Below, piece after piece: positions 1 through 64,000 of a DNA stretch of 64,000 bases; positions within the stretch are counted from its first letter, which is position 1, and the number at the start of each line of letters is the position of its first letter. The translations under genes and the position numbers were made by a program. The notes under the pieces were generated by a model, which searched no databases, was not told the origin of the DNA, and saw nothing but the letters and a program-made list of their open reading frames with translations. The stretch comes from Candidatus Poseidoniales archaeon (lineage in GTDB: Archaea > Thermoplasmatota > Poseidoniia > MGIII > CG-Epi1), in the NCBI GenBank assembly GCA_045567955.1, contig JBJLBX010000013.1:2226-66225 (forward strand). The letters are read 5' to 3'.

Positions 1-1
1 A

Positions 2-3378
<3,377 letters not shown>

Positions 3379-3385
3379 ACTTTAT

Positions 3386-3619
3386 TTAATCCTCAAACAT
3401 TTTTTTTGTTGATTTAATAGTTTCACCTGCAGAAATTAAAACATCACCTGTTGATTCGACTACATCTCCCATCTTATCAGTTACTCCTTCAGCCTGTTCT
3501 GCAGCCTTTTGCATTAGATCTTTTGACATATCTGAAACTTTCTGTGCAAGGAATTTCAAATCCTCCAATGCTTCATCTAAACCTAATGATTCTATTTTAG
3601 TTTCTTTTTCATCAGCCAT
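3386..3619 (-). CDS. hypothetical small acidic helical protein
   Basis: 77-aa ORF between well-supported genes with no competing frame. No recognisable family motif. Confidence 0.4.
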   Translation of the reverse strand: MADEKETKIESLGLDEALEDLKFLAQKVSDMSKDLMQKAAEQAEGVTDKMGDVVESTGDVLISAGETIKSTKKMFED

Positions 3620-3655
3620 ATTAAGGTAATCTAGTGGTTATAATTAAATCTGTGC

Positions 3656-5418
<1,763 letters not shown>

Positions 5419-6174
5419 CTAATCGCGATCTATTCTTGGAGCTAATAGAAATTTAACATTTCCTTGAGCGCCAGTCATATCATCGACAGCTAAATCAGCA
5501 TCAATTTTAACAGGTAAATCAGTTCCTAAATTGATATGTAATACTCTATCTGCAGGTAAAGAATTGACCATTAATGCAAAGTATTCCAAGGAAAAAAGTG
5601 AAGTAGTATCTTCAGATGAATCTAATTTTTCTAATTGTTCTTTTCCTAGTGATAAGTCAACACTATTTTGATTATCGCCTTCACACACCAATCTAAAACT
5701 ATCCTTAGTAGTTGAAAGTGCTATATGATCTGATACTGTTTTAGAAGCCTTAAGTCCTTGACCAATTTCACCAACAACAACACTTACTGATGCCGGTAAA
5801 TCTAATGAAGGTACTTTTGGATCAGGCATTCCCGAGGTGTCAAGGAGAGGCATTGCTCTTGTAAGATTACCTATGTTCACGACTAGCCTATTTAGGTCAT
5901 CATCTTTTTCAAGTTCAACCATATCAGTTTTTCCAGCAACGGTTAAAACAGTTTTAAATTTATCAATATCAAGTCCCATTTCCATCGGTTTTGCTTCAAA
6001 AACATCAAATCCTGTTTTTGCTAAATTAGTCTCAATCATAGCTACATGAGAGGGATCTACAGCTTTAATTTGTATTCCATCTTCGGTAATATTCAATTTT
6101 GCTTCATCCACTAGTGAACCTACGGTTCCTATGAATTCTTTTAGACTATCTGCTTTGATTCTGGCTTTAAACAC
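5419..6174 (-). CDS. pcn: DNA polymerase sliding clamp PCNA
   Basis: 251 aa. The N-terminus (MFKARIKADSLKEF...ITEDGIQIKAVDPSHVAMIE) and the C-terminus (KFLLAPRID) match the archaeal PCNA pattern. Confidence 0.85.
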   Translation of the reverse strand: MFKARIKADSLKEFIGTVGSLVDEAKLNITEDGIQIKAVDPSHVAMIETNLAKTGFDVFEAKPMEMGLDIDKFKTVLTVAGKTDMVELEKDDDLNRLVVNIGNLTRAMPLLDTSGMPDPKVPSLDLPASVSVVVGEIGQGLKASKTVSDHIALSTTKDSFRLVCEGDNQNSVDLSLGKEQLEKLDSSEDTTSLFSLEYFALMVNSLPADRVLHINLGTDLPVKIDADLAVDDMTGAQGNVKFLLAPRIDRD

Positions 6175-6262
6175 TAAACAACCTCTTACGTTGATTGGTG
6201 GCCGATATTTAACTTTTGTTTATGGTTTTAAAATAGCCATTAATCTAATATACTTAGCTCCG

Positions 6263-6928
6263 ATGAAGATACATTCTACTTCTTGGAGGGAATTTTTGTC
6301 AGAAAAAGATTTAAAAAAAGGTACAACCACTTTGGGGTTGGTTTGCAAAGACGGCATAGTAATGGCAACAGAAATGAGAGCCACAATGGGTAATTTAATA
6401 GGTCATAAGACGACTCAAAAATTGTTCAGAATATCAGATAATATGGGTTTAACAGTTGCAGGTTTAGTTGGCGACGCTCAAATGTTAGCAAGATGGTTAT
6501 CTGCAGAAGTGAAATTATATGAATTAAAGAATGGGAGGCAGATGTCTTTGAGAGCCGCTTCCACTTTAATGGCTAATATCATGAATGGTAGAAGATATAT
6601 GCCTTTCTGGGTTCAGTTACTTTTGGGCGGTATTGATTCAGATGGTTCGCATGTATATTCACTGGATGCTGCAGGTGGTTCAATACCTGATAAATTCCAA
6701 ACAACAGGTTCTGGATCGCCATTTGTTTATGGTGTTTTAGAAGATAGATTTAAGGAAAATATGTCTGTAGCTCAAGGTAAAGAACTTGGTGTAAGAGCTT
6801 TAGTTGCAGCAATGAAAAGAGATTCAGCTTCTGGTGATGGAATATCAATGTGTGTTATAGATTCTAAAGGATATCATCCTGTTTCTCCTGAAGAATTGAA
6901 GAAAATTGAGACTAAATTAGCAGCTTAA
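6263..6928 (+). CDS. psmB: 20S proteasome beta subunit
   Basis: The propeptide ends ...LKKG|TTTLGLV, exposing the catalytic Thr. I chose the ATG at 6263 because the longer 6131 ORF overlaps pcn on the other strand. Confidence 0.85.
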   Translation: MKIHSTSWREFLSEKDLKKGTTTLGLVCKDGIVMATEMRATMGNLIGHKTTQKLFRISDNMGLTVAGLVGDAQMLARWLSAEVKLYELKNGRQMSLRAASTLMANIMNGRRYMPFWVQLLLGGIDSDGSHVYSLDAAGGSIPDKFQTTGSGSPFVYGVLEDRFKENMSVAQGKELGVRALVAAMKRDSASGDGISMCVIDSKGYHPVSPEELKKIETKLAA

Positions 6929-6958
6929 TAGCTACTAAATAATAGAAAAGGAGGTCAA

Positions 6959-8881
6959 ATGGCCGTAGAAGACGTAGTTAAACTAGTCAAGAAAGTCGCG
7001 ACAGAAGTCATACCAGATAGTGTATCTTTTACAGATGTAAAAGTAGAGGCGTCTAACGTAGTATTGTACACTCCAAATGTAGAAATTTTTACAGAGAATA
7101 ATGATTTGGTTCGTAATTTAGCCCAAAAAGTTAGAAAACGAATTGTAATCAAAGCAGATCCTAGCGTTAGAAAGCCAATTATTGCAGCTAAACAAAAACT
7201 TAATGAAATAATACCTGAAGAAGCAGGTGTAGTTGAGATTAAGTTCGATGAAATTAATGGCGATGTTATCATTGAAGCTACGAACCCAGGTAAAGCAATA
7301 GGAAAGCAGGGTGTAGTTCTCAATAAAGTTCGTAGAGAATTGGGTTGGAATCCAGTAGTCTTACGCTCAGCTCCAATGGAATCTAAAACATTGAAAGATG
7401 TTCGAAACTATATGCTTGGAGATAAGGTTGCGGAGGGTCGGAAGAAGTTTTTGGCTAAAGTTGGTAAAAAAATATTCCGTGATACGATTGATGGTGAACA
7501 ACATGTTAGAGTTACTGCATTGGGTGGTTATCGAGAGGTAGGTAGATCATGTCATCTATTAATGACTAAAGACAGCAAAGTATTGATTGATTGTGGTTTT
7601 AATCCTGGCAATGACAAAGAACCAAGTCCATTCCTTAGTGCACCTGAAGCGACGCCTTTAGAAGGAATAGATGCAGTAGTCCTTACTCATGCGCATTTAG
7701 ATCATTCAGCTTTACTTCCAATGTTGTTTGTTTATGGTTTTGATGGACCTATCTATTGTACTCCTCCAACAAGAGAATTATCTTCTCTTTTACAAAATGA
7801 TTTTATAAAAATTCAGAATAGTGAAGGCAAAAGAGTTCCATATAATACAGAACATATTCGTCAATCTATTAGAAATACGATACCTCTAAATTATGGAGAT
7901 ACAACAGATATTGCACCAGATCTCAAATTAACATTTCATAATTCAGGGCATATTTTAGGTTCTGCAGCAGCACATTTCCATGTCGGTGAAGGCCTATATA
8001 ATTTGGTTTTTTCAGGAGATATAAAATTTGAAAATACTTGGCTTTTTGATAGAGCAGTTAATAATTTCCCGAGACTTGAAGCATTAATTATGGAATCTAC
8101 ATATGGTGGTTACAAAGATTTCCAACCACCAAGAGAAGAAGGGACTAGAAATCTTACTGAGATAATTAATAGAACTGTTGAGAGGAAGGGTAAAATCTTG
8201 ATTCCTGTTTTTGCAGTTGGACGTTCACAAGAAGTTATGCTTGTTCTTGAAAAAGCCTATTCTGAAGGAAAGTTGAAGGACATGCCAGTATATTTGGATG
8301 GTATGATATGGGAAGCTACAGCTTTACACTCTGCATATCCAGAGTATTTGAACAATAATCTGCGAAATAAGATTTATCAAAACCAGGATAATCCTTTTAG
8401 ATCAGAAATTTTTAATAAAGTTGAAAGTCCTGAGATGAGGCAGGAAATTTGTGGGAGGGAAGAGCCCGCAATAGTTTTGGCTACTTCAGGTATGGTTAAT
8501 GGTGGGCCAGTTATGGAATATTTACGGCATTGGGCTCCAGATTCAAGAAATAGTATGATATTTGTGGGGTATCAAGCTTCAGGAACTATGGGGCAGAGAT
8601 TACAGCAGGGGGCTAATGAGATACATCTACATGATAGAGAAAATGGAGGTATGGTCCCAGTTAAAGTTAATATGAACTTAGAAACTTGTGAAGGTTTTTC
8701 AGGACATAGTGATAAAAGACAACTAATGAGATATCTAAGAACCATAAGACCACGTCCAAAGATAGTATTATTGAATCATGGGGATGCTCAAACATGTGAG
8801 CAATTTGCAAATGACATTAGAAGAAAAGTAAGATTAGATTGTAGAGTTCCACATAATCTTGAAACAATAAGGTTCTTATAA
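6959..8881 (+). CDS. aCPSF1-type KH / metallo-beta-lactamase / beta-CASP ribonuclease
   Basis: 640 aa. N-terminal KH-like region, metallo-beta-lactamase motif VLTHAHLDHSA and a beta-CASP C-terminal half. Confidence 0.9.
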   Translation: MAVEDVVKLVKKVATEVIPDSVSFTDVKVEASNVVLYTPNVEIFTENNDLVRNLAQKVRKRIVIKADPSVRKPIIAAKQKLNEIIPEEAGVVEIKFDEINGDVIIEATNPGKAIGKQGVVLNKVRRELGWNPVVLRSAPMESKTLKDVRNYMLGDKVAEGRKKFLAKVGKKIFRDTIDGEQHVRVTALGGYREVGRSCHLLMTKDSKVLIDCGFNPGNDKEPSPFLSAPEATPLEGIDAVVLTHAHLDHSALLPMLFVYGFDGPIYCTPPTRELSSLLQNDFIKIQNSEGKRVPYNTEHIRQSIRNTIPLNYGDTTDIAPDLKLTFHNSGHILGSAAAHFHVGEGLYNLVFSGDIKFENTWLFDRAVNNFPRLEALIMESTYGGYKDFQPPREEGTRNLTEIINRTVERKGKILIPVFAVGRSQEVMLVLEKAYSEGKLKDMPVYLDGMIWEATALHSAYPEYLNNNLRNKIYQNQDNPFRSEIFNKVESPEMRQEICGREEPAIVLATSGMVNGGPVMEYLRHWAPDSRNSMIFVGYQASGTMGQRLQQGANEIHLHDRENGGMVPVKVNMNLETCEGFSGHSDKRQLMRYLRTIRPRPKIVLLNHGDAQTCEQFANDIRRKVRLDCRVPHNLETIRFL

Positions 8882-9108
8882 TGAAAGAAATCGAAGATAA
8901 AGTTTTAGAAGTTATCAAAGAATTAGAAAGTTGGGAGAAAAGAGAAAAGAAGGTTAGACTTCGATTAGAAAAAGATGAAGCTGATATCTCTGAATTAGAT
9001 AGAATTAATGAACAAATTTCTCATTATCAGAGTTTGTTACATGATATGAAAAAGAAAATGTCATCAACCGACGTTTCACGTACGATTTTCCGTTCGGGAA
9101 ATCCATAA
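8881..9108 (+). CDS. hypothetical small coiled-coil protein
   Basis: 75-aa K/E-rich ORF whose ATG overlaps the aCPSF1 stop (TAATG). No family motif. Confidence 0.45.
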   Translation: MKEIEDKVLEVIKELESWEKREKKVRLRLEKDEADISELDRINEQISHYQSLLHDMKKKMSSTDVSRTIFRSGNP

Positions 9109-9138
9109 TAATATAGATATAGAATGCCTTTATCATTG

Positions 9139-9215
9139 GGTGAGGTGGCAGAGCCCGGCTATGCACGCGACTGCAGATCGCGACCACGGGAGTTCGAATC
9201 TCTCCCTCACCACCA
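9139..9215 (+). tRNA. tRNA-Cys (GCA), CCA encoded
   Basis: Hand-folded cloverleaf. Acceptor GGTGAGG/CCTCACC, anticodon stem CGCGA/TCGCG with loop CTGCAGA, T arm GGGAG-TTCGAAT-CTCTC, discriminator A followed by CCA. Confidence 0.9.
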
Positions 9216-9218
9216 ATT

Positions 9219-10898
9219 TCACATTCGGTTAGGAGCTTTGATCCCCAGTATTTCTAAACTAGTTTTCAATATTCTTTTTGAAGTGGTTACTAAATTTATT
9301 CGTAATTCTTCACTATTATTTCCTAAAACAGGGCAATCACGATAGAATTGGTTGAAATTTGAAGCTAATTCATGAGTATAATTTGGAATATAGTGAATCG
9401 ATAAATTTGAAACAGCTCTTTGAACAATATCAGGCCATTTAGAAAGAGTTCTCAAAAGTTTTATTTCCGAATTAGACAATTTTTCATTTAACAATACGTC
9501 AGGTATATCTTTTCCATAATTTCGCATTATAGCAGCAGCCCTAGCATGTGAGTACATTGCAAAAGGGGCTGAATCACCTTGCAAGTTAAGAGCGTCTTCT
9601 ATGTTAAAAGTGAAACCCTTTTCAGCTTGTACTTTGAGAATATTATACCTAAGAGATCCTATGCCTATATTTTCAGCTAATTTATTTTTAATATTATTAT
9701 TTAACTCAGTTTCATCTAGTTTCTCTTTTGCTAACTTAACAATCTTTTCCATAATCTCATCTAAGTAGACAACTCTACCAGCTCTAGTGGACATCTTGCC
9801 TCCTGGAAGATTAACAAAAGAATAAAATAAACCTGTTGGTTCTTTAGAATTTAATTCTCTTAGAGCAATGCCTAATAATTTACTTTGTAATCGATGATCT
9901 TCTCCCAATACATTTAGGGCTTTGTCATATTTTTCAAATTTATAAAGATGATAAGCAATATCTCTGGTTGTGTAAAGACTTAATCCATTTTTTCGTGTAA
10001 AAAAGAATTTTTGGTTTCTTCCTGCTATATTTTCACTTTTCAAATCTAAGTAATATGCTCCATCTTCCTCTTTACATAAATCACTATTTTTTAAACTCCC
10101 AATTACTTTTTCTACACTTCCATTTGCTATTAAATCAGATTCATGATAGTAGGTATTCGCCTCAGCACCTAGTCGTTTCAGGGATATTTTCATTCCTTCA
10201 AGCATTTTTTTTGCAGATTCTTTTACTTCTCCAAGTACTTCTAAATCACCCCCTTCAATTTTTTCCATTTTTTGATAAATCTTATCTTTTACATCATCAT
10301 CTTCTTCTAATAGTTTAGATGCCTTTCGATACGCTTCTACTAATTCATGGTCAATTTTATTTTTATTTTTAGCTTTATAATCAGATAATCCAAAAGCTAA
10401 AGTTGCAGCCTGTCTGCCAGTATCATTCACATAGTATTGAGTTTCTACATTGTGTCCATAATATGTCAATAATCGGGCAATACTATCTCCAATTATTGGG
10501 TTTCGAGCTCTTCCCATGTGGAAGGGGCCTGTAGGATTAGCAGATGTGTGTTCGACTAGTATTTTATCAATATTGCCTTTTGTTTTAGCATACGAATCAT
10601 TATTTATTTCATCGATAACATCAATTACAATATCATTCCAGTTAATTATAACATTACAGTATCCCTTTTCAGGTTCAGCAGAGATTACTTGTTCGATGTT
10701 TTTGAGTTTAGAAGCAATTTGAGTAGCTATATCCAAAGGCTTCATTTTCAATATTTTTGCAGCAGGAAAACATACTAAAGCAAAATCACCGATAGGGGGT
10801 TTCAAGTCAACAGGTAGGTCAGGCCAATTCAAATCCTTTGTTATAGATGATACTCTTTCTAAAATCTCATCTATCCTGTTTGCTACTATCTGACTCAC
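9219..10898 (-). CDS. argS: arginyl-tRNA synthetase
   Basis: Class-I HIGH-type motif HTSANPTGPFHMGRARN. 559 aa. C-terminal anticodon-binding domain ends in a terminal Met (…APNRM). Confidence 0.9.
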   Translation of the reverse strand: MSQIVANRIDEILERVSSITKDLNWPDLPVDLKPPIGDFALVCFPAAKILKMKPLDIATQIASKLKNIEQVISAEPEKGYCNVIINWNDIVIDVIDEINNDSYAKTKGNIDKILVEHTSANPTGPFHMGRARNPIIGDSIARLLTYYGHNVETQYYVNDTGRQAATLAFGLSDYKAKNKNKIDHELVEAYRKASKLLEEDDDVKDKIYQKMEKIEGGDLEVLGEVKESAKKMLEGMKISLKRLGAEANTYYHESDLIANGSVEKVIGSLKNSDLCKEEDGAYYLDLKSENIAGRNQKFFFTRKNGLSLYTTRDIAYHLYKFEKYDKALNVLGEDHRLQSKLLGIALRELNSKEPTGLFYSFVNLPGGKMSTRAGRVVYLDEIMEKIVKLAKEKLDETELNNNIKNKLAENIGIGSLRYNILKVQAEKGFTFNIEDALNLQGDSAPFAMYSHARAAAIMRNYGKDIPDVLLNEKLSNSEIKLLRTLSKWPDIVQRAVSNLSIHYIPNYTHELASNFNQFYRDCPVLGNNSEELRINLVTTSKRILKTSLEILGIKAPNRM

Positions 10899-10928
10899 AA
10901 ATATGTTGTACTAAAAGGGGGTATAAGC

Positions 10929-11687
10929 TTATCCAATATATCTTGAAATGGAAGATGAAACTTCAGGAGGGGCTTGTTCCCTTACATTTTGTACTTCCTG
11001 TTCGAGGTTTTTTGCTTCTTTAAGTAATGGTTTTGGATCTAGTTCAATAGCTAATAAAAGTTCATCTATAGCTTTGATAACATCGGCTGCAGCTCTTGCA
11101 TCTGGAACATCTTCACTTACTTCAGCTAAAAGACCAAGAACATTGAAATCAAGTATTTTCCCTTCATTCAAAAAAGCGGCAGTGGTTCCTCCGACAGTTC
11201 CAAAAGTAAATGGTTTTACTTTTGCATCTTTAATCCACGGTCTAGCTCCAATCGTGGAAGTTATGCCATATACATCATTATTATCACCCTTTTCTTTTGG
11301 AGGTGAGCTGAATCCTTCGGCTGAAATTATCTTTTGACAACCTTTCTTAATAGCCCAATTAGTTAGTGAACTAACCAATTCCTTAATCATTTCAGGGGGT
11401 GGTGTGAATTCACTTACACAGACTACAACTCGGTTACAGGTTCCATCATTACAAAATTGTTTACCAGAGTATAGTCTTAACGGATTATGTGGTTCTCCAT
11501 TCTTAATTATCGAAATAGCAGGAAAATTAGGGCTATCTATTATTCCTATTTGCTCTAATTTTAAAGTATTAATTAGAAAATTTGAAACAATGGTACCAAT
11601 AAGTCCCACGCTAGGAAAACCTACAATTAAAACAGAATCTTTTAAATCTTTTTCAACTATTTCATGAATTACTATGGACTTATTCAT
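10929..11687 (-). CDS. PAC2-family (proteasome assembly chaperone-like) protein
   Basis: 252 aa. The N-terminus (LIVGFPSVGLIGTIVSNFLI...) and overall layout resemble archaeal PAC2/PbaB-like proteins. The family call is from memory of the pattern only. Confidence 0.5.
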   Translation of the reverse strand: MNKSIVIHEIVEKDLKDSVLIVGFPSVGLIGTIVSNFLINTLKLEQIGIIDSPNFPAISIIKNGEPHNPLRLYSGKQFCNDGTCNRVVVCVSEFTPPPEMIKELVSSLTNWAIKKGCQKIISAEGFSSPPKEKGDNNDVYGITSTIGARPWIKDAKVKPFTFGTVGGTTAAFLNEGKILDFNVLGLLAEVSEDVPDARAAADVIKAIDELLLAIELDPKPLLKEAKNLEQEVQNVREQAPPEVSSSISRYIG

Positions 11688-12058
11688 AGAAGTTCATCAA
11701 GATCAGCATCGTCTTCTAAATCTGGAAGATCAGCATCATCGTCTAATAGGTCACCCAAATCGTCGTCGATTTCATCATCGTCATCACTAAAATCTTCTTT
11801 TAGTGAATCACTTCCGCCACCAACAACTTTTAAGCGAGTCCATAGTGAAAATTCCGAAATATCACTTCTGCTTGCAAAACGGTTAGCATCACTAACTGTG
11901 CGGAATTTACCTAAGATAGGGTCACCTTCACCAGGGTCAGCAGGAAGCATAACATATCTTTCTTTATTGACGATATCACCGACAAGAAGCCGGACAGCTT
12001 TTAGAACATCAGGATTAGATTCAGACATTTTTAACTCAAACATCCTATCTAGCCTCAT
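11684..12058 (-). CDS. hypothetical protein with poly-acidic C-terminal tail
   Basis: 124 aa: an ~80-aa globular part followed by a D/E-rich tail (DFSDDDDEIDDDLGDLLDDDADLPDLEDDADLDELL). 4-nt overlap with the downstream PAC2-like gene. Confidence 0.55.
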   Translation of the reverse strand: MRLDRMFELKMSESNPDVLKAVRLLVGDIVNKERYVMLPADPGEGDPILGKFRTVSDANRFASRSDISEFSLWTRLKVVGGGSDSLKEDFSDDDDEIDDDLGDLLDDDADLPDLEDDADLDELL

Positions 12059-12126
12059 TTAAATAATTTTATGGTGACTCCAATATAAACCAAAGGAGTT
12101 ATTTACTCATTTGTTTCAATGATATT

Positions 12127-13149
12127 ATGTCTAATCGTAAATCTCTTGTTTTAAGAGGTGTTGCAGAATGTGTTACAGAAGAAGAACTAGATAAGTTACT
12201 TTCTAATAAAAATAATCCCAAAGCATATATTGGTTTTGAACCATCTGGATTGCTACATGCAGGTTCATTGGTTCCAATGTTAAAGTGTAAAGAGCTTGTT
12301 GAAGCTGGGTTTGAAGTTATTATTCTTTTAGCAGATTGGCATGGTTATATCAATGATAAACTTGGAGGTAATTGGGATAATCTAAAGGCAGGTGTAGATT
12401 ATCAAAGACAGATGTTTTCAGTTTTTTGCCCTGGTGTAAAATTTAGAACTGCAAGTGAATTAGTTAAAGAAGAAGGATATTGGGAAATGGTCCTTCGTGT
12501 TTCAAAAGCAAGTAGTCTCAAGCGAATGCGTAGGGCTCTTTCAATTATGGGTAGAGATGAAGTAGATGGGGATAAGGACATGTCGAAGTTTTTTTACCCT
12601 GCAATGCAAGCAACAGATATTTACGCACTTAATGTCGATTTAGCTTTAGGTGGTATGGATCAGCGCCATGCACATATGTTAGCAAGAGATGCCGCAGACA
12701 AGTTAAAACTATCCAAACCAGTTGCATTACATACACCTCTTCTTGGTTCATTATCAGGCCCAGGGAGAATGGATGCCGATGCTAAGATGTCTAAATCCAA
12801 TCCATCAGGAACTTTGTTAATTCATGATAACAAAAAGGTTTTAACTAAGAAATTATCAAAGGCATATTGTCCATTAGAGAGAGAGGGTAATCCTGTTCTT
12901 GACATATGGGAGCACTTACTTGAACCAGCATTAGATAAAATTGTAATCGAAAGACCTGAAAAATTTGGTGGTAATTTAGAGTTTGATTCTTATTCTGATT
13001 TAGAAGAATCTTACCTTTCAGGTTCATTGCATCCATTAGATTTGAAAAATGGTACTGCAGCAGCTCTTTTTCAGGTGGTAAAACCAATGCAGGGCGCCTG
13101 TGATGAAAACTCAGAGTATTATGATTCTTTAGTTTCTAGTTTAGAATGA
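12127..13149 (+). CDS. tyrS: tyrosyl-tRNA synthetase (archaeal type)
   Basis: AYIGFEPSGLLHAGS, LLADWHGY, GGMDQRHAHMLARD, KMSKS and KAYCP...EGNPV, co-linear with my memory of M. jannaschii TyrRS. Confidence 0.9.
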   Translation: MSNRKSLVLRGVAECVTEEELDKLLSNKNNPKAYIGFEPSGLLHAGSLVPMLKCKELVEAGFEVIILLADWHGYINDKLGGNWDNLKAGVDYQRQMFSVFCPGVKFRTASELVKEEGYWEMVLRVSKASSLKRMRRALSIMGRDEVDGDKDMSKFFYPAMQATDIYALNVDLALGGMDQRHAHMLARDAADKLKLSKPVALHTPLLGSLSGPGRMDADAKMSKSNPSGTLLIHDNKKVLTKKLSKAYCPLEREGNPVLDIWEHLLEPALDKIVIERPEKFGGNLEFDSYSDLEESYLSGSLHPLDLKNGTAAALFQVVKPMQGACDENSEYYDSLVSSLE

Positions 13150-13202
13150 TAAAATTGAAATAGTAAAAAAACGAATAGACTCAAGATTATGAAATGGGGA
13201 AT

Positions 13203-13577
13203 TTAGTTGTCCATATGGCTGGCATTCAGTTTTGGAGGTTCTTGAATGTTTGCAGCCTTAAATTCACCGTGAGAAGGTATTTGTGAGATTGCTTTTTCAA
13301 TCCAAATTCTCATTTCTTTAAGGTCTATATTTTTGTAATTTTCAGGAAATGTTTGTAACAGTTCAGGTAATTGTCTCATCAACCTTTGTGCCGCTCGGAA
13401 ATTTCCAGTTTCGAGATGTACTGCTAGTGCATCTGCTTGAGCTAAGGTTTGTATTGTATCCTTCTCTTGACGATTATCTAATTCTAACCATAAATCCTCA
13501 AAAAGTTCGTGAGCTTCATGATAATCTCCTGAATTATGTTCTTTGAGGGCATTATTCCATAACTCCTTAGTATTCAT
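13203..13577 (-). CDS. DUF309-like helical protein
   Basis: 124 aa. The motif YHEAHELFEDLW is reminiscent of DUF309. TAATG-coupled to the upstream gene. Confidence 0.45.
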   Translation of the reverse strand: MNTKELWNNALKEHNSGDYHEAHELFEDLWLELDNRQEKDTIQTLAQADALAVHLETGNFRAAQRLMRQLPELLQTFPENYKNIDLKEMRIWIEKAISQIPSHGEFKAANIQEPPKLNASHMDN

Positions 13578-14044
13578 TAGTGCCAGCGATGATATGCAGG
13601 ATGTCCTTCTTTTACAGCAACAAATAGTCCCCTACCTGTTGCACAGGTTTTTCCATCAGCTTTTAATTCAATAATTACTTCAGCTCTATCATTTTGCAAA
13701 CCTAATACTCTGCTTTTTAGAATAAGTTTAGGACCAAATGGAGTAGGCCTTTTCAATTTTACTTCATACTGAGCAGTTACAGTGCATTGAGGTTCATCAA
13801 ATCCATTTTTGTCCATTATTGCGATCGCAGCAGTCCAGTTTCCATGGCAATCAATTAGCGAACCTATTATTCCACCATTTATGACTCCAGGAAATGCTTG
13901 GTGTTTTTCTTCACATTCAAATTCCATTTCTAGTCCATCATCTATTCTATAAGATTTAATTTGTAAACCTTCTTTATTCGATGGTCCACAACCAAAACAG
14001 ATAGAATTAGGTGCATATTTATCTTGTACAGCCTTGTTACTCAT
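13577..14044 (-). CDS. hotdog-fold (PaaI-type) thioesterase
   Basis: 155 aa. N-terminal CFGCGPSNKEGLQI and the hotdog-core pattern GVINGGIIGSLIDCHG. Confidence 0.65.
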   Translation of the reverse strand: MSNKAVQDKYAPNSICFGCGPSNKEGLQIKSYRIDDGLEMEFECEEKHQAFPGVINGGIIGSLIDCHGNWTAAIAIMDKNGFDEPQCTVTAQYEVKLKRPTPFGPKLILKSRVLGLQNDRAEVIIELKADGKTCATGRGLFVAVKEGHPAYHRWH

Positions 14045-15747
14045 GCATTTAACTCCTTGAGATTAGTCTCAACTAAATTAACGGCATATTTCAGCATACT
14101 TTCCCCAAATTCAAATTTTGCTCCTGCAGCTTCGAAAAGTTCAGGTAGTGTTGCATTTCCTCCTAGGCTAAGGGCATGTCTGTATTGTTTTACAGCATTT
14201 TTTTGATTTTCTAAAGCATTACCCCATACTTGGATTGCTCCTAATTGAGCCATCCCATATTCTACATAATAGAAGGGAACATGGAAAAGATGGAGTTTAT
14301 TATGCCATCCAGTCGCAATCACATCTTTGAATTCACTTGAATCTAAGTCATCATAAACTTGGAATCGGTTCCAAAGTTCGGTCCATCTTTCGTCACAGTT
14401 TTTAGGTTCTATAGCCATTTCAGGATTGGTATATGCCCAATGTTGAAAAGCATCTACAACAGCCATATATGGTAAGAACATGATGGTTTTTTCTAGATGC
14501 TCTATTCTTGCCCTTTTAGCTTCTTCTTCTTCATAGAATCCACCAAATTCTTTAGTTAGATAAGGTGCAGATAGCAATTCCATGGACATGGAAGCAACTT
14601 CAGCAAATTCCATGCCAACATCTCTTTGAGCCGAATATGGTAACTGATTAGATTCAAAAACATGAAATGCATGTCCACCTTCATGTAACATAGTTTGAAC
14701 ATCACTATGTGTTCCAACTGCATTCATAAAAATAAATGGAACTCTTCTGTGATGGTATTCAGTACAATAACCTCCAGGTGCCTTTCCTTTCCGATTAGCC
14801 AGATCTAGCAGTTTTTCATCTCTCATTATTTTAAAATAATTTCCAAGTTCTGAATCTACTGAGTTGAAAATATTATGACATTTCATTTCTAATTCATCAG
14901 CATTTTTAAAAGGTTTTAAAGGCGTTCGATTAAGCGTATCAACGCTTAAATCCCAAGGTTTGAGTGTTTTTAATCCTAGTTCATCCTTACGTTTTTTTAT
15001 TAATTTATTTGCGAAGGGCATAACTACTTTTTCAATTGCTGAATGGAAGTCTAAGCAATCATCTGGAGTATAATCAAATCGGTTTAGATATTCCCATCTC
15101 CATGATCTATAATTATCATGTTTAGCATTTTTAGCAATATTCATTCGTATTTGTAATATTTTTTTCCACACTTCATTTATCTTATCTCTATCTTTGAGTC
15201 TTCTTTCAGAAGCTAATCTCCAAGCTTTTTCTCTCTTTTTACGGTTAGTTTCCAAAAGAACAGGTCCTAGCTGTGTAATTGTTACTTCTTTATCTTCCCA
15301 TTTAACAGTTTGAGCTCCGATAATTGCATCATATTCTTTTGATAGTTTACTATCTTCCGTTATAAGAGGGAGGTTCTTTTCACAAAATAAATTTACTTCA
15401 CTTTTGATAGCCCGTAGTGGTATTTCAAAATTTTCAGGTACAAAACCACTATCTAACAATTTTTTCCTTAACATTTGATTTTTCGAGCTTGCATTTTCGC
15501 TAATGTCTTTTAGAAATGTATTAAATCTATTCTTAGCATTTTCATCAGTAGTATCCACAGTTGTGGAAACATATACATCAGTACCGACTTCTCCAATTAA
15601 TTCACTAAGATTAGACCAAGATTTCATCCAAGCATTGATGTTGTTTTCATCTATATCTTGGTTTAATAAATTGTCAAAGTAAGGCTCATAATCATTCCAC
15701 TTCCAATTCTGCATTTCTTTGCTTCCACTTGGTAGCTTTAAATTCAT
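14041..15747 (-). CDS. pepF: M3B oligoendopeptidase F-like metallopeptidase
   Basis: 568 aa. HExxH zinc motif HEGGHAFH with a downstream Glu (EFAEVAS). Confidence 0.8.
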   Translation of the reverse strand: MNLKLPSGSKEMQNWKWNDYEPYFDNLLNQDIDENNINAWMKSWSNLSELIGEVGTDVYVSTTVDTTDENAKNRFNTFLKDISENASSKNQMLRKKLLDSGFVPENFEIPLRAIKSEVNLFCEKNLPLITEDSKLSKEYDAIIGAQTVKWEDKEVTITQLGPVLLETNRKKREKAWRLASERRLKDRDKINEVWKKILQIRMNIAKNAKHDNYRSWRWEYLNRFDYTPDDCLDFHSAIEKVVMPFANKLIKKRKDELGLKTLKPWDLSVDTLNRTPLKPFKNADELEMKCHNIFNSVDSELGNYFKIMRDEKLLDLANRKGKAPGGYCTEYHHRRVPFIFMNAVGTHSDVQTMLHEGGHAFHVFESNQLPYSAQRDVGMEFAEVASMSMELLSAPYLTKEFGGFYEEEEAKRARIEHLEKTIMFLPYMAVVDAFQHWAYTNPEMAIEPKNCDERWTELWNRFQVYDDLDSSEFKDVIATGWHNKLHLFHVPFYYVEYGMAQLGAIQVWGNALENQKNAVKQYRHALSLGGNATLPELFEAAGAKFEFGESMLKYAVNLVETNLKELNA

Positions 15748-15781
15748 TAAACACTATAGCCGGCACTATATTTTAGTCTAT

Positions 15782-18184
15782 TCAGTTTAATTTTAATATT
15801 TTGAATAAATTAGGCCCTACTTTTACTTCATCACCTTCTTTAGCTCCTTCTAGTGCTTTTCCGATAGGATTTGTTAAAGGTATTTTTCCATTCTTAGGAT
15901 CAACTTGGTCTGGATTTACAAGTTCAAAATTATGTTCAGTTTCTTTTGTTAAGTTCTTAACTATGACGCTTGAACCAATAGCTGCTACTGGTATTTCTGA
16001 ATTAGTAACTGGTGCGGATGGCTCTTTTACAGCTTTATCGATGCTTTCAATTCTTGCTTCATCAATCTTCTTAGATAAATCTAAATTTTGGCTGCTGAGT
16101 TCATCAGCCTCTTCTTTCATTTCTCTTGTTACTTCTTTATTTTTTGGTACTTCTATTTCCATAGCTTTTATCTTTCTTTCAGTATCTTCTTCATTTCCAA
16201 TGGTGGTTCCTTGGAGAAATTCTAAATCTTCTTTCAATTTTTCATGTTCCGTTCTTTCAGTTTCCAGTGATCTTTCAGCTTGGTTCCTCTCATCCATAGA
16301 AATATTTAGTTCAGCTTTAGCATCATCAAATTGTTTTTTCAAGCTTTCCATTACCTTACTAACTTGTTTTGAAGCATTTTCTAAAGTATCAAGATCTTTT
16401 TTAGTTTTCTTTTTTCTTTCAGTTTCTTCTTTTAATTCATCTTGAATTCCTGCATTAGATGTGTTTTGTTCAGTAACTTGTTCTTGTAATTCTTTTAAAG
16501 AGTCAGTTAGGCCAATGATTTCACCTTCTTTTGCTCTATATTTTTCAGATTCTTGCTGTAATTCTACAATCGTTTCTCTTTCTAAATCCAATTCACTTAA
16601 TGTAACAGCTGCCTTTTCTCTTGCTGAGGATAGGTCTTTTTTGGCTTTTTCTATGCTACTAGTAAGTGTTGTAAATTTGTCATTTATACGTTTTTTATTC
16701 TTTTCCATAAGTTTCACTTCTCTATCTAATTCTTTTCTTCTTTGTGCAGCTTCATTACGTTCAGCTTTAGCTGCTTTTTCTCTTTCATTTGATTCTAAGG
16801 TATGCTGTTCATAATCCATTATCTCTTTTTCAAGATTATTCTTTTCTTCAACTGTTTTATCATATGCTGCTTTTACAGAGTCATAAGATTCTAGAGCACT
16901 AATGGTTTCAGGTTTTTCAATTTTTAGTTTCTTTTCAGCTTCTATTGCTTTTTCCTCAGCATCTTCACTCATTTTCCTTAAAGAACCAATTTCACGCGTC
17001 ATTCTATCACTTAATCTCATATCATTTTCATGTTTAGCTCTCAAATCTTCAATTTCAGTTTCGAGATTTGTTTTCGCGGCTAAATCATCATTTAGTTCTT
17101 TTTCAGCCATCCTAGACCTTTTTTCAACTTCGGAAGTGGCTATCCTAGCAGTTTTTAGTTTACTTTCTAATGAATTGTTTAAAGTTTCTACGCTCTGATT
17201 GAGTGCAGTTAACCTATCTAATTCAATATTTAAATCATCAATTCCATCATAATCAATGCCTTCTGCAGCTGTTTTTACGTCCTGTATTTTTTTCTCAGCA
17301 TTCCTTAATTTTTCCTCAGTATCCTCGAATTCTTGAAGGAGATCTTTGTTTTTCTCAATTTCTCCGTCTTGTATATTTTGTTGTCTTTCAATTAAATCTT
17401 GTTTTTTCAATATGTGTTGCCATTCTTCATCAATATTTCCGAGGATATACAGTGTACCTCCACCTGTTAGAACACTTCCCAATAGAACAACAAAGAAACC
17501 AATTCCCGGGCTCCATGTAATTGGCGTAACTCTTGCAACAATTATGTCTGCAGTACCTTCATTTTCAGCCTTAACAGTTTCTATACAAGAACCACTGCCG
17601 TAAAAAGTTAGAGGAGTGCTGACTATACAACCTAATTGGGATTCTTGACCTAATTCTGTACTTATGGCCGCTTCATCTTCCATTAATGCACCTGGCCATG
17701 CCATAGCGAATAATCCTGTAGTCAAGGAACCTAATACTAGGACTAGTATTGCTGAATATTTCAAGTTTTTAAGAACTTTCCTTAAATTTTTCTTATGTAA
17801 ATGTTTGATAGAGTCATTTGCCATATATGCAACAGCCATAGCCATAATCGCAGTACCATAAGCCAAACGTTCTATATTTTTCACTGCATTAATTTTGTTT
17901 ATACAAGATTCACAGTCTATTGAATAGTCATGATTTTCTTTAATGGCGTCATCAGAAGTAAATTTAACATATTTTGATAGATAATAACTGTATTCAAAAT
18001 AATATGAAGCTCCGGTAGCTTCTCCAGTATCTGGATCTACATTCTGTATTGTTCCGTTAACTTCAAACCATTCAGCATAATCTCCACTACTATGAATTGA
18101 GATTAGTATGACTAAGAAAGTAACAATGGCGACCGCTTGTATTTGTTGTAATTGCTCTTTCATGTGGACTACTTTTTGTCCCAC
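15782..18184 (-). CDS. 4-TM membrane anchor + ~470-aa coiled coil + GreA/GreB-like C-terminal domain protein
   Basis: Hydrophobic helices at aa ~17-30, 108-122, 143-163 and 225-247. An uninterrupted K/E/L heptad-rich region spans aa ~250-725. The C-terminal 70 aa match the Gre-factor CTD pattern. The true start may be the ATG at 18163 (see the TATA feature). Confidence 0.8.
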   Translation of the reverse strand: MGQKVVHMKEQLQQIQAVAIVTFLVILISIHSSGDYAEWFEVNGTIQNVDPDTGEATGASYYFEYSYYLSKYVKFTSDDAIKENHDYSIDCESCINKINAVKNIERLAYGTAIMAMAVAYMANDSIKHLHKKNLRKVLKNLKYSAILVLVLGSLTTGLFAMAWPGALMEDEAAISTELGQESQLGCIVSTPLTFYGSGSCIETVKAENEGTADIIVARVTPITWSPGIGFFVVLLGSVLTGGGTLYILGNIDEEWQHILKKQDLIERQQNIQDGEIEKNKDLLQEFEDTEEKLRNAEKKIQDVKTAAEGIDYDGIDDLNIELDRLTALNQSVETLNNSLESKLKTARIATSEVEKRSRMAEKELNDDLAAKTNLETEIEDLRAKHENDMRLSDRMTREIGSLRKMSEDAEEKAIEAEKKLKIEKPETISALESYDSVKAAYDKTVEEKNNLEKEIMDYEQHTLESNEREKAAKAERNEAAQRRKELDREVKLMEKNKKRINDKFTTLTSSIEKAKKDLSSAREKAAVTLSELDLERETIVELQQESEKYRAKEGEIIGLTDSLKELQEQVTEQNTSNAGIQDELKEETERKKKTKKDLDTLENASKQVSKVMESLKKQFDDAKAELNISMDERNQAERSLETERTEHEKLKEDLEFLQGTTIGNEEDTERKIKAMEIEVPKNKEVTREMKEEADELSSQNLDLSKKIDEARIESIDKAVKEPSAPVTNSEIPVAAIGSSVIVKNLTKETEHNFELVNPDQVDPKNGKIPLTNPIGKALEGAKEGDEVKVGPNLFKILKLN
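15785..15997 (-). other. GreA/GreB C-terminal-domain-like module
   Basis: AAIGSSVIVKNLTKETEHNFELVNPDQVDPKNGKIPLTNPIGKALEGAKEGDEVKV aligns position by position with E. coli GreA [56 protein letters not shown] (recalled from memory). Confidence 0.65.
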
Positions 18185-18188
18185 CTCC

Positions 18189-18196
18189 TATTTAAA
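18189..18196 (-). promoter_or_regulatory. putative TATA box (TTTAAATA) for the coiled-coil gene
   Basis: Consensus-like archaeal TATA read on the minus strand. It sits only ~5 nt from the GTG at 18184 but ~26 nt upstream of the in-frame ATG at 18163, which suggests a leaderless mRNA starting there. Confidence 0.45.
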
Positions 18197-18248
18197 GTTT
18201 CCTTTTTAGCGTTATTGTTTTTATTGTGTTTGTGCTAATATTCCCTCA

Positions 18249-18280
18249 GTTAACATTTTAACACCATGATTCTGTTAACA
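18249..18280. promoter_or_regulatory. two GTTAACA motifs 25 bp apart in the divergent intergenic region
   Basis: cAGTTAACAttt at 18249-18255 and cTGTTAACAatt at 18274-18280. The palindromic GTTAAC cores bracket an A/T-rich TATA-like stretch (ATTTTAAC) ~27 nt upstream of the ATG at 18285. Confidence 0.3.
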
Positions 18281-18284
18281 ATTA

Positions 18285-21200
18285 ATGAAGGTCTGTCCGG
18301 TCTGTCAATATGAAGAAGAACAAGATGATGAAGTGTCTTGTGCTATTTGTGGTTCAGATCTTGAATCTGAAGGTAGTATTATAGAAGAAATATCTTCAGC
18401 AAGTTCAGATATTAGTGAAGGAAAAAGTGGTGAGGTGAGTTCTGATATTGTTGAAGACAAAGCGACTTCTGAAAGTGATATTGAAGAATCTAGTTCTACT
18501 ACTGAATCCTCCATGACTGATGACGAAAAAGCAATGGAGGAGGTTTTATCAGCTTCAGAGGTTTCATCTTCAGATAAATCAGATAGTTCAAGTTCTTTTT
18601 CAGAGGTATTTTCCACTATTAAGGAATCGTTTGGAACTTTCTTTGGAAGACTTGATGGTTTTTTTAAGACAGATTCAAAAATAAATTATAAAGCTCCTTT
18701 AATGGCTCTCGTTGTCTCAATACTCTTATTTTTTTCAGTTATAGGCTTAGCAGTAACAACTGTTCCTTTACCAGATGAAGAATCTTCTGATGGCATGTTA
18801 CCTGTGTCTCCTTATCGTAAGAATGGAGTTGATATAGGAAGAGGAGTTTCCGATCCCTTTACAGGAGAGCCATTTAATTGTGAGATATGGGATGGTTTGG
18901 TTTATGAAGAATTTAGGGTAGAGGATGCTGAAGATCCTCTGATTACTTATGCAGTTACAGACACGAACCAAAGTGGAACCGTAGATAATAGCGAAAGGTA
19001 TGGTTGCTTTGTGAATATGAGTTGGATGAGTGGTATTTCGATTGTGTTTTTCAATATATGTTTATTTGTTTGTGCCTTATATCTGTATAATTCCGTTACA
19101 AATAAGTCAATACTTCAACCAATAATAGCCTTTGGTTTAGCTGAAGTTGTTTTATTTGTTATTTATGGTGGTATTCTCAATAAACTAATTGAGCCTTTAC
19201 TTTTGACAGTTGGTTTGGTTTGTACAATTTGTCTAATAGTTTCGGTAGGTGTGCTACTTGCTCGAGTAGTAAGAGAACGTACATTAGATGATCCACCTAG
19301 TTTAACTTTTTATTTGTTTATGATTGCTGTAGCACTACTGATTTCGTCAGTATTTTTCAATTATGCTCAGGGACCTTATTTAATTTGTACAGATGAGTAT
19401 GGTACTTCTCCACGAACAGAAATTATAGATGGCAATGTAACATTTATGGATTCTGAATTAGAGGAGATGAGAGCTAATATTGATTTTGAAGAACAAACAG
19501 TTTGTCAGAGAGTAGGGTACAAAGCATTACTTGTGAAACCATTCTATCTGGAGGGTGGCGGTTCAGATAGTATGATTCTTCTTTTAGCTTCAACATTTAT
19601 TTTCATAGGGGCTGGTAATTGGCTAATTTCAAGCACTAAAATTAGGGATATAGATGAAGCTAAATATATGACAATGATAATTTCAGGCCTTGTTTTACAA
19701 TTCTTGATTTTAGCGTATAATTTAGTTACAAACGGGGACGATGGTCTTGTTTTAGATACGAATGATACAATGTTAACAGTAATGGCCGTTGGTGTCGCTT
19801 CGGTTGGGCTTTTTTCATTTTATAAAAAACGTAAAGGTGATGCCAGCTCAATGGGTGTTGCATACTTTGGTATTTTTGCAGCAGGTATTTTTGCCTTATT
19901 TGGAACTTTTTTATCTCCAATATTAATAGGCGGTAATGACATAGAGATACCAAAAGATAGTGAAGGTAGATTGTATCTTTTATTAACTACTTTAGTCACG
20001 GCAATAGGATTCTGGTTAAGTTATAAATTTGGTTCAAAAAAGTTGCAAGAATTTTCAATTGCAAGCGATATGGCTATGCCTAATCGTGAAGATCCTTTTG
20101 CTCCAACAGTGCCAGGTCAGCAGGCAGCTATGCCCGAGTGGACTGTGGATTCAGCTATGGAATTCCTTATGCAGGAGTATGGAGATGAATTTCAGATTGA
20201 GCTAAAGCATACTACTGAACATACTCCGGATATGGCTCTTGTTGAAAAAACTATGATGGATAATGTGGACCAATCAGTTACTATTAGACAAGGGATAGAA
20301 GTTGATTATAATGTTAAATTTGAGGAAATAGCAGAGGCATATTCAACAACAAGAGACACAGTAGATGAAGTGATTACTCATTTAACTTCAGGTAAAAATA
20401 TTATGTTGTTCGGTGAGCCAGGAACTGGTAAAACTGCTTTATCAAATATATTATTGACAAAACTTTGTGGTGAGATAGATCAGCCTAATGGAAGTAAGGC
20501 TCCTAACTATACCATTGTGACTGCTAATGCCGAATGGTCTAATTTTGATGTTATTGGTGGTATTTCACCAGACGATTCAGGTGGTTATTATTTCAAGGAT
20601 GGATATGTAGCTGAGGCAGCTAAATTATGTGAAAAATCTATAGTTGAAACAGGAAGGCCCCATTATCTTGTAATTGATGAGTTTAATAGAGCCAATATCG
20701 ACGAAGCATTTGGTAAATTATTTACTGTTTTTGAATATAGAGATAAACAGCCATTATTGACGCATAAGGAAACTGGCGGAGCTCCATTTATGATGCCACC
20801 TGAGTTCAGAATTATTGGGACGATGAATACCCAAGATAAGAATACTCTTTTCAATGTAGGTTTTGCATTAATGCGTCGTTTTGCATTTGTTGAGATTGGT
20901 TTACCAGATCCTAGTGATGAATATAATAGAATGCCAGTATTCGTATATTTCAAGTTGAAGAAACTAGGTTTAGTTCCAGATAGGCCTGAAGGAGATGAAC
21001 TTTGGAAATTTGGAGAAAAATGTAAACACTTCCCAAGTCGTAAGTTTGATTTTTATGATGATGATGGTAATATGTATAAATGTCATGAAAAGTTAGTTAA
21101 ATTTTTAGCACCAGATGAGACGCCTAAACGTGGTGACGAAGTAGCAGTCGGTGTCCGTACTTTCCGTAAAATAGGACCTGCATTGTTGATTGATTCTATG

Positions 21201-21410
21201 GTTACTATTTTCAACTCTATTCAGAAATATGGTCCTGAATTAGCTCTTGATAAGGTTATTCGTTCCAATATTATGCCTTCCTTAGAAGGTTTAGAACGTA
21301 GTGAGATACGCTGTTTATTCTTAAAAGCTAAGGAAGTATTAGGGCCAAATTCAGTGGTAACAGAAACTTTCGATAGAATGGCAAACTCAGATAGTCTAAG
21401 TTTATTCTAA
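18285..21410 (+). CDS. zinc ribbon / acidic Ser-rich linker / ~10-TM domain / McrB-type AAA+ GTPase fusion protein
   Basis: 1041 aa. N-terminus is CPVCQ...CAICG, followed by an S/D/E-rich region (aa 25-110) and ~10 hydrophobic helices (aa 135-590). The C-terminal domain has Walker A GEPGTGKT, Walker B/NRA LVIDEFNRANIDEAFG and the McrB signature IIGTMNTQDKN...ALMRRFAFVEI. Confidence 0.85.
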   Translation: MKVCPVCQYEEEQDDEVSCAICGSDLESEGSIIEEISSASSDISEGKSGEVSSDIVEDKATSESDIEESSSTTESSMTDDEKAMEEVLSASEVSSSDKSDSSSSFSEVFSTIKESFGTFFGRLDGFFKTDSKINYKAPLMALVVSILLFFSVIGLAVTTVPLPDEESSDGMLPVSPYRKNGVDIGRGVSDPFTGEPFNCEIWDGLVYEEFRVEDAEDPLITYAVTDTNQSGTVDNSERYGCFVNMSWMSGISIVFFNICLFVCALYLYNSVTNKSILQPIIAFGLAEVVLFVIYGGILNKLIEPLLLTVGLVCTICLIVSVGVLLARVVRERTLDDPPSLTFYLFMIAVALLISSVFFNYAQGPYLICTDEYGTSPRTEIIDGNVTFMDSELEEMRANIDFEEQTVCQRVGYKALLVKPFYLEGGGSDSMILLLASTFIFIGAGNWLISSTKIRDIDEAKYMTMIISGLVLQFLILAYNLVTNGDDGLVLDTNDTMLTVMAVGVASVGLFSFYKKRKGDASSMGVAYFGIFAAGIFALFGTFLSPILIGGNDIEIPKDSEGRLYLLLTTLVTAIGFWLSYKFGSKKLQEFSIASDMAMPNREDPFAPTVPGQQAAMPEWTVDSAMEFLMQEYGDEFQIELKHTTEHTPDMALVEKTMMDNVDQSVTIRQGIEVDYNVKFEEIAEAYSTTRDTVDEVITHLTSGKNIMLFGEPGTGKTALSNILLTKLCGEIDQPNGSKAPNYTIVTANAEWSNFDVIGGISPDDSGGYYFKDGYVAEAAKLCEKSIVETGRPHYLVIDEFNRANIDEAFGKLFTVFEYRDKQPLLTHKETGGAPFMMPPEFRIIGTMNTQDKNTLFNVGFALMRRFAFVEIGLPDPSDEYNRMPVFVYFKLKKLGLVPDRPEGDELWKFGEKCKHFPSRKFDFYDDDGNMYKCHEKLVKFLAPDETPKRGDEVAVGVRTFRKIGPALLIDSMVTIFNSIQKYGPELALDKVIRSNIMPSLEGLERSEIRCLFLKAKEVLGPNSVVTETFDRMANSDSLSLF
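20380..20930 (+). other. McrB-family (AAA_5) GTPase domain
   Basis: Co-linear with recalled E. coli McrB FIIDEINRANLSKVFGE...YIIGLMNTADRS...ALRRRFSFIDI. Here the sequence is LVIDEFNRANIDEAFGK...RIIGTMNTQDKN...ALMRRFAFVEI. Confidence 0.8.
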
Positions 21411-21418
21411 GGTTAAGT

Positions 21419-21610
21419 CTAATGAGCGTGCATATCATTTCCACAGCACATTGGAGATTTAATCTTTCCACAACCACCAGGACATTTTGAAACGTCTACG
21501 GTTGAACCATCATCCTTAGTGAGTGTAGCGTGGACTAATTCTTTACCACATGCTCCACAATTCATTGCTGCAACTGACATGTCACAATTATGACAAACGT
21601 ATTTTCCCAT
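21419..21610 (-). CDS. small cysteine-rich (probable metal-binding) protein
   Basis: 63 aa with 8 Cys arranged as CxxC, CxxC, CPGGC and CC, and a C-terminal MHAH. It is the last gene of the minus-strand elp3 cluster. Confidence 0.55.
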   Translation of the reverse strand: MGKYVCHNCDMSVAAMNCGACGKELVHATLTKDDGSTVDVSKCPGGCGKIKSPMCCGNDMHAH

Positions 21611-21643
21611 ATTTATTCAGTAAGATGCTTACTTATAAAATAG

Positions 21644-22576
21644 TCATACCTTTTTTTTTGCAATCAAACTATCTAAATATCTCTTCTTTAATTTGAATCC
21701 ATTCATTTTGGTCAATTTTGTAATTGCTTTATCAAAACTACTTCCATATTGTGCTCCCTTTTTTTTGCGTTCCGAAGCTTCTTTTGGGACTCCGAGATCT
21801 TTAGCAATTTCTCTCAAAATTTTTTTGTTTGAGTTTGAGTCTATTTTTTTATCAGTAGGTAGACTCATTGCTAAAATTATGAGTTTATCGTCAATATAAG
21901 GACTAACAATTTCTTTTCGCATACTATCAGATATCAATTTATCCCTTGAAATTACAAGATTATTCATACGTTTTAATCCTTCCCAACTCTCTTCCTGAAG
22001 TCCTTTGATATCAATACCTCTCCATGTACCTCTTTCACTAACTGATTTTACATGTCTTTGATAGCCTGCAAATAATTCTTCAGCCCCAATTCCACTGTAA
22101 AAGATTTTTTCATCACCTAAACTCATTGCAGCAAGTAAAACAGCAGAAACAGATACTTTAACCATATATTCAATATAATTATCGTCACGAATTATGGGGT
22201 TTGGTAGTATTTTTATAACTTTCAATAATAATTGTTCAATCTCATCTAGTTCAAATTCCTTGGTAATTAGTTCTAATTTTAAAATACGGGCAATTTCTTT
22301 GGAAACTTTAAGATCTTCTGAGCCTTTAATTCCAACACAAAAACATCTAAATGGAGCTTCTTGTTCTTTACATATTTTGGCAATAATGGATGAATCTACC
22401 CCTCCAGACAGAAGAATTCCAAATGGTTCTTTAGGTAAATCTCTTATTATTGATGTTTTTAGAGCTGTAGTAATATTCTGTTTTGTCCCAATAATATTTT
22501 CAATATTCTGAAGGGTTTCAATATGCTTAATCCAGTTTGTCTCAGAGATAGGAAGTTCAATTTGTAAGTTAGGCAT
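21644..22576 (-). CDS. asparagine-synthetase-like PP-loop adenylating enzyme (synthetase domain only, no glutaminase domain)
   Basis: PP-loop LLSGGVDSS, GIGAEELFAGYQRH and the C-terminal KKILREIA...KKKGAQYGS pattern of the Asn_synthase domain. 310 aa, so there is no N-terminal Ntn (Cys1) domain. Confidence 0.75.
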   Translation of the reverse strand: MPNLQIELPISETNWIKHIETLQNIENIIGTKQNITTALKTSIIRDLPKEPFGILLSGGVDSSIIAKICKEQEAPFRCFCVGIKGSEDLKVSKEIARILKLELITKEFELDEIEQLLLKVIKILPNPIIRDDNYIEYMVKVSVSAVLLAAMSLGDEKIFYSGIGAEELFAGYQRHVKSVSERGTWRGIDIKGLQEESWEGLKRMNNLVISRDKLISDSMRKEIVSPYIDDKLIILAMSLPTDKKIDSNSNKKILREIAKDLGVPKEASERKKKGAQYGSSFDKAITKLTKMNGFKLKKRYLDSLIAKKKV

Positions 22577-22579
22577 TTC

Positions 22580-24079
22580 TTATGCCAAATCTTTGACCAT
22601 ATAATATTCGTTTAGTTCATATCCTAATTTTTCATAGTATAATCTTGTTCCAGGTCCATGTGTAACTCTAATTTTAGAGTAGGATTTGGATTTTTCTTCA
22701 GCTATTTTCATTAATTTACTTCCTAGTCCCATGTGTTGTACTCCCGTCCCTGTTTTTCCAATATTGGCAGCCTGACCAGTAACTTTTAGTTCTCTAACGG
22801 TCGCATTATCATCTAATCTTAATCTTAGATATGCTAAAAGTTTTTCACCCGATTCATAAGAGATAAAGTATTCAGTACCTCCACTTGATTTATATTCGAT
22901 TTCTTTTAGTTCAGCAGTTTTAGGATCTATTTGGGCTCTCCAAAGTTCTCTACAATTAATACATCTACATTTTTTCCCTCGAGCCTTCAATTCTCTTCTT
23001 GCATATTGTCGTAAGTTTGAGTTCATTACTCCAGCTATAATTTGGGGTTTTGGAATATCTCTTTGAATCCTCTGAATTCGAACATATGGGGGCACAATTT
23101 CTTTAAGACTAGCTATCAGATTTGCTGCAGTTTCAGTATCATATGGTACAAAATCGCCAGGGTTACGAGATAAAGGCGAACCTTTTACGAGAAGAGTTGG
23201 GTATAATTTCAGCATATCTGGTTGGAAATCTTCTTCTTCAAATAATCTTTTAAAATCTCTGAGATCAGTTTCAGGAGTCATTCCAGGCAATCCTGGCATC
23301 ATATGGTAAACCACTTTGAATCCTGCCTCTTTCAATAATTTCGTTGCCTTAATAACGTCATCAACAGACTGTTGTCGATTTAATTTATCATGTACTCCAT
23401 CATCTAGACATTGTACTCCAATTTCTACTCTTGTGGCGCCCTGTTTTCTCATTTGAAATACAGTCCATGGAGTACACTCCGTTGGTCGTGTCTCCATTGT
23501 CAGAGCTACACATTTATGTTTTGCACCTCCATTAACTTGTAATGCTTCTTCTAATGGTAATTCTTTACCATTAAGAGTGGCAAAAGCCCCTTTTAGAAAT
23601 TCATCTTGATAATCAGGCGTTCTTGCAGTAAATGTTCCACCCATTATGATTATTTCAACTTTGTCTGTAGGATGTCCATTTCTGACGTATTGTTCAAGGC
23701 GTGACTCTACCTGTGATCTAGAATTATAGTTGTGACGTCTACCTCTTCGAGCAGCAGGTTCATGGCCAGTATATGATTGTGGACTTTCATTTGTAGGGCC
23801 TCCTGGACAATAGGTACAAGTTCCATGCGGGCAAGGGGCTGGAGACGTCATTATTGCTACGGGTGTTACTCCTGCACTAGTTCGCATTGGTTTTACACGT
23901 AATAACTTAGCTAATTCAGGTTCTTTCTTTGCATCTATCTTTGCAAGGAGTTGGTTATTTGGCGGAATACTTGCAAATTTCCCTTCACGGGCAACTTCCA
24001 ATTTAATTAATTGAATTTCTTGTCTAGTTTTAGGCTCTTTCTCTAAAAGGCGATTGACCACTAATTGAGCTTCTTCCAT
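22580..24079 (-). CDS. elp3: Elp3-type radical-SAM / GNAT tRNA uridine(34) carboxymethyl-forming enzyme
   Basis: Radical-SAM cluster motif CPHGTCTYCPGG and a C-terminal GNAT region (GLGSKLMKIAEE). 499 aa. Confidence 0.9.
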   Translation of the reverse strand: MEEAQLVVNRLLEKEPKTRQEIQLIKLEVAREGKFASIPPNNQLLAKIDAKKEPELAKLLRVKPMRTSAGVTPVAIMTSPAPCPHGTCTYCPGGPTNESPQSYTGHEPAARRGRRHNYNSRSQVESRLEQYVRNGHPTDKVEIIIMGGTFTARTPDYQDEFLKGAFATLNGKELPLEEALQVNGGAKHKCVALTMETRPTECTPWTVFQMRKQGATRVEIGVQCLDDGVHDKLNRQQSVDDVIKATKLLKEAGFKVVYHMMPGLPGMTPETDLRDFKRLFEEEDFQPDMLKLYPTLLVKGSPLSRNPGDFVPYDTETAANLIASLKEIVPPYVRIQRIQRDIPKPQIIAGVMNSNLRQYARRELKARGKKCRCINCRELWRAQIDPKTAELKEIEYKSSGGTEYFISYESGEKLLAYLRLRLDDNATVRELKVTGQAANIGKTGTGVQHMGLGSKLMKIAEEKSKSYSKIRVTHGPGTRLYYEKLGYELNEYYMVKDLA

Positions 24080-24081
24080 AT

Positions 24082-25179
24082 TCAGTAAAGCTCCTTTTCA
24101 GCTTTAGTTAAAATGGTTGGGTTCTTCCCATTTACGAGTACATCATCTTCAATACGTATCCCTCCTTTGTCGGGGATGTATATTCCCGGTTCAATAGTAA
24201 CTGCCATTGAATCTTTTATAATTGTTTTTGATTTATATGTTAAAGATGGAAATTCATGTATTTCTAGTCCAAAACCATGCCCAGTTCCATGTACAAAGTT
24301 TCCACCATATCCTTTCTTCTGTATAAATTTTCTTCCAGCATTGTCTACTTTATGACTAGTATTTTCTACAGTAAGTTGTTCAGTAGAAAGTCTATTTGCT
24401 TCTAAAACGATATTATATATTTCAGCCCATTTTTTTGAAGGTTCACCTCCAACAAAATAAGTTCTTGTAATATCAGAACAATATCCCTCCCAAAACACCC
24501 CGAAATCACATATCACAGGATCTCCAATTTTCAATTGACGATTTGTGTTAGAATGATGTGAATGAGCTGCATTTGGTCCCGAAGCAATTATTGTTGTAAA
24601 TGAATTTTCCTGAATACCTCTTCGGCCCATGAAATAATCAATTTCCACTCTGACTTCTTTTTCAGTTAAATTTTTTCCTGATTCTACAAGGTTCTTAGCG
24701 AAATCCTGTCCTGCATCTGACTGTTTGATGGCTTTCTTTATTCTTTCCAATTCATCATTCGTTTTTACGCCTCTCATCTCAGTTACAAAAGGGCTTGCAG
24801 TGGATTTTAGACTCCTTCCTAATTTTATTTTGTTATCCACATATATTTTTCCGATATTATTTTCTTTAAGTGTATTCTTTAGAACTTCGATTGACGTTTT
24901 TCCATCAGATTTAATATCAGGGTAGTGAGTCCATGATTTGATTTCATCTATTGCTGATTCTTTTCGACAACGGTGTTCTTCTAATGAAGATGTAATAGCA
25001 ATTGGGTCTCCTTTTTTTGGTATAATTACATAATTCATTGTTGAACCAGGAGGGCAACCAGGCGGAGCCTCAGAATTTCCTAAATATCGGGTGTTCCCAG
25101 GTAATGATGCAACGAAAGCGTCTCTATCATCTAAATTCGAGCGAATATGCTCCCACCTTCTTTTATAATTAATTTTCAT
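24082..25179 (-). CDS. M24-family Xaa-Pro aminopeptidase/dipeptidase
   Basis: Pita-bread metal-ligand pattern: CDFGVFWEGYCSDITRT, HGTGHGFGLEIHE, IEPGIY and RIEDDV. Confidence 0.85.
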   Translation of the reverse strand: MKINYKRRWEHIRSNLDDRDAFVASLPGNTRYLGNSEAPPGCPPGSTMNYVIIPKKGDPIAITSSLEEHRCRKESAIDEIKSWTHYPDIKSDGKTSIEVLKNTLKENNIGKIYVDNKIKLGRSLKSTASPFVTEMRGVKTNDELERIKKAIKQSDAGQDFAKNLVESGKNLTEKEVRVEIDYFMGRRGIQENSFTTIIASGPNAAHSHHSNTNRQLKIGDPVICDFGVFWEGYCSDITRTYFVGGEPSKKWAEIYNIVLEANRLSTEQLTVENTSHKVDNAGRKFIQKKGYGGNFVHGTGHGFGLEIHEFPSLTYKSKTIIKDSMAVTIEPGIYIPDKGGIRIEDDVLVNGKNPTILTKAEKELY

Positions 25180-25336
25180 TTTTCTCCATCATTGATGCAG
25201 CCATTGCATATCCTGGTAATATGTTACCTAAAAATAGTAAACTGGCTATAATATAGTGTTCTTTGGAAATGAAAGCGATTACACAAGATATTACTATAAT
25301 GTACATCAAATATATGTAAATTCTAGTTATATTCAT
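25169..25336 (-). CDS. possible 55-aa two-TM micro-protein (not in ORF track)
   Basis: Hand translation gives MNITRIYIYLMYIIVISCVIAFISKEHYIIASLLFLGNILPGYAMAASMMEKNEN. Its ATG overlaps the upstream stop (TAATG) and its 3' end overlaps the pepQ-like start by 11 nt. Confidence 0.3.
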   Translation of the reverse strand: MNITRIYIYLMYIIVISCVIAFISKEHYIIASLLFLGNILPGYAMAASMMEKNEN

Positions 25337-25926
25337 TAATTTCCTCCTAATATATTTTGAGTTATGTCTGGGCTGAAATCCATTGAAGATAAAAGAGTTA
25401 GAACAAGTATTGGTATTATTTGCATTGCAAAATCATCATCAAACCATTTAATTTTTGGTCTTTCAGAAGCTACAGCAACAATAGATCCAATTATGGAGTA
25501 AAATAACTCCCCAATTATTAATTGATAAATTAAAAAGCTACACAGTAGCCCTAATCCAATACCCCACTTATCTCCAAATCGTTTGTTTGCTTCGCCAATT
25601 AAAGGATCAGTATATGCAGCCATGATTATAGTTGCAATAGCTAGGCTTTGAGGAATAACATCTAATTCGTATAGTCCTAATATTAAGCATGTTCCAGTTG
25701 CGAACCATACAAATCCAGCTATTCTATTATTTTCATAGTCGCGCATTCCAAGGACTTTCAAATCTTTATTCAATCGTAAGTATTCAATAGTAACAAGGAA
25801 TATCCAAAAGAGTATGATAAAATATTCTCTTTTAATTCCTAGAATGTATTCTGGGAAAAGAAAATAAATTACAAAACATGCTGCAACAGTATGATTGAAA
25901 CGCCGGTATATTTGTTCATTAATCAT
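25336..25926 (-). CDS. polytopic membrane protein, possibly polyprenol/dolichol kinase-like (COG0170-like)
   Basis: 196 aa with ~6 hydrophobic helices. YRRFNHT and TDPLIGEANKRFGDKWG weakly resemble the cytidylyltransferase/dolichol-kinase family. Confidence 0.35.
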   Translation of the reverse strand: MINEQIYRRFNHTVAACFVIYFLFPEYILGIKREYFIILFWIFLVTIEYLRLNKDLKVLGMRDYENNRIAGFVWFATGTCLILGLYELDVIPQSLAIATIIMAAYTDPLIGEANKRFGDKWGIGLGLLCSFLIYQLIIGELFYSIIGSIVAVASERPKIKWFDDDFAMQIIPILVLTLLSSMDFSPDITQNILGGN

Positions 25927-25953
25927 CCGAATTCTTTACGGATTAAGAACGGC

Positions 25954-26889
25954 TTAGATATGGATATCTATGTTTAGGAACTGAGCCATTTCCTTGTAAC
26001 GACTTCTTATCGTTACTTCGGTAAGATCAGCAGCTCTTGCAACATCTTTCTGTTTCCTTCTTTCATTATTTACTATAGAAGCAATATAAACTGCAGCTGC
26101 AGCCAAAGAAATCGGTACTGAATTGGTTAGAGGAACGTCTTGTGCCGCTCTCAATAAATCTCTTGCAGCTCCTTCAACTTTTGGAGACAGTTCTAATTTG
26201 GAACAGATCCTAGGTAAGTAATCCTCGGGAAGTGGTGGCATAGAGTGCATTTTTAGAGCTTTGACCATAACTTGGTATGTTCTAGAAATTTCTTTTCTTG
26301 AATATCGGCTATGTCTGCTGATTTCAGTTAGAGTTCTTGGAACTCCTTCTTGTCTACAAGCTGCATACAATGCAGCACAAGCTACCATTTCAATTGCTCT
26401 TCCGCTAAGTGATTGTTCTTGTATGGCTCTTCTGTAAATAAATGCTGCAGTTTCTTGAATCCTTCTTGGTAATTTCAGATTAGTAGCAACAGCTTGCATC
26501 TCTCTCATGGCAACAGCCATGTTTCTTTCAGCTGACTTTGACGCTCGAGCTCTTCTTTGCCATTTTCTCATTCTGAAAAGCATAGACTGATTTCTATTGG
26601 ATATCGATCTTCCGTAATAATCTCTGTTTGTTGGTGAAATTTCTGTTGATAATCCTTTATCTGGAAGTGTAGTAGACATAGGAGGTCCTGCTCTTGCAAG
26701 AGCGTTTTCTTGCTGCATGTCAAATGCTCTCCATTCAGGTCCGGTATCGACAATATTTTCTTCTAAAACAAGGCCACAGTCAGCACATACAATTTCTGCA
26801 TGATCGTAATCTCTCTTAAGGTGAGTACTCTTACAATCAGGACATGCTGTGACTTCATCAACTTTTTCTTCTTTGTTTTCAGATTTCAT
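25954..26889 (-). CDS. tfb: transcription initiation factor TFB
   Basis: N-terminal Zn ribbon CPDCKS...CADCGLVLEE, a B-finger/linker and two cyclin-fold repeats. 311 aa. Confidence 0.95.
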   Translation of the reverse strand: MKSENKEEKVDEVTACPDCKSTHLKRDYDHAEIVCADCGLVLEENIVDTGPEWRAFDMQQENALARAGPPMSTTLPDKGLSTEISPTNRDYYGRSISNRNQSMLFRMRKWQRRARASKSAERNMAVAMREMQAVATNLKLPRRIQETAAFIYRRAIQEQSLSGRAIEMVACAALYAACRQEGVPRTLTEISRHSRYSRKEISRTYQVMVKALKMHSMPPLPEDYLPRICSKLELSPKVEGAARDLLRAAQDVPLTNSVPISLAAAAVYIASIVNNERRKQKDVARAADLTEVTIRSRYKEMAQFLNIDIHI

Positions 26890-26930
26890 GTTTTCACCAT
26901 TAAACTGGGTTTTGTGTGGATTGAGGCCAC

Positions 26931-26939
26931 TATAAAAAG
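26931..26939 (-). promoter_or_regulatory. putative TATA box upstream of tfb
   Basis: The minus strand reads AAAGCTTTTTATAGTG, about 46 nt upstream of the tfb ATG (26889). Confidence 0.35.
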
Positions 26940-26972
26940 CTTTTGGTAAACTATCGACGATAGCTACTTATT

Positions 26973-27404
26973 TTAGAGATGTTTTTCCATTACAATGCCA
27001 TCACAACCATCTTGATAATAGCAAGGTAAAACATCTACACTCGAAAAGCCAAGCTTCCTGTAAAAGGCAATAGCGTCTGAATCCTTTCGAACTTCTAGTG
27101 TTACTTTTTTCACACCAAATATGCTACTTTCTTTAACCATGAGTTTCATAAGTTGTTTTCCTAGTCCTTTCCCTTGATAATCTTCATGAAGAACTAAAAT
27201 AAGAATTCTCAATTTGTCATTTGGTAAAATAGCACCACAACAAACTCCAACTATTTTTTCTATATTTTTTATAATTAAAAAACCCTCAGGCCACCTCTGT
27301 CTTATATTCAAGAATACTTTTTTTTCATAGTTTTCTTCAAGATTAGAATCTAGAAAGGCCATAAGCTCATCTAGATCATTCGTTTTAAATTTGGTAATAT
27401 TCAT
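26973..27404 (-). CDS. GNAT-family N-acetyltransferase (RimI-like)
   Basis: 143 aa. Acetyl-CoA motif YQGKGLGKQLM. 4-nt overlap with the upstream gene. Confidence 0.8.
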   Translation of the reverse strand: MNITKFKTNDLDELMAFLDSNLEENYEKKVFLNIRQRWPEGFLIIKNIEKIVGVCCGAILPNDKLRILILVLHEDYQGKGLGKQLMKLMVKESSIFGVKKVTLEVRKDSDAIAFYRKLGFSSVDVLPCYYQDGCDGIVMEKHL

Positions 27405-28624
27405 AGTTCTTCTAATTTTAGGTTCCCAGTTAATTTACAATCTGAAACATAAGTATTTTCCAAATAGCTTGCTTGACTAGTTCCTTGACTCGAAAACAAA
27501 TAATAATAAGAATATAGATTATCACCATTTCCATCATCTACCCAGTCTGAGATTCTGTATGCTGGCATCCACATAAAGTATGAATTTGCTATGTCAATAT
27601 TTACGGTAGTAATAGTTCCATCCTTTAGAGGTACAATTGCATTAACCCATGCATGACCGCCCCAATCTTCTAAATTACAATTACCATTTTGACTGTCTAC
27701 GAATGCAGGTATTTTCCCCAATTCTAGCCATGTAGGAATTCCTGCAGCTCTAGCAATAGATGAGAAAAGTATTGAAAAATCATCACAGTCGCCATATCCT
27801 TGCTCCATGGTTTCAGGACAGCTTTTAGGTATTGAAGATTTTTCATATTGATATTCATTTATGATATAATCGAATATATTTTGAAGAATTAGAATAACAT
27901 TTCCATCAGTTCCATTCACCATTTGTGATGCTAAATCATTGATTACTGGAAGGCTAGGTTCTATTAGCCATTCATCATCTAAGTAGGTTTCGTACCCTTC
28001 AGGAATGTCATCTAAAGTTCCAGAATTTTCAGGAGTTAAGTCGGGCCTTAGTGTATTTACGCTAACTTTGTATTCAACTTCGATGTAGTGTCTTTCTTTT
28101 TCATTTATAGTACCATTCCACTCCATTCTTCCGGCTTCATTCTCCATATAATCAGGATAAACTGAGATACTATGAACTTCTTGCCAAATATTTGCATCTT
28201 GCTGTGGCCACGAAGGCCTATTATCAGGTTCACTCAATATTAATTTATATTCTGAAAATCCGCTTTCGCTCGGTAAATATATTGTAAAGTTACGGACAAG
28301 TGTCAATTCAAGTGTTTGAGGTATTGAGTAGTAAGGTGTGTTAATCTCATCCCAATATTCTTTTCCATCTTTAATCAATGTTTGAGTTTGGGGTGCCATT
28401 ACAAGGCCTATCACCATGATTAGGGCTATGGTTTTGCGTGGAATATACTTTCCCCAGTTCGTTGGAGGTTTATAGATTATATTTTCATTATTGTTTTTTT
28501 GTGAAATTGGTTTAGAATTAATATTCTCGCTAATTGGTTCTCTACCGGGAACCTGCGATGAACAATTTTTGCATTGATTATCATCCTGACCAATGACAAA
28601 TCCACAAAAATCACAAAGTTGCAT
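27401..28624 (-). CDS. membrane-anchored transglutaminase-like (Cys-His-Asp) protein with N-terminal zinc ribbon
   Basis: N-terminal CDFCG...CKNCS, one TM (IALIMVIGLVMAP), and a transglutaminase core GYGDCDDFSILFSSIARAAGIPT followed by GGHAWVNA. Confidence 0.75.
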   Translation of the reverse strand: MQLCDFCGFVIGQDDNQCKNCSSQVPGREPISENINSKPISQKNNNENIIYKPPTNWGKYIPRKTIALIMVIGLVMAPQTQTLIKDGKEYWDEINTPYYSIPQTLELTLVRNFTIYLPSESGFSEYKLILSEPDNRPSWPQQDANIWQEVHSISVYPDYMENEAGRMEWNGTINEKERHYIEVEYKVSVNTLRPDLTPENSGTLDDIPEGYETYLDDEWLIEPSLPVINDLASQMVNGTDGNVILILQNIFDYIINEYQYEKSSIPKSCPETMEQGYGDCDDFSILFSSIARAAGIPTWLELGKIPAFVDSQNGNCNLEDWGGHAWVNAIVPLKDGTITTVNIDIANSYFMWMPAYRISDWVDDGNGDNLYSYYYLFSSQGTSQASYLENTYVSDCKLTGNLKLEEL

Positions 28625-28656
28625 TATATCTATTATAAGAATATAGATTAATAAAA

Positions 28657-28902
28657 TTATACAGTATCGCTTCTTCGGGATCGTATTTCATTTATAATGA
28701 TAATAATCGCCCCTACAGCTAAGACATAAGCACTTGTTACTCTATCAAATGCTTCAGCAATTTCCACAACCATTATGGTTAGAATACAGGTAAGAATAAC
28801 GGCCCCTTTTGAGATTTGGATTGCGTTACTATCTTCTGCATCAAAGTAACGAATTAAACCTGCGGCAGATTGAAAACCTTGCCCTTTTTTTTCTTTTGCC
28901 AT
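28657..28902 (-). CDS. Sec61-beta / archaeal SecG translocon subunit with extra C-terminal hydrophobic segment
   Basis: SAAGLIRYFDAED followed by a TM matches the Sec61-beta signature (recalled M. jannaschii: SAGLIRYMDE). At 81 aa it is longer than the usual ~55. Confidence 0.7.
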   Translation of the reverse strand: MAKEKKGQGFQSAAGLIRYFDAEDSNAIQISKGAVILTCILTIMVVEIAEAFDRVTSAYVLAVGAIIIIINEIRSRRSDTV

Positions 28903-28991
28903 AATTTTTCGACTTCCATGTCTTATATAAAATTAAGTTAGCATAATTATAAGAGGGCATCTCACCGTAAATACGATATTAGGAGCAGGTT

Positions 28992-29240
28992 ATGTATTGT
29001 CGAATGTGTGTAGATATTCATGGTTTAACACCAACAAAGTTGAATGGGCCCGCAGAGGCTGAATTCTTTGTATCGCATTGTTATCTTGGCGACTTAAGGC
29101 ATAAGCATGAAGAGAATCAAGGATTTCTTCATCCGATGTGTGGTCCTTGCGTTGATCGTATAAAAGCAAACCCTGATTTATTTGTATTTTCTGTATACAA
29201 ACTTACTCTTGAAGAAATGAATGATGTCGAGGAAAAATAA
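28992..29240 (+). CDS. hypothetical small CxxC...CxxC protein
   Basis: 82 aa with two Cys pairs (CRMC, CGPC). An AGGAG lies 6 nt upstream of the ATG. TAATG-coupled to the next ORF. Confidence 0.5.
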   Translation: MYCRMCVDIHGLTPTKLNGPAEAEFFVSHCYLGDLRHKHEENQGFLHPMCGPCVDRIKANPDLFVFSVYKLTLEEMNDVEEK

Positions 29241-29557
29241 TGGGTATAAGCCAAGAAGACTTTGAGAAATTGAATATGCGAGGAATTGTTATTTCCTCTA
29301 TAATGACTGCCTTTGGTTTGGTAGTGGCCTTAGCTTGGAAGGATACAATCAATGCTACTGTGGCATATTTAATGCCAGATAGTGATGATGGTACTCTCAA
29401 GGGGATGTATATTTCTGCAGTGGCAGTTACGGCCTTAGTTATGGGTTTAGCTGTATTAGTATTGAATATTAATAAAAGAGCTGAAAAAGAGTTGGAACGT
29501 GTACAGTCATATCTTTTTGATGATGATGATGATGAAGAAGACAAAAAAGATGCCTAA
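29240..29557 (+). CDS. small two-TM membrane protein with acidic tail
   Basis: 105 aa with two hydrophobic helices and a C-terminal DDDDDEEDKKDA. Confidence 0.5.
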   Translation: MGISQEDFEKLNMRGIVISSIMTAFGLVVALAWKDTINATVAYLMPDSDDGTLKGMYISAVAVTALVMGLAVLVLNINKRAEKELERVQSYLFDDDDDEEDKKDA

Positions 29558-29639
29558 GGCGCAGTTATAGGATCTATAGTAGACCCACCAAAGAACAAAA
29601 CAACCACAGTATTAAATTAAACAAAGGCGTCAGGGGGGT

Positions 29640-29840
29640 GTGAGTGAAGAAGAAGAGACCGCACCTTCGTTTCCGTTTAAAATAGGTATAATTATTGTCC
29701 TTTGGATTATAATCTTTATTGCATTTTACACAGATGAAGACGGCCCAATAATGCGTGCTTTTGGATTTCTTAGTATGATAATGTCTTTAACATTCCCCTT
29801 TATTTTATATTCTATTCTATCTAAAAATAAAACAGATTAA
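29640..29840 (+). CDS. small two-TM membrane protein (GTG start)
   Basis: 66 aa. A purine-rich AGGGGGGTG lies just upstream of the GTG. Two hydrophobic helices. Confidence 0.35.
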   Translation: MSEEEETAPSFPFKIGIIIVLWIIIFIAFYTDEDGPIMRAFGFLSMIMSLTFPFILYSILSKNKTD

Positions 29841-29939
29841 TTTTTACAAGTTGCAAATATGATAATCGGCCTGATACTCGGATTATCGAATTACTCTAAA
29901 ATTCCGTAGAAAGACAAGCCGGATGAGGAAGCCTGAGTT

Positions 29940-30482
29940 TTATTTCCACTTAATATTACAACCCATTGAAGGGATTTGTTTGAATTCTATTTCATTACCA
30001 CTTAAGACGTTATCAATTGCCATCCTCAAATCTTCACGAGTTACATTATGAGGTTGTTGCCAATTATCATCTAGTCTTCCTCGGTATTCCAATTTTCTAT
30101 CTTTGTTGTAAAGAAAAATATCAGGTGTACACACTGCACTGTATGCTTTTGCTACATCTTGAGTTTCATCAAATAAATATGGGAAAGGGTAACCTTTTGA
30201 TTTGTGTTTCTCAGCCATTCTTGCAGGTGAATCTTCAGGGTAATTCACTACATCATTAGAACTAATTAACACAAAGTCTGTTTTTCCTTTGTAATCATTT
30301 GCAAGTGCAATCAGACGATCTTCGACTGCTTTAGCATATGGGCAATGATTGCATGTAAAAATAACTACTAAAGTTTCTGATTTAAAATCATTAAGTGAAA
30401 TATGATTTCCATTTGTATCGGGTAAGTTAAAATTAGGTGCTGGAGATCCTAGTTCTACCATTGTAGATTCAGTTAGTGCCAT
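29940..30482 (-). CDS. thioredoxin-fold thiol-disulfide oxidoreductase (AhpC/TSA/TlpA-like)
   Basis: 180 aa with a redox motif FTCNHCPY in a thioredoxin-like context. Confidence 0.75.
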   Translation of the reverse strand: MALTESTMVELGSPAPNFNLPDTNGNHISLNDFKSETLVVIFTCNHCPYAKAVEDRLIALANDYKGKTDFVLISSNDVVNYPEDSPARMAEKHKSKGYPFPYLFDETQDVAKAYSAVCTPDIFLYNKDRKLEYRGRLDDNWQQPHNVTREDLRMAIDNVLSGNEIEFKQIPSMGCNIKWK

Positions 30483-30545
30483 AGTTATTCAGTATGTAGT
30501 GTCTATTAAGAGTATTTCTTTTAAAGCGCCTTAAATGACGTAGTA

Positions 30546-31937
30546 ATGAATATTTCACAAGACATATTTCGAGCCTATGATATTCGTGGAGTTTACGGTG
30601 AAGAGTTGGATGCTTCAATTGGAGAAAGAGTAGGGTTAGCTTTTGGTAATTATTTAAGGAAAAATAATAGCAGCGGTAAAGTTTCTATTGGATGTGATGC
30701 ACGTGTTAGTTCACCAGAGTTACAAGAAGCTGTAGCTACTGGAATATCTAGAGCTGGTTTCGATGTTGATGTAATTGGTATGCTTCCAATACCTGTAGCA
30801 AATTATTTTACTTGGAAAGCTAGTTCAGGTTCCAATCCATATCTTGGAGGTGTTTACATTACTGCAAGTCATAATCCTGCAGAGTATAATGGAATTCGTT
30901 TTAGACATCCCGATGGTACTGGATATACCGAAGGTAACATAGAAATCAAAAGAATATTCTTTGAAGAAGAATTAACTGAATCTTCTTCTTTTGGTTCAAT
31001 AACCAAAATATCGACAGAGAGTGTGTTAGATGATTATGTAAATTTTGTATCACAAAAGGTAGGTAGCATTAAAGGAACAAAGATAGCACTTGATCCAGGG
31101 AATGGAGTTGGCTGTGTAATAGTAGAAAAGTTGTTTCAGAAACTTGGTGCTGAAACATTTAGTATCAATAATGAGCCAGATGGGACTTTTCCTAATAGAC
31201 CTTCAGAACCCGCTCCAAAGAATTTGGGAGATTTAATTTCAGTAATGGGAAAAGGCAATTATGATTTTGGAGTAGCTTTTGATGGTGATGCAGACCGTTG
31301 TGTTTTTATCGATAATAAGTCCCGTTCAGTTTCAGCAGAGAAAATAGGTATTATTGTTTCAAAAAGTCTGATTACTCCTGAGTCAAATAAAGTTCTTGCA
31401 GGAGTACCGTGTTCTATGATTTTAGAGCAAGAGATTCCAAAAATAGGTGGAGAATTGATTTGGATAAGAGTTGGGGATGTTTTTGTATGTGAAGAATTGA
31501 AGAAGCATAATGCAGCTATTGCTATGGAAATATCGGCACATTTTTTTGCACCGGGTTTGACTGAATTTATTTTTGATGATCCATTAATTTTCAGTTTGAC
31601 ATTAGCAGAACATATAGCGAAATCTGATTTAACTTTGGCAGATATGTCTGATGCTATCCCCTCATATCCTTACGAAGAGTTGAAATTTACTTGTTTAGAT
31701 TCTATAAAGTTCAAAGTAAATGATAATTTGGAACAAACTTTTACCTCAATGGGGTATAAAGTAGAAACTATTGATGGTGTTAAAATCTGGCTTGATGGAG
31801 GTTGGGTTTTACTACGTCCTTCAAATACACAACCAGTTATTCGGATGTTCGTGGAAGCTACAGATACAAAAAGGTTAGAGGAAATCAAAAAAGAATTTCA
31901 AGGATATTTTGAAGAGGCTGTGAGGGCAGTTTCTTGA
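30546..31937 (+). CDS. phosphohexomutase (phosphoglucomutase/phosphomannomutase/GlmM family)
   Basis: Active-site TASHNPAEYNG, metal loop FDGDADRC and sugar loop in a 463-aa four-domain layout. Confidence 0.9.
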   Translation: MNISQDIFRAYDIRGVYGEELDASIGERVGLAFGNYLRKNNSSGKVSIGCDARVSSPELQEAVATGISRAGFDVDVIGMLPIPVANYFTWKASSGSNPYLGGVYITASHNPAEYNGIRFRHPDGTGYTEGNIEIKRIFFEEELTESSSFGSITKISTESVLDDYVNFVSQKVGSIKGTKIALDPGNGVGCVIVEKLFQKLGAETFSINNEPDGTFPNRPSEPAPKNLGDLISVMGKGNYDFGVAFDGDADRCVFIDNKSRSVSAEKIGIIVSKSLITPESNKVLAGVPCSMILEQEIPKIGGELIWIRVGDVFVCEELKKHNAAIAMEISAHFFAPGLTEFIFDDPLIFSLTLAEHIAKSDLTLADMSDAIPSYPYEELKFTCLDSIKFKVNDNLEQTFTSMGYKVETIDGVKIWLDGGWVLLRPSNTQPVIRMFVEATDTKRLEEIKKEFQGYFEEAVRAVS

Positions 31938-32710
31938 TTGAGGATATCCTTCTTCCAGAACCGCTAACAATATTATCAATTACAATTGTAAGTATTTTAA
32001 TTTCAGGTATCGCTTTTTTTAAGAAAGTATTAGATCAAGGAGGTTCTGCTTTAGCTTTCTTAGTTTGTTTTATAATTGGAACATTGGGTCATTGGAGCTG
32101 GTTATTGATTATGTTAATTTTTGTAGGGAGTGCTTTCTTAGCTACACGATTTGCAATAGTTTACAAAAAAGCTTTAGGAGTTGAAGAGAGTGATGAGGGA
32201 ACTCGTGGCGGTTGGAATGTAATATCTAATGGAATAGTTCCAGCAATTATTGCAGTCCTTTATAGTATTGGATTATTATCTCCAGAACAAGCCTTAGTTG
32301 CTTTCGCAACGGCAGTTGCTGCAGCTATGGCAGATACAATGGCTAGTGAAATTGGCGTTTTATCTCCTGAACCTGTACTGATAACTAATATTCTTGAAAA
32401 AGTAGAACCTGGAACAGACGGAGGTATTTCTTTGGAAGGTACAGTAGCTTCTTTGCTTTCATCAGTTTCAATTTCTATGCTTTCTTTTGCAGCTTTTTTG
32501 ATATTAATTGAAGAAAATCACCCTTTTCATGCGTCTTTTAAAGTAGACTTCTGGTATATTTCATCCTTTTTTGGCTTTTTAGGGTGTATAATTGATTCTT
32601 TATTGGGTGCGACTTTAGAAAAAAAAGGGATTTTAGACAATAATGGCGTAAATTTCTTTTCAATTTCGATAGCTGTAGCGTTTTCTTTACTATTTCTGCC
32701 TTTATTTTAA
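31934..32710 (+). CDS. DUF92/TMEM19-family integral membrane protein
   Basis: 258 aa, polytopic. GTRGGWNVISNG and the overall pattern resemble DUF92. TTG start overlaps the upstream stop. Confidence 0.55.
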   Translation: MIEDILLPEPLTILSITIVSILISGIAFFKKVLDQGGSALAFLVCFIIGTLGHWSWLLIMLIFVGSAFLATRFAIVYKKALGVEESDEGTRGGWNVISNGIVPAIIAVLYSIGLLSPEQALVAFATAVAAAMADTMASEIGVLSPEPVLITNILEKVEPGTDGGISLEGTVASLLSSVSISMLSFAAFLILIEENHPFHASFKVDFWYISSFFGFLGCIIDSLLGATLEKKGILDNNGVNFFSISIAVAFSLLFLPLF

Positions 32711-32724
32711 GATTTTTGCACTTA

Positions 32725-32735
32725 TTTTTATATAT
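32725..32735 (+). promoter_or_regulatory. putative TATA box upstream of thermosome gene
   Basis: TTTTTATATAT centred ~37 nt upstream of the ATG at 32767. Confidence 0.35.
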
Positions 32736-32766
32736 CCTGCCCTTAAGTTCTATTTAGTGATAAATA

Positions 32767-34410
32767 ATGATACCCGGTAATTCACCAGTAGTAATACTTA
32801 AGGAAGGAACAAAAAGAGATAGTGGCCGTAGAGCCACACACAATAATATAGCTGCAGCCAAAGCAATTGCTGAAGCAGTTAGATCAACATTAGGGCCTAA
32901 AGGTATGGATAAGATGCTTGTAGATTCGATGGGTGACGTCGTAATAACTAATGATGGTGTTACCATACTAAAAGAGGTAGAAGTAGAACATCCTGCAGCT
33001 AAAATGGTTGTAGAAATTGCTAAAACTCAGGATTCTGAATGTGGGGACGGTACTACAACAGCAGTAATTTTAGCAGGGGAACTTTTGAAAAATGCTGAGG
33101 AATTACTTGAGAAAGGAGTGCATCCAACGGCCATATCTAATGGTTATCGGAAAGCTTCTCAAGAATCTTTAAGATTATTGGAAAAAATATCGAGGCCAAT
33201 TAGTAAGAATGATACCTCTACCTTGAAAGCTATTGCAATAACTTCAATGACTGGAAAGTCTTCAGAAGCTAATGCAGATTTCTTAGCAGATTTAACTGTA
33301 AGAGCAGTAAAGATGGTTTCAGAAGGTAGCGGCAAACAAATCACAGTTGATCGTGATAATATAAAAATACAGAAGAAACACGGTGTTTCCATCTCCGATA
33401 CTGAATTAGTCTCAGGAATTATAATGGATAAAGAACCAGTTCATACTGGAATGCCAACTCAAGTATCCAAAGCTAAGGTAGCATTAATTGATGCACCACT
33501 TGAGATTAAAAAGACAGAAATAGAATCTAAAATACAGATAAATGATCCCTCACAAATTCAAGCATTTTTAGACCAAGAAGAAGCTTCAATTAAGAAAATG
33601 GTAGATCAAATAAATAAAACAAAAGCCAATGTATTAATTTGTCAGAAAGGTATTGATGATCTTGCTCAACACTATTTGGCTAAATATGGAATAATGGCAA
33701 TTAGGAGAGCTAAGAAATCAGATATTGAAGCTCTGGCAAAGGCAACCGGTGGGAGAGTAGTTTCTAATCTTGAGGCAATAAGTAGAGATGACTTAGGTTT
33801 TGCAGGTTTAGTAGAGGTTAGAAAAGTGGGAGATGACGATATGACTTTCGTAACTGACTGTAAAAATCCAAAAGCAGTTTCAATTTTGGTTAGAGGAGGT
33901 AGTGAGCATGTTGTAGATGAAATTGAACGTAATCTTGATGATGCTATAGGTGTTGTATCTCTTGTTGTTAAAGACGGTAAAATTGTTACTGGTGGCGGTG
34001 CAGTTGAGATTGAATTAGGTCTTAAATTAAGAAAATATGCACCCAGAATAGGAGGTCGCGAGCAGATGGCTTTTGAATCCTTTGCACAAGCAGTAGAAGT
34101 AGTACCTAGTACACTAGCTGAGAATGCAGGTTTAGATGTAATAGATACATTAATGGGATTACGAAAAGCACATACACAAAAAGGCCGTAATCCACATGCA
34201 GGTTTGGATGCATATACTGGTAAAGTAGTTAATATGAAATCGAGAAATGTTGTTGAACCACTAAGAGTAAAAACTCAGGCTTTGAGCAGTGCAACTGATG
34301 TAGCAACCATGATATTACGAATTGATGATGTTATAGCTTCTAAGCAACCTGAAGGTCCTCCACCAGATGGTGGGGATGGAATGGGTGGTATGCCTCCCGG
34401 TATGATGTAA
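32767..34410 (+). CDS. ths: thermosome subunit (group II chaperonin)
   Basis: [20 protein letters not shown] and GDGTTT, with a C-terminal [11 protein letters not shown] tail. Confidence 0.95.
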
Positions 34411-34412
34411 AA

Positions 34413-37070
34413 TTAATTCCTTGCAGGATTCGGTGTGTCTGGGTCAATATCTAAGCTTTTTAAGGCTGCTTTAGCTTTTGCTTCAGATAATTCACCTTCA
34501 GTTAGAAGAGTGCTTATTGTTGCTGCAACAATATATTGAGAATCAATTTCAAAGAATTTTCTTAAGTTCTCTCTCGTGTCACTCCTTCCAAATCCATCAG
34601 TTCCTAGAGATACATATTTTCCAGGTATCCATTTTTGGATCATATCAGGGACTGCCTTTACATGGTCTGTAGAGGCAATTGTAACCAACTTTTTTGTCAT
34701 CACTTTTGAGATATAGGGTATTTTTTGTTTTTTCGTAGGATTCAACAAGTTCCATCGCTCACATTCAACTGCATCTCTTCGTAAACCTCCAAAACTTGTA
34801 GCACTCCATACTTCAGTTTTAATATCTAATTTTTCCAACATTTTTTGTGCTAACAAAACCTGTTGCATTATTGATCCACTGCCAATTAGTCGAGCTTTTG
34901 GTTTTGATGCATTTTTGAACTTGTAAATTCCCTTGATGATGCCTTCTTCACAATCCTTTGGTATTGCTGGCATTTGATAGTTTTCATTGTATAAAGTAAG
35001 ATAATATAGTAAATCTTCATTATTATCATACATTCTTCTTAATCCTTCCTTAATAATAACTCCAATTTCATAAGCAAAGGCGGCATCATATGATATACAA
35101 TTTGGGACTGTATCTGCTACTAACAAGCTATGACCGTCTTGATGTTGTAACCCTTCACCGTTTAGAGTAGTTCTTCCAGCAGTAGCTCCCAATAGGAAAC
35201 CTTTTGCTCTTGAATCTGCAGCACACCATATTTGATCACCAACACGCTGGAATCCAAACATTGAATAATAGATATAGAATGGTATTGTTGGTTTACCTAT
35301 TGTGGAATAAGCCATTCCTGCGGCTGTAAAGCTACTCATAGCTCCAGCTTCTGAAATCCCTTCCTCTAATATTTGGCCATTTTTTGCTTCTTTATAACTT
35401 AGTAATAATTTTGAATCTACAGGTGTATATGTTTGTCCTTGAGAAGTATATATTTTGAATTCAGTGAATAAGGCTTCCATTCCAAAGGTTCTTGCTTCGT
35501 CGGGAACAATAGGAACAATTAAGTCACCAATTTGTTCATCCTTCATCAAGTTTCTAAGTAGTCTTACAAATGCCATCGTCGTTGAAACTTCTTGTTCTTT
35601 AGGAGTTCCTTTATCGAATTCAGAAAACACTTGATTTGTAGGCATTTGGAATCCACTGTATGTTGCATTACGTTTTGGCAGAGGTCCTCCAAGTTTTTCT
35701 CTTTGGTGCTTTAAATATTTAATTTCAGGACTATCTGCAGCAGGTTTGTAATATGGCATATCTTCTAACTCAGAATCAGTGAATGGAATTTCTAGTAGAT
35801 CTCTAAAGTATTGCCAATCAGATTTATCTAAACCTTTCTTTTGGTGAGTCATATTTCGAGCTTCAAATGCTTTTCCTAGGGACCAACCCTTAACTGTTTT
35901 AGCTAGTATAACAGTAGGTTGATTTTTATGGTTAATAGCTTCATTATATGCTGCAAATAATTTTGTTGAGTCGTGGCCACCTCTCCTTAATCTAGCTAAA
36001 GTATTATCGTCTAAGTCTTCAACTAATTTCTGTAATTCAGGTTCAGGGCCAAAGAAATTTTGTCTAATATAGTCGCCTGAGGATGCAGCAAGATTTTGGT
36101 AGTCACCATCAACGGTTTTCTCCATTTTCTTTAATAAATGACCCATCTCATCCTTTTGTAATAATGGATCCCAATCTTTACCCCATAATACTTTTAGAAC
36201 ATTCCATCCAGAACCTCTAAAGATAGCCTCAAGTTCTTGTATGATTTTTCCATTTCCTCTAACAGGTCCGTCTAATCTCTGCAAGTTACAATTTATTACG
36301 AAGGTAAGATTATCTAATTTTTCACGATGAGCTAAATGAAGTGCATGCAAAGTTTCAGGTTCATCACACTCTCCGTCACCCAAAAAAGCCCAAACTCGGC
36401 TATTTGAGGTGTCACAAATACCTCTTTCATGTGCGTATCTTAGAAATCTAGCATGATAAATTGCATTAGTTGGTCCTAATCCCATTGATACAGTAGGAAA
36501 TTCCCAGAAATCGGGCATAAGTCTAGGATGTGGATAGCTTGATAGTCCATCATCAAAAGATTCTCTTCTGAAGTGGTCAAGTTGTTCTTCGCTTAATCTC
36601 CCTTCAATAAATGCTCTTGAATAGATTCCAGGTGAAGCATGTCCTTGAAAATAGATAAAGTCACCTAATCCATTGTCTTTTCCTTTAAAAAAATGCTGAA
36701 AACCGACTTCATAAAGGCTAGACGCAGAAGCGTATGTAGAGATATGACCGCCAAGACCTGCGAAATTTTTATTGGCTTTTGAAACCATCATAGCAGCATT
36801 CCACCTAATCATCCTTCTTATTTTCTTTTCTAGTATTTCATCACCAGGATATTCAGGTTCTGATTCAGGTGGAATTGTATTTACATAAGGACTGTTTGTA
36901 AGCAAGGGTATTGCGATATTTCGGTCCCGAGCTTCTCTGATTAAAGTTTGTAAAAGGTATCTAGCTCTTTCATCACCTTTCAAGTCGATTATAGAGGCTA
37001 TAGAATCAATCCATTCCTCAGTTTCCTGGGGATCTCTGTCTGGCAATTGTTGACGATATCCTTTTTTCAT
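34413..37070 (-). CDS. aceE: homodimeric-type 2-oxoacid (pyruvate) dehydrogenase E1 component
   Basis: 885 aa, co-linear with recalled E. coli AceE (YVNTIPPESEPEYPGDEILEKKIRRMIRWNAAMMV vs [35 protein letters not shown]). ThDP motif GDGECDEPE...NLQRLDGPV. Confidence 0.9.
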   Translation of the reverse strand: MKKGYRQQLPDRDPQETEEWIDSIASIIDLKGDERARYLLQTLIREARDRNIAIPLLTNSPYVNTIPPESEPEYPGDEILEKKIRRMIRWNAAMMVSKANKNFAGLGGHISTYASASSLYEVGFQHFFKGKDNGLGDFIYFQGHASPGIYSRAFIEGRLSEEQLDHFRRESFDDGLSSYPHPRLMPDFWEFPTVSMGLGPTNAIYHARFLRYAHERGICDTSNSRVWAFLGDGECDEPETLHALHLAHREKLDNLTFVINCNLQRLDGPVRGNGKIIQELEAIFRGSGWNVLKVLWGKDWDPLLQKDEMGHLLKKMEKTVDGDYQNLAASSGDYIRQNFFGPEPELQKLVEDLDDNTLARLRRGGHDSTKLFAAYNEAINHKNQPTVILAKTVKGWSLGKAFEARNMTHQKKGLDKSDWQYFRDLLEIPFTDSELEDMPYYKPAADSPEIKYLKHQREKLGGPLPKRNATYSGFQMPTNQVFSEFDKGTPKEQEVSTTMAFVRLLRNLMKDEQIGDLIVPIVPDEARTFGMEALFTEFKIYTSQGQTYTPVDSKLLLSYKEAKNGQILEEGISEAGAMSSFTAAGMAYSTIGKPTIPFYIYYSMFGFQRVGDQIWCAADSRAKGFLLGATAGRTTLNGEGLQHQDGHSLLVADTVPNCISYDAAFAYEIGVIIKEGLRRMYDNNEDLLYYLTLYNENYQMPAIPKDCEEGIIKGIYKFKNASKPKARLIGSGSIMQQVLLAQKMLEKLDIKTEVWSATSFGGLRRDAVECERWNLLNPTKKQKIPYISKVMTKKLVTIASTDHVKAVPDMIQKWIPGKYVSLGTDGFGRSDTRENLRKFFEIDSQYIVAATISTLLTEGELSEAKAKAALKSLDIDPDTPNPARN

Positions 37071-37112
37071 AAGTGTTAACCTTTTTAGTTTATTATAATA
37101 ATGGTATTTATA

Positions 37113-38186
37113 TCATTTAGAATCAAAAACGGTACTTAAGTTACGACCCTTTCTCTTCTCATTTTTCATTTTATTGAATATATATCCTACCAGTAGTGGA
37201 AAAAATACAGAAGCTTCCCCCCATATCATTATGTCTTCCATATTTTTATCGTTTTTACCCCAAGATATTGCTTCTCTAAGCGTTGAACCCGATAAACCTC
37301 CATCTCTTTGATCTGCAGTGCTAATTTGTATTCCAAATTTGTGTTTATCTACATTATAACCTAGCATTTCAGCCATTACTACAGAGTCTTGTGAATAATT
37401 CTTAGGTACACCTCCACCTACAATAATTATTCCAGAATCACCGCATTCACTTTTCAAGAAAGCTATTTCCTTTAAATCTTTAATTGAGTCGATACTCATA
37501 TTTTCTTTTTTGTTATTTTGTATAGCTAAACCAATACCGATTGAACAATCATTTATTGCAGGAATAAAGATAGGGATATTTTTTTCGAAAGCAGCCTGCA
37601 TTACACTATCTTGAACACCTTTAGCTTCACTTAGCCATTTACCAGATAAGCGCATAAATTCACGGCTTGAGTATAATTTAGGTTGGATACTTTCAGCTAT
37701 TCTTTTGAATGTAATATCTACTTGTCTTAAAGCGATTTCATCCAGTAAATGGTCGTAAACACGATCAATATATAATTCTTGTAGTTCTCCGTCATCGATT
37801 TTTGCATCACAGATGTAATGTTTGTGGCCTAAAGCTTCAAGCATATCTTGCTCAAATAGAGCTCCAGTACAAACTAAGGCGTCTACTAAATTATTTCTTA
37901 TTGCATCTATGGTTATTTGTCTTAGACCTGCGCTAAAAATACTTCCAGAAAGGGACCAAATAATAGCTGTGTCAGTTTGTATATGTTTATGATATAGTTC
38001 AGCAGCTTTACCCAGATTTCGAGCTTCAAAACTAGAATTTGCAAATGCCTCTATTAATGTAGTAAAATCCGAGTGTTCATTGATACTAATCTGTTTGACT
38101 TGTTTATGAAGGAGACTTTTCTTCCGTAATTCCTGTTTTTTAGTTAGTTCCATATTAGGCATACTAGGTATCTCATTTTGTTTCAT
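37113..38186 (-). CDS. dys: deoxyhypusine synthase
   Basis: 357 aa with GGGVPKNY and ISTADQRDGGLSGSTLREAISWGK signatures. Confidence 0.85.
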   Translation of the reverse strand: MKQNEIPSMPNMELTKKQELRKKSLLHKQVKQISINEHSDFTTLIEAFANSSFEARNLGKAAELYHKHIQTDTAIIWSLSGSIFSAGLRQITIDAIRNNLVDALVCTGALFEQDMLEALGHKHYICDAKIDDGELQELYIDRVYDHLLDEIALRQVDITFKRIAESIQPKLYSSREFMRLSGKWLSEAKGVQDSVMQAAFEKNIPIFIPAINDCSIGIGLAIQNNKKENMSIDSIKDLKEIAFLKSECGDSGIIIVGGGVPKNYSQDSVVMAEMLGYNVDKHKFGIQISTADQRDGGLSGSTLREAISWGKNDKNMEDIMIWGEASVFFPLLVGYIFNKMKNEKRKGRNLSTVFDSK

Positions 38187-38548
38187 GCTATGCTACCTTC
38201 AGTAAAGATTAACTTGTTTTTTTCTCTTATTTTTAATGCATTTAGTTTTAATGATTTTAATTGTTTTAGTATTTCTTTATCATTTGTAGCAATAATATGG
38301 CCTTTTTTTGCAGCTAAAACTAGCATATCATCAGCATATCCCTCACCTATATTTTTCTGTTTAAGTTTCTTGCAAATTTCAAGTGCAGCTAAAGATTCTT
38401 TTGTTTTTAGTTTTTCTAATTCAAATATTATACAAGTAGGAATAACTATATCATAGTTAGGAGCAACATCAGCAATAGCTTCTCTAAAATCAGGTCCTCC
38501 ACTAAATGTCCATAGAATAATATTTGTATCTACGAGAATGGTTTTCAT
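38183..38548 (-). CDS. PIN-domain nuclease (Fcf1/Utp24-like)
   Basis: 121 aa. The N-terminus ILVDTNIIL carries the first acidic PIN residue, with ATND later. It sits in the typical archaeal position downstream of aIF2-gamma. Confidence 0.7.
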   Translation of the reverse strand: MKTILVDTNIILWTFSGGPDFREAIADVAPNYDIVIPTCIIFELEKLKTKESLAALEICKKLKQKNIGEGYADDMLVLAAKKGHIIATNDKEILKQLKSLKLNALKIREKNKLIFTEGSIA

Positions 38549-39768
38549 TCCTTAATTATTCCGTATCCAATTAAATGCCACTTATTATCTACTCTTCTAC
38601 TAAGAGCAATTCTCTGACCCACTGGTGCGCAAACAGGTATTGTTAAATTTATGTCAACAACATTATCTCTAACTTTTATTGGAACACCAACAGTTGTTCT
38701 AGTGCCAACAGTTAGGACTAGAGGTTCTCTCGTTTTTAACTCATCAACACTTTGAATATTTTTAGTTCCAACGACTCTATCAAGCAGCGTTGTTTCTACA
38801 CTTATTTCATTCCAAACTGGAGGTAGTGTGCCAGGTTTTCCAATTACATTTCCAAGTAAGGAGTCCGATTTAGTTGTGGCTGGATCTAGGGTTGTACCAA
38901 TTGCTACTAATCCACCAGGTCCTAATGTATCTCTTGATACTCCACTGTGTAAGCTACTAACCTCAGTAGTGATAGGTTCCAATCCTTTCTTTGTTGTTCT
39001 ACCGGGCCGGATTTCAATTTCATCTCCAATGTCAATTTTACCAACGCTAATTGTTCCTCCTAAAACACCTCCTTTAATGTTCTTAGGTATTGTACCGGGA
39101 CGATTAATATCAAAAGAACGAGCGATATTCATTTGGAAATTATTTTTTAAATCTTTTGGAGGGGTCGGAAATAATTCTTCTATAGCTTCTATCAAGAAGT
39201 CAATGTTTCGGTTATGGTGAGCTGAAACTGGTATTATGTGTGAATCTTTTAGTGGTGAATCTTTAATGAATTCTTTTATTTCATTGTAAGACTCAAAAGC
39301 TCTTTCTTTTGAGCAAACATCAATTTTATTCTGAACAATTATGATTTTATCAAAACCCATATTTTCAAGCGCAGATAGATGTTCTCTTGTTTGCGGTTGT
39401 GGACATTCTTCATTTGCAGCAATAACTAAAATTGCTGAATCCATAATGGCTGCACCACTTAGCATAACTGCCATGAATGTTTCGTGGCCCGGTGCGTCAA
39501 CAAAGCTTACAGTACGGAGGTGTTCTAGTTTTCCACCTTTGAATTCATCTTTTTCAGGTTGAGAAGTATAATATACTTTTCCATTTTTCATTTTGACTTT
39601 ATAGAAATCTGCGTCAGCATATCCCAATTTAATGGATATGCCTCTCTTCATTTCCTCGCTGTGTTGATCAGTCCATTTACCTGTTAATGCTTGGGTAAGA
39701 GTAGTTTTTCCATGATCAACATGCCCCACCATTCCGATATTTATCTCGGGTTGAGGGGATACAGTCAA
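38545..39768 (-). CDS. eif2g: translation initiation factor aIF2 gamma subunit
   Basis: GTPase motifs GHVDHGKTTL, DAPGHE and NKID. 407 aa three-domain layout. Confidence 0.95.
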   Translation of the reverse strand: MTVSPQPEINIGMVGHVDHGKTTLTQALTGKWTDQHSEEMKRGISIKLGYADADFYKVKMKNGKVYYTSQPEKDEFKGGKLEHLRTVSFVDAPGHETFMAVMLSGAAIMDSAILVIAANEECPQPQTREHLSALENMGFDKIIIVQNKIDVCSKERAFESYNEIKEFIKDSPLKDSHIIPVSAHHNRNIDFLIEAIEELFPTPPKDLKNNFQMNIARSFDINRPGTIPKNIKGGVLGGTISVGKIDIGDEIEIRPGRTTKKGLEPITTEVSSLHSGVSRDTLGPGGLVAIGTTLDPATTKSDSLLGNVIGKPGTLPPVWNEISVETTLLDRVVGTKNIQSVDELKTREPLVLTVGTRTTVGVPIKVRDNVVDINLTIPVCAPVGQRIALSRRVDNKWHLIGYGIIKE

Positions 39769-39769
39769 G

Positions 39770-40159
39770 TTAAGCCACCTCTGGGTTCAATAACTCCTCT
39801 ATAGTTTTAGGTCCATATTCAATAACTTTCAAATTTACTTGAGAAATATCACTACTTAGACTACGACCTCTAATCAGTTTTCTTTTTCTTTGTCCACCAC
39901 GAAGTGGATTAAATCCAACTGAATCCTTCATAAGAAGACGTCTTCTTTGGCTCCCTTGGATGTCGCCACGCATAGGGACTCCAGATTTATCTGAGCCTCC
40001 TGTTATTTTTAATCGGTATCCGGGTAAGTCTAAGAAAATACCATCAATTTCTTCACCAACATATTTTCCAACAAGAGCGTTAGATTTCTCTTCAGGCAGA
40101 ATTTTTTGGTGCGTTATTTTATTTTTTGGATCGGCTATTACGGTTTTGAACTCAGTCAT
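39770..40159 (-). CDS. rps6e: ribosomal protein S6e (eS6)
   Basis: 129 aa. GYRLKITGGSDKSGVPMRGDIQG...RRRLL matches the S6e pattern. Confidence 0.9.
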   Translation of the reverse strand: MTEFKTVIADPKNKITHQKILPEEKSNALVGKYVGEEIDGIFLDLPGYRLKITGGSDKSGVPMRGDIQGSQRRRLLMKDSVGFNPLRGGQRKRKLIRGRSLSSDISQVNLKVIEYGPKTIEELLNPEVA

Positions 40160-40252
40160 ATCTCACCTTGAGTATATTTTGCTGATAAAAGCTAATATTT
40201 AAAGAATATTGTGAAAAGTAACAATTAAATACTAGATAATAGAATATGTTAC

Positions 40253-41344
40253 ATGGGATTGTTGGTAATCGCGATAGATAGGGACAATGATTTGGGTCGT
40301 AAGACTGGAATTAGAAGTCCGGTTTTAGGGCGCGAACCAAATGTTAAAGCAGCTTTAGAATTAGGTCTTTCAGATCCTGAAGAGAGCGATACTAACACAA
40401 TGTTAGCTGCAATTAAAACATATGATGAGTTATTAGAGGCTGGTGAAAAAGTAGAGATTGTAACCATATGTGGTGATGTAAGAGTTGGAACCAAATCTGA
40501 CATGAAAATAGCAAATATACTAGATCAAGTTATCGTTAAAACAAAATCAACAAGAGCAATTCTAGTTAGTGATGGAGCTGAAGATAGAGAATTAGAACCC
40601 ATTATTCGTTCACGTTTACGTATAGATTCAACTAGGATGGTTGTTGTGCAACAATCTAGACCTATAGAAGATACATTTTATACAATAGTTCATAAAATGG
40701 AAGATCCTAAAATCCAAAGACAGTTTATTTTCCCACTGGCACTTGTTGCTTTTGTGTATGGTTTATTGAAATGGTTTGGTCTTTCAGATATAGCCTCTGG
40801 AGCAATATGGGTTGTTTTGGGAGGGTATCTTTTGATTAAAGTGGCAGGTTGGGAGGATGCAATACGTAATTTTTATACTGAATTATTGACAGTTACAAGT
40901 GAAAGAGTTTCTTTTTTCTCATATGCTTGGTTAATAGCTTCCTTATTGATGATTGTTGGAATAACTAGAGGTTTAGATCAAATGCAAGAAGTATCGAGTC
41001 AGGGGGCATTGGCAATGGTTTTAGCTTTTATGTCTATTGATGGCGTTCTTTTACTTCTTTTAGGTTCTTTAATAGTTATAGAAGTAGCTAGAACTATAGA
41101 TACTTACCTAAGAGATAATGTTTTTAATATAAATATTATTAGATTTGTTTTCACAGTGGCCAGTATGGGTCTGATTGTAGCAGGTACTATTGAAATCATT
41201 AATGACTTATTTGTTCAGGATAATTTTGAATCTTATAATGTTCAATATATTTTATCAGGAATAATTTTAGCTTTTCTGGGTCTTTTGGTTCACGATAGTA
41301 TCCGTGAAAGGGTTGACGAAAAGTTACTACCTAATGAAGAGTAA
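40253..41344 (+). CDS. DUF373-family archaeal membrane protein
   Basis: The N-terminal soluble domain begins LLVIAIDRDNDLGRKTGIRSPVLGRE...DPEESDTN, followed by ~7 TM helices. The family call is from memory. Confidence 0.55.
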   Translation: MGLLVIAIDRDNDLGRKTGIRSPVLGREPNVKAALELGLSDPEESDTNTMLAAIKTYDELLEAGEKVEIVTICGDVRVGTKSDMKIANILDQVIVKTKSTRAILVSDGAEDRELEPIIRSRLRIDSTRMVVVQQSRPIEDTFYTIVHKMEDPKIQRQFIFPLALVAFVYGLLKWFGLSDIASGAIWVVLGGYLLIKVAGWEDAIRNFYTELLTVTSERVSFFSYAWLIASLLMIVGITRGLDQMQEVSSQGALAMVLAFMSIDGVLLLLLGSLIVIEVARTIDTYLRDNVFNINIIRFVFTVASMGLIVAGTIEIINDLFVQDNFESYNVQYILSGIILAFLGLLVHDSIRERVDEKLLPNEE

Positions 41345-41878
41345 GTGATTATGCGTTTTTGTCATGTTTTGCGGATTGGTCACCGTCCTGAAAGAGATAA
41401 AAGAATTACAACACATGTGGCGTTAACTGCAAGAGCTTTTGGTGCCAAAAAGATGTATCTGCATAGGTCAGATAGTAGAGTGATTGAAACAGTTTCTGAT
41501 GTAGTAACTAAATTTGGAGGAGATTTTATTATTGAGACAACGAGTAATCCCAAAAAAATTTTAAGGGATTGGAGTGGGAAAATAATACATTTAACAATGT
41601 TTGGACTCCCAATAGATGATAATCTAGTTGAAATTAGAAGTGTAAAAGAGCCAATATTAGTAGTTGTAGGGGCTGAAAAAGTTCCACCCTGGGTTTTTGA
41701 ATATTCTAATTTCAATATAGCGATAGGTAGTCAGCCACATTCTGAAGTTTCAGCTTTAGCAATTGCCCTTTCAAAGATAAATGATGATTCGTACAATCAT
41801 AATTTTGAGGGTCCAATTCAAGTAATCCCTTCTGGTGAAAGGCGAAACATGGTTGACATTTCTAAATCTAAAGATTAA
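41345..41878 (+). CDS. trm56: tRNA (cytidine56-2'-O)-methyltransferase
   Basis: VLRIGHRPERDKRITTHVALTARAFGA is the aTrm56 (SPOUT) N-terminal signature. 177 aa. Confidence 0.85.
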   Translation: MIMRFCHVLRIGHRPERDKRITTHVALTARAFGAKKMYLHRSDSRVIETVSDVVTKFGGDFIIETTSNPKKILRDWSGKIIHLTMFGLPIDDNLVEIRSVKEPILVVVGAEKVPPWVFEYSNFNIAIGSQPHSEVSALAIALSKINDDSYNHNFEGPIQVIPSGERRNMVDISKSKD

Positions 41879-42270
41879 TTATCATCTTCTTTTTTTTCAC
41901 TTGATACTAGGGTTATTTCGATAAATGACATACGGAAAGTGCCTTTTTTGTCTTTTTTAGGAACCTCTTCAGTTCCAATATCTACATTTTTAACTTCCGA
42001 TTTAATTTCGTTTTTAAATCTATTTCTGAATTGTTCAGCTACATTAACTGCATTTGAAATTGATTTTCCCCTAGCTTTCAGTTTAACTTCATCAATCTCA
42101 GGTCGGTCAAAATAAGACATAAGATCAGGGAAATATAGGAAAGGGTCTTCTGAACCAATGAAAACAATGCCGCATCGACCTTCAGTTTTAGTATTGACTC
42201 TAAATCTCCTTTTAGAGTATTTATTTTTTGACTTATCTGGTTTTGACTTCTTTTCAATTTTCTTTGTCAT
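41875..42270 (-). CDS. albA: Alba-family DNA/RNA-binding protein with basic N-terminal extension
   Basis: Core LKARGKSISNAVNVAEQFRNRF...DIGTEE...SFIEITL matches the Alba pattern. Lys-rich N-terminus. Confidence 0.7.
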   Translation of the reverse strand: MTKKIEKKSKPDKSKNKYSKRRFRVNTKTEGRCGIVFIGSEDPFLYFPDLMSYFDRPEIDEVKLKARGKSISNAVNVAEQFRNRFKNEIKSEVKNVDIGTEEVPKKDKKGTFRMSFIEITLVSSEKKEDDN

Positions 42271-42300
42271 TTGACTTCCACTCCACAGTCCGATGTTTCT

Positions 42301-43737
42301 CTAATCAAAGCTCTCATTTAACCATTTAGTTTCAATACGATTGTAGAAGAGTATGCTAAGTAATGCCAGAATAGCACATATAGAAGAAAGTGAGATAAGA
42401 ACTATCGAAACACTATATTTTATCGCCAAACTTAGGATAGTCATTGCAATCATTGGAGGTACTGAGACTACAAAAAATTTTAAGAATACAATTGAATCAA
42501 ATAATGCTGAATTTGTTCTTAGGCCTGTGGACCAGGCAGTATAATTTACAATGTACATACCAACCGTAATCATAACGATAATACCTATAGGCAAGAGATT
42601 TATTTCCGAACTCATATAGGAGATAATAGTTAAAAATAGTAAAGGGATCCACCATGTTATGGTAAAGAATAATACAAGTCTAGCTCTTACAACGTCTGAG
42701 ACTGAAATAGGTAGGGTCGAATAAAAATGAGGATTGTCTATGGTGTTTAGCCAAGAATAGATCATAGTACCAAAAAAGCCAACCATAACGGCATAGAAAA
42801 TTGTATTGAAATCAATTTGTATTGGTAAACCTTTGTCTATAAACCAATTCATAAATGTTAAAATTCCTAGAGGGAAGGCAAATGAAAAGAACATTTTTAT
42901 TCCAGTTTTACTTCTTTGTAAATCGATTCTTTCTTTTGCTATTATAGCTGGGTTTGAAATGTTTTGAGCCCATTTGAATTTTTTGATATACTCGTATAAT
43001 CTATTTTGGTATCCTATCATTTGAATTGGCGCTTGCTCATGATAGTCTGTAATTAGCAAGGTGGCAAAAATAGCGAGTAATATTGGAATTAGAATGGCTA
43101 TTATCATAAAGTTAGGATTATTACTTAGATACCATTCGAGCGACGCGGTGACTGATAAATCCTTGAAAAGAATAATGTACAGTATAGCAGTTGTTCCAGC
43201 ACCTATAATGCTTGTTTTCCAAGAAATTCTATATAGACTAGAAATAAGATAAGCAAAAGCTAATCCACTCAAAAAAGAAATACTTAATGTGAAACTAAAT
43301 TTTGTAAGATTTAGTAAGTTTATGTCATTGTAATATGCACCTAACATCCCACCAATAAATGCAGGTATAAGAGTAAAGAATGAATAAAATATAAATTCTT
43401 TGATAAAATATAGAAGTGTAATTTTCCGTTGTGTTATTGGTTGCGTATTTGGTAAGTTAATGATCATTCCTAAATATCCAAAAATTCTTTCTAGAAATTC
43501 ACTTCCAAAGAATGCTAAAGAACCTGCAAATAGACCATAAAACATTAGACCTATATGTAGTATTTCTAAATACTGAAAGTATCCCATATCAGCTATCATT
43601 TGCTCAGTAAAGATAACTGCAAGAAAGCCACTAATTGCAACAAGAATAGGAAAGGAATAGAATCCTCTTCCACTTGCAAAACTAGTATTCAATCTAATTT
43701 CTTCTTGGAGCATTCTCCATAATATTATTTTGTTCAT
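42301..43737 (-). CDS. ABC transporter permease (multi-TM)
   Basis: 478 aa with ~12 hydrophobic helices. 4-nt overlap with the upstream ATPase gene. Confidence 0.65.
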   Translation of the reverse strand: MNKIILWRMLQEEIRLNTSFASGRGFYSFPILVAISGFLAVIFTEQMIADMGYFQYLEILHIGLMFYGLFAGSLAFFGSEFLERIFGYLGMIINLPNTQPITQRKITLLYFIKEFIFYSFFTLIPAFIGGMLGAYYNDINLLNLTKFSFTLSISFLSGLAFAYLISSLYRISWKTSIIGAGTTAILYIILFKDLSVTASLEWYLSNNPNFMIIAILIPILLAIFATLLITDYHEQAPIQMIGYQNRLYEYIKKFKWAQNISNPAIIAKERIDLQRSKTGIKMFFSFAFPLGILTFMNWFIDKGLPIQIDFNTIFYAVMVGFFGTMIYSWLNTIDNPHFYSTLPISVSDVVRARLVLFFTITWWIPLLFLTIISYMSSEINLLPIGIIVMITVGMYIVNYTAWSTGLRTNSALFDSIVFLKFFVVSVPPMIAMTILSLAIKYSVSIVLISLSSICAILALLSILFYNRIETKWLNESFD

Positions 43738-44435
43738 AGGATTATTTCATGAAATAATTGTTCTAAATTTATGTTTTGTTGATCTAAATCATTCAGCTTG
43801 ATAACAGACTGAATTTCCCCCTCATGTATAATTGCAGCTCTATCACATAATCGTTGAGCATTTTCTAATAGATGGGTATTTAGAAATACAGTTCCACCTT
43901 CTTTTACATATTCTACTAACCAATCCCTGACTTTAGTTTGAACAATAGGATCTAAATTAATAAATGGTTCATCTAAGAACATTAGTTCAGTTTCAGATAT
44001 AAATGCAGCGGCTAACATTACTTTTTGCTTTTGTCCTCTTGATAAGTTACGACATACACGTCCTTCCATCGGTTGGAGATCAAAGAATTCAATCCAAAAT
44101 TCTATTTTTGGTTTCTCTATCTTTCTTATTGATGAGACCATTTCGAGGACTTCTCTTGGTGTGAGGAAACTGGGTGGTGATTCTTGCTCAGGTATAATTG
44201 CAATTTTTCTTTTAACTTCCATTATATTTTGTTCAATATTCATTCCTAATATTTCGGCATCTCCAGTTGTAGTTCGAATTTGGCCAGTTAATATTTTTAG
44301 AAGAGTAGTCTTTCCAGCTCCGTTCGGACCCAAAAGGCCAAAGAATTCTCCTTTTTCAATGGTTAAATTAACTTCACTAAGGGCCTGAACCTCATCATAT
44401 TTTTTTGAGAGCTCAGTACATTTTATGACATTCAT
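43734..44435 (-). CDS. ABC transporter ATP-binding protein
   Basis: Walker A GPNGAGKTT, signature LSRGQKQK and Walker B LMFLDEP. Confidence 0.9.
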   Translation of the reverse strand: MNVIKCTELSKKYDEVQALSEVNLTIEKGEFFGLLGPNGAGKTTLLKILTGQIRTTTGDAEILGMNIEQNIMEVKRKIAIIPEQESPPSFLTPREVLEMVSSIRKIEKPKIEFWIEFFDLQPMEGRVCRNLSRGQKQKVMLAAAFISETELMFLDEPFINLDPIVQTKVRDWLVEYVKEGGTVFLNTHLLENAQRLCDRAAIIHEGEIQSVIKLNDLDQQNINLEQLFHEIIL

Positions 44436-44444
44436 TTTTTAATA

Positions 44445-44927
44445 TTATTTAAACATAGATAAAATAGTCTTTTTTATGATTCCTTCATCATTTTTATCAA
44501 CTTCAGGTTCGTTGTCATCTTTTCCAAAAACACTGTTTCTTAAAAGAAACATAGTAGAATTAAAACCTAGTGTATCCTTACCAATTAACCTCACAGGTAA
44601 AGGTAATAGTTCCCAAGTACGATCTACAAAACCCTGATATTTTTCATCATTACTAATGTATGATGTTCCTTTCTTACTTGCTTTTTTCATAGAACTTAGA
44701 ATAATTTTTGTTGCTATAGTAATAACTACAGAATCTATTGTATTCTTTGCCATTTTCCCAGCAGATGAAACTGCATTTGAAGCAGTTTTAGCAGCGTCTG
44801 TAGCTAAATTTGAGGCACTATCTGTTACGTTTTTTGCTTTATCCAAAACACTATTTCCTATATTTGAGGTTGCATCTTTTACCCCTTCAGCTTTTTCCTC
44901 GGCTTTCTTTTTTATATCTTTGAACAT
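44445..44927 (-). CDS. hypothetical protein (N-terminal Ala/Ser/Lys-rich helical repeats)
   Basis: 160-aa ORF lying 9 nt upstream of the ABC ATPase on the same strand. No family motif. Confidence 0.45.
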   Translation of the reverse strand: MFKDIKKKAEEKAEGVKDATSNIGNSVLDKAKNVTDSASNLATDAAKTASNAVSSAGKMAKNTIDSVVITIATKIILSSMKKASKKGTSYISNDEKYQGFVDRTWELLPLPVRLIGKDTLGFNSTMFLLRNSVFGKDDNEPEVDKNDEGIIKKTILSMFK

Positions 44928-44979
44928 TTTTGTATATGACCAATTCTATTATTAAATGTGCGGTTCAGAGGTAATTGTA

Positions 44980-45066
44980 GCGGGGGTCGCATAGCCAGGC
45001 CAATTGCGCTGGGTTTAGGTCCCAGTCCTTAGTGGTACGAGGGTTCAAATCCCTCCCCCCGCACCA
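44980..45066 (+). tRNA. tRNA-Leu (TAG), long variable arm, CCA encoded
   Basis: Acceptor GCGGGGG/CCCCCGC, anticodon stem CTGGG/CCCAG with loop TTTAGGT, a 13-nt variable arm, T arm GAGGG-TTCAAAT-CCCTC, then ACCA. Confidence 0.9.
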
Positions 45067-45094
45067 TTTATATTCTTCTTATAAATAGATAATT

Positions 45095-45214
45095 ATGGTA
45101 GATGAACCTAATACTCCAAAGAAGAAGAGAGTTACCAAGGGAGATAAGAAGGCAAAAAAGCATTTCAGTCGTTACAAGAAAGGTGGCCCTAAGAAACAGA
45201 GAGTTAAGTTGTGA
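45095..45214 (+). CDS. possible 39-aa highly basic micro-protein (not in ORF track)
   Basis: Hand translation gives MVDEPNTPKKKRVTKGDKKAKKHFSRYKKGGPKKQRVKL. Its stop overlaps the GTG start of the ROK kinase (GTGA). Confidence 0.3.
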   Translation: MVDEPNTPKKKRVTKGDKKAKKHFSRYKKGGPKKQRVKL

Positions 45215-46065
45215 TTGGGGGGGTCGAGCTAGGAGGAACTAAATGTGTTGTTGCAGTTGCAGATAATCCTTTGGATATAGTTGAAAAGAAAATAATACCA
45301 ACAAGAGACCCAAAGAATACAATATCAGATATACTTTCATTTTTTAGTAATTTTCAGATTAGTGGTTTAGGTGTGGGGTCTTTTGGGCCATTAATACTTA
45401 ATTCTAGTTTAACAGAATATGGGCTTTTAGTAGGTGAAAGTAAAAATGGTTGGAAAGGAACAAATATAGTTAAGGAATTATCAAATATTAGTTCAAATAT
45501 TGCTATTGACACGGATGTAAATACCGCAGGTATAGGTGAATATATGTATGGTAATGGTAAGAATTGTGATAATTTGGTATATGTAACAATAGGTACTGGT
45601 ATAGGAGTTGGTGTTTTGGTAAATGGTAAACCATATACTGGGAATTTCCATCTTGAAGCAGGACATATATCTGTACCCAATCCAGATCAAATATCAGGAG
45701 TGTGTAGGATTCATGGAGAGTGTTGGGAGGGTTTAGCTAGTGGTCCTGCTTTAGAAGGGAGGTGGAATATGCAAGGTTCGGAAATTCCAGAAAATCATGT
45801 TGCTTGGGATAAGGAAGCTGAATTAATTGCATATGGTCTTGTATCTATAATTGTCAATCATTCTCCAGACAAGATAATACTAGGTGGTGGTGTTATGAAA
45901 CAAAGTCACCTATATTCAAAAATTAGGTTTCATTTTAAGAAAATATGGAATAATTATACTCCATTAGTTGATTTAACAGATTTGATTTCCAAACCAGGTT
46001 TAGGTTCTGATTCGGGTATTATTGGTTCTTTAATCTTAGCAGATGGTGGGCCCGCCCAGATTTGA
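45211..46065 (+). CDS. ROK-family sugar kinase (fructokinase-like)
   Basis: N-terminal ELGGTK, GTGIGVGVLVNG, EAGHI and Zn motif CRIHGECWEGLASGPALEGRW. Confidence 0.85.
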   Translation: MIGGVELGGTKCVVAVADNPLDIVEKKIIPTRDPKNTISDILSFFSNFQISGLGVGSFGPLILNSSLTEYGLLVGESKNGWKGTNIVKELSNISSNIAIDTDVNTAGIGEYMYGNGKNCDNLVYVTIGTGIGVGVLVNGKPYTGNFHLEAGHISVPNPDQISGVCRIHGECWEGLASGPALEGRWNMQGSEIPENHVAWDKEAELIAYGLVSIIVNHSPDKIILGGGVMKQSHLYSKIRFHFKKIWNNYTPLVDLTDLISKPGLGSDSGIIGSLILADGGPAQI

Positions 46066-46119
46066 ACTGGAGTCTATACCACCCCAAGGTACAAGGATGC
46101 CAAGCTACCCCACGGGCCC
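46044..46119 (-). tRNA. tRNA-Pro (GGG), CCA encoded
   Basis: Minus-strand fold: acceptor GGGCCCG/CGGGCCC, anticodon stem GTACC/GGTAT with loop TTGGGGT, T arm TCCAG-TTCAAAT-CTGGG, then ACCA. It overlaps the last codons of the ROK gene in antisense. Confidence 0.85.
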
Positions 46120-46174
46120 AGTTTTGACAGACTGTCGTCAATGATAATACATTTCTGTAGTCTGGATTTCACTT

Positions 46175-46366
46175 CTAATCGTAAGGTAACAATTCGTCTA
46201 TTAAGTCTACGTGAGATACAAAAATTTTCCTGCAGCAATAGCGTTTAACACCTAAATCATCCATTACTTCTCCAGGATCTTCGCCATTTTCTCTTCTTTC
46301 TATGAATTGTTCATAGTGTCCGCCTATTACTTTGTTACAACTGAAACATCTTACTGGTACTAACAT
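46175..46366 (-). CDS. rpoN: RNA polymerase subunit N (Rpo10)
   Basis: 63 aa. MLVPVRCFSCNKVIG...RYCCRKIF zinc-binding signature. Confidence 0.9.
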   Translation of the reverse strand: MLVPVRCFSCNKVIGGHYEQFIERRENGEDPGEVMDDLGVKRYCCRKIFVSHVDLIDELLPYD

Positions 46367-46372
46367 TTTACT

Positions 46373-46774
46373 TCACCTATATGATTTCTGCCTCTTCTTA
46401 CGAGCACCGCGACCCATTGGGTGTTTGGGCTCTTTGCGCCTAGTATCATTGACTAGCAATGCACGATCATAGCTTTGGAAAAGGTTTTGAAGTTTTTCGT
46501 CTCCGAACCACTCAACTATGCCTCTAGCAATAGCTGTACGTGCAGCTTCAGCTTGGCCCATCACTCCTCCACCTTGTACACTTATATTAATATCAACTCT
46601 ATTTCTCTGTTTACCAGCTAGTTCTAAAGGTTCTTGAATTTTTAATCTGGCTAATTCTGGTTGATAGAATTCAACTGGTTTATTATTGATTCTAACTCTA
46701 CCTTTACCTGATTTTAATGTAGCTCGAGCAATAGCAGTTTTTCTTTTTCCACTTGTGTGTATTACTTTTACCAT
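46373..46774 (-). CDS. rps9: ribosomal protein S9 (uS9)
   Basis: [28 protein letters not shown] and a C-terminal ...RKKRQKSYR. Confidence 0.95.
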
Positions 46775-47187
46775 TAGAATTTAGCCCCTAAAATTTTAGA
46801 AACTTCTCCGAGTTTAACATAATTTGATGAATTATTCATTTTTGCATTATCTATTGTTTGGGCCTTTTCCTCTTTTAAGGATATAGGAGTGCCTACATCT
46901 ACTTTTAATCTCTTAAAAGCTTCCCGGCCTCTTGGTTTTTGATAAGGTATCATTCCTCTTATAGCTCTCTTTAACATTCTATGAGGCATTCGAGGGTAGA
47001 ATGGACCTTTTCTGGGATGATTTAAGTTTCGTTTTTCAATATATTCTCCAAAAACCATTTCTTTAGTTCCTGAAATTACTGCATTTTCAGCATTAATTAC
47101 ATGTACCTGTTCACCATTCAATAAACTTTTTGCTACTGAACTGGCTAATCGACCCATAATACATTCACTAGCATCTACGACTATCAT
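46774..47187 (-). CDS. rpl13: ribosomal protein L13 (uL13)
   Basis: 137 aa. [14 protein letters not shown]...[22 protein letters not shown] pattern, in the conserved L18e-L13-S9-RpoN order. Confidence 0.9.
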
Positions 47188-47573
47188 TATCCAATCACCT
47201 TTACATCAGTGCCTTTTGGGCTTTTCTTAATCATTTCGCTATAAGTAAAGCATTTACCTCCGGCGGCTTCAACTTTTTCTTTAGCTGAATGCGTGAAACT
47301 ATAAGCGGCTACAGTTATTTTCTTAGTAAGAATACCAGTTCCCATCAATTTACCAGGGATAATAGCTTTGTCATTTTTATCGACATTATATTCTAATTTG
47401 CTGACATTTACGTTATGCCAGTTCCTTGAAGATCCTTCTAATTTTAAGGCTATACTTCTCCATAGTGGTGCATCATTTGCACGAGATGCTTTTTTCAAAT
47501 CATCTATGGTTTTGACTAGCTCAGAATTGCTTTTCCGGGTGATTTGTTTCAAAGACATTGCTGAATATTCCAA
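47187..47573 (-). CDS. rpl18e: ribosomal protein L18e (eL18)
   Basis: 128 aa. NVNVSKL...IIPGKLMGTGIL...VAAYSFTHSAKEKVEAAGG pattern, in the conserved cluster position. Confidence 0.85.
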   Translation of the reverse strand: MEYSAMSLKQITRKSNSELVKTIDDLKKASRANDAPLWRSIALKLEGSSRNWHNVNVSKLEYNVDKNDKAIIPGKLMGTGILTKKITVAAYSFTHSAKEKVEAAGGKCFTYSEMIKKSPKGTDVKVIG

Positions 47574-47611
47574 ATGCAGGTTGGCGGCCAGACTGTTGTG
47601 TATATAAAATA

Positions 47612-48217
47612 TTAGTCAGAACTTATTTTGATGTTTTGACCAATTATATGTATTTTCTTTGAGCATAATAGTTGAAGAACTTTCGGGAATATTTGATGTT
47701 CCTTAATTAATATTTTTTTAGACAATGAGTCTTCGGTTTCCCCATTTTCAAGATTTACAGATGCTTGCATTATGATAGGCCCTGAATCGATACCTTCATC
47801 AACAAAATGCACAGTACATCCACTTTTTTTCACTCCAGATTTTATTACATCTCTGTGTGCATGTGCTCCAGGGAAGGCAGGAAGCAGTGAGGGGTGAATG
47901 TTAATTATTTTGTATTTGTATTTATTGATAAAATTAGAACTTAATATTCTCATGAATCCAGCAAGTGCTATGATTTCAATATTCTTTTCTCTGAAAATAT
48001 CTATTACTTCTTTTTCAAATTCGCTTCTAGTTTTATTTTTAGATTCTATTATATTGTATTCTATATTTTGTTCTTTTGCTATTTTAATTACTTGAGCTTC
48101 TTTTTTGTTAACTATTAAGTGAGATATTTCTACATCCGGTAGATTTCCTTTATTTAGTTCTTTCAATATAGCATGGAAATTACTCCCTCTTCCAGATGCC
48201 ATTACTCCTACCTTCAT
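47612..48217 (-). CDS. purN: phosphoribosylglycinamide formyltransferase
   Basis: GVMASGRGSNF, NIHPSLLPAFPG and GCTVHFVDEGIDSGPII motifs. Confidence 0.9.
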   Translation of the reverse strand: MKVGVMASGRGSNFHAILKELNKGNLPDVEISHLIVNKKEAQVIKIAKEQNIEYNIIESKNKTRSEFEKEVIDIFREKNIEIIALAGFMRILSSNFINKYKYKIINIHPSLLPAFPGAHAHRDVIKSGVKKSGCTVHFVDEGIDSGPIIMQASVNLENGETEDSLSKKILIKEHQIFPKVLQLLCSKKIHIIGQNIKISSD

Positions 48218-48241
48218 ATTTGGTCCAAGAACTTGTGTATT

Positions 48242-48877
48242 TTAATTTTCCTTTTTGGTATATTTGGCTAAAATGCCATTTCCCAGTTGTTCTACTGAAA
48301 TCAGTTTCAGATTTAATATAGATTCTTCCTTCTGAAATCCTTTTCCACCAGCAATGGTTGGTGTTCCTATTCCGCCAATAATAATACTTGAAAAAAACAC
48401 ATTATGTTCATCAAAGAGTTCTTCTTTGAGAAAAGACCACATGACCGTTTCTCCACCTTCAACAAGCACTTTTTTGACACCTCTTTCACTTAAAATATTT
48501 AGCAATTTTGTTAAATCTATCTTATTTTCTCCACATTCAATTATTTCTGCAGTTTCTAAATTATTTTTCTCAGACTGTTTGCCAACAGCTATTATTGTTT
48601 CACTTTCTCCATTTAATACATTCGAATTAATAGGTATTCTACATGAAGTATCTAGAATTACTCTGATAGGTTTTGCACCAGAATTGTTTCTGACTGTGAG
48701 GAAAGGGTTGTCTTCAATTATAGTTCCTATTCCTACAATTATTGCATCACATTCAGATCTTAATTTGTGAACTCTTTCAAAATCTTTTTCGTTTGAAATA
48801 GCTATCTGTTTTCTGTTTGGTAAAGATATTTTACCATCTGCAGATGCTGCACAGTTAAGGATAACTTCAGGTCTCAC
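48242..48877 (-). CDS. 2,5-diamino-6-ribosylamino-pyrimidinone 5'-phosphate reductase (RibD C-terminal-domain type)
   Basis: 211 aa. MRPEVILNCAASADGKISL... and the DHFR-like reductase pattern. GTG start. Confidence 0.8.
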   Translation of the reverse strand: MRPEVILNCAASADGKISLPNRKQIAISNEKDFERVHKLRSECDAIIVGIGTIIEDNPFLTVRNNSGAKPIRVILDTSCRIPINSNVLNGESETIIAVGKQSEKNNLETAEIIECGENKIDLTKLLNILSERGVKKVLVEGGETVMWSFLKEELFDEHNVFFSSIIIGGIGTPTIAGGKGFQKEESILNLKLISVEQLGNGILAKYTKKEN

Positions 48878-48936
48878 AAATTTTCTATTAGAACTATGTT
48901 AAAATATAATGGGTATATACTCATTTTTGAGTAGGA

Positions 48937-49746
48937 TTAATATTCTTCTTTTTTGTTTGGGAATTTTTTCCCCTTTACATCTTCAGCATAATTTTGGATA
49001 GCTTTACTTATTTCCTCAAATAAATTTAGATATCTACGTAAGAATCGAGGATTAAATTCGTGAGTCATTCCTAACATGTCATGTAAAACTAGAACTTGTC
49101 CATCGACATCAACACCAGCACCTATACCTATTACTGGAATGTTTAATTTAATTGCTACTTTCTTGGCAAGCTGTGCCGGTATCTTTTCTAATACGATTGA
49201 GAAGCATCCTGCCTTTTCAAGAGTATTTGCATCTTCAAGTAATTTTTTTGCTTCACTATTCTCTTTTGCTCTTACAGTGTATGTTCCAAATTTGTATATT
49301 GATTGTGGTGTTAAACCTAGATGACCCATGACGGGGATGCCTGCAGTAAGTATTCTTTCAACAGACTCTATTATTTCACTTCCACCTTCTAATTTAACTG
49401 CATGTGCTCCAGATTCTTTCATAATTCTTATAGAAGATTCGAGAGCAACTTTGGAATCTCCTTGATAAGATCCAAAAGGTAAATCAACCACAACTAATGA
49501 TCTCTTTGCAGCCCTTACTACTGATGAGGCATGATAAATCATGTTGTCTAAAGTAATAGGGAGTGTAGTCTCGTGGCCTGCCATAACATTAGATGCTGAG
49601 TCTCCTACCAAGATAACATCTATTCCTGCATTATCTACTATTTTTGCGAGAGTATAGTCATATGAAGTAAGCATGGTAATTTTTTCATTATTAGTCTTCA
49701 TTTCTTGAAGGACATTTGTTGTCACTCTTTTGTAATCTAAACTCAT
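48937..49746 (-). CDS. panB: 3-methyl-2-oxobutanoate hydroxymethyltransferase
   Basis: [32 protein letters not shown] and KLEGG motifs. 269 aa. Confidence 0.9.
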
Positions 49747-49868
49747 TATTCACCTTTTTCAGGACTTTAGCAGAAAGATAGGTGTAGTTATTGTTTATCA
49801 TATTTTTTTTGCATATATTTTGGACATTAGCCCGAACTCTTTTAATAGGGTTTTGCAACAGGGTAGAT

Positions 49869-50228
49869 GTGCTTGGACATGAGTACGTTCCCATAGGGAT
49901 TTTTGCGCTAATTGCGTTATCATTTCCTATAATGACATTTTTTATCGGAAGGTTCTTCCGACCGCATAATGATAATTCTCTCAAAAATTCAACTTATGAG
50001 TGTGGAGAGGTTCCAATGGGTGAGGCACATATTCAATTTCATTTCCAATATTATATGTTTGCAATTTTATTCTTAGTATTTGATTTAGTTGTAGTGTTTC
50101 TGATTCTTTGGGTACAAGTTTACCTTCAGTTAGCAATTGCCGCAAAAGTAGTAATGATGTTATTTCTGCTTTTAACTCTTCTAGGTTTGTGGTATGCGTT
50201 CAAGAAAGAGGATGTCATCTGGATATGA
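49869..50228 (+). CDS. nuoA: complex I subunit NuoA
   Basis: YECGEVPMGEAHIQFHFQYYMFAILFLVFDLVVVFL is the NuoA signature. I prefer the in-frame GTG at 49869 (119 aa) because the longer TTG-49791 ORF would include an A/T-rich promoter-like stretch. The start remains uncertain. Confidence 0.85.
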   Translation: MLGHEYVPIGIFALIALSFPIMTFFIGRFFRPHNDNSLKNSTYECGEVPMGEAHIQFHFQYYMFAILFLVFDLVVVFLILWVQVYLQLAIAAKVVMMLFLLLTLLGLWYAFKKEDVIWI

Positions 50229-50866
50229 GCTCAAAAAAGGTACGTGGTAATCCTAGCCTTAGGAAAGGAATTGGTTCTAAAACGACTGATTCAGATAAGA
50301 TAATGGAGGATCCTCCTGCAGGTGATTGGCTGGCTTTGCGATCAGATCAACTTTTGAAGTGGATTGATGATTCAGTATATAATGTGGCAGAAAGCACTGG
50401 TGTTCGTGAAGTAGTAGATAGAATTACTAGGCCAATTTTCAATTTTGCTCAAAGATTATCGCCCCACCCTTTACATTTTGGGATTATGTGTTGTGCAATT
50501 GAAATGGGTCAGGCTTCAGCCCCAGATCATGATATTGATAGGCTAGGTTTAGTTTATCGTTCTTCTCCACGTCAGTGTGATGTTTTGATAGTTAATGGTC
50601 CTGTTTGTGAAAAACTAAGGCCAAAATTGAAGACATTATATGAGCAAATGCCGGAACCTAAATGGGTTATTGCTATGGGTGAATGCGCTATTTCTGGAGG
50701 GCCGTATTGGGATTCTTATTCAGTGGTAGCTGGTGCTGATACTTTTATGCCAGTTGATGTCTACATACCAGGTTGTCCTGTTAGGCCAGAGGCTTTGATG
50801 CATGGATTTTTAACTTTACAGAAGAAAATTAGGGCTAAAGAGCCAGGTATGTTCCTTAGGAGATAA
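50225..50866 (+). CDS. nuoB: complex I subunit NuoB
   Basis: N2-cluster cysteines in GIMCCAIEM, GECAISGGPY and IPGCPVRPE. The ATG at 50225 overlaps the nuoA stop (ATGA). Confidence 0.9.
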   Translation: MSSKKVRGNPSLRKGIGSKTTDSDKIMEDPPAGDWLALRSDQLLKWIDDSVYNVAESTGVREVVDRITRPIFNFAQRLSPHPLHFGIMCCAIEMGQASAPDHDIDRLGLVYRSSPRQCDVLIVNGPVCEKLRPKLKTLYEQMPEPKWVIAMGECAISGGPYWDSYSVVAGADTFMPVDVYIPGCPVRPEALMHGFLTLQKKIRAKEPGMFLRR

Positions 50867-50869
50867 TAG

Positions 50870-51343
50870 ATGAATATTGATGAATTCATGCAGAAACTCT
50901 CGGCTTCTAAAGGAGTTTCTAATATTTCTAAAATAAGAGAGAATGTAGTGAAATTGGATTTGAGTAGAGAAGATTCTCAAGAGTTTTTTATTGGGATAAA
51001 GTCAGATTTTGAACATTGCTCATTGATAAGTGCTATTGATAATCAACCAGATTTTGAATTAGTTTACCATTTCTCTTGTATTAACAATTCAATTGTTGTT
51101 GAAGACAGCGATTATGCCGTTATGTTAGAGGCTCATGTTTATTTGAAGAGAGAATCGCCAAGCATTGATTCAATTTCAAATATTTGGTTTGGGGCAAATT
51201 GGCATGAAAGAGAAGCTTTTGATTTAATGGGTATCTATTTCATTGGACATCCAGATTTACGTAGAGTTCTTTTGCCGGAAGGGTTTGCAGGCCATCCACT
51301 CAGAAAAGATTATGTGTATGAAATACACGAGGAGGAGTGGTAA
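50870..51343 (+). CDS. nuoC: complex I subunit NuoC
   Basis: 157 aa. [32 protein letters not shown] signature. Confidence 0.9.
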
Positions 51344-52437
51344 TGGCTGAAATGTGGATTAGTATGGGTCCTCAACATCCTATGACTCATGGGCTTTGGA
51401 CTCTTAAGGTAAAAGTAGATGGTGAAACAATTGTTGATGCAGATCCTGAGTTAGGTTATCTTCATCGTTCAGTTGAAAAAATGGGGGAAAGAAGAAAGTA
51501 TTTCATGAATACTACGTTGACTGATAGGTTGTGCTATGCTAGTGCAACAACTTGGACTCATTGTTATACACATTCTGTTGAAGAATTAATGCATGTAGAA
51601 GTCCCAGTTCGTGCACAATATATTCGTACAATAATGTTAGAATTACAGAGATTGGCTTCACACCTTATGTGGGCTGGTGCTTACATGCCTGATTTAGGAC
51701 ATATTACGGGAGCTCTTTATTTCTGGAGAGATCGTGAATTATTTTTGAATCTTTTAGAACTTCCTAGTGGTAGTCGTTTACTTTATAATTATGTTAGAAT
51801 TGGTGGAGTTAAGAGAGATTTACCAGTAGGTTTTGAGGATAAAACTGAAAGAATACTTAAATTATTTGAACAAAGACTTGATGAATACGCAGATCTTTTT
51901 GAGAATTCAAAAATTTTTAGAATGCGTACCGATGATGTAGGTAAATTTACAGCAGATCAAGCAAAGAATTTAGGAATTACGGGTCCAAATCTAAGAGGTT
52001 GTGGAACAAAATTCGATTTGAGAAAGCATGATACTTATGAGATATATGAGGAAATAGATTGGGATATTTCTACTAGAGAAGCTGGACCTGGCTATAGTGA
52101 TTGTTTCAGTAGATATATGGTTAGAATAGATGAAATGAAAGAGTCTGTTCGCATTATAAGGGATTGTTTTAAGAAAATGCCAGCAGGACCTACTATGGCT
52201 TCTAATGTTCCAGTTAGAGCTCAAGGTGAAGCTTTCCGGAGAACTGAAGATTCAAGAGGCGAAGCAATGATGTATGTAGTTGGTGATGGTTCTGACAGGC
52301 CATATCGGTGGAAAATTAAGAGTCCTATGTTTACTACAATTTCAGCATGTCCACATTATCTTAAAGGTTACAAATTAGCTGATGTTCCTGCAATAATGGG
52401 AAGTATTGATATTTGTATAGGAGAGACTGACAAATGA
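51343..52437 (+). CDS. nuoD: complex I subunit NuoD
   Basis: MGPQHPMTHGLWTL, LGYLHRSVEK and a C-terminal IDICIGETDK. ATG at 51343 (TAATG with the nuoC stop) is preferred over GTG at 51337. Confidence 0.9.
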   Translation: MAEMWISMGPQHPMTHGLWTLKVKVDGETIVDADPELGYLHRSVEKMGERRKYFMNTTLTDRLCYASATTWTHCYTHSVEELMHVEVPVRAQYIRTIMLELQRLASHLMWAGAYMPDLGHITGALYFWRDRELFLNLLELPSGSRLLYNYVRIGGVKRDLPVGFEDKTERILKLFEQRLDEYADLFENSKIFRMRTDDVGKFTADQAKNLGITGPNLRGCGTKFDLRKHDTYEIYEEIDWDISTREAGPGYSDCFSRYMVRIDEMKESVRIIRDCFKKMPAGPTMASNVPVRAQGEAFRRTEDSRGEAMMYVVGDGSDRPYRWKIKSPMFTTISACPHYLKGYKLADVPAIMGSIDICIGETDK

Positions 52438-53666
52438 GTTTGTTTTCAGTATGTCGTTCAATGGCTGAGTGGACGGCTACAAATCTACTTATTCCTGTTT
52501 TTAATTTTCAGGCAGGTTTATTTCCGCCGTTTAGTAATCCGGCAGGTTCTATTGCTGATTGGTTAGAGACGGATGGTGGTCTAAACACATTAGCTTGGGC
52601 CTATGCTGTGAATATAGCATTTATGGTAGGTATGACTAATCTAATTTTGGTTATTCATTTAGAAAGGAAAATAGCAGCCCGTATACAGGATCGTAGAGGT
52701 CCTATGTTATCTTTAAGATCATTTAGAGAATTAGGTGAAGATTTAGCAGGTGAAAAGCCTACTTGGAAATTTAAGGATAATTACAGTGGAATTGGTATAG
52801 TTCAGAATATAGTAGATGGGATTAAGGCTATAACAAAAGAATTAATTGTACCTGCTAAAGCCGATCGTTTTTTATTTACAATGGGTCCTGTAATTTTTAT
52901 TTCTTCTTCAGTATTTTTGTTGGTATTATTTCCTTTATCTGATAGATTTGCAGCTTCTTCAGCTCCAGCTGGTCTGATGGTAATTATGGCTGCTTTTTCT
53001 ATAGCTCCTATAGGTGTTTTGACTTCTGGTTGGGCCTCTAATAATAAATATTCAATGATTGGAGGAATGAGATCAGCAGCTCAGTTGATGTCTTATGAAA
53101 TACCACTATTGTTGAGTATGGCTGGAGTCTTTCTTTTGGCTGGTTCATTTGATCCTGTAACGATTGTAGAACAACAGCAAGAAGGTACTTGGTTTTTTGG
53201 TTTACCAATGTGGAATTTTATTCCTCAGTTCATTGGTTTTGTTGTTTTTATGATTTGTATTCTTGCTGAAGTTGAAAGAGTTCCATTTGATTTACCTGAA
53301 GCTGAAGCTGAATTAGTTGAGGGGTGGACTACTGAATACAGTGGTATTCGTTTCATGTTCTTTCTGATGGCAGAATATATTCGAGGTTTTGCAGGTGCTG
53401 CAGTGGCTACAATATTATTCTTGGGAGGTTGGGCAGGTCCTTGGCCAGTTCCTCCAGAAATCTGGTTTTTAATAAAAGTATATTTAATAATAATATTTTG
53501 GATATTTATTAGATGGTCAGTTCCAAGAATACGTACTGATCAAATTCTAGAGCTTGGCTGGAAAAAATTATTACCTCTCTCATTAATTAATATCTTAATT
53601 GTAATATTTATGGTAGAAATATATCCTTATTTCTCAGATATAGTTAACTTGCCGGAGGTATTCTAA
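52434..53666 (+). CDS. nuoH: complex I subunit NuoH (with N-terminal extension and loop insertion)
   Basis: ERKIAARIQDRRGP...GIVQNIVDGIKAITKE, EVERVPFDLPEAEAELVEG and TEYSG motifs. 410 aa. Confidence 0.9.
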   Translation: MSLFSVCRSMAEWTATNLLIPVFNFQAGLFPPFSNPAGSIADWLETDGGLNTLAWAYAVNIAFMVGMTNLILVIHLERKIAARIQDRRGPMLSLRSFRELGEDLAGEKPTWKFKDNYSGIGIVQNIVDGIKAITKELIVPAKADRFLFTMGPVIFISSSVFLLVLFPLSDRFAASSAPAGLMVIMAAFSIAPIGVLTSGWASNNKYSMIGGMRSAAQLMSYEIPLLLSMAGVFLLAGSFDPVTIVEQQQEGTWFFGLPMWNFIPQFIGFVVFMICILAEVERVPFDLPEAEAELVEGWTTEYSGIRFMFFLMAEYIRGFAGAAVATILFLGGWAGPWPVPPEIWFLIKVYLIIIFWIFIRWSVPRIRTDQILELGWKKLLPLSLINILIVIFMVEIYPYFSDIVNLPEVF

Positions 53667-53667
53667 T

Positions 53668-54444
53668 ATGAGTAACGAAAGAGAACCGGGTTTGATGGAT
53701 ATTTTTGTAAATCCTATGAAAGTTACACTAAAACAATTTTTCAAGTCAACATTTGGTAAACCAACAACAGTTATGTATCCTCTTGAAAGAAGAGATCCAC
53801 CTCCAACTTATAGAGGAATGAATGCAGTAATTTGGGATTTATGTATTGGTTGTGGTATTTGTGGTGAAGTATGTCCTAATAAATGTCTAAAAATGAAACC
53901 AGAAGATTTATCTGAAGAAGAGCAAGATAGAGCTTGGTATGGTTCACATTTAGCAAAGAGGAAGAGTAAGGCTGAAAGGCCAGCTATCAATTTTGGGCAT
54001 TGTATGTTTTGTGGTTTTTGTGAAGATTATTGTCCTACTGGGGCTATGACTATGACGGATTTTTATGAGTTAGCAGATACTAACCGTGAAGGCTTAATTT
54101 ATCCTGCAAGGTCTATGAAAGTAGAATTAGAAGAATTACCACAGTTGCCTCTTACAAATTATATGATGGAATCTCCTGTTCTTGATGCAGATCCATGTAT
54201 TGGGTGCAGTAAGTGTGTAGATAATTGTCCAACAAATTGTATCATTATGGACTTGGGCCCTCAGAACAAAAAATTGAAGAGTGGTAAAACTAGAAATGTA
54301 GAAAACCCTTATTTCGATTATACCATTTGTATTGGCTGCTCAACATGTGTCAAAGTATGTCCTGCAGACTGTCTCCATATGGAACCAATTAGTAATTCAA
54401 GTTCTAGTGGATTAACAACTGAAGAAACTACGCAGGAGGCCTAG
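53668..54444 (+). CDS. nuoI: complex I subunit NuoI fused to a second 2x[4Fe-4S] ferredoxin domain
   Basis: Four CxxCxxCxxxCP motifs: CIGCGICGEVCP, CMFCGFCEDYCP, CIGCSKCVDNCP and CIGCSTCVKVCP. 258 aa. Confidence 0.85.
   Translation: MSNEREPGLMDIFVNPMKVTLKQFFKSTFGKPTTVMYPLERRDPPPTYRGMNAVIWDLCIGCGICGEVCPNKCLKMKPEDLSEEEQDRAWYGSHLAKRKSKAERPAINFGHCMFCGFCEDYCPTGAMTMTDFYELADTNREGLIYPARSMKVELEELPQLPLTNYMMESPVLDADPCIGCSKCVDNCPTNCIIMDLGPQNKKLKSGKTRNVENPYFDYTICIGCSTCVKVCPADCLHMEPISNSSSSGLTTEETTQEA
54115..54441 (+). other. extra C-terminal 2x[4Fe-4S] ferredoxin-like domain of NuoI
   Basis: Residues ~150-258 lie beyond the canonical NuoI core and contain the 3rd and 4th CxxCxxCxxxCP motifs. Confidence 0.7.
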
Positions 54445-54446
54445 TT

Positions 54447-54710
54447 GTGGATTTAGTTTTAGTGATTTTTTGGTTTCTAGCATCATTAATCCTTGCTTCT
54501 GCATGGGCTGTTGTTAATGGTAATGATATTGTACATTCAGTAGTATGGTTAGCAACTGTTTTTCTTTTGACGGCGTGTTTGTTTATTATTGCAGATGCTG
54601 AATTCTTAGCAGTTATACAAGTACTTGTGTATGTTGGTGCAATATCTGTAGTTATTATCTTTGGAATTATGTTGACTAAAAGAACATTGAAGGGTGGTGA
54701 GGATGTCTAG
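54447..54710 (+). CDS. nuoJ: complex I subunit NuoJ, N-terminal part (TM1-3)
   Basis: 87 aa, GTG start. AEFLAVIQVLVYVGAISVVIIFGIML corresponds to the conserved NuoJ TM3. Confidence 0.8.
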   Translation: MDLVLVIFWFLASLILASAWAVVNGNDIVHSVVWLATVFLLTACLFIIADAEFLAVIQVLVYVGAISVVIIFGIMLTKRTLKGGEDV

Positions 54711-55518
54711 TAGAAGTACAATTTGGGTTAGAGATGCCTTAGTTATAACATTTTCATTTTATGTTGTTTTTTCACTTGCTTTAGCTCCTTGGAATAATTT
54801 AGAACTTGATTCACATAATTCGGGTATTTGTAGTGACGGTTGTGCACCTTCTATAGTTTTTCCAGACGATGATTATTATCATTATACAAATTCTATTGAA
54901 TTTGAATGGGCTCCAGTTTCAGTAAGTTATATGCATATTGTAGTAGATGATGACAATGGTGAAACAATATTTCAAGGTAATATTACAACTAATGAATCTC
55001 AAACACCTAGATTACCTCCAGGTAACTATACTTCTAGAATTTACTATGCTGGTATGGGTGGGAGTTCTTTAGGAGATAATATTGTAGATATGCCTTTACT
55101 ACTTACAGAAGAACAATCTACAGTTACAGCTTCTAAACTTTCAGTAGTTTGGCCAACTGTAAGTGTAACTTATGGTTTAATGATAAATATTAATGAGCAA
55201 GTAAGTGCTGATAAATATGATACAGTTTATTTGGATTCATTCACTTTAGTTCATCAAGTAGATGGATTAGTGGATACAAAATATACATATTCCGATTTTA
55301 TTAGCGGAGAAACTTATTCTTGGACAGTTTATGCAATTGATTCAGAAGGTTTTATTTCAGAATTCTCAGATGTTAGGGATGTAAATATAGACACTACTAA
55401 ATTTTTGGCTTATGAATTGTTTAATGATTGGGAAGTTCCATTTATTTTGCTAGGTGTTTTAATGGTAATAGCATTACAAGCTGGTGTTTTCTTAGCTAGG
55501 GAGGAGCGAGATGATTGA
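54694..55518 (+). CDS. nuoJ: complex I subunit NuoJ, C-terminal part (TM4-TM5) with ~200-aa inserted extracytoplasmic domain
   Basis: The C-terminus LFNDWEVPFILLGVLMVIALQAGVFLAREERDD matches recalled E. coli NuoJ LFGPYVLAVELASMLLLAGLVVAFHVGREER. Between TM4 and TM5 lie two related ~85-aa repeats. The start may be the ATG at 54703. Confidence 0.75.
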   Translation: MVRMSSRSTIWVRDALVITFSFYVVFSLALAPWNNLELDSHNSGICSDGCAPSIVFPDDDYYHYTNSIEFEWAPVSVSYMHIVVDDDNGETIFQGNITTNESQTPRLPPGNYTSRIYYAGMGGSSLGDNIVDMPLLLTEEQSTVTASKLSVVWPTVSVTYGLMININEQVSADKYDTVYLDSFTLVHQVDGLVDTKYTYSDFISGETYSWTVYAIDSEGFISEFSDVRDVNIDTTKFLAYELFNDWEVPFILLGVLMVIALQAGVFLAREERDD

Positions 55519-55813
55519 TCCTATTAATTTTGTAGTGTTTTCTTCAATATTATTATTGATTGGAGCTTATGGTGTGATTCGGAATAAGAATGCTATTGTT
55601 GTTTTGATGTCTGTAGAAATTATGCTCACAGCTGCAAACATAAATTTTGTAGCCTTTTCAACTTTTTATAATGTTTTATCAGGTCAAATAGTAGTACTTT
55701 TTGTAACTACTATTGCGGCAGCAGAGGTTGCTATAGGTTTAGCGATATTATTAAGTTTATTTAAACAAAGAGGCACAATTGAGTTGGATTTACTCAATAA
55801 GTTGAGGTGGTAA
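55511..55813 (+). CDS. nuoK: complex I subunit NuoK
   Basis: 100 aa with 3 TM helices. LIGAYGVIRNKNAIVVLMSVEIMLTAANINFVAFS signature. Confidence 0.9.
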   Translation: MIDPINFVVFSSILLLIGAYGVIRNKNAIVVLMSVEIMLTAANINFVAFSTFYNVLSGQIVVLFVTTIAAAEVAIGLAILLSLFKQRGTIELDLLNKLRW

Positions 55814-55943
55814 TATAAGTAGTAAGGATAATAATTCAGATTCGGATATTGGTATAGTCTCCTTAGTAAGTATAGTTTTTGCTTTAATATTACTTTTTAT
55901 TTTCACAGATCAATTTTCTTCAGATTTTGTTAGTGTAGCTTGG

Positions 55944-57992
55944 ATGATACCCGTATTTCCTATAGTTTCATTTGCTTTAATTCTTTTATTTGGAATGTAT
56001 GATCCAAGAAGAGGTGGATATTTTGCTTTAGTTGGTGTTGGTCTTTCTTCAGTATTTTCTATAGCTGTTGTTTATGAGGTTCTAATTCTGGATTCATTAC
56101 ATGGTGGTTTTATTGAATCTACTCGGACATGGTTTGGTGGAGAAACATATTCTTTTGAGTTTGGTACATACATCGACAGTTTGGCTGCAATTTTATTATT
56201 GGTTGTTGGATTTGTTTCATATTTAGTAGTTTTATTTTCTACAAGTTACATGAATGAAGATGGTGATCGGCAAATTAGGTATTTTTCAGAAATTTGTTTG
56301 TTCGTAGGTGTAATGCTTGGTTTAGTTATTGCTAATTCTTTCTTATTGATGTTTATTTTCTGGGAGTTAGTTGGTGTTTGTTCTTATTTATTAATTGGAT
56401 TTTGGTATGAAAAACCATCTGCAGCTTCAGCAGCTAAGAAAGCATTTTTGGTAACACGTGTAGGAGATGTTTTCCTTTTATTAGGTTTAATCATCCTTTT
56501 CAATACTTTTGGTACACTTAGATATTCTGAATTATTCAATGACCCTGAACTATTGGCTGCTAATGCTACTGAAGTGAAATGGGCTACACTTTGTTTATTT
56601 GGTGGTGCTGTAGGTAAATCAGCTCAGTTTCCCTTGCATGTCTGGCTTCCTGATGCTATGGAAGGGCCAACTACAGTTTCAGCCTTGATTCATGCTGCAA
56701 CTATGGTCAAAGCAGGCGTTTTCTTAGTTGCTAGGGCTTATCCATTGATTGTTCACAGTCCTGATACGGCAATCTACATTGCAGTTACAGGTGGTGTGAC
56801 TGCATTCATTGCAGCGAGTATGGCAATGGTTATGAATGATATCAAACGAGTTTTAGCTTATTCAACAATTTCACAACTTGGTTATATGTTTTTGGCGCTT
56901 GGAACTGGGGCCTGGGCATTTTGGCATGCAACTGAAGAAGGTTTAGACATTCATGTCCAAGGATATACTGCAGGTTTATTCCATTTGATGAATCATGCTT
57001 TCTTCAAAGCTTTACTTTTCCTTGGTTCAGGTGCAGTTATACATTCAGTACATACTCAAGATATGAGAGAAATGGGTGGGTTGAGAAAATCTATGCCTGT
57101 TACTTCTTTGACAATGGGTCTTGGAGTATTATCTATTGCAGGTGTTCCTTTCTTCTCAGGTTTTTGGTCTAAAGATGAGATTTTAGAAGCAGTTCACCAT
57201 AATGGAGAAGCTGAAGGTATCTTTGGAGCACTCTGGTGGCTTGCTCTGTTGACAGCTGCAATGACTGCATTTTACATGACAAGGCTTTGGATGATGACAT
57301 TTAGTGGACCAGAAAAAAGGACAATTAGTGAGATGGAGCCATCTAAAGACCATGAAGAAACAGGTAACTGGGAATTATCTAAAAAGGACGTTAAAATACA
57401 TGCGCATGAAGCTCCATTAGTAATGACAATACCTCTTATGCTTTTAGCTTTTATGGCCGTATTTTCAGGATTTTTATTATTCATTGGTGATGGGTTTGGT
57501 TCAAGAATTTATTTTGGCCACCACGATAGCACTGAAGGTGTTATTCAGTGGGGAATTATTGATCATATTCTTTCGTCATCACTTACTTATTTATCAGTAG
57601 TTGTAGGCCTTACTGGAGTAATATTAGGATATTTATTTTACAAACGTAGTAGTAATGGTGAAACTATACTTTCAACATCTTCTATTTCAGAAAATATTGT
57701 TTTTGGTCCACTACATACTTTTCTTTCTAACAGATTGTATATGTCTAAATTATTTGATTGGTTTGGAATGAGAACTTGGGATACTTTTGCAAAAGCCTGT
57801 GACTGGTTTGATAGAAACATTATTGACGGTATGGTAAATGGGACGGCATACATTACTCAAATTTTTAGTAGCAGAATTAGAAAGTTAAACTCTGGTTTTA
57901 CAGGTCATTATGCTTCTTTGACAGTTGGTGGTCTTGGTGCTATAGTGCTGCTTACTAGAGTTATAATGCCAATAATGGGGTGGTCAATTTGA
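55944..57992 (+). CDS. nuoL: complex I subunit NuoL
   Basis: 682 aa. FIFWELVGVCSYLLIGFWY and WLPDAMEGPTTVSALIHAATMVKAGVF motifs, with a long C-terminal extension (lateral helix region). Confidence 0.9.
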   Translation: MIPVFPIVSFALILLFGMYDPRRGGYFALVGVGLSSVFSIAVVYEVLILDSLHGGFIESTRTWFGGETYSFEFGTYIDSLAAILLLVVGFVSYLVVLFSTSYMNEDGDRQIRYFSEICLFVGVMLGLVIANSFLLMFIFWELVGVCSYLLIGFWYEKPSAASAAKKAFLVTRVGDVFLLLGLIILFNTFGTLRYSELFNDPELLAANATEVKWATLCLFGGAVGKSAQFPLHVWLPDAMEGPTTVSALIHAATMVKAGVFLVARAYPLIVHSPDTAIYIAVTGGVTAFIAASMAMVMNDIKRVLAYSTISQLGYMFLALGTGAWAFWHATEEGLDIHVQGYTAGLFHLMNHAFFKALLFLGSGAVIHSVHTQDMREMGGLRKSMPVTSLTMGLGVLSIAGVPFFSGFWSKDEILEAVHHNGEAEGIFGALWWLALLTAAMTAFYMTRLWMMTFSGPEKRTISEMEPSKDHEETGNWELSKKDVKIHAHEAPLVMTIPLMLLAFMAVFSGFLLFIGDGFGSRIYFGHHDSTEGVIQWGIIDHILSSSLTYLSVVVGLTGVILGYLFYKRSSNGETILSTSSISENIVFGPLHTFLSNRLYMSKLFDWFGMRTWDTFAKACDWFDRNIIDGMVNGTAYITQIFSSRIRKLNSGFTGHYASLTVGGLGAIVLLTRVIMPIMGWSI

Positions 57993-58354
57993 ATAAGTTT
58001 TTGGGAATTTTTGCTTTAGTAGGATTATTTATCTTATTTTCAGGTAGTGCTAATGCTGAAAATCATACAGTAATTGTCACTCAGGCTGATGATTTTTCTT
58101 CTTATTACTTTGAACCTAATGTTTTAGAAATAGAAGTTGGTGATAATGTACTATTTGTCTGGGGTAATGGCTCTCATAATGTGGCGCAAGTTTCAGATTC
58201 AGACTCTAATGATTATAATCTTGGTTTCTATTCAGGAGCTTCACAAGAAGGAGGTAATTGGTCGCTTCCATCTGAGTTCACTTCACAGGATGGAACTTTG
58301 TATTATGTTTGTGAACCTCATGCTACAATGAATATGCGTGGTTCAATAATAGTG
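57980..58354 (+). other. signal peptide-like segment + plastocyanin/halocyanin-like blue-copper domain
   Basis: FLGIFALVGLFILFSGSANA|EN, then a beta-rich ~100 aa with His (WGNGSHNVAQV) and the C-x2-H-x4-M ligand set (VCEPHATMNM). Confidence 0.75.
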
Positions 58355-59869
58355 GGTTCTGGATCATTACCGCTTCCTGAGATTTCTATGGAGTTTAGTG
58401 ATTTTCCTTGGTTATCATATCTTTTAGTATTTCCTCTCATTGGAGCTCTTTGGTCCATTAGCTTTAGTAACACACCTAACGCACCTCGATTGATTGCTTT
58501 ATTCACTACTTTGTTTACTTTAGTTATATCTATAATTGTTTTCATGAAAACGGGGTCAAAATCAGGTTATAGTTTGATGGAAGAATATGAATGGGCACCA
58601 AATTTAGGTATATCATTATTATTTGGTGTGGACGGTTTGAGTTCTCCACTGATCTTATTGACGGGAATAATAGGTCCTTTAACCGTTATTTTTGCATGGG
58701 AAGAAAAAGAAAAGCCAGGTCTTTTCTTTAGTTTACTTTTAGTTATGCAAACTGCACTTTATGGTGTATTTGTCACACTTGATTATTTTGTCTTTTATGT
58801 ATTTTGGGAAATTGTTTTGATACCTATGTTTTTCCTAATTGCAATATGGGGTGGAGAGAATAGAAGATACGCTTCAATTAAATTTTTCATTTATACTTTT
58901 ACAGCTTCAGTAATTATGCTAGTAGGTTTTATGGCTCTATATTTTGAATCTGGAGCTAATTCTTTTTCAATGATTGACATTGCGAATAGCAACAGAGAAT
59001 TTACAGAAGATTTCCAGATTTGGGTTTTTGCTGCATTGTTTATAGGTTTTGCAGTTAAGATACCTTCATTTCCATGGCACACTTGGCTGCCAGATGCACA
59101 TGTTCAAGCTCCAACAGCAGGATCTATTTTATTGGCTGGTGTGATGCTTAAAATGGGACTTTATGGACTTATTAGAGCAGCATTACCTGCATTACCTTTG
59201 GGAGCTATTTATTTTGTCCCAATTATGGTGATTTTAGCAGTTATTTCTATTCTTTACGGTGCAGCTTTAAGTTTAGGGCAAACTGATTTGAAAAAGTTGG
59301 TAGCTTATTCTAGTGTTTCTCATATGGGGGTTGCATTACTTGGTGTTGCTACAATGACGGAGTTAGGTTTGGCTGGTGCCGTATTCATGATGTTTGCTCA
59401 TGGAATTTTGAGTCCTGCAATGTTTATGATTGCTGGAGTTTTACTCCATCAAGTAGGAACAAGAGAAATTCCTAAATTAGGTGGATTAGCAAGACATCAA
59501 CCAAGAACTACGGGTATTTTTGTTGTAATTTTTATGGGAAGTCTTGGCTTACCAGGAATGGCGGTTTTTGTAGCTGAATTAGCTGTATTCATAGCTTTCT
59601 TTCAATCTCATGGTTACTGGCTTTTATTGCCTATTTTTGGTATGGTTTTAACAGCAGGTTATCATCTTTGGGCATTGCAGAGAGCAATTTTTGGAAAAGA
59701 CAGTGAAGAAATAGAAATAGGTAAGGTTCATGAGGCTCCATGGTATGAATTCTATCCTATGTTTACAATAATAATAATTGCAGCATTATTCGGTATCTTT
59801 CCACATTATTTGATGGATCCGATTAATACTGCCTGCTATGATATTTTGAATTTTATGGGAGTACTCTAA
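57980..59869 (+). CDS. nuoM: cupredoxin (type-1 copper) domain fused to complex I subunit NuoM
   Basis: A continuous 629-aa ORF: signal-like N-terminus, a cupredoxin ligand pattern (GSHNV ... YYVCEPHATMNMRG), then a full NuoM (GVDGLSSPLILLTG, WLPDAHVQAPTAGSILLAGVMLKMGLYG). Confidence 0.85.
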   Translation: MVNLNKFLGIFALVGLFILFSGSANAENHTVIVTQADDFSSYYFEPNVLEIEVGDNVLFVWGNGSHNVAQVSDSDSNDYNLGFYSGASQEGGNWSLPSEFTSQDGTLYYVCEPHATMNMRGSIIVGSGSLPLPEISMEFSDFPWLSYLLVFPLIGALWSISFSNTPNAPRLIALFTTLFTLVISIIVFMKTGSKSGYSLMEEYEWAPNLGISLLFGVDGLSSPLILLTGIIGPLTVIFAWEEKEKPGLFFSLLLVMQTALYGVFVTLDYFVFYVFWEIVLIPMFFLIAIWGGENRRYASIKFFIYTFTASVIMLVGFMALYFESGANSFSMIDIANSNREFTEDFQIWVFAALFIGFAVKIPSFPWHTWLPDAHVQAPTAGSILLAGVMLKMGLYGLIRAALPALPLGAIYFVPIMVILAVISILYGAALSLGQTDLKKLVAYSSVSHMGVALLGVATMTELGLAGAVFMMFAHGILSPAMFMIAGVLLHQVGTREIPKLGGLARHQPRTTGIFVVIFMGSLGLPGMAVFVAELAVFIAFFQSHGYWLLLPIFGMVLTAGYHLWALQRAIFGKDSEEIEIGKVHEAPWYEFYPMFTIIIIAALFGIFPHYLMDPINTACYDILNFMGVL

Positions 59870-61362
59870 TGGAACCATCCAGTTTGTTTTTGCCTGAAAT
59901 AGTGCTTGTTGCCAGCATAATGACTATACCTGGTTTGTATATGCTGACTGGAACTAAAAAATCGTTTGCCTTGTGTTCTAATTTGACACTTGCTAGTATT
60001 TTGTTATTCCTAATTATTTCATGGTTTGATCCAGATACTTTATCAATGGAAAATGAAGTTTCAATATTCTTACTATATGGCCATTTCAAAATAGATGTTT
60101 TCTCTCAAATCTTTAAGATTATGTTTGTTCTTGTGGCTCTTGTAGTATCTTTGATAAGTAGCTCTTATTTTGATGAGGATGAGCCCCATCAAGCAGAATA
60201 CTATACTTTATTATTATCAAGTACATTAGGAATGCTAGTTGTAGCTTCAGCTAATGATTTCCTAACACTTTTCTTGGGTATTGAAATTTCAGCATTTAGT
60301 AGCTATGCTCTTGTTGCTTTCAGAAAGCAGGATGATAACTCTGCTGAAGCTGGAGCGAAGTATCTCTTGATTGGTGCTTTTTCTTCTGGTTTAACTCTTT
60401 ATGGAATATCTTTACTTTATGCAGTTACTGGATCATTAACTTTTGATGGAGTTCACTCATTTATTGATGGCATATCTCAAGGAGTTGTAGATGGTAATTT
60501 TAATGAAGTTATATTCATATCAAGTTTATTCATAATTGCTGGTCTTGGTTTTAAAATAGCTGTAGTTCCTTTCCATGCTTGGGCTCCTGATGTTTATCAG
60601 GGTGCTCCAACACCTGTAACAACGTTATTGGCAGCAGCAAGTAAAGGAATGGGATTCATTGCAATATTTAGAGTATTTTCATTTACTTTGGAATCAGTAT
60701 CTGATGAGTGGAAATTAGTTTTGGGCCTTATTGCTTTGGCTTCTATGACTCTTGGTAATTTAGCTGCAATATCACAGGAAGATATTGGTCGGATGTTAGC
60801 TTATTCTTCTATTGCACAGGCAGGATATATTATGATTGCAATACCTGCTATGACCGATGATGCTATGTCTGGAGCTATCGCACATACTTTGATTCATGCA
60901 TTTATGAAAGGTGGTGCCTTTGTTGTAGTAGCTGGTCTGGGTGCTGTTGGTTTAGGTTACAGTCTTGATTCTTACAAGGGTTTGGCACAACGTTCACAGT
61001 TACTGGCTCTTTCTATGACAGTTTGTCTTCTTTCGTTAGTAGGTATTCCGCCGTTTGCAGGTTTTATCAGTAAATTCTTATTATTTTATGGTACACTTCA
61101 GGCAGGTTTATCTGGAGAAACCTGGATTATAGCTTTAGTAATTGCAGGTGTACTTAATTCTGCATTATCACTGTATTATTATCTTAAGATAATAAGATAT
61201 ATGTATCTGCACGAACCTGTGGAAGATAAAGAAGTAGTATTTTCTAATTCCATAAGGTATGTTTCATTAGTAACAATATTATTATTGGGAGTTATTTTCC
61301 CATTATATTGGCAATCTCTCTTTGAAATTTGTAAGGAGGCTTCAACAGCCTTAATGGGATGA
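59869..61362 (+). CDS. nuoN: complex I subunit NuoN
   Basis: 497 aa, 14-TM antiporter-like. FHAWAPDVYQGAPTPVTTLLAAASKGMGF signature. TAATG-coupled to nuoM. Confidence 0.9.
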   Translation: MEPSSLFLPEIVLVASIMTIPGLYMLTGTKKSFALCSNLTLASILLFLIISWFDPDTLSMENEVSIFLLYGHFKIDVFSQIFKIMFVLVALVVSLISSSYFDEDEPHQAEYYTLLLSSTLGMLVVASANDFLTLFLGIEISAFSSYALVAFRKQDDNSAEAGAKYLLIGAFSSGLTLYGISLLYAVTGSLTFDGVHSFIDGISQGVVDGNFNEVIFISSLFIIAGLGFKIAVVPFHAWAPDVYQGAPTPVTTLLAAASKGMGFIAIFRVFSFTLESVSDEWKLVLGLIALASMTLGNLAAISQEDIGRMLAYSSIAQAGYIMIAIPAMTDDAMSGAIAHTLIHAFMKGGAFVVVAGLGAVGLGYSLDSYKGLAQRSQLLALSMTVCLLSLVGIPPFAGFISKFLLFYGTLQAGLSGETWIIALVIAGVLNSALSLYYYLKIIRYMYLHEPVEDKEVVFSNSIRYVSLVTILLLGVIFPLYWQSLFEICKEASTALMG

Positions 61363-61619
61363 TTGATAAAAAAAGTGCAACATATTTACAGTTTGAGAAA
61401 TTGTGGGATGGTATTACTCCCAAAGGCAAGAATCATTCTAAAAAGGATACTTTTAGATCTCGAATGAAAAATTCATGTCAGCAGGAAGGTTTGGAATTTA
61501 GTAAAATTAATTCATATTTTATATTTTCAGGTGACAGTAAGAAATTAGATTCAGATACACGAATGGATGGTGACGTCAAAATATCTAAACCACCTAGACG
61601 TCATTTAAGAAAATTTTAG
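61359..61619 (+). CDS. hypothetical basic soluble protein, translationally coupled to nuoN
   Basis: 86-aa ORF with an ATGA overlap with the nuoN stop. No TM helices and no family motif. Its 3' end overlaps the convergent idsA-like gene by 4 nt. Confidence 0.4.
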   Translation: MIDKKSATYLQFEKLWDGITPKGKNHSKKDTFRSRMKNSCQQEGLEFSKINSYFIFSGDSKKLDSDTRMDGDVKISKPPRRHLRKF

Positions 61620-62593
61620 TATTTATCGGTAGCAATCAGTTCACTAGCAAATGAGAGTGGTACTTGTTCTAATAATTTTTTGGAAGCTGAATCTGGAACT
61701 TTTTCTAGAAATTTCATTGCCATGTCTTGCCAAGGTTGAATTAAACTCTCAAATACCTCTTGAGCGTGTCTGATTTCTACATTTTCAATTAATTTTTCAG
61801 AGTTTCCGTTAAAGATAAACTCGTTTACCATTTTTTGGTATTGTGGATAATTGCTCAGTTTTGTTAAAGGTAGAGTTGGTATTTTCAGAGCTAAATCACC
61901 AACTGGTGTTTTTGTTAACAAAGAATTTCTTAAGTCCAGGAAGTCATCAGCTATTTGGTACAAAATACCGACACACTCACCATATTTATACATGTCAAGA
62001 GCAAGATCAGTTCTTGGAGAAACTAAGGTACCTAATTCAGCAGCAGTACTATAGAGTGCACCAGTTTTTCTTTTAATTCTATCTAGGTATACGGCCTCAG
62101 TATAATTTTTTTTATCTGTAAAGTCAGCAATAGCACCTTCTGATAATTTTCTAGCACATCTTGCTAGTGTTTTTCCTGTAGCTAATGAGACTGCACCATG
62201 TAATGAGCCTGTTGCAACCATTAAATCAGCAACTAATACTGAAGTTCTTGGCCCGAGTTCATTCCATAATGCTGGCGCAGATCTCCTAAATTTATCTCCA
62301 TCTATCCAGTCATCATGTATTAACGCACCACAGTGAACCAATTCTAGAGCCATACTACATTCAAAAGCTAAATGTGTATCTCCTCCTAAAGCATCTGAAA
62401 CCAATCTACATAATACAGGTCTTAGTCGTTTACCACCTTTTAGACCTTTTTCAAGAAGTCTAGCAACTTCTTGAGGTTCTTTAGAAATTTCTCTTCTTAA
62501 GTGATCATTAAATTCATTTTTGACTAGGTTATAGTAATTCCTTAATTCATCAGAAATAGTCAATATAGTTTTAATTTCTTCCTTCTGTTCCAT
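61616..62593 (-). CDS. idsA: trans-polyprenyl diphosphate synthase (GGPP synthase-like)
   Basis: First Asp-rich motif LIHDDWIDGD and second Asp-rich motif IADDFLD. 325 aa. Confidence 0.85.
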   Translation of the reverse strand: MEQKEEIKTILTISDELRNYYNLVKNEFNDHLRREISKEPQEVARLLEKGLKGGKRLRPVLCRLVSDALGGDTHLAFECSMALELVHCGALIHDDWIDGDKFRRSAPALWNELGPRTSVLVADLMVATGSLHGAVSLATGKTLARCARKLSEGAIADFTDKKNYTEAVYLDRIKRKTGALYSTAAELGTLVSPRTDLALDMYKYGECVGILYQIADDFLDLRNSLLTKTPVGDLALKIPTLPLTKLSNYPQYQKMVNEFIFNGNSEKLIENVEIRHAQEVFESLIQPWQDMAMKFLEKVPDSASKKLLEQVPLSFASELIATDKY

Positions 62594-62680
62594 TTTTTGT
62601 TTTCCAAATTAAAATAACCAATCTTTTTTCTTCATATGTACCAGTATATAAATGTGCTTATTGTGTAAAAGGCTTATCTA

Positions 62681-64000
62681 TCAGTAATTTACTTTTTGGA
62701 GAGGTTTGATATAATCTTCCTCACCTTCTTTAAGAGAATCAATTGCAGCCTTTGCACCAGTCAGAGTCGTTATGAATGGTATACCCAATTCCACGGCAAG
62801 TCTTCGCATTTGAGCACCATCTGTTGCAGCCCTTCTTCCAGTAGGTAAATTTATGATTAAATCTACACTTCCTTTTCTCATAATTGATAAGATATCAGGC
62901 TGCCTTCTATCTGATATTCTCCATATAACTTTACTATCTATTCCACATTTCCGAAGTGATGCTGCAGTTCCTTTAGTAGCTATTATGCTAAAACCATGAC
63001 CTACTATATCTTTAGCTATATCTTCAAAATCCAATTTTAGTTTATTGGAAATTGACAAGAAGACAGTACCTTTAGTCGGCAATCTCTTATTTCCACCTTT
63101 CATGGCTTTGAGATATGCAGTTCCAAAGTTAGGCCCATGCCCCATGGCTTCTCCAGTCGATTTCATTTCAGGACCAAGTACTGTGTCTAATCCCGTCAAT
63201 TTCAGCCAAGAAAATGTTGGGACTTTTACAGATGCTCCCTTCATAGGAATTGTCTTAGGTATTTTATCTAATTTATCTCCAAGCATTGCATTGACTGCAA
63301 TTCTTGCCATTGGATATCCTGTCGATTTACTTACGAATGGTAAAGTTCTACTAGCTCTTGGATTTGCTTCTAAAAGATATATTACATCATCTTTAACAGC
63401 TAATTGTAAATTTGCAGCTCCTACTATACTCAATATTGTTGCAACTTTTCGAGAGATATCCTCTACATCTTTTATGTTTTTCTTAGAAAGAGATTGTGCC
63501 GGCATTACGCAAGCACTGTCCCCTGAATGAACTCCAGCCATCTCAATTTGTTCCATAATAGCTCCAATTATTACATTTTTACCATCTGATACTAAATCAA
63601 TATCGAGTTCAATAGCACCTTCAAGGAATTTATCAACTAATACTGGTTTTTCAGGGGAGGCATGAGCTTCAAGTTTCAGGTATTGATTTAGTTGCTTTGA
63701 ATTATGAACTATTTCCATTCCCCTACCTCCTAGAACAAAAGATGGTCTGACTAAAACAGGAAATCCAATTTCGTTAGAATATTGAATAACTTCCTCGGAA
63801 CTTTTTGCAGCCGCCCATTTAGGCATGGCAATACCTGCCTTTTCCATTAAATCTCCACACTTTCCACGATCTTCTGCCAAATCCATATCCTTAACTTTTG
63901 TACCTAATATTTTTGTGGGAAGCTTCTCTTTTCGTATGTATTCATCTATGTCAGATGCCAGGTTAACGGCAGTTTGGCCCCCTAGTTGAAGAATAATGCC
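62681..64000 (-). CDS. carB: carbamoyl-phosphate synthase large subunit, C-terminal portion (gene continues beyond window)
   Basis: The frame is open to nt 64000 (GIILQLGGQTAVNLA...ILGTKVKDMDLAEDR). It contains the second ATP-grasp half and a C-terminal MGS-like domain. Confidence 0.9.
   Translation of the reverse strand, partial: GIILQLGGQTAVNLASDIDEYIRKEKLPTKILGTKVKDMDLAEDRGKCGDLMEKAGIAMPKWAAAKSSEEVIQYSNEIGFPVLVRPSFVLGGRGMEIVHNSKQLNQYLKLEAHASPEKPVLVDKFLEGAIELDIDLVSDGKNVIIGAIMEQIEMAGVHSGDSACVMPAQSLSKKNIKDVEDISRKVATILSIVGAANLQLAVKDDVIYLLEANPRASRTLPFVSKSTGYPMARIAVNAMLGDKLDKIPKTIPMKGASVKVPTFSWLKLTGLDTVLGPEMKSTGEAMGHGPNFGTAYLKAMKGGNKRLPTKGTVFLSISNKLKLDFEDIAKDIVGHGFSIIATKGTAASLRKCGIDSKVIWRISDRRQPDILSIMRKGSVDLIINLPTGRRAATDGAQMRRLAVELGIPFITTLTGAKAAIDSLKEGEEDYIKPLQKVNY

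Follow-up and report, generated by a model that had tools for sequence, protein, structure and literature searches.

A GreA/GreB-type C-terminal domain on a membrane-anchored helical stalk, encoded beside an McrB-type GTPase in Marine Group III-type archaea

A reverse-strand gene in a 64,000-nucleotide stretch of a Candidatus Poseidoniales archaeon genome (contig JBJLBX010000013.1, positions 2,226 to 66,225; hereafter the window) encodes a membrane protein that ends in a genuine GreA/GreB C-terminal domain of ~67 residues, carried on a long helical stalk. Next to it, in divergent orientation, lies a gene for a membrane McrB-type GTPase. We tentatively favor the interpretation that the two genes encode a membrane module found only in Marine Group III (MGIII)-type archaea, of which the stalk protein is one half and presents its Gre domain in the cytoplasm, with RNA polymerase (RNAP) as the likeliest target. 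The pairing of a claudin-like anchor, stalk and Gre domain with such a GTPase has not been described before, and our confidence in any mechanism is low. Residues are numbered throughout from a GTG at 18184, and the features of the locus are as follows.

15782 to 18163, reverse strand: stalk/Gre-domain gene, 793 aa plus stop; its ATG is residue M8 of an 800-aa open reading frame
17435 to 18163, reverse strand: predicted claudin-like membrane anchor, aa 8-250 (AlphaFold2, Foldseek, conservation, charge bias)
16028 to 17434, reverse strand: helical stalk, probably cytoplasmic, aa 251-719 (composition, heptads, model, conservation)
15986 to 16027, reverse strand: variable low-confidence linker, aa 720-733 (pLDDT <50; conservation)
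15785 to 15985, reverse strand: GreA/GreB-type C-terminal domain (CTD), aa 734-800 (PF01272, hhalign, Foldseek, column statistics)
18190 to 18197, reverse strand: putative archaeal TATA box TTTAAATA inside the conserved AAACTTTAAATAGG, ~27-34 nt upstream of the ATG at 18163
18246 to 18262, forward strand: conserved TATA-like element TCAGTTAACATTTTAAC, ~28 nt upstream of the partner ATG
18285 to 21410, forward strand: divergent partner gene, 1041 aa (Pfam, NCBIfam and PDB McrB matches, hydropathy, motifs, co-occurrence)

The 800-residue product of the initial annotation corresponds to a real open reading frame (15782 to 18184, reverse strand, counted from the GTG), but its start is probably the ATG at 18163, which gives 793 residues. 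We prefer this ATG because the conserved TATA box at 18190-18197, which we place downstream of the GTG, and the N-termini of most homologues, which begin MKEQLQQ, both speak for it; the GTG was rejected on the same two grounds. The core of the TATA box is invariant in nine loci, including that of a lineage with 36% identity, and its consensus and conservation suggest that it is functional. With the element ahead of the partner gene it would form the back-to-back promoters of a divergent pair. That the host is an archaeon was confirmed by the thermosome, aIF2-gamma and deoxyhypusine synthase genes within the window, by the TFB, ELP3, PCNA, proteasome and aCPSF1 genes of syntenic loci, and by the 25 genome matches, every one of which is an archaeal MAG or SAG. 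The locus is a housekeeping region and no defence island. Neither TFS nor RNAP subunit genes were seen within this window.

Profile and structure searches agree on the identity of the C-terminal domain. PF01272 matches aa 733-789 with an E-value of 1.4e-12 and 47.8 bits against a cutoff of 26.9, and hhalign against a GreA CTD alignment returns a probability of 99.7% (E=1e-26). The 14 best Foldseek PDB matches of the AlphaFold2 model are all GreA, GreB, Gfh1, Rnk or 2pn0, with FKBP domains as weaker matches; superposition on Rnk gives an rmsd of 2.7 Å over 78 columns. The initial proposal that the last ~70 residues are a Gre CTD is thus upheld by two of the checks suggested with it, the Pfam search and the comparison of an AlphaFold model with the Gre fold. 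In this protein the signature region reads I-P-L-T-N-P-I-G-K-A-L-E-G, and the family consensus P-x-x-N-P-I-G departs from the Gre signature S-x-x-S-P-[LIVM]-[AG] (S121 to P125 in E. coli). At the S121 and S124 positions, proline is found in 77 of 78 members and asparagine in all 78, whereas GreA-sized proteins (n=52) have serine in 47 and 49, respectively. NCBIfam GreA/GreB equivalog models score 19-44 bits, against cutoffs of 145-234. The stalk protein is probably not a Gre factor, nor a Gre-type transcript-cleavage factor. With GreA, GreB, Gfh1 and Rnk it has in common a homologous C-terminal domain of the same fold and the helix leading into it; unlike these factors it is a membrane-anchored archaeal protein, ~5 times longer than they are and paired with a GTPase, and it has no demonstrable finger and no D41/E44 tip. 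The architecture is new, but the novelty implied at the outset is reduced, as GreA/B-C domains outside Gre factors have already been described, sporadically in archaea (Kaur et al. 2021, PMC8195603), and some members of the present family already carry the public pipeline label 'GreA/GreB family elongation factor'.

The AlphaFold2 model of the N-terminal anchor (pLDDT 82.8, pTM 0.73) contains four long helices, at about aa 16-31, 95-127, 134-172 and 228-250+, in a region where hydropathy gives three clear peaks. The four transmembrane (TM) helices and Cys-bearing outer loops of the initial annotation are in agreement with this model: the cysteines C91, C94, C186 and C200, two per large loop, are invariant in a 14-sequence alignment, as is the motif TGGGTLYILG in TM4. 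Four strands from loop 1 and two from loop 2 are modeled as an outward-facing β-sheet. Foldseek returned TARP gamma-5/-7, claudin-3/-4/-9, GARLH4 and a designed claudin fold with probabilities of ~1.0 (target-normalized TM-scores ≤0.69), along with CaV gamma and DUOXA1. We predict with confidence that the anchor adopts a claudin/TARP-like fold. The predicted aa 8-250 resemble the claudin/PMP22/TARP-gamma superfamily and DUOXA1 in the four-helix bundle, the β-sheet built from both outer loops and the loop cysteines; several of these proteins are auxiliary subunits that bind multi-TM partners laterally. Unlike these eukaryotic proteins, the stalk protein is prokaryotic, its TM4 runs into a 469-residue cytoplasmic stalk, and it matches neither PF00822 nor PF13903, even at E-values up to 10. 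The W-LW-C-C motif of claudin loop 1 is absent, with a CxxC beside TM2 instead, and the likeness of the modeled folds may be convergent. Both large loops are acidic and the short loop at aa 124-142 has seven K/R against one D/E. Because of this charge bias, we infer from the positive-inside rule that the N-terminus, the entire stalk and the Gre domain are cytoplasmic, on the side of the membrane where RNAP is.

The stalk was initially described as ~470 residues of uninterrupted K/E/L-rich coiled coil. The length and composition hold (18% E, 13% K and 9% L over aa 251-730, with only four Pro and nine Gly), but the coiled coil is not uninterrupted: heptad periodicity extends over most of the stalk and is weak at aa 419-465, and the modeled helix, which covers aa 601-719, has a three-residue break at aa 662-664 (TIG). 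This hinge, TIG-x-EED (aa 662-667), is conserved in the core family; it was considered as a Gre-like acidic tip and rejected, being replaced in the 36%-identity homologue. Stalk length is exactly 469 residues in 77/77 core members and 472 in the 36%-identical homologue. Conservation within the protein is highest in the central blocks (aa 311-540), with mean identities of 82-84% versus 41-46% for the outer loops, which evolve fastest and contain indels. No solved homologue was found for the most conserved block (aa 375-470). The fixed length and high central conservation therefore suggest that the stalk acts as a ruler or interaction scaffold and not as a mere spacer; as a molecular ruler it would be unusually clear-cut, its 469 residues being kept exactly. 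The linker that follows varies from 9 to 16 residues with a mean pairwise identity of 22%.

At the N-terminus of the partner protein is a zinc ribbon whose acidic EEE loop is conserved (aa 4-22), joined to an acidic/Ser-rich linker. The membrane part spans aa 139-583 in about 10 TM helices and has two large outer loops, both with a Cys pair; behind it come an McrB-type AAA+ GTPase (aa ~689-880) and a C-terminal lid region. In the PDB the AAA+ domain best matches McrB of E. coli and of Thermococcus (E=2e-19 to 1e-15). The motifs GEPGTGKT, DEFNR (part of the Walker B-region motif DEFNRAN), MNTQD and RRF are invariant in 53/53 partners. The McrB-type AAA+ domain with its Walker A and B motifs, NxxD and RRF is common to the partner and McrB, and bacterial CoCoNuT and CoCoPALM already bring McrB-family GTPases together with TM segments and long coiled coils (Bell et al. 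2024, PMC11090510). The partner differs from McrBC and CoCoNuT in that its GTPase shares a polypeptide with a zinc ribbon and ~10 TM helices, which stand where a DNA-binding N-terminal domain was looked for and not found. The locus gene tables contain no McrC (DUF2357 plus PD-(D/E)xK nuclease) and no HEPN or other nuclease or signal-peptidase neighbors of the CoCoNuT/CoCoPALM type. In contrast to CoCoNuT and CoCoPALM, the coiled coil is on a separate protein, the locus is an archaeal housekeeping one, and the signature NTQD is of the NxxD form and not the NxD variant that defines those coiled-coil-associated clades (PMC11090510).

Surveying the phyletic distribution, as the initial annotation had suggested, showed that the stalk gene is restricted to MGIII-type archaea, in which it was found in 25 species genomes, at a fixed locus in all 25 matches. 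The most informative of the suggested checks was whether the divergent McrB-like neighbor is conserved: it is adjacent and divergent in 27/27 loci with upstream sequence, and in one divergent locus found later. An order-level lineage of abundant marine archaea keeps a Gre-type docking domain on a length-invariant membrane stalk at a fixed housekeeping locus. The divergent lineage keeps the pair (34-36% identity for the stalk protein, 49% for the partner) with a different upstream neighbor and an extra gene inserted downstream of the stalk gene. At its locus L033 the upstream synteny is lost; an M3 peptidase 57% identical to that of the window (PepF) still lies downstream, with a PAP2 gene between it and the stalk gene. 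Two fragments on short contigs (2.8 and 5.2 kb) carry bacterial labels (SAR202 or Dehalococcoidia), which we judge to be probable binning errors because the divergent lineage has an archaeal-type TATA box and the M3 peptidase in common with MGIII loci. The host organisms are uncultured, and in the literature collection searched no paper mentions GreA together with MGIII, Poseidoniales or Thermoplasmatota.

Secondary-channel factors of the Gre type are considered bacterial. Archaea use the unrelated TFS, and the archaeal secondary-channel rim, normally served by TFS, differs in detail from the bacterial one. We know of no Gre-type protein that binds archaeal RNAP. The characterized Gre-C domains (GreA, GreB, Gfh1 and Rnk) all dock on the β′ rim helices (PMC8195603; PMC7527559). 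Kaur et al. described the rim coiled coil as universally conserved and predicted that Gre-C has this role in non-Gre architectures too, archaeal ones among them (PMC8195603). One of these, TPR-GreA/B-C-PIN, likewise reuses Gre-C as a presumed RNAP dock within a larger protein and is sporadic in archaea; the stalk protein differs from it in occupying a fixed locus in one lineage, in being membrane-anchored via a long stalk, and in having no TPR, PIN or variable effector domain detectable by Pfam or PADLOC. The homology of the domain and the docking behavior of its characterized relatives make RNAP, by analogy, the most plausible candidate target.

In the model we tentatively favor, the claudin-fold anchor would hold the protein in the cytoplasmic membrane, and TM4 is predicted to continue straight into the fixed-length stalk, which would reach ~70 nm if fully extended and whose end carries the Gre-type domain via the flexible linker. 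The domain may serve as a docking module for a helical hairpin, most plausibly the conserved coiled coil of the rim (funnel) at the archaeal RNAP secondary channel, so that a subpopulation of RNAP could be tethered or regulated at a set distance from the membrane. The strict gene linkage, the invariant GTPase motifs and the conserved back-to-back promoters lead us to treat the pair as a module. Going by gene linkage and fold analogy, the anchor may associate laterally with the 10-TM domain of the partner, as TARP and DUOXA1 subunits do with theirs. GTP hydrolysis by the partner could control the assembly, perhaps together with the state of the Cys-bearing outer loops. If the Gre domain does bind archaeal RNAP, the secondary-channel rim would be a cross-domain regulatory port, transcription could be physically coupled to the membrane in archaea, and an McrB-type GTPase could be recruited to that coupling. 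Several points count against RNAP docking, the differing archaeal rim among them. The replaced signature serines (P in 77/78, N in 78/78) include the position at which S121P yields an RNAP-binding-defective allele of E. coli GreA, and the Gre finger is not demonstrable here, while both Gre domains were reported to be necessary for specific RNAP binding in E. coli (PMC7527559).

The altered signature also bears on a possible, if doubtful, alternative, that the Gre-type domain has been repurposed to dock elsewhere, either on the partner GTPase as an McrC-like regulator or adaptor or on a neighboring stalk, and performs membrane-associated mechanical work apart from transcription. In McrB GTPases, hydrolysis depends on stimulation by a partner that extends into the ring (PMC11090510), and here an McrB-type GTPase is strictly linked to the stalk gene with no adjacent McrC. 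The FKBP-like fold of Gre-C could serve as a generic binding module (PMC8195603), and bacterial CoCoNuT/CoCoPALM systems set a precedent for combining McrB GTPases, coiled coils and TM segments. However, no resemblance to DUF2357, the N-terminal domain of McrC, was detected, and the partner has NxxD and not the NxD of the coiled-coil-associated clades. Gre-C domains are, to our knowledge, known to bind RNAP only. Were the target not RNAP, this would be the first Gre-C domain with such a partner. A confidently predicted claudin-like fold in a prokaryote and a 10-TM McrB-type GTPase without McrC are worth recording either way.

It is unlikely that the stalk protein is a structural or cytoskeletal element of the envelope, an EzrA-like or SMC-arm-like scaffold for shape, division or surface, with the Gre-type domain as a minor adaptor. 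EzrA-type scaffolds and SMC/Rad50 arms do combine an N-terminal membrane anchor or a long coiled coil of conserved length with a scaffold or ruler function. No other part of the protein is as long or as well conserved as the stalk, the stalk length is exactly fixed, and the gene is kept in a housekeeping region in every MGIII-type genome match. The weak-heptad, highly conserved segment (aa 419-465) is centered within aa 251-657, where a fold-back would have its apex, which we offer as an idea only. The NCBIfam SMC/Rad50 matches, however, reflect coiled coil only and lie far below their cutoffs (14-36 bits versus 567-1000). Beyond coiled-coil composition there is no sequence relation to EzrA, SMC or Rad50, there are no ATPase heads, and the anchor and terminal domain are different. 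No cell-division or envelope genes are linked at the loci. The Gre-type domain is conserved as highly as the stalk (80%), and is therefore not a decaying appendage.

Quite unlikely, in our estimate, is that the C-terminal ~155 residues form a complete Gre-like factor on the stalk, which would enter the RNAP secondary channel as a Gfh1/Rnk-like inhibitor or modulator. In profile searches aa ~647-800 align colinearly with nearly full-length GreA, with EKLKEDLEFLQ opposite EKLREELDFLK, and many GreA-sized proteins align end to end with this C-terminal part. The hhalign score rises from 126 for the CTD alone to 151 with the native upstream segment, the top-scoring of the 16 tested. Chimeras with unrelated stalk segments nevertheless reach 130-147, and without the CTD anchor the upstream segment matches the Gre NTD no better (P=0.004) than other stalk segments do (P=0.001). 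PF03449, the Gre N-terminal finger, has no match in the protein. The columns of the acidic tip hold V/I/T (D41) and a variable residue (E44) in the family, compared with D and E in 45 each of the 52 GreA-sized proteins. AlphaFold2 places a single helix over aa 665-719, without a hairpin where the tip aligns, at low confidence. Finger homology is, at the level of sequence, inseparable from generic coiled-coil similarity; a complete module of finger plus CTD was rejected on the NTD-only and chimera controls and is kept as a low-probability rival.

We consider it improbable that the pair is an antiviral or conflict system, in which a Type IV-restriction-like GTPase of the McrB type, paired with a membrane sensor, would use Gre-C to monitor hijacked RNAP, as proposed for TPR-GreA/B-C-PIN. 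The partner ATPase is specifically McrB-type, Gre-C occurs in predicted conflict systems, sporadically in archaea (PMC8195603), and the outer loops evolve fastest and carry indels, as on virus-exposed surfaces. Set against this, neither protein nor any neighbor has a nuclease or effector domain, and the cytoplasmic parts are highly conserved and not diversifying. PADLOC did not match the stalk protein, and its matches to the partner were weak P-loop ones; PHROGs and IMG/VR viral contigs contained no relatives, and membership in a defence system was rejected. Defence systems are usually sporadic and island-borne, whereas this pair stays together in 27/27 informative loci at a fixed housekeeping position.

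Least probable of all is that both proteins form an effector of the archaeal RNAP secondary channel that is membrane-bound, driven by GTP and assembled from bacterial and archaeal elements. The stalk-tip domain would dock on the rim helices while the invariant tri-acidic EEE hairpin loop of the partner zinc ribbon, by analogy with the acidic zinc-ribbon hairpin of TFS/TFIIS and the acidic Gre tip, would enter the channel, coupling surface signals received by the outer loops of the claudin-like anchor and 10-TM domain to transcript cleavage or RNAP inhibition. If true, archaea would have their first Gre-type RNAP regulator, and no domain of life would have an earlier example of a secondary-channel factor tethered to the membrane.

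Wider searches for relatives of the membrane domain returned only fragments of the family and one archaeal protein of 295 residues (P0165), which combines the membrane domain with a C-terminal zinc ribbon and whose contig ends upstream of the gene.

The protein encoded by the minus-strand ORF 15782..18184, hereafter the stalk protein, had been read in the initial annotation as an archaeal protein ending in a Gre-type C-terminal domain (CTD). The features that bear on this reading are listed here, with amino acid residues counted from GTG 18184.

15782..18184, minus strand: stalk-protein ORF, 800 aa counted from GTG
aa 733-789 of the stalk protein: GreA/GreB C-terminal domain (Pfam), E=1.4e-12, 47.8 bits, gathering cutoff 26.9
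18190-18197, minus strand: conserved AAACTTTAAATAGG element (TATA box) in the intergenic region, from cross-locus conservation
18246-18262: second conserved TATA-like element, ~28 nt before the ATG of the divergent partner gene
18285..21410, plus strand: divergent partner gene, 1041 aa

Pfam, profile-profile and structural comparisons all bore this reading out. The last 92 residues by themselves scored 52.5 bits against the Pfam domain, and a profile-profile alignment between aa 726-800 (78 family members) and the CTDs of 52 GreA-sized proteins had a probability of 99.7% (E=1e-26). An AlphaFold2 model of aa 600-800 had pLDDT values of 83-87 across the Gre-type domain, and its best 14 PDB matches were all Gre-family structures (GreA, GreB, Gfh1, Rnk and 2pn0; E 1e-6 to 2e-4), with Rnk superposing with an rmsd of 2.7 Å over 78 columns. 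The NCBIfam GreA, GreB and Rnk equivalogs match just the CTD region and score far under their cutoffs, and the stalk protein is therefore a carrier of the domain and not a Gre orthologue. The CTD signature S-x-x-S-P, near universal in Gre factors, is P-x-x-N-P in the stalk family. An E. coli GreA carrying S121P no longer competes for RNA polymerase (RNAP) or co-purifies with it (PMC7527559).

A complete Gre factor at the C-terminus was considered, as profile searches align aa ~647-800 with GreA residues 11-156 and place the stalk-protein sequence EKLKEDLEFLQ opposite EKLREELDFLK of GreA. However, the extension beyond the CTD could not be separated from generic coiled-coil similarity, and this reading is held to be unlikely. 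With the CTD removed, the segment preceding it matched the Gre N-terminal domain with P=0.004, whereas other stalk segments used as controls reached 0.001; chimeras joining unrelated stalk segments to the CTD scored 130-147 in the profile comparison, and the native arrangement scored 151. A Pfam search of the stalk protein for a Gre N-terminal domain found none, and the columns aligned to the acidic residues D41 and E44 of GreA are non-acidic. As judged from sequence, the stalk protein appears to miss several defining Gre-factor features, the globular domain alone being of Gre type.

The CTD is preceded by a long stalk that is rich in E, K and L, contains hardly any Pro or Gly, and displays heptad periodicity across most of its length. 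The initial annotation described ~470 residues of uninterrupted K/E/L-rich coiled coil; the length and composition stand, but the continuity does not, as the model shows a break at aa 662-664 and heptads are weakly marked over aa 419-465. In the 77 members of the core family aa 251-719 comprise exactly 469 residues with zero indels, and the stalk of the 36%-identity homologue has 472. The centre of the stalk is as well conserved as the Gre-type domain.

Mean pairwise identity by region of the stalk protein
Stalk centre (aa 311-540): 82-84%
Gre-type domain: 80%
Outer loops: 41-46%
Pre-domain linker: 22%

Because length and sequence are both fixed, the conservation argues for a stalk that may serve as a ruler or interaction scaffold. 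The stalk would be ~70 nm long at full extension, although it may instead adopt a fold-back arrangement.

Hydropathy and charge bias, together with a second model (aa 8-275), support the four N-terminal TM helices with Cys-bearing external loops proposed earlier, in a predicted N-in/C-in topology. The short loop 124-142 contains 7 K/R, while both large loops are acidic and carry two conserved Cys each; by the positive-inside rule the stalk and Gre-type domain would be in the cytoplasm. The alignment behind the model comprised 13 sequences, the two most divergent relatives among them, and the prediction is confident (pLDDT 82.8, pTM 0.73): a four-helix bundle bears an outward β-sheet to which loop 1 contributes four strands and loop 2 two, and TM4 passes into the stalk without a break. 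The bundle and outer sheet resemble those of claudin-fold proteins, and the structural neighbours in the PDB were TARP γ-5/-7/-2, claudin-3/-4/-9, GARLH4, the CaV γ subunit, DUOXA1 and a de novo "claudin fold" design, with probabilities of ~1.0 and target-normalised TM-scores as high as 0.67-0.69. However, the stalk protein had no match to claudin sequence families. The predicted likeness is at the level of the fold and does not imply homology. Outside the stalk family the anchor domain was seen just in P0165, a 295-aa archaeal protein (locus L031, 100-987) that shares only the claudin-like membrane domain, with the loop 1 CxxC, and that ends in a Pro-rich segment and C4 zinc ribbon in place of the stalk. 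The L031 contig also bears Topo VI and RadA, and its end cuts off the upstream neighbour.

The likely product of the stalk gene is 793 aa, starting at ATG 18163. This start is favored by the placement of the AAACTTTAAATAGG element, which in window coordinates lies downstream of GTG 18184 and is ~27-34 nt upstream of ATG 18163, and by MKEQLQQ, encoded at this ATG, being the N-terminus of most homologues. Since the conserved TATA box sits between GTG 18184 and the intergenic spacer, the automatic 800-aa annotations are probably 7 residues too long, and the GTG, a mechanical ORF start, likely lies upstream of the transcription start. From general knowledge of archaeal promoters, the transcript would be short-leader or leaderless.

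A search by word index across 5.8 billion proteins matched 90 clusters, all 64-99% identical; their sources are marine metagenomes and MAGs of MGIII or Poseidoniales, and some members bear the auto-assigned name "GreA/GreB family elongation factor". When 1.84 billion representatives were searched exhaustively by profile, the full-length architecture was confined to the stalk family and one divergent cluster of 26 members (representative P0091: 799 aa, 501 bits, 36% identity). The remaining strong matches were fragments, below which ranked ordinary GreA-sized proteins, the named ones being bacterial GreA, e.g. from Thermodesulfobium. Among species-representative genomes all 25 loci were in archaeal MAGs or SAGs (MGIII explicit in seven labels, Thalassarchaeaceae in one). 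Two fragments, P0300 from the P0091 cluster and the partner homologue P0297, are labelled SAR202 and Dehalococcoidia in NCBI MAGs; the contigs that bear them measure 2.8 and 5.2 kb. These labels probably reflect mis-binning, and formally the divergent lineage could have a bacterial host.

The initial annotation also pointed to a divergent McrB-like neighbour, and this partner adjoins the stalk gene, in divergent orientation, at each of the 27 loci for which upstream sequence exists. The higher-GC divergent lineage also keeps the pair intact, as seen initially on the 4-kb locus L030 and later on the 8.3-kb locus L033; on L033 a cupin is the upstream neighbour and a PAP2 gene lies between the stalk gene and the M3 peptidase. 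The partner, whose family is as narrowly distributed as the stalk protein's, consists of an N-terminal zinc ribbon (CPVC-xx-EEE-...-CxxCGSD), an acidic linker, about ten TM helices with two large outer loops bearing Cys pairs, and an McrB-type AAA+ GTPase whose best PDB matches are McrB of E. coli and Thermococcus. Almost every full-length homologue retains the EEE triplet of the zinc-ribbon loop, even at 33% identity, and GEPGTGKT, DEFNRAN, MNTQD and RRF are unchanged in 53 of 53 sequences. Some homologues reach 1136-1306 aa through expansions outside the GTPase. The partner motif is NxxD, which places it outside the coiled-coil clades CoCoNuT and CoCoPALM, characterized by the NxD variant (Bell et al., PMC11090510).

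The stalk protein and its partner may form a membrane complex, and the Gre-type domain would dock onto a helical hairpin. The most plausible candidate target is the RNAP secondary-channel rim, the sole known target of Gre-C domains and an element conserved in all cellular RNAPs. The rim is favored for these reasons and because the same docking has been predicted for Gre-C domains in non-Gre, partly archaeal, architectures (PMC8195603). As the signature is altered and there is no demonstrable finger, we hold docking at the rim to be possible but short of probable. Nearly as likely is a repurposed Gre-type domain that acts on another target or on the partner GTPase, the constant neighbour. A mainly structural role, for which the fixed length of the stalk might be cited, is less likely for a protein in which the Gre-type domain is conserved at a similar level. 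A defence role for the pair is likewise less likely: the GTPase is of McrB type, but searches of defence and viral libraries returned nothing meaningful, and neither the partner nor the locus gene tables contained McrC, a nuclease or a DNA-binding domain.

The Gre-C domain, its reuse in other proteins and database flags of the domain in the stalk family are already known. Our literature search found no paper describing the stalk-protein architecture or the gene pair, and the combination of a claudin-like anchor, invariant-length stalk and Gre-C domain with a 10-TM McrB-type GTPase lacking McrC is without a described counterpart.

The window is an archaeal housekeeping region (thermosome, aIF2-γ, deoxyhypusine synthase, complex I operon), and the syntenic block holds TFB, ELP3, PCNA, proteasome and aCPSF1. 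An M3 oligoendopeptidase (PepF-like; 14041-15747, minus strand) begins on the same strand 34 nt past the stalk-gene stop; in almost all loci it lies downstream of the stalk gene, at times with ~1 kb or a PAP2 gene between. Just downstream of the partner, on the opposite strand, a 63-aa ORF (21419-21610, minus strand) is very Cys/His-rich (MGKYVCHNCDMSVAAMNCGACGK...CCGNDMHAH) and 70-97% identical across many related loci, with no match in Pfam, PADLOC or PHROG. The 478-aa ORF 42301-43737 (minus strand) had no Pfam match at E<=1e-5. ARAGORN called a tRNA-Pro(GGG) at 46044-46119 (minus strand) that overlaps the 3' end of a ROK-family ORF (45211-46065) and is below the gathering score of the Rfam tRNA model. 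At 57980-59869 (plus strand), a plastocyanin/azurin-type copper-binding domain (aa 42-125) forms the N-terminal part of a complex I antiporter-like subunit (Proton_antipo_M), an unusual fusion inside the nuo operon.

Follow-up and report, generated by a model that had tools for sequence, protein, structure and literature searches.

The gene described here lies at 18285-21410 (+ strand) in a window of Candidatus Poseidoniales DNA, the window being the whole 64,000-nucleotide stretch that was analysed. Its open reading frame starts with ATG and encodes a protein of 1041 amino acids in which a zinc ribbon, an acidic linker, a membrane domain with 10 predicted transmembrane (TM) helices and a McrB-type AAA+ motor are fused; we designate it class 1, to set it apart from a paralogue, class 2, described below. 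An earlier reading made without database searches (the sequence-only reading) had recognised this order of parts within a single ORF, and translation, hydropathy, an AF2 model and Pfam agree with it. The class 1 gene was found in ~36 loci, and homologues from many assemblies are 51-99% identical to it over the full length. The possibility that mis-assembly or read-through has joined a membrane gene to a separate ATPase gene is refuted and retains practically no probability, since the unbroken ribbon-TM-McrB fusion is present in >35 independent assemblies, single-cell genomes among them. In one relative, L007, the gene is broken into three abutting and overlapping ORFs, the pattern that frameshift errors would produce in a long-read assembly, and an intact relative of 876 aa stands against this split version. 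The full-length AF2 monomer model is poor (mean pLDDT 53) and Foldseek returned no match to it, so topology, ring formation and coupling are presented below as predictions.

The N-terminal zinc ribbon (CPVC...CAIC; aa 1-26, 18285-18362, +) has two pairs of cysteines, C4/C7 and C19/C22, that are almost invariant in an alignment of 19 homologues. The ribbon of class 2 gives weak Pfam matches to Zn_Ribbon_1, Zn_ribbon_3 and DZR, and in the relative L010, whose genes are split, a separate protein carries the ribbon (Zn_ribbon_3, E=5.6e-8). It is followed by a low-complexity linker rich in Ser, Asp and Glu (aa ~27-130, 18363-18674, +; Ser 28.6%, Glu 14.3% and Asp 9.5% over aa 31-135), which differs in length and sequence among orthologues, aligns poorly and is modelled by AF2 with a pLDDT of ~25.

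The polytopic membrane domain (aa ~131-590, 18675-20054, +) contains nine strong TM segments by hydropathy (139-157, 249-267, 280-298, 305-323, 340-358, 430-448, 463-481, 495-513 and 530-548) and a weaker tenth at ~564-585; the AF2 model likewise shows 10 helices. From the even number of helices, the sequence-only reading had placed both the ribbon and the NTPase in the cytoplasm, and the predicted topology fits this placement, with positive-inside residues after TM4, TM6, TM8 and TM10. The domain is an orphan: Pfam has no match for it, and a profile search of 1.84 billion representatives gave 32 hits, all of them family members or fragments. The class 2 TM domain is a homologue (E=1e-19 to 1e-39) and has in common with it the motifs NYxxGP[YW], DxxEAKY, FYRKR and AYFGIF, and the polar residues Q472, N479, D494 and T498 of the TM6-TM9 region are invariant between the two classes.

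Two Cys-bearing external loops, also anticipated by the sequence-only reading, are predicted. Loop 1 (aa 158-248, 18756-19028, +) contains C199 and C241 together with the motif GEPFNCExWD, and loop 2 (aa 359-429, 19359-19571, +), which is preceded by a conserved NYxxGPY motif, contains C368 and C407; none of these four cysteines varies among 19 homologues. The loops are the fastest-evolving parts of the protein, at 35-65% identity where the motor has 98-99%. Within loop 1, a sequence pattern of the calcium-binding type, DxNxxGxhDxxE (DTNQSGTVDNSE, aa 226-237, 18960-18995, +), is conserved in 19 homologues and lacking in class 2. It agrees with the spacing D-x-[DNS]-x-[DNS]-G-x-[ILV]-[DE]-x-x-E and fits 12 of 13 positions of the PROSITE EF-hand pattern, failing at position 13, and no Pfam model matches the loop. 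In one subclade, loop 2 carries D/N/G-rich repeat insertions of 100-250 aa; in P0038 and P0046 the motif [DN]x[DN]x[DN]G occurs 7-8 times, where shuffled sequences would lead one to expect 0.3, and the inserts gave no TSP3 match in Pfam.

The McrB-type AAA+ core (aa 691-872, 20355-20900, +) is matched by Pfam AAA_5 at aa 705-866 (E=2.7e-19) and by the NCBIfam models for McrB (E=2.7e-18, compared with 2e-4 for GvpN). Amongst solved structures, a phmmer search of the PDB was significant only for McrB, from E. coli (E=3e-19) and T. gammatolerans (8e-16), with the next hit at 0.007; the McrB matches are 6hz4 and 6ut3. Four motifs invariant in 19 homologues lie in canonical order: Walker A, GEPGTGKT (aa 710-717, 20412-20435, +); Walker B, LVIDEFNRAN (aa 795-804, 20667-20696, +), aligning with IIDEINRAN of McrB; the NxxD motif MNTQDKN (aa 847-853, 20823-20843, +), aligning with MNTADRS; and ALMRRFAF (aa 861-868, 20865-20888, +), aligning with ALRRRFSF. 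By these sequence criteria, with the MNxxD motif of the McrB family defined as in PMC11090510, the motor is a McrB-type AAA+ NTPase of the AAA_5, NxxD branch. Several homologues bear the JGI name MoxR-like ATPase, a candidate we rejected as there is no MoxR, RavA or CbbQ structure at E<=1, no AAA_3 match and no VWA neighbour.

The sequence-only reading was right about the McrB/AAA_5 motifs and their order but wrong in assigning them to the last ~190 aa, since the core is followed by a further 170 aa and is flanked by conserved sequence on both sides. Before it lies a ~100-aa cytoplasmic juxtamembrane linker (aa 591-690, 20055-20354, +), 79-99% identical among orthologues, part of which (...VDY.V.F..I...YSTT..T...) is kept as far as relatives in Planctomycetota. 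Its position is equivalent to that of the McrB N-linker, with which it does not align; GTP specificity in McrB is determined by the N-linker, and nucleotide use is promiscuous in non-canonical homologues (bioRxiv 10.64898/2026.08.31.748284). The name GTPase, given to the motor in the sequence-only reading, goes beyond what the motifs reveal about the nucleotide, and NTPase is used here instead. The C-terminal region (aa 873-1041, 20901-21407, +; 88-96% identity), presumably the AAA+ lid plus an extension, ends in ...SDSLSLF, and a tail of the form S-x-(G/S)-L-S-(V/L)-F(-G) is common to class 1, class 2, L010 and the Planctomycetota relatives.

Divergently transcribed from class 1 is a gene (15782-18184, - strand) for a companion protein of ~800 aa, whose true start is probably the ATG at 18163. 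The companion has 3-4 TM helices with Cys-bearing external loops, a ~470-aa E/K-rich heptad region of coiled-coil type, as judged by composition and lag-7 periodicity, and a C-terminal GreA/GreB-C domain (Pfam GreA_GreB, E=1.4e-12). The sequence-only reading had overlooked it, though it is the constant neighbour of the gene. It adjoins class 1 head-to-head, across a spacer of ~60-100 bp, in every locus with enough upstream flank. In the Marine Group III (MGIII) CG-Bathy2 loci, the companion is kept though all remaining neighbours differ; since synteny in the clade is high overall, it is the loci of this type that independently support a link between the two genes. Conserved adjacency marks the companion as a candidate functional partner of class 1. 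The 100-bp divergent intergenic region (18185-18284) contains two TATA-like boxes conserved in an alignment of 13 orthologous regions, CTATTTAAAGTTT (18188-18200) and CAGTTAACATTTTAAC (18247-18262), each ~25-35 nt from the ATG of its gene, and we infer that both may act as promoters.

On the other side, a convergent ORF (21419-21610, -) translates into a Cys-rich protein of 63 aa with 10 Cys. The ORF is conserved at this position in most class 1 loci, with copies 62-97% identical in ~20 loci; L003 has a redoxin gene in its place. A Pfam search with this ORF found nothing, and its membership of the class 1 system is uncertain. Pfam analysis of 40 of the other ORFs of the window revealed housekeeping families only (four ORFs had no match) and no McrC-type family. 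Neither in the window nor in the ~36 orthologous loci is a McrC or nuclease gene adjacent to class 1, and no homologue of the class 2 partner was detected by tblastn or blastp in these loci or in the whole window.

The claim of the sequence-only reading that the fusion has no McrC partner thus applies to this locus and its orthologues, and not to the paralogue. Class 2, a second ribbon-TM-McrB fusion, occupies a separate locus in nearly every genome that has class 1; by MAG and SAG membership, the two occur together in ~25 genomes, among which are the single-cell genomes AH-321-L02 and AG-343-N02. All three genomes nearest to the window (88, 84 and 82% nucleotide identity) contain the class 2 locus, and from such relatives we infer its presence in the window's own organism. 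Directly 3' of class 2, in all ~35 loci with enough downstream flank (L020, L014 and L039 are examples), is a translationally coupled gene for a ~700-aa partner with an acidic tail. By hhalign, the partner profile matches (probability 96.8%, E=2.6e-10) a haloarchaeal protein that stands in the place of McrC in a McrB operon; this protein has a PD...DAK motif and sub-threshold Pfam matches to PDDEXK_7 and McrBC. Searches of the partner against bona fide McrC (Pfam, a PDB profile search and hhalign with E. coli McrC) were all non-significant; we therefore describe it as McrC-like, its homology to bona fide McrC being indirect. A PE...ExK motif is retained in most class 2 partners; in several lineages the catalytic Lys is changed to Q, R, I or L.

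The two classes have the same ribbon, TM and motor layout and related C-terminal tails, are equally syntenic and are equally conserved (mean identity 87.5 vs 88.6%), although between them the AAA modules are ~67% and the TM domains ~25% identical. Class 2 differs in lacking the calcium-type insertion in loop 1 and the coiled-coil/GreA-C neighbour, and the McrC-like partner is found beside class 2 only. Most named relatives of the host, a member of the Poseidoniia, belong to Marine Group III. Both paralogues are present in nearly all genomes from the scan, mostly in single copy (one MAG has three class 1 hits), and lie within conserved core synteny amongst housekeeping genes rather than in variable islands. 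The AAA+ core is 97-100% identical among orthologues, compared with 65-77% for ArgRS, 80-90% for TyrRS, 87-98% for ELP3 and 96-99% for TFB. Class 1 is the partner-less member of a paralogue pair, and in Poseidoniia of the Marine Group III type both members belong to the core genome and are inherited vertically.

More distant relatives illuminate the ancestry of the fusion. L066, from Thermoplasmata bin33, encodes a soluble protein with TPR, EVE and two tandem AAA_5 modules, accompanied by a partner; its motor module is 45% identical to that of the window. EVE domains are modified-base readers typical of McrB. In L010, a membrane protein with one TSP3 repeat, the zinc-ribbon protein, the motor and the partner are encoded by separate genes. 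The Planctomycetota relative consists of DUF4340 and the motor, without the class 1 TM domain, and has a coiled-coil/TM protein on one side and a Poly_export (Wza-type) gene on the other, with a partner-like gene close by. Tandem active and degenerate AAA modules occur in both P0088 and L066, and a search of the viral contigs of IMG/VR yielded no relatives. Because class 2 keeps a McrC-like partner, and given the EVE-bearing soluble relative and the split genes of L010, descent of the ribbon-TM-McrB lineage from McrBC-type systems is strongly supported.

Class 1 has in common with McrB of E. coli and Thermococcus gammatolerans (PDB 6hz4, 6ut3-6ut8) an AAA_5 or H2-insert-type core with Walker A, the DExNRAN Walker B, MNxxD(K/R) with its sensor-like Asn and the ALxRRF arginines. 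It differs in having a ribbon, acidic linker and 10 TM helices at the N-terminus in place of a DNA-binding domain, Pfam detecting no DNA-binding or modified-base-reading family there, and in its additional conserved C-terminal tail. It also falls far short of the McrB equivalog level (NCBIfam PRK11331, 66 bits against a cut-off of 637). These features, the missing adjacent McrC, the extreme conservation and a housekeeping core-genome context, with no variable or mobile region, set it apart from type IV McrBC systems; as the sequence-only reading had stated, it is not a classical McrBC restriction locus. CoCoPALM and CoCoNuT systems resemble class 1 in joining a McrB-like motor to a non-DNA-binding N-terminal fusion. 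They belong to the NxD branch, retain McrC homologues and hardly occur in archaea; in CoCoPALM, an FtsB-like transmembrane and coiled-coil segment is fused to the GTPase, and coiled-coil partners are prominent in these systems (Bell et al., eLife 2024, PMC11090510). We rejected membership of this group because NTQD is an NxxD and not an NxD motif, no McrC homologue is adjacent and the 10-TM domain is polytopic. Amongst EVE-McrB fusions, L066 belongs to the same McrB subfamily as class 1 but is soluble, keeps its partner and has a restriction-like layout. FtsH is a further AAA+ ring, tethered beneath the membrane through TM helices at the N-terminus; it has an extracytoplasmic domain, two TM helices per subunit, a motor of the classical AAA clade and a protease domain, and its likeness to class 1 is one of analogy, without homology beyond the AAA+ fold.

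The lack of a nuclease, the housekeeping synteny and a motor conserved like TFB lead us to read class 1 as a domesticated constitutive motor and not as a restriction enzyme: a McrB-type NTPase ring, anchored in the membrane and without a nuclease, that would do housekeeping work linked to the membrane. To this reading we assign a probability of about 0.45. Six subunits would assemble into an NTP-driven, McrB-like ring held right beneath the membrane by the TM domains. The external loops, disulfide-stabilised and bearing the putative calcium loop, would face the cell surface as the anchoring or input side, and the invariant cytoplasmic loops of TM6-TM9 together with the juxtamembrane linker may couple the membrane domain to the ring. 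As in McrB, efficient hydrolysis should depend on another protein that docks on the ring or is inserted into it; for class 1, the best candidate would be the divergent membrane, coiled-coil and GreA-C companion, an alternative being the McrC-like partner of class 2 acting in trans. Such a machine might organise or remodel a membrane-associated complex, or couple the surface to a cytoplasmic target.

A role in defence or as a receptor would likewise agree with McrBC ancestry, the EVE relative and the fast-evolving, repeat-bearing loops. In a membrane-tethered antiviral surveillance system, the loops or membrane domain would sense virus attachment, envelope breach or DNA entry and activate the ring, which would in turn engage an effector, either the class 2 McrC-like nuclease or the coiled-coil companion. 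Zorya and Kiwa are membrane-anchored defence sensors with long cytoplasmic coiled coils or membrane sensors, and the companion bears a long cytoplasmic coiled coil; the retention of PE...ExK by most McrC-like partners and the lineage-specific insertions in the loops point the same way. However, both paralogues are present in nearly all genomes from the scan and lie in housekeeping synteny, a motor conserved like TFB is unusual for defence genes, the class 1 locus has no nuclease, the partner has lost its catalytic Lys in several lineages, and IMG/VR revealed neither viral homologues nor an anti-defence context. We regard this explanation as doubtful, though worth serious consideration. Of the sensing, remodelling or defence roles listed in the sequence-only reading, core synteny and extreme conservation weigh against ordinary defence.

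It is rather improbable that class 1 is an obligate co-worker of class 2, the two forming mixed membrane rings or class 1 borrowing the class 2 partner in trans, as one McrBC-like machine encoded at two loci. Co-occurrence in ~25 genomes, the TM motifs and C-terminal tail in common and equal conservation are as such a machine would have it, and the tandem active and degenerate modules of P0088 and L066 show that the subfamily tolerates hetero-rings; the divergence of the AAA modules and of the TM domains argues against it, as does the separate constant neighbour of each class. More improbable still is an energising subunit for export or transport, in which the ring would drive a polymer or another substrate through the 10-TM domain, with a logic like that of polysaccharide-export machineries. 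The Poly_export neighbour of the Planctomycetota relative and the invariant polar residues of TM6-TM9 would suit this role, but that relative has DUF4340 in place of the class 1 TM domain, the domain resembles no transporter family in Pfam, profile or Foldseek searches, and membrane translocation by McrB-type rings is not known.

Our preferred reading remains that of a domesticated, membrane-anchored ring. As the usual nuclease partner is absent here and a McrC-like one is found instead beside the sister copy elsewhere in related genomes, evolution has probably put the motor to cellular work at the membrane, and a motor of the restriction-enzyme type would thus serve a marine archaeon as a highly conserved core gene.

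The ORF at 18285-21410 (+) is single and uninterrupted and translates into a protein of 1041 aa, which we term class 1. A CPVC...CAIC zinc ribbon within the first 26 residues is followed by a Ser/Asp/Glu linker (29% Ser, 14% Glu and 10% Asp over aa 31-135), a membrane domain and a C-terminal AAA+ motor. Hydropathy analysis identified ten TM segments, of which nine are strong and one is weaker, and the AF2 model contains ten helices at the same positions. Translation, hydropathy, AF2 and Pfam thus uphold the arrangement proposed in the sequence-only reading, namely ribbon, acidic linker, ten TM helices and McrB-type motor in one ORF. The topology suggested there also stands: from the basic residues that follow TM4, TM6, TM8 and TM10, ribbon and motor are assigned to the cytoplasm and two long loops (aa 158-248 and aa 359-429) to the exterior. 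Each loop contains two Cys that are invariant in an alignment of 19 homologues. In the same alignment, a DxNxxGxhDxxE calcium-loop-like motif is conserved between the invariant Cys of loop 1; loop 2 carries inserts of 100-250 aa in one subclade, which are dense in [DN]x[DN]x[DN]G (7-8 motifs versus 0.3 expected) and in which Pfam called no TSP3 repeat. The TM domain has no Pfam match, and a search of 1.84 billion representative proteins with a profile of the TM domain and linker (aa 125-700) gave 32 matches, all of them family members or fragments. As judged by profile search, it is an orphan domain with no detectable relatives outside the family. The full-length AF2 model from the 19-sequence alignment was poor (mean pLDDT 53, pTM 0.37) and Foldseek comparison with the PDB returned nothing below E=0.1, precluding a fold assignment for the TM domain.

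The motor is clearly of the McrB type, every sequence-level test for the NxxD branch having been passed. Pfam AAA_5 was detected at aa 705-866 (E=2.7e-19) and the top NCBIfam model was McrB (E=2.7e-18), with a score of 66 bits against an equivalog cut-off of 637. Among 177,635 sequences of solved structures, only the McrB proteins of E. coli and Thermococcus gammatolerans were matched (E=3e-19 and 8e-16, the next being 0.007), and the motifs GEPGTGKT, LVIDEFNRAN, MNTQDKN and ALMRRFAF are all invariant in the 19-homologue alignment. The motor module comprises a juxtamembrane linker (aa 591-690), the AAA+ core (aa 691-872) and a conserved C-terminal region (aa 873-1041), and hence occupies the last ~350-450 aa rather than the C-terminal ~190 aa originally allotted to it. 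Of the initial designation "McrB-type GTPase", the first part is substantiated by the motifs, Pfam and solved structures; the second is unproven. Guanine specificity is a property of the N-linker in canonical McrB, and both ATP and GTP serve as substrates for hydrolysis by non-canonical homologues (bioRxiv 10.64898/2026.08.31.748284). PADLOC gave weak P-loop-level matches only. The MoxR-like annotation of class 1 homologues was rejected, as motifs and partner are both unfitting, and so was identity with GvpN (21 bits against a cut-off of 267). Membership of the CoCoNuT/CoCoPALM systems, in the latter of which McrB-like motors may bear a single TM/coiled-coil segment (PMC11090510), was ruled out by the NxxD rather than NxD motif together with the absence of an adjacent McrC.

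A homologue search with the class 1 protein returned 61 proteins, mostly full-length and 51-99% identical, whose named sources are Poseidoniales, Poseidoniia or Marine Group II/III archaea. On long contigs the gene always resides in the same block, which runs from ArgRS through PAC2, a TyrRS/TrpRS-type synthetase, DUF309, a thioesterase, an M3 peptidase and a companion gene to class 1, and continues with a 63-aa ORF, AsnB-like, ELP3, an M24 peptidase and TFB. Pfam assigned 36 of the 40 other window ORFs scanned to housekeeping families and found no match for the remaining four; McrC, DUF2357 and PD-(D/E)xK families were absent from these scans, which, with the homology search for the partner protein described below, confirms for the window the earlier statement that no McrC or nuclease gene lies beside class 1. 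Across the same lineages, identity in the class 1 AAA+ core is 97-100%, compared with 96-99% for TFB, 87-98% for ELP3, 80-90% for TyrRS and 65-77% for ArgRS, and falls to 41-94% in the class 1 TM helices and 35-99% in loop 2. The fusion is real and class 1 is a core gene; an origin of the architecture as a fusion artefact was rejected.

Several other features of the window were recorded. The 63-aa ORF (21419-21610, -) contains 10 Cys (MGKYVCHNCDMSVAAMNCGACGKEL...CPGGCGKIKSPMCCGNDMHAH), is found at the same convergent position in ~20 orthologous loci with 62-97% identity, lacks a Pfam match and probably encodes a small metal-binding protein. ARAGORN called a tRNA-Pro(GGG) at 46044-46119 (-), overlapping the final ~22 nt of a ROK-family ORF (45211-46065); the Rfam tRNA model was silent here at the gathering threshold. 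Two further ORFs, 42301-43737 (-, 478 aa) and 25336-25926 (-, 196 aa), have no Pfam match, and the former, which adjoins an ABC ATPase gene at 43734-44435, may encode the permease of that ATPase.

The companion gene (15782-18184, -) encodes a protein of ~800 aa and is located head-to-head with class 1, 60-100 bp apart, in all class 1 loci whose upstream sequence is long enough. Its product has 3-4 TM helices with Cys in the external loops, a ~470-aa E/K-rich region containing two prolines and a lag-7 hydrophobic periodicity, consistent with a coiled coil, and a bona fide GreA/GreB C-terminal domain (Pfam, E=1.4e-12). Since GreA/GreB factors are bacterial, a giant, membrane-anchored Gre-like protein is odd in an archaeon. 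The best evidence for a functional link between the two genes comes from MGIII CG-Bathy2-type loci, in which the neighbours are wholly different (Nre, histidine kinase, response regulators, OPT and AlaRS) and the class 1-companion pair is nevertheless kept, at 34% and 70% identity. When the upstream regions of orthologues are aligned, they suggest the ATG at 18163, rather than the GTG at 18184, as the start of the companion. Within the spacer (18185-18284), two AT-rich, TATA-like boxes conserved in orthologous spacers, CTATTTAAAGTTT at 18188-18200 and CAGTTAACATTTTAAC at 18247-18262, lie one apiece ~25-35 nt before the ATG of each divergent gene, suggesting back-to-back archaeal promoters that would give near-leaderless transcripts.

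A search with the cytoplasmic module alone, combined with a scan of one genome per GTDB species, defined a distinct McrB subfamily. Its hallmark is a C-terminal S-x-(G/S)-L-S-(V/L)-F(-G) tail, and identities across its range, from archaea to Planctomycetota, are 45-57%. The tail, which corresponds to aa 1034-1041 of class 1, is reminiscent of the hydrophobic-aromatic-X tails used for docking in other AAA+ rings and may be a docking motif. Approximately 30 Poseidoniia genomes, mostly labelled Marine Group III, encode two paralogous ribbon-TM-motor fusions, class 1 and class 2, usually in the same MAG or single-cell genome. Class 2 is ~67% identical to class 1 in the motor and ~25% in the TM domain, and the motors of the two classes are equally conserved, with mean identities of 87.5 and 88.6% over 17 genomes. 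In all ~35 class 2 loci with enough flank (L014-L044, L072, L076 and L077; for example, fusion at 8261-11101 and partner at 11103-13199 in L020), class 2 is followed by an ORF for a ~700-aa partner that overlaps the class 2 gene end by ~10 nt. The pair shows conserved synteny with ABC/FtsX, tRNA-intron endonuclease, DapB-like, ApbA, THUMP and ADSL genes. In one locus on a 1.6-Mb long-read contig (L007, 8258-13173), class 2 is divided into abutting or overlapping ORFs of 533, 50 and 365 aa and the partner into 257 and 453 aa; as related loci have intact single ORFs, this split reflects frameshift errors or pseudogenisation and is not genuine. Since a class 2-partner locus is present on another contig in all three GTDB genomes nearest to the window (88, 84 and 82% nucleotide identity), the window's organism almost certainly carries one too. 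No partner homologue was found in the window or in any class 1 locus examined. The initial claim that the fusion has no McrC partner is therefore valid for the class 1 locus and the window and fails for related genomes, where a McrC-like partner adjoins class 2.

In the partner alignment, a beta-rich N-terminal region is followed by a long helical stretch and then by a C-terminal block, GxPE(I/L)F...(F/L)E(A/C/T)(K/Q/R)Y...QxD(V/I)YKVLA(Y/F)M...GGIIYPG, which by eye resembles TDITIR...VDAKYY...NLYQLMNY...GGLLIYP of E. coli McrC. A nuclease-like PE...ExK motif is present in the class 2 partner, as is a long acidic tail. A partner profile matched a 453-aa protein of Haloglomus litoreum (96.8% probability, E=2.6e-10, 324 columns) that is encoded directly after an NCBI-named "McrB family protein" and has a canonical PD...DAK motif, exactly at which PDDEXK_7 (0.019) and McrBC (0.034) gave sub-threshold Pfam matches. 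Pfam found no match in 10 partner members, phmmer and profile searches of the PDB were negative, hhalign and hmmsearch comparisons with E. coli McrC were non-significant, and a word-index homologue search recovered only the query. An AF2 model from the single sequence was of no use (pLDDT 36), and Foldseek with it was non-significant, the McrC chain 6hz4_N ranking 29th (E=0.2). From these comparisons, and from the EVE-containing Thermoplasmata relative described below, we conclude that the subfamily derives from McrBC and that the partner is probably a divergent McrC equivalent. Several lineages have another residue in place of the partner's catalytic Lys (ExQ, ExR, DxI, TxL), indicating that nuclease activity is not universally kept.

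Other members of the subfamily have different layouts. In Thermoplasmata archaeon bin33 (L066, CP070751.1, 7832-12796) a soluble TPR, EVE (PF01878, E=8e-8) and tandem AAA_5 protein is followed by the partner, which is the classical EVE-McrB layout; a SAM-methyltransferase-family gene lies directly upstream. Another subfamily protein (P0088) is likewise soluble with TPR, EVE and two AAA modules, and the first AAA module of this type has degenerate Walker motifs (GPPGSGKE; INKMNKLD). A split-gene version in another archaeal lineage (L010, 5552-11784), adjoining RNA polymerase genes, encodes a two-TM surface protein with a TSP3 repeat (634 aa), a zinc-ribbon protein (137 aa), a soluble motor (462 aa) followed by the partner (553 aa, catalytic residues lost, PG...TLY), and a protein with DnaJ-like CxxCxGxG repeats (217 aa). 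In a Planctomycetales MAG (L012/L069, 1-5553) the motor is fused to DUF4340 and its gene is located between those for a coiled-coil/TM protein and Poly_export (Wza-type); a partner-like gene, present in partial form, begins at the contig end.

We tentatively favour, with a probability of about 0.45, a domesticated, non-restriction, membrane-linked role for class 1. Conserved synteny, equal motor conservation, the lack of any subfamily relative in a scan of IMG/VR viral contigs and the gene neighbourhood of the Planctomycetota relative are unlike patchy, fast-turnover defence and point to a fixed cellular role. They likewise count against a membrane-tethered role in defence or surveillance. Such a role would agree with descent from McrBC, with loops that vary at the surface and with an ExK motif that is intact in most class 2 partners, but we regard it as distinctly less probable. 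That class 1 obligately cooperates with class 2 is improbable, and a transport role is more improbable still.

In the favoured domesticated role, the class 1 module would, by homology, form an NTP-dependent McrB-like ring, which the TM domains are predicted to hold beneath the membrane. The cytoplasmic loops after TM6 (DxxEAKY) and TM8 (FYRKR), together with the juxtamembrane linker, may couple the membrane part to the ring, as conservation of these loops between class 1 and class 2 suggests. Stimulation of hydrolysis by a docked partner is established for McrB (PMC11090510), and a docked protein could similarly stimulate class 1, most likely the companion and, as the alternative, the class 2 partner acting in trans. 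A fuller version, unlikely as a whole, is that a McrBC-derived motor was domesticated as an essential, constitutive Marine Group III membrane machine, a hexamer with 60 TM helices in which the companion works the ring in place of McrC and which physically links the cell surface or membrane with a target in the cytoplasm, perhaps the nucleoid or the transcription machinery.

At the motor level class 1 would work like McrB; unlike McrBC restriction systems, it has neither an equivalog-level score, a DNA-binding N-terminus, an adjacent McrC nor an island context. To our knowledge, McrB-type AAA+ motors are known only from McrBC restriction and its defence-island relatives, always with a McrC nuclease, and literature on McrB with Poseidoniales, Marine Group III or membrane anchoring contained no polytopic-membrane McrB fusion or paralogue pair. 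Here the motor is fused to an orphan membrane domain, exists as two ancient paralogues in core synteny and is conserved like a basal transcription factor; class 1 has shed the nuclease and gained a different constant companion, a candidate new type of partner for McrB rings. The architecture, core-gene status and partner swap would surprise specialists; the function of class 1 we infer. The wider subfamily, characterised by the ...LSVFG tail, is previously unrecognised; it has a McrC-like partner of its own and input modules that vary (EVE, DUF4340, ribbon plus TM). Were class 1 to serve in defence, its design would be new, with a restriction-type motor integrated into the membrane and encoded as a permanent component of the genome. 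If it is instead a domesticated machine, it would be without precedent among McrB-type AAA+ proteins, both in having a housekeeping function outside restriction and in carrying a polytopic membrane domain, and would be an example of a defence motor exapted for cell biology in abundant, uncultured ocean archaea.

What the first reader, a model, noticed from the sequence alone, without database searches (positions are those of the whole stretch)
21419..25336. elp3 operon with a glutaminase-less asparagine-synthetase-like enzyme: candidate amidation step after cm5U formation
On the minus strand the M24 peptidase gene (25179-24082), elp3 (24079-22580) and an AsnB-like gene (22576-21644) are separated by only 2-3 nt. 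A small Cys-rich gene follows after 33 nt. Elp3 is established to install the carboxymethyl group on U34 (cm5U). To my knowledge, the enzyme that amidates cm5U to ncm5U has not been identified in any domain. The neighbour contains only the PP-loop synthetase domain of asparagine synthetase (LLSGGVDSS, GIGAEELFAGY). That chemistry adenylates a carboxylate and replaces it with an amide, which is exactly what a cm5U-to-ncm5U step needs. The functional link is inferred from operon structure and chemistry only.
Basis: inference. Interest (0 to 1): 0.6.

Follow-up and report, generated by a model that had tools for sequence, protein, structure and literature searches.

The report
AsnB-like amide-forming enzyme beside elp3
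A marine archaeon carries a short ATP-using, amide-forming enzyme right after the tRNA-modifying gene elp3; it is a credible but unproven candidate for the missing enzyme that amidates the tRNA wobble base cm5U, and across its wider family the firmer gene link is to the diphthamide enzyme Dph6.

Summary
On the minus strand, an M24 peptidase gene, elp3, a 310-aa glutaminase-less Asn_synthase (PP-loop) gene and a 63-aa Cys-rich gene lie 2, 3 and 33 nt apart.

The elp3 adjacency is narrow. It occurs in only part of one Marine Group III genus. Five sister genomes and a sister genus carry an unrelated 92-95-aa gene in the same slot.

The enzyme nests inside a stand-alone clade of DPANN archaea, where the family is near-core (262/301 genomes). 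There it is next to elp3 in 1 of 69 loci, but near or fused to Dph6 in 13 of 69. That fusion was published in 2012 and its function was left open.

The ATP/adenylation residues are kept, but AsnB's Glu348 and Lys376 are replaced, so it is not an asparagine synthetase.

Its distribution fits an Elp3 link:
- 255 of 262 carriers have Elp3.
- At least three or four DPANN lineages, plus all sampled MGII, lack both genes yet keep Dph6.

My best reading is ammonia-dependent amidation of cm5U34 (confidence about 0.35). The rivals are a Dph6-linked role or some other carboxylate substrate.

The scan has noted the same pairing on other DNA, including bacteria. I could not test those notes here.

The parts
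21644..22576 (-). AsnBL1: 310-aa stand-alone Asn_synthase-type PP-loop ATP-pyrophosphatase (amidoligase) with no glutaminase domain
   Evidence: PF00733 at 117 bits; TIGR01536 at 110 bits, far below its 267 cut-off. AlphaFold model pLDDT 88.6, best fold match the E. coli AsnB synthetase domain. PP-loop, K429, K449, E352 and Y357 equivalents are kept; E348 is Ile, K376 is Gly, D384 is Val. dN/dS 0.14-0.19. pI 9.2.
22580..24079 (-). elp3: radical-SAM/GNAT tRNA U34 carboxymethylating enzyme
   Evidence: TIGR01211 at 542 bits (cut-off 350); PF04055, PF16199, PF23613 and GNAT hits. 87-98% identical across the genus.
24082..25179 (-). M24-family Xaa-Pro dipeptidase-like gene, 2 nt upstream of elp3
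   Evidence: PF00557 at 201.7 bits. The M24-elp3 pair is conserved in three MGIII genera.
21419..21610 (-). 63-aa, 8-Cys small protein gene downstream of AsnBL1
   Evidence: ORF, no Pfam or NCBIfam hit. Conserved at 70-97% in the genus in both locus types.
21633..21640 (-). TATA-like box TTTTATAA, 23-30 nt upstream of the ATG of the 63-aa gene
   Evidence: Read directly. The same TTATTTTATAAG string precedes the gene in genomes without AsnBL1. Promoter function is inferred.

Best explanation
AsnBL1 is an active, ammonia-dependent acyl-adenylate-forming amidoligase of the Glu348-less AsnB-like family, which is near-core in DPANN archaea. A sub-lineage of one MGIII genus acquired it from a DPANN-like source. 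There it replaced a 92-aa gene in the slot immediately after elp3 and is probably co-transcribed with elp3. Proposed mechanism: Elp3 makes cm5U34 on tRNA. AsnBL1 binds the anticodon loop through its basic surface and tail, adenylates the cm5 carboxylate with ATP via the PP-loop and the K429/K449 equivalents, and free NH3 displaces AMP to give ncm5U. A second ATP-dependent dehydration to the archaeal nitrile cnm5U, as QueC does, is possible. What is shown: gene order, domain content, retained and replaced residues, phylogeny and distribution. What is inferred: the substrate, the ammonia source and every catalytic step.
For: The 3-nt spacing after elp3 is kept in all 11 same-genus loci first examined and in 11 more from species genomes. 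ATP/adenylate residues are invariant across 186 family members, while AsnB's Glu348 and Lys376 are replaced. The gene is under purifying selection. The protein is basic (pI 9.2, last 60 residues net +13) against a window median pI of 5.9. Distribution: 255 of 262 DPANN carriers have Elp3. Thirteen of 20 Elp3-less genomes also lack the family (2.6 expected), and 10 of those 13 keep Dph6. On a marker tree the genomes lacking both fall in at least 3-4 places, while genomes with the family but no detected Elp3 are scattered singletons. MGII lacks both Elp3 and the family (0/70) but has Dph6 in 51/51. Published precedent: the phage AsnB homologue CmoY ligates an amine to the 5-carboxymethyl group of cytosine in DNA (PMC12783734). 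No enzyme for ncm5U or cnm5U formation appears in the searched literature.
Against: The adjacency is confined to part of one genus. Five same-genus genomes and genus g13 have a 92-95-aa gene in the slot instead, so the slot may simply tolerate insertions. Among 69 loci of the nearest relatives, only one has Elp3 within 10 kb. No same-contig neighbours were seen in the listed places of the DPANN sample. The family's recurrent partner is Dph6: 13 of 69 loci, and 30 of 32 longer homologues are GATase-AsnBL-Dph6 fusions with no Elp3 fusion. Many Elp3-bearing lineages lack the family (f15 0/38, f18 0/15, f28 0/13). Elp3 is so common in archaea that co-occurrence is a weak test, and related genomes are not independent. 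There is no recognisable RNA-binding domain. The tRNA modifications of these uncultured organisms are unknown.
Confidence: 0.35

Rival explanations
1. The family works with Dph6 in diphthamide synthesis on elongation factor 2, either as a partner that helps the amidation or by performing a second reaction on the same protein. On this reading its place after elp3 in MGIII is incidental.
For: GATase-AsnBL-Dph6 fusions make up 30 of 32 longer homologues. Dph6 is fused or within about 3 kb in 13 of 69 DPANN loci, including stand-alone forms. Further adjacent pairs are visible in the sample listings. The fusion was published in PMC3541065. The in-genome paralogue AsnBL2 sits two genes from dph2.
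Against: MGIII AsnBL1 belongs to the stand-alone clade, not the fused clade, and is not near any dph gene. The genome has its own Dph6 on another contig. Dph6 works without the family in all MGII (51/51 against 0/70) and in 34 of 39 family-less DPANN genomes. The invariant PP-loop argues for a reaction of its own, and diphthine offers only one carboxylate, which Dph6 already handles (established pathway knowledge).
Confidence: 0.25
2. It amidates some other carboxylate that is still unknown: a different RNA or protein modification, or a metabolite. It landed after elp3 because that slot tolerates foreign genes.
For: The slot is variable (AsnBL1 or orf92, mutually exclusive). The gene was probably acquired horizontally and evolves 4-6 times faster than elp3. 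The D384 equivalent changed from Asp (DPANN) to Val in MGIII. Neighbours across the family are diverse: DUF371, DRG GTPase, PUA proteins, aIF5B, gatCAB, GluRS, Mur-ligase-like and Pcc1.
Against: Near-core status in tiny DPANN genomes that lack most biosynthesis (262/301) points to an information-processing role. Loss of the family tracks loss of Elp3. No other orphan amidation in archaeal translation is known to me (own knowledge).
Confidence: 0.3
3. It is an ammonia-dependent asparagine synthetase making free asparagine.
For: Best sequence and fold matches are the AsnB/ASNS synthetase domains. Databases annotate it this way.
Against: It scores 110 bits against the 267-bit cut-off of TIGR01536. 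Glu348, which from my knowledge of the AsnB literature is needed for beta-aspartyl-AMP formation, is Ile here and Leu or Gln across the family; K376 and D384 are also replaced. The family is retained in DPANN genomes, which generally lack amino-acid biosynthesis (own knowledge).
Confidence: 0.05

Closest known systems
Asparagine synthetase B / human ASNS, C-terminal synthetase domain (PF00733; PDB 1CT9, 6GQ3)
   Same: Same fold (Foldseek E 1e-11, TM 0.67 on the query). Same PP-loop SGGxDS, and the K429, K449, E352 and Y357 equivalents, so the same ATP-dependent acyl-adenylate chemistry.
   Different: No N-terminal glutaminase domain. Glu348 is Ile, Lys376 is Gly and Asp384 is Val. It is far below the equivalog cut-offs. 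It has a basic surface and tail.
AsnB-DUF71 (GAT-II + Asn_Synthase_B_C + Dph6) fusion proteins of Methanohalophilus, Methanosalsum and DPANN (de Crecy-Lagard et al. 2012, PMC3541065)
   Same: Same Glu348-less AsnB-like sequence family (35-41% identity, profile E about 1e-100). What the AsnB-like PP-loop domain does was left open in that paper's review.
   Different: AsnBL1 is stand-alone, with no glutaminase and no Dph6 domain. It belongs to a separate stand-alone clade (SH-aLRT 86) and sits next to elp3, not dph6.
Phage CmoY (asparagine-synthetase homologue of the CmoA-CmoX-CmoY system, PMC12783734)
   Same: An AsnB-family ligase shown to act on the 5-carboxymethyl group of a pyrimidine in a nucleic acid. 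That is the chemistry proposed here.
   Different: CmoY acts on DNA cytosine and, in the tested case, adds glycine. No sequence match to phage records was found at E 1e-5 apart from four Listeria phage fragments, so it is a precedent for the mechanism, not a relative.
QueC (7-cyano-7-deazaguanine synthase)
   Same: A PP-loop enzyme that turns a carboxylate into an amide and then a nitrile using NH3 and two ATP (established knowledge). It is a model for a possible cm5U to ncm5U to cnm5U route.
   Different: Only a marginal hit (TIGR00364, 16.9 bits against a 150 cut-off). QueC acts on a free base, not on tRNA.

Membership tests
Glutamine-hydrolysing asparagine synthetase (AsnB/ASNS) | N-terminal class II (Ntn) glutaminase domain | tested here: not met
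   The alignment starts at AsnB position about 197, and there is no GATase_6 or GATase_7 hit.
Glutamine-hydrolysing asparagine synthetase (AsnB/ASNS) | Score above the curated equivalog cut-off (TIGR01536, NF006949) | tested here: not met
   109.9 bits against 267.1, and 92.5 bits against 499.
Glutamine-hydrolysing asparagine synthetase (AsnB/ASNS) | Catalytic Glu348 and aspartate-side residues Lys376, Asp384 and Arg387 (the roles are recalled from the AsnB literature) | tested here: not met
   Ile, Gly, Val and Arg at these positions in all 9 MGIII sequences. Glu348 is Leu, Ile or Gln in the whole family.
Asn_synthase / PP-loop ATP-pyrophosphatase superfamily (PF00733) | PP-loop SGGxDS plus the pyrophosphate/adenylate lysines (K429, K449) and the fold | tested here: met
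   PF00733 at 117 bits (cut-off 21). Motif residues are invariant. The fold matches 1CT9.
AsnB-DUF71 (Dph6) fusion proteins | One polypeptide with GAT-II, AsnB-like and PF01902 domains | tested here: not met
   The 310-aa protein holds only the middle module. Dph6 is a separate 224-aa gene at G000:C18. It is related by sequence but lies in a different clade.
Diphthine-ammonia ligase Dph6 (PF01902) | Match to the Diphthami_syn_2 profile | tested here: not met
   AsnBL1 has no PF01902 hit. One source's 'diphthine-ammonia ligase' name for a homologue is not backed by any domain match.
QueC-type nitrile-forming PP-loop enzymes | Score above the TIGR00364 cut-off | tested here: not met
   16.9 bits against 150.3.
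tRNA-modifying PP-loop enzymes (TilS, TtuA/NcsA, MnmA, ThiI) | Family profile match, Cys/Fe-S or zinc-finger motifs, and an RNA-binding domain | tested here: not met
   No profile hit. Only weak fold matches to TtuA (TM 0.27-0.29). RNA binding itself is not testable with these tools.
Elp3 (for the neighbouring gene) | Radical-SAM Cys motif, Radical_SAM_C, a GNAT domain, and a TIGR01211 score above cut-off | tested here: met
   542 bits against 350. The CPHGTCTYCPGG motif is seen in the translation.
cm5U-amidating enzyme (hypothetical activity, no defined family) | ATP- and NH3-dependent conversion of cm5U34-tRNA to ncm5U | not testable with these tools
   This needs biochemistry or nucleoside mass spectrometry.

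The most novel reading that the evidence does not exclude
The Glu348-less, stand-alone AsnB-like family of DPANN and MGIII archaea (and, according to untested earlier scan notes, of Elp3-bearing bacteria) is the long-missing enzyme that amidates Elp3-made cm5U34 to ncm5U, and perhaps dehydrates it further to the archaeal nitrile cnm5U. Its frequent fusion to Dph6 would then be a double amidase serving two translation-machinery modifications, sometimes sharing one glutaminase.
Probability: 0.33. Interest if true: 0.85.

Novelty: new variant of a known kind. Interest (0 to 1): 0.55.

Why it matters
The step that turns cm5U into ncm5U at the tRNA wobble position has no known enzyme in any domain of life, although Elongator-dependent modifications are heavily studied and linked to disease. 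A small, soluble-looking candidate with the right chemistry makes the question directly testable, using cm5U-tRNA, ATP, ammonium and mass spectrometry. It would also answer a question left open in 2012: what the AsnB-like domain fused to Dph6 does. If the Dph6-linked reading is right instead, archaeal diphthamide synthesis has an unrecognised component. This window adds three things: a horizontally acquired copy that inserted exactly behind elp3, repeated joint loss with Elp3, and a caution that the slot is variable.

Tried and rejected
1. Complex prediction of the genome's own Dph6 with AsnBL1 gave no verdict (score 0.00). It counts neither for nor against binding.
2. I searched for Elp3-AsnBL fusion proteins. 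None of the 32 longer AsnBL homologues or the 17 Elp3 proteins over 875 aa is such a fusion. The tool itself rates this as weak evidence.
3. Dph6 replacement is rejected. The genome has a canonical Dph6.
4. I tested whether the roughly 320-nt 'spacer' in AsnBL1-less genomes is a decayed copy. It is not: it encodes a conserved 92-aa ORF.
5. A Trm9-like methyltransferase beside a Woesearchaeal homologue turned out to be GSMT-like and convergent, so I dropped it.
6. A search of phage records for CmoY-like relatives found only four weak Listeria phage fragments.
7. RNA evidence is weak. Contigs from marine RNA libraries of three studies cover parts of M24, elp3 and the 5' half of asnBL1, and one 151-nt contig spans the elp3/asnBL1 junction (22522-22672). 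Contigs cannot show a transcript, and DNA may be present in those libraries. The uncovered 3' half and the Cys-rich gene say nothing either way.
8. Context look-ups for seven more distant homologues found no elp3 neighbour.
9. Earlier scan notes claim that bacterial (CPR) Elp3 is regularly paired with such an enzyme.
10. Literature searches for Pcc1-AsnB fusions and for PP-loop neighbours of Elp3 found nothing relevant.
Full report
**Observation**

The region contains, on the minus strand:
- an M24 peptidase gene (25179-24082);
- elp3 (24079-22580);
- a 310-aa gene (22576-21644);
- a 63-aa, eight-cysteine gene (21610-21419).

The spacers are 2, 3 and 33 nt.

Elp3 is unambiguous: TIGR01211 at 542 bits against a 350 cut-off, with radical-SAM, Radical_SAM_C, ELP3_N and GNAT parts. 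The 310-aa protein, called AsnBL1 here, matches only the synthetase half of asparagine synthetase. It scores 117 bits on PF00733, aligns to AsnB positions about 197-458, and has no glutaminase domain.

An AlphaFold model (pLDDT 88.6) matches the E. coli and human asparagine synthetase C-domains best. Carbapenam synthetase and beta-lactam synthetase follow.

The 33-nt spacer before the small Cys-rich gene holds a TATA-like TTTTATAA, 23-30 nt upstream of its ATG. The same string is conserved in genomes that lack AsnBL1. That gene therefore probably has its own promoter.

**Organism and gene copies**

The genome is a 0.99-Mb, 76%-complete assembly. By the kinship labels of the genome searches it belongs to the class that also holds MGII, within Thermoplasmatota.

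It has two Asn_synthase-domain genes:
- AsnBL1.
- A 32%-identical paralogue, AsnBL2, on another contig. AsnBL2 carries a C-terminal Pcc1 (KEOPS) domain and lies in the order dph2 - TBP - asnBL2/pcc1.

A canonical Dph6 is encoded elsewhere. AsnBL1 is therefore not a Dph6 substitute.

**How far the elp3 adjacency extends**

Within the genus, the order elp3 - asnBL1 - Cys63, followed by a convergent McrB-like gene, is kept in every locus that carries AsnBL1. AsnBL1 diverges much faster than its neighbour: 58-92% identity against 87-98% for Elp3. It is still under purifying selection, with dN/dS 0.14-0.19 against 0.025-0.045 for elp3.

Five same-genus genomes (G002, G005, G008, G014, G024) lack AsnBL1. 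Where the full locus is assembled, they carry an unrelated, conserved 92-aa ORF in exactly the same slot, and the two slot occupants never occur together. A homologous 95-aa ORF directly follows elp3 in sister genus g13. Genus g14 has neither.

The ancestral MGIII arrangement was therefore most likely M24 - elp3 - orf92, and AsnBL1 displaced orf92 in one sub-lineage.

**Where AsnBL1 came from**

A search of 1.84 billion representative proteins found its nearest non-MGIII relatives at 35-45% identity. In species genomes these belong to Woesearchaeota and Nanoarchaeota, that is, DPANN.

In a maximum-likelihood tree of 186 domain sequences:
- the MGIII clade nests among stand-alone DPANN proteins (SH-aLRT 84-89);
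- both lie inside a 93-member, almost purely stand-alone clade (SH-aLRT 86);
- the other Thermoplasmatota homologues, including AsnBL2, form a separate clade (SH-aLRT 99);
- the glutaminase-bearing and Dph6-fused forms also lie outside the stand-alone clade.

Horizontal acquisition from a DPANN-like donor is the simplest reading. I did not test the direction of transfer.

**Genomic associations across the family**

Among 69 DPANN loci with up to 10 kb of flank, only one (L126) has elp3 nearby. Thirteen have dph6 fused or within about 3 kb.

Thirty of the 32 longer homologues are GATase + AsnB-like + Dph6 fusions, and none is fused to Elp3. This fusion was described by de Crecy-Lagard et al. 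in 2012 (PMC3541065). They proposed that the glutaminase feeds both PP-loop domains. A reviewer's question about what the AsnB-like domain catalyses was left open.

Other recurrent or notable neighbours are mostly linked to translation:
- DUF371;
- an 82-aa protein;
- a DRG GTPase;
- PUA proteins;
- aIF5B;
- gatCAB;
- GluRS;
- in other Thermoplasmatota, a Mur-ligase-like gene.

**Distribution**

In 301 Thermoplasmatota genomes, Elp3 is present in 229. It was found in none of the 70 sampled MGII genomes. AsnB-like homologues occur in 104 genomes, and 103 of those have Elp3. The exception is a full-length 665-aa AsnB-type hit. Several Elp3-bearing families have no homologue. MGII keeps Dph6 in 51 of 51 genomes.

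In 301 DPANN genomes the family is near-core: 262 carry it, against 281 with Elp3 and 293 with Dph6.

| DPANN genomes (n = 301) | Family present | Family absent |
|---|---|---|
| Elp3 present | 255 | 26 |
| Elp3 absent | 7 (2 weak hits) | 13 |

- Expected number lacking both under independence: 2.6.
- Odds ratio 18, Fisher p 2e-8. This overstates the case because related genomes are not independent.
- Ten of the 13 genomes lacking both keep Dph6, so incompleteness does not explain them.
- On a single-marker tree they fall in at least three or four places. Genomes with the family but no detected Elp3 are scattered singletons.
- In two of those places, the sister genomes had already lost the family while keeping Elp3.

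The pattern therefore fits 'the family is dispensable, but is not kept without Elp3'. It does not prove dependence.

**Active site**

I mapped the family onto E. coli AsnB. The residue roles come from my knowledge of the AsnB literature.

| AsnB position | State in the family |
|---|---|
| PP-loop, K429, K449, E352, Y357 | conserved |
| D351 | kept acidic (Asp or Glu) |
| Glu348 | Ile (MGIII), Leu (DPANN), Gln (other Thermoplasmatota) |
| Lys376 | Gly or Asp |
| Asp384 | Asp in DPANN, Val in MGIII |

Glu348 is needed for beta-aspartyl-AMP formation in AsnB. The enzyme should therefore still adenylate a carboxylate, but not that of aspartate.

AsnBL1 is basic (pI 9.2, last 60 residues net +13) in a window whose ORFs have a median pI of 5.9. 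This is compatible with nucleic-acid binding but not specific to it.

**Literature**

- No paper in the searchable library mentions both ncm5U and asparagine synthetase.
- A 2023 review describes Trm9/Trm112 for the methyl ester, but its passages on ncm5U name no enzyme for the amide.
- The nitrile cnm5U is reported at U34 in several Euryarchaeota. The passages I searched name no Elp3-linked or other biosynthetic enzyme for it.
- A 2025 paper shows that a phage asparagine-synthetase homologue, CmoY, ligates glycine to the 5-carboxymethyl group of cytosine in DNA. It predicts ammonia-using relatives (PMC12783734). This is a direct chemical precedent for an AsnB-type enzyme acting on a cm5-pyrimidine. 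CmoY is not a detectable sequence relative of AsnBL1.

**Weighing the readings**

For the cm5U-amidase reading:
- the chemistry fits;
- it is the only orphan amidation I know of in the archaeal translation machinery;
- a newly acquired copy inserted and was retained directly behind elp3;
- the distribution tracks Elp3;
- the protein is basic;
- CmoY provides a precedent.

Against it:
- the adjacency is a single evolutionary event in a variable slot;
- the family-wide physical link is to Dph6, not Elp3.

The Dph6 link has its own weaknesses. Dph6 is found without the family in all sampled MGII genomes and in most DPANN genomes that lack the family. The conserved PP-loop also implies a reaction of the family's own.

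My estimates:

| Reading | Probability |
|---|---|
| tRNA cm5U amidation | about 0.35 |
| Dph6/EF2-linked role | about 0.25 |
| Another substrate | about 0.30 |
| True asparagine synthesis | about 0.05 |

**Earlier notes of this scan**

Earlier notes record the same elp3/AsnB-like pairing in other MGIII genomes, in a small archaeal genome and, according to several follow-ups, regularly in CPR and other bacteria. If the bacterial claim is correct, it would be independent support and would raise my odds substantially.

Noticed in passing
L142:2594-2872 (+); also L144:3000-3275, L143:1215-1490 (-), L047:84-359 (-), L050:2991-3278: A conserved 92-95-aa ORF (P0302) with no Pfam or NCBIfam family fills the slot between elp3 and the Cys-rich gene in five same-genus genomes and directly follows elp3 in genus g13. 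It never occurs together with AsnBL1. Atlas look-alikes are 92-94-aa bacterial hypothetical proteins.
   Followed up: partly
G000 contig C20 (L002:1435-2361): The paralogue AsnBL2 is a PP-loop Asn_synthase domain fused to a C-terminal Pcc1 (KEOPS) domain (PF09341, 24-27 bits). It lies in the order dph2 - TBP - asnBL2/pcc1 - MazG-like. The fusion is conserved in three MGIII genera, each of which also has a separate 76-81-aa Pcc1.
   Followed up: partly
L025:2279-3568 and 11 other Thermoplasmatota loci (L020-L046): In 12 of 26 Thermoplasmatota loci, the AsnBL2-type gene is followed on the same strand by a Mur-ligase-like gene (PF08245 + PF02875). The pairing recalls MurT/GatD-type amidation modules, here in wall-less archaea.
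   Followed up: no
L151/L152:5001-8728: A 263-aa stand-alone AsnB-like gene sits directly upstream of what looks like gatC-gatA-gatB (the tRNA-dependent amidotransferase) in one archaeal lineage.
   Followed up: no
Thermoplasmatota genome sample: Elp3 was not found in any of 70 MGII genomes (families f3 and f4, all at least 90% complete). It is present in essentially all other Thermoplasmatota sampled, including MGIII. Dph6 is kept in MGII.
   Followed up: partly
window 24082-25179 with 22580-24079; L048, L049, L050: The M24 Xaa-Pro-dipeptidase-like gene is tightly coupled to elp3 (2-5 nt) in three MGIII genera. This pair is more widely conserved than the elp3-AsnBL1 pair. No functional reason is apparent.
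   Followed up: no
DPANN genomes G355, G359, G361, G368, G369, G351: Some DPANN elp3 open frames are 660-780 aa long, and the Elp3 profile matches them in two or three pieces within one frame. This suggests large insertions, possibly inteins, near profile positions about 176 and about 390.
   Followed up: no
L067:6145-6531, L070:3634-3894, L072:12279-13376 and relatives: Stand-alone DPANN AsnB-like genes recur beside a DUF371 gene, an 82-aa gene of no family and a convergent DRG-type GTPase (24 loci each of 69), with PUA-domain genes and aIF5B nearby.
   Followed up: partly
window 21419-21610: The 63-aa, eight-Cys protein is 70-97% conserved, keeps its own TATA-like box, and stays next to the elp3 locus whichever gene fills the slot. 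A rubredoxin-like electron donor for the radical-SAM enzyme, analogous to eukaryotic Kti11/Dph3, is an untested idea.
   Followed up: no

Follow-up and report, generated by a model that had tools for sequence, protein, structure and literature searches.

The region at 49.8-61.6 kb of the window (the whole stretch of 64,000 nucleotides that was analysed) is a single operon of a low-GC, epipelagic-type archaeon of Marine Group III (MGIII), and it encodes a quinone reductase that resembles complex I but lacks NuoEFG. The best named homologue comes from Marine Group III CG-Epi2. The sequence-only reading of this DNA had proposed a lineage-specific remodelling of the 11-subunit enzyme, and the comparison with relatives bears this out: every add-on described below is present in every complete MGIII operon (~22 related species), and the extra ferredoxin domain, the cupredoxin, the FN3 domains and ORF86 are under purifying selection, with dN/dS of 0.02-0.31. 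We propose, with moderate confidence, that this complex I has been remodelled by an extended Fe-S input on NuoI together with an outer, tethered cupredoxin that would act as relay or dock next to an FN3 scaffold.

Operon layout and core subunits

The ORF listing and Pfam searches place nuoA-B-C-D-H-I-J1-J2-K-L-M-N-ORF86 on the plus strand, and the 11 core homologues (NuoA, B, C, D, H, I, J, K, L, M and N), all above the Pfam gathering cut-off, are encoded in one co-directional string of overlapping genes. The contiguous nuoA-to-nuoN order with a coupled ORF behind nuoN, as first read from the letters, is therefore correct. The genes are as follows.

49869..50228, + strand: nuoA (PF00507 at 5e-25)
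50225..50866, + strand: nuoB (PF01058)
50870..51343, + strand: nuoC (PF00329 at 1e-34)
51337..52437, + strand: nuoD (PF00346 at 7e-84)
52434..53666, + strand: nuoH, 410 aa, with outward N-terminal extension and loop insertion (PF00146 at 9e-99)
53668..54444, + strand: nuoI, 258 aa, with four [4Fe-4S] motifs (four Fer4 stretches)
54447..54710, + strand: nuoJ1, N-terminal part of NuoJ (PF00499 profile positions 1-62)
54703..55518, + strand: nuoJ2, two TM helices flanking an extracellular insert (homologues start at MSSRS)
55511..55813, + strand: nuoK (PF00420 at 2e-25)
55815..57992, + strand: nuoL, including a 43-codon N-terminal extra TM helix (PF00662, PF00361)
57980..59869, + strand: nuoM, 629 aa, with signal peptide, cupredoxin and antiporter-like core (PF00127, PF00361)
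59869..61362, + strand: nuoN (PF00361 at 7e-72)
61359..61619, + strand: ORF86 (ATGA overlap with nuoN)

The coupled junctions described earlier were found again, with ATGA overlaps at A/B, D/H and N/ORF86 and TAATG at C/D and M/N; genes overlap further at J1/J2, J2/K and L/M. The nuoA ORF is open from TTG 49791 and the ORFs of relatives start at VLGHEY; the start codon is most likely GTG 49869 rather than TTG 49791, and that of nuoJ2 is most likely ATG 54703. The 130-nt nuoK-nuoL 'gap' is coding and encodes a conserved extra N-terminal TM helix of NuoL. The first ATG of nuoL in the window lies at 55944 and the relatives' ORFs start 42-54 aa upstream, at a homologous start codon that is ATG in L022 and L026, ATA in the window and ATT in L001. 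Public annotation labels NuoJ2 and ORF86 'hypothetical protein'.

The motifs of the 11 core subunits suggest an intact catalytic core. The cysteines of cluster N2 are in place in NuoB (motifs CCAIEM, GECAISGG and PGCP), NuoD is of the quinone-reductase type, with the quinone-site loop GPQHPMTHG, the tyrosine motif DRLCY and no NiFe CxxC, and three antiporter-like subunits are present. The operon was said to lack nuoE/F/G; among all ORFs of at least 130 aa in the 64-kb window we detected no nuoE, nuoF or nuoG, nor any FpoF or GltD-like gene. The window also encodes a bacterial-type, NADH-producing pyruvate dehydrogenase E1.

Unusual gene architecture of this kind may arise by misassembly, frameshift or wrong gene calls, for example a cupredoxin gene run into nuoM or a hypothetical gene misread as half of nuoJ. 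The 'hypothetical protein' labels would fit such an artefact, and so would one MGIII genome in which the NuoM call starts at an internal Met, giving 493 aa and no cupredoxin. Against this, the same unbroken ORFs recur in ~26 species-level genomes and >75 protein clusters, drawn from independent assemblies that include single-cell genomes. The exact window proteins also occur on up to 22 additional contigs, and codon-level purifying selection continues across the domain junctions. An artefact is thus extremely improbable and effectively refuted.

Cytoplasmic-arm additions and electron input

The additions on the cytoplasmic arm are a 2x[4Fe-4S] domain on NuoI, an insert in the TM1-2 loop of NuoH and an N-terminal extension of NuoB. 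The first two map to the following segments.

54160..54441, + strand: extra C-terminal 2x[4Fe-4S] polyferredoxin-like domain, NuoI ~aa 165-258
52704..52787, + strand: NuoH loop segment aa 91-118 holding the 24-aa insertion (alignment to NdhA)

NuoI contains four CxxCxxCxxxC motifs, at residues 59, 112, 177 and 221, in agreement with the doubled ferredoxin domain of the earlier reading. Fer4_9 and Fer4_16 match residues 177-235 of the second domain, whose two extra motifs have the form CxxCxxCxxxCP and are kept in all MGIII loci; all 16 cluster cysteines of the protein are invariant, and dN/dS of the extra domain is 0.02-0.07. This C-half resembles the ferredoxin domains of the MvhB, FwdF and RnfB polyferredoxins. 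A four-cluster NuoI is found in other archaeal 11-subunit operons too, also in operons without an obvious partner (loci L080 and L082), and the role of the extra domain may thus be a structural one only. A different role is suggested by the high-GC sister lineage (L028, L086-L088; 14 contigs), in which a GltD-like module, Fer4_20 plus Pyr_redox_2 (a GltD/NfnB-type NAD(P)H flavoprotein), is inserted between NuoI motifs 3 and 4. The nuo operon is otherwise collinear, and NuoI of the sister lineage is 64% identical to the window NuoI over the shared part. Since the module lies inside the extra ferredoxin domain, the arrangement suggests that this domain is an electron-entry adaptor. Another nuo operon (L084) encodes NuoI joined to an FrhB/FpoF-like module, and an Mbh-like cluster (L085) encodes a fusion of GltD with a NuoI-like protein. 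The 'altered electron input' of the earlier reading gains independent support from NAD(P)H- or F420H2-oxidising modules fused to the same NuoI region in relatives.

The NuoH insertion sits in the cytoplasmic TM1-TM2 loop, directly ahead of the amphipathic helix at the quinone entry. Its predicted length of about 24 aa is exactly right, as GP90 and G119 are spaced by 28 residues compared with 4 in cyanobacterial NdhA; all MGIII loci keep the 28 residues, L028 has 21, and dN/dS of the loop segment is 0.02-0.32. NuoH also has the N-terminal extension that had been claimed, oriented outward according to loop charges, but the '~50 aa' given for it depends on the reference: measured against NdhA the extension is ~25 aa long, against E. 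coli NuoH ~40 and against mitochondrial ND1 ~50. The NuoB extension is basic, ~30 aa long and, by alignment against MGII, MGIII-specific; like the NuoL N-terminal TM helix, it was absent from the earlier list of add-ons.

ORF86, the extra coupled ORF at the end of the operon, encodes a small basic protein of 86 aa (pI 9.9) that is present in 26 loci including L028, with 24 invariant positions and dN/dS of 0.03-0.13. It has no Pfam match, a 23-sequence profile searched against PDB returned nothing at E <= 10, and its AF2 model (pLDDT 53) is unreliable and too poor for a fold search. No similarity to NdhS, NdhV or NdhO emerged from the same searches, which covered the NDH-1 structures with those subunits. 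ORF86 is a candidate accessory subunit or assembly factor.

In the mechanism that we favour, the second NuoI domain would lengthen the Fe-S wire past N6a/N6b to an exposed entry point, and electrons would come from reduced ferredoxin or from a dehydrogenase encoded separately, rather than from NADH by way of NuoF. ORF86, the NuoB extension and the NuoH loop insert probably contribute to the assembly or stability of the altered arm. A simpler alternative would make the enzyme an ordinary ferredoxin:quinone oxidoreductase like photosynthetic NDH-1 or Methanothrix Fpo, in which the NuoI domain would only dock ferredoxin (the role of NdhS/NdhV), ORF86 would be an NdhS analogue and the outer domains would stand outside the electron flow, for example in cell-envelope contacts or copper handling. 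Ferredoxin use is widely proposed for 11-subunit complexes (PMC4153887; bioRxiv 10.1101/2024.07.04.601786), NdhA, NdhI and a P. furiosus MBS subunit are the closest solved structures to NuoH and NuoI, and ORF86 is small, very basic and operon-coupled. We nevertheless consider this alternative quite unlikely: no solved structure, NdhS among them, shows detectable similarity to ORF86, the sister lineage carries an NAD(P)H-type flavoprotein at the NuoI port rather than ferredoxin docking, and the pyruvate dehydrogenase of the window produces NADH, so that NADH reoxidation is still needed somewhere.

Outward-facing domains and their distribution

New outward-facing elements were expected on the membrane arm, and the cupredoxin of NuoM, two FN3 domains of NuoJ2 and the N-terminal extension of NuoH answer to this description. 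The coordinates of the two inserted modules are given below.

58058..58354, + strand: plastocyanin-type (type-1 copper) domain, NuoM aa 27-125
54862..55389, + strand: two tandem FN3-like domains, extracellular TM4-TM5 loop of NuoJ2

NuoM begins with a signal peptide (aa 1-26, conserved A-x-A|E site), and PF00127 (Copper-bind) matches residues 42-125 ahead of PF00361 at 34.5 bits (cut-off 21.2), which verifies the external cupredoxin. The His/Cys/His/Met copper ligands are invariant in 21 MGIII sequences (H(NV), C-[EQ]-P-H and Met at +8) and fit the pattern His...Cys-x2-His-x4-Met with plastocyanin spacing; plastocyanins are also the best PDB matches (E = 1e-6), with the ligands aligned. The domain has an acidic composition (K+R 1, D+E 17) typical of exported domains and a dN/dS of 0.09-0.12, and the architecture of signal peptide, cupredoxin and antiporter-like NuoM recurs in >75 homologue clusters. 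In the literature we found no report of an antiporter-like complex I subunit that carries a fused cupredoxin. To our knowledge there is no redox cofactor in the membrane arm of complex I, and thus the NuoM cupredoxin cannot swap electrons with complex I itself; its connection with the function of complex I may be one of position only. With just ~10-15 residues, the linker to NuoM TM1 rules out a freely swinging carrier, and a carrier role would require partner complexes to assemble around NuoM. We infer that the domain is a tethered blue-copper carrier or docking site, with predicted copper binding and electron transfer.

NuoJ is split into J1 (87 aa), which presumably covers TM1-3, and J2 (271-274 aa). 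The AF2 model of NuoJ2 (mean pLDDT 72, with blocks of 81-89 in both sandwiches) consists of helices 7-30 and 247-273 with two beta-sandwiches between them, and the top 40 Foldseek matches are tandem FN3 pairs at probability 0.9-1.0, their TM-scores being low owing to the inter-domain angle. What had been described as an external tandem-repeat insertion in NuoJ is hence a pair of FN3 domains. NuoJ2 of the window has no Pfam match of its own; some homologues match PF00041, and the C-terminal end of J2 in L028 matches PF00499 positions 103-146. Cys46 and Cys50 are invariant and the loop is acidic. With dN/dS of 0.18-0.31 and 46-56% identity within the clade, the FN3 region evolves fast, which fits a loosely constrained decoration.

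The elaborations had also been called simultaneous, one co-evolved set. Scored together across related operons, they are all co-present in MGIII, but beyond it their distributions are nested and this part of the claim does not hold. The split NuoJ and the NuoH loop insert are common to MGIII and MGII, the four-cluster NuoI extends to other archaeal operons, the FN3 domains and ORF86 are shared with the high-GC sister lineage, which is without the cupredoxin, and the cupredoxin-NuoM fusion is the sole add-on exclusive to the low-GC MGIII clade among the loci compared. Such nesting indicates stepwise accumulation, and co-occurrence inside one clade is what shared ancestry alone would give. The add-ons might then be lineage-specific structural accretions, stabilising or fixed through constructive neutral evolution, that open no new redox route, with NuoM only a convenient membrane anchor for a cupredoxin acting independently of complex I. 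It is consistent with this explanation that MGII has other insertions in these positions, not of a redox kind (a cysteine-free stretch of ~80 aa in NuoI and one of ~70 aa in the loop of NuoH), that the FN3 domains and the NuoL N-terminal helix are fast-evolving (dN/dS up to 0.3-0.56) and that the NuoL start codon has decayed to ATA or ATT in two genomes. However, the invariant copper ligands and cluster cysteines, with dN/dS of 0.02-0.12 in the two redox domains, show cofactor sites under maintenance, and the repeated attachment of dehydrogenase modules to this part of NuoI argues for a functional electron port. We regard neutral decoration as somewhat unlikely.

On the remodelled, electron-carrying reading preferred here, NuoM would display a Sec-exported plastocyanin-type domain kept near the membrane by its short linker, as a tethered version of the blue-copper carriers of Poseidoniia. 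It would relay or dock electrons between a Rieske/cytochrome-b complex and the terminal oxidase, inside a supercomplex built on the complex I membrane arm, and the FN3 domains would be protein-protein scaffolds. Blue-copper carriers have been proposed in the electron transport chain of Poseidoniia, in which a canonical bc1 is absent (PMC9723583, PMC6336850). MGII has cytochrome b and Rieske proteins but no canonical bc1, plus an orphan RnfB (PMC6336850), and its halocyanin and plastocyanin genes are highly transcribed (PMC9723583); MGIII are inferred heme auxotrophs (bioRxiv 10.1101/2021.01.11.426183). A bolder version, which we think unlikely, would make the membrane arm of epipelagic MGIII the hub of a copper-based, cytochrome-c-free respirasome, in which the NuoM type-1 copper domain passes electrons between Rieske/cytochrome-b and oxidase with the NuoJ2 FN3 pair as scaffold. 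The NuoI domain would at the same time serve as a universal socket into which different dehydrogenase modules can be plugged. The deep high-GC sister clade would use a GltD-type NAD(P)H module there and other lineages one of FpoF type, and epipelagic MGIII would rely on a free donor. If true, this would be a previously unrecognised modular wiring of complex I at both ends.

Significance and comparison with known systems

MGIII and MGII are abundant uncultured ocean heterotrophs whose respiratory chain is usually summed up as 'canonical complex I', and the MGII enzyme has been called a 'canonical NADH dehydrogenase' (PMC6336850). The operon of the MGIII clade does not support this label. Its enzyme is not canonical: the NADH module is missing, the Fe-S input wire is extended and there are redox-capable and adhesive outer domains. 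The add-on set overall suggests a differently wired respiratory chain in MGIII. The cupredoxin-NuoM fusion would point to a supercomplex of unusual architecture, or to a new mode of carrier anchoring in a lineage of inferred heme auxotrophs, and NuoI proteins with built-in NAD(P)H- or F420-type modules are testable candidates for the long-standing electron-donor question of 11-subunit complex I.

The MGIII enzyme shares the Q- and P-module subunits and key motifs of the canonical 14-subunit Nuo/Nqo, from which it differs by the absence of NuoE, NuoF and NuoG in the operon and the 64-kb window. It has the same 11 genes in one operon, without NuoEFG/FpoF, as the archaeal Fpo-like enzymes of Methanomassiliicoccales and Methanothrix and the Nuo enzymes of Thermoplasmatota and haloarchaea, whose donor is likewise presumed to be ferredoxin or a partner enzyme. 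A split FpoJ with N- and C-terminal genes has already been described in Methanomassiliicoccales (PMC4153887). Unlike these enzymes, MGIII has the four-cluster NuoI, the J2 FN3 pair, the NuoM cupredoxin, the NuoL TM helix and ORF86. The fused NuoI proteins of relatives (GltD-type in L028, L086-L088 and L085, FrhB/FpoF-type in L084) share the NuoI core followed by extra 4Fe-4S motifs, whereas the window NuoI is a ferredoxin adaptor only and has no flavoprotein module.

Photosynthetic NDH-1 of cyanobacteria and chloroplasts is also without an N-module; among solved structures, NdhA scores best against the window NuoH, and NdhI ranks near the top for NuoI, for which the best match is P. furiosus MBS subunit N. 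In NDH-1, ferredoxin enters at NdhI, aided by small lineage-specific hydrophilic subunits. In MGIII, by contrast, no NdhS/NdhV/NdhO homologue was detected with the ORF86 profile against PDB, the putative entry element is a covalent 2x[4Fe-4S] domain on NuoI, and the outward-facing domains have no counterpart in NDH-1. Fixed carriers are known elsewhere, namely the cytochrome c domain of caa3 oxidase, the QcrC dihaem of the actinobacterial III-IV supercomplex and sulfocyanin in the SoxM supercomplex of Sulfolobus. As in these systems, a normally mobile periplasmic-side carrier would be fixed to a membrane complex in MGIII, and electrons would then travel a short range within a supercomplex. The carriers of those systems sit on the complex that reduces or oxidises them, whereas the predicted MGIII carrier sits on complex I, where no redox site is known on that face.

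Organization of the nuo operon and its surroundings

Thirteen co-directional, mostly overlapping genes occupy the + strand of the window at 49.8-61.6 kb. Pfam assignments were obtained for nuoA, B, C, D, H, I, J (N-terminal part), K, L, M and N; the 274-aa ORF between J1 and K (J2, the second gene of a split NuoJ) and the 86-aa ORF after N (ORF86) are without a Pfam match. The closest named homologues belong to Marine Group III (MGIII) euryarchaeote CG-Epi2, and the G+C content of the window (31-37%) matches that of MGIII loci. Relatives were taken from a scan with one genome per GTDB species, which returned three groups: ~28 MGIII-type loci (L001-L027 and L029), one intermediate (L028) and ~50 loci of the related Marine Group II (MGII). 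An earlier sequence-only reading had the gene junctions right (ATGA overlaps at A/B, D/H and N/ORF86; TAATG at C/D and M/N), and the extra ORF that it noted as coupled to nuoN is ORF86. It was also correct that the operon is devoid of nuoE/F/G: no NuoE/F/G, FpoF or GltD-type flavoprotein is encoded in the 64-kb window, whose remaining genes are of the housekeeping kind (tRNA synthetases, thermosome, TFB, proteasome, PDH E1 and others). The N2 cysteines are present in NuoB, and NuoD carries GPQHPMTHG and the DRLCY tyrosine and lacks the NiFe CxxC motifs; judged from these motifs, the complex I core appears to be functional.

Features of the window
15782-18184, - strand: 800-aa protein with partial annotation, GreA/GreB-like domain at the C-terminus
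18285-21410, + strand: 1041-aa protein with partial annotation, dynein-type AAA_5 domain
34413-37070, - strand: bacterial-type homodimeric pyruvate dehydrogenase E1, AceE-like (PDH_E1_M at 5e-91)
49791-49868, + strand: first 26 codons of the nuoA ORF, probably untranslated
55814-55943, + strand: supposed 130-nt nuoK-nuoL gap, an open, in-frame extension of nuoL
61616-62593, - strand: polyprenyl synthetase gene, convergent with ORF86 (4-nt overlap)

A GTG equivalent to 49869 (VLGHEY...) opens the nuoA ORFs of several relatives, and a start at this codon would leave a 122-nt A/T-rich divergent promoter region from panB to nuoA. The AceE-like E1 in this archaeal genome implies NADH-producing pyruvate oxidation, despite a complex I without an NADH module. 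In an unrelated archaeal operon (L082) a polyprenyl synthetase gene also lies directly after nuoN, near genes for a UbiE-type methyltransferase and a geranylgeranyl reductase; its occurrence beside nuo twice suggests a recurrent tie to quinone/isoprenoid side-chain synthesis.

Domains added on both sides of the membrane

On the cytoplasmic side, the doubled ferredoxin domain claimed for NuoI is borne out. The 258-aa protein carries four CxxCxxCxxxC motifs (residues 59, 112, 177 and 221); in alignments the first half corresponds to NuoI/NdhI and to the P. furiosus MBS subunit, the second half to polyferredoxin repeats of MvhB, FwdF and RnfB. In NuoH the spacing from GP90 to G119 is 28 residues versus 4 in NdhA, which upholds the predicted 24-aa insertion, and the basic TM1-TM2 loop places it on the cytoplasmic side; the acidic N-terminal extension measures 25-50 aa according to the reference, and the proposed ~50 aa is reached only with some references. 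NuoB has a basic, MGIII-specific N-terminal extension that the first reading missed.

The outward-facing side was also described well by that reading, which proposed an external tandem-repeat insertion in NuoJ and an external cupredoxin in NuoM. J1 covers profile positions 1-62, and J2 holds ~200 acidic residues between two TM helices. An AF2 model of this insert (pLDDT 72) consists of two beta-sandwiches, matched by Foldseek to tandem FN3 pairs with a probability of about 1.0. That the insert lies outside the cell follows from its charge distribution (K+R 7, D+E 32), from N-x-T/S sequons and from the invariance of Cys46 and Cys50. The N-terminus of NuoM is a Sec-type signal peptide whose cleavage site, A-x-A|E(D/N)HT, is conserved; a plastocyanin-type domain comes after it. 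The four ligands of this domain (His, Cys, His and Met) do not vary among 21 MGIII sequences and coincide with those of plastocyanin in the alignment. Only ~10-15 residues link the domain to TM1, so that it must lie near the membrane surface. We thus demonstrate the identity of these domains, the conservation of the ligands and the likely topology.

ORF86 is basic (pI 9.9) with 24 invariant positions over 23 sequences; no relatives are detectable in Pfam or, by profile search, in PDB, and a structure model from near-identical cluster members (pLDDT 53) is unusable. The gene after nuoN in MGII was considered as its counterpart and rejected, since by sequence it appears to be the unrelated aIF1A. 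The NuoL ORF begins 42-54 codons upstream in nearly all MGIII relatives, which adds a TM helix not listed in the first reading. The homologous start codon is ATA in the window (55815-55817), ATT in the MGIII locus L001 and ATG in L022/L026, and dN/dS of the helix between the two genomes without ATG is 0.56. Either translation starts here at a near-cognate codon, or the helix has been lost recently.

dN/dS of the added parts (codons of the window compared with those of the three nearest relatives)
NuoI, extra ferredoxin domain: 0.02-0.07 (adjacent core 0.01-0.02)
NuoM, cupredoxin: 0.09-0.12 (adjacent core 0.04-0.05)
ORF86: 0.03-0.13
NuoJ2, FN3 pair: 0.18-0.31
NuoL, N-terminal helix: 0.26-0.56 (adjacent core 0.05-0.06)

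Such unusual proteins might have arisen by misassembly, gene fusion or gene-calling error. This explanation is refuted by the recurrence of the same ORFs in independent assemblies (>75 NuoM clusters and >120 J2 clusters with these architectures) together with the selection visible at the codon level. All add-ons are present in every MGIII locus with a complete gene. Public annotation, in which J2 and ORF86 are called 'hypothetical protein' and one NuoM is called without its cupredoxin, is simply incomplete.

Nested distribution and dehydrogenase modules fused to NuoI

The add-ons had been proposed to form one co-evolved set. Their distributions are nested, and this part of the proposal does not hold; shared descent by itself would yield co-occurrence within the clade. 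MGII operons likewise lack NuoEFG and have a split NuoJ (a split FpoJ is known from Methanomassiliicoccales; PMC4153887). The TM1-2 loop insert of MGII NuoH is even larger, at ~70 aa (for example L047:4070-5644; typical of L030-L079). In MGII, NuoI contains just two Cys motifs, ~123 residues apart (for example L047:5656-6633) and separated by an acidic, cysteine-free ~80-aa insert, and MGII J2 is a plain ~90-aa protein. MGII NuoN is ~560-585 aa long versus 497 in the window. Four-cluster NuoI is also found in the archaeal 11-subunit operons L080 and L082 and in a few dozen 50%-identity clusters. A high-GC sister lineage (L028 and L086-L088; 59.5% G+C) has four-cluster NuoI, FN3-bearing J2 (three repeats, 385 aa) and ORF86 in common with the window; it lacks the cupredoxin and the NuoL extension. 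Searches by tblastn with the cupredoxin domain gave no matches in MGII loci or L028, and the fusion to NuoM is exclusive to the low-GC MGIII clade, as the extra NuoL helix probably is. A match in the MGII locus L077 (aa 37-610) was rejected as a cupredoxin on the empty tblastn result.

Neutral structural decoration, with the cupredoxin just using NuoM for anchoring, is favoured by the nesting of the distributions, by the fast evolution of FN3 and by the fact that MGII has other inserts, of a non-redox kind, at equivalent sites. The strict conservation of every cofactor ligand speaks against it.

The NuoI proteins of relatives argue for a redox role of the added domain. In the high-GC lineage NuoI is 719 aa long (L028:3923-6082; L086/L087:10001-12160; L088:2112-4271), and its extra ferredoxin domain is interrupted between Cys motifs 3 and 4 by Fer4_20 + Pyr_redox_2, an NAD(P)H-oxidising iron-sulfur flavoprotein module of the GltD/NfnB/SudA type (FAD/NAD(P)H). 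Apart from this insertion the nuo operon is collinear, and this NuoI occurs on 14 contigs from independent samples; among the window and all loci searched by tblastn, the GltD-like insert matched L028 only. The inserted part has the appearance of an NAD(P)H input module built into an 11-subunit complex I. In L084 (3162-4856) nuoBCDH is followed by a NuoI that has additional Fer4 motifs and an F420 module of the FrhB/FpoF type, and in the Mbh-like cluster L085 (antiporter-H-B-C-D; 5036-6826) a NuoI-like subunit is fused to a GltD-type module. The C-terminal side of NuoI has thus acquired electron-input dehydrogenases on more than one occasion. These fusions are our best evidence that the extra 2x[4Fe-4S] domain in the window probably serves as an electron-entry adaptor and is not an inert appendage; the altered electron input envisaged by the first reading gains support.

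Proposed electron path and comparison with known systems

We propose that complex I here would act as a proton-pumping donor:quinone oxidoreductase. Electrons from reduced ferredoxin or a separately encoded dehydrogenase may enter via the extra NuoI clusters and then pass through N6a/N6b and N2 to quinone; ORF86, the NuoB extension and the NuoH loop insert might help to shape the altered arm. To our knowledge, the membrane arm of complex I has no redox centre, so that the exported cupredoxin cannot belong to the complex I reaction proper. In the light of published observations on MGII and MGIII (below), it is most simply read as a tethered blue-copper carrier, or as a docking site, that connects a Rieske/cytochrome-b complex with an oxidase. 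Such a domain would bind copper and transfer electrons, and the reading predicts a supercomplex on the membrane arm, for which the FN3 pair would be the scaffold. It has been reported that MGII has cytochrome b and Rieske proteins and that the canonical bc1 complex is absent (PMC6336850), that halocyanin and plastocyanin genes are strongly transcribed in MGII (PMC9723583), and that MGIII is an inferred heme auxotroph (bioRxiv 10.1101/2021.01.11.426183). A plain NDH-1-type ferredoxin:quinone enzyme with ORF86 as an NdhS analogue is possible, but similarity of ORF86 to NdhS could not be shown.

In the literature searched, which does not cover all journals, we found no description of a four-cluster NuoI. 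The same searches gave nothing relevant on MGIII complex I, and neither the fusion of a cupredoxin with an antiporter-like subunit nor a NuoJ with FN3 domains nor a NuoI with a GltD-type module is reported there. The NuoM-cupredoxin and NuoI-flavoprotein fusions would surprise bioenergeticists; their functions are predictions, and with both, the old question of what feeds the 11-subunit complex I can be put to a direct test.

Neither the missing N-module nor the split NuoJ is new. In L080 (11890-16389), a nuo operon with four-cluster NuoI, three NuoM/N-like genes lie downstream of NuoL, and this set resembles that of the '2M' type, in which complex I has one additional antiporter-like subunit. 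The MGIII enzyme is not of the class of the canonical 14-subunit NADH dehydrogenase; in all features tested it agrees with the 11-subunit complex I-like family, of which it is a member.
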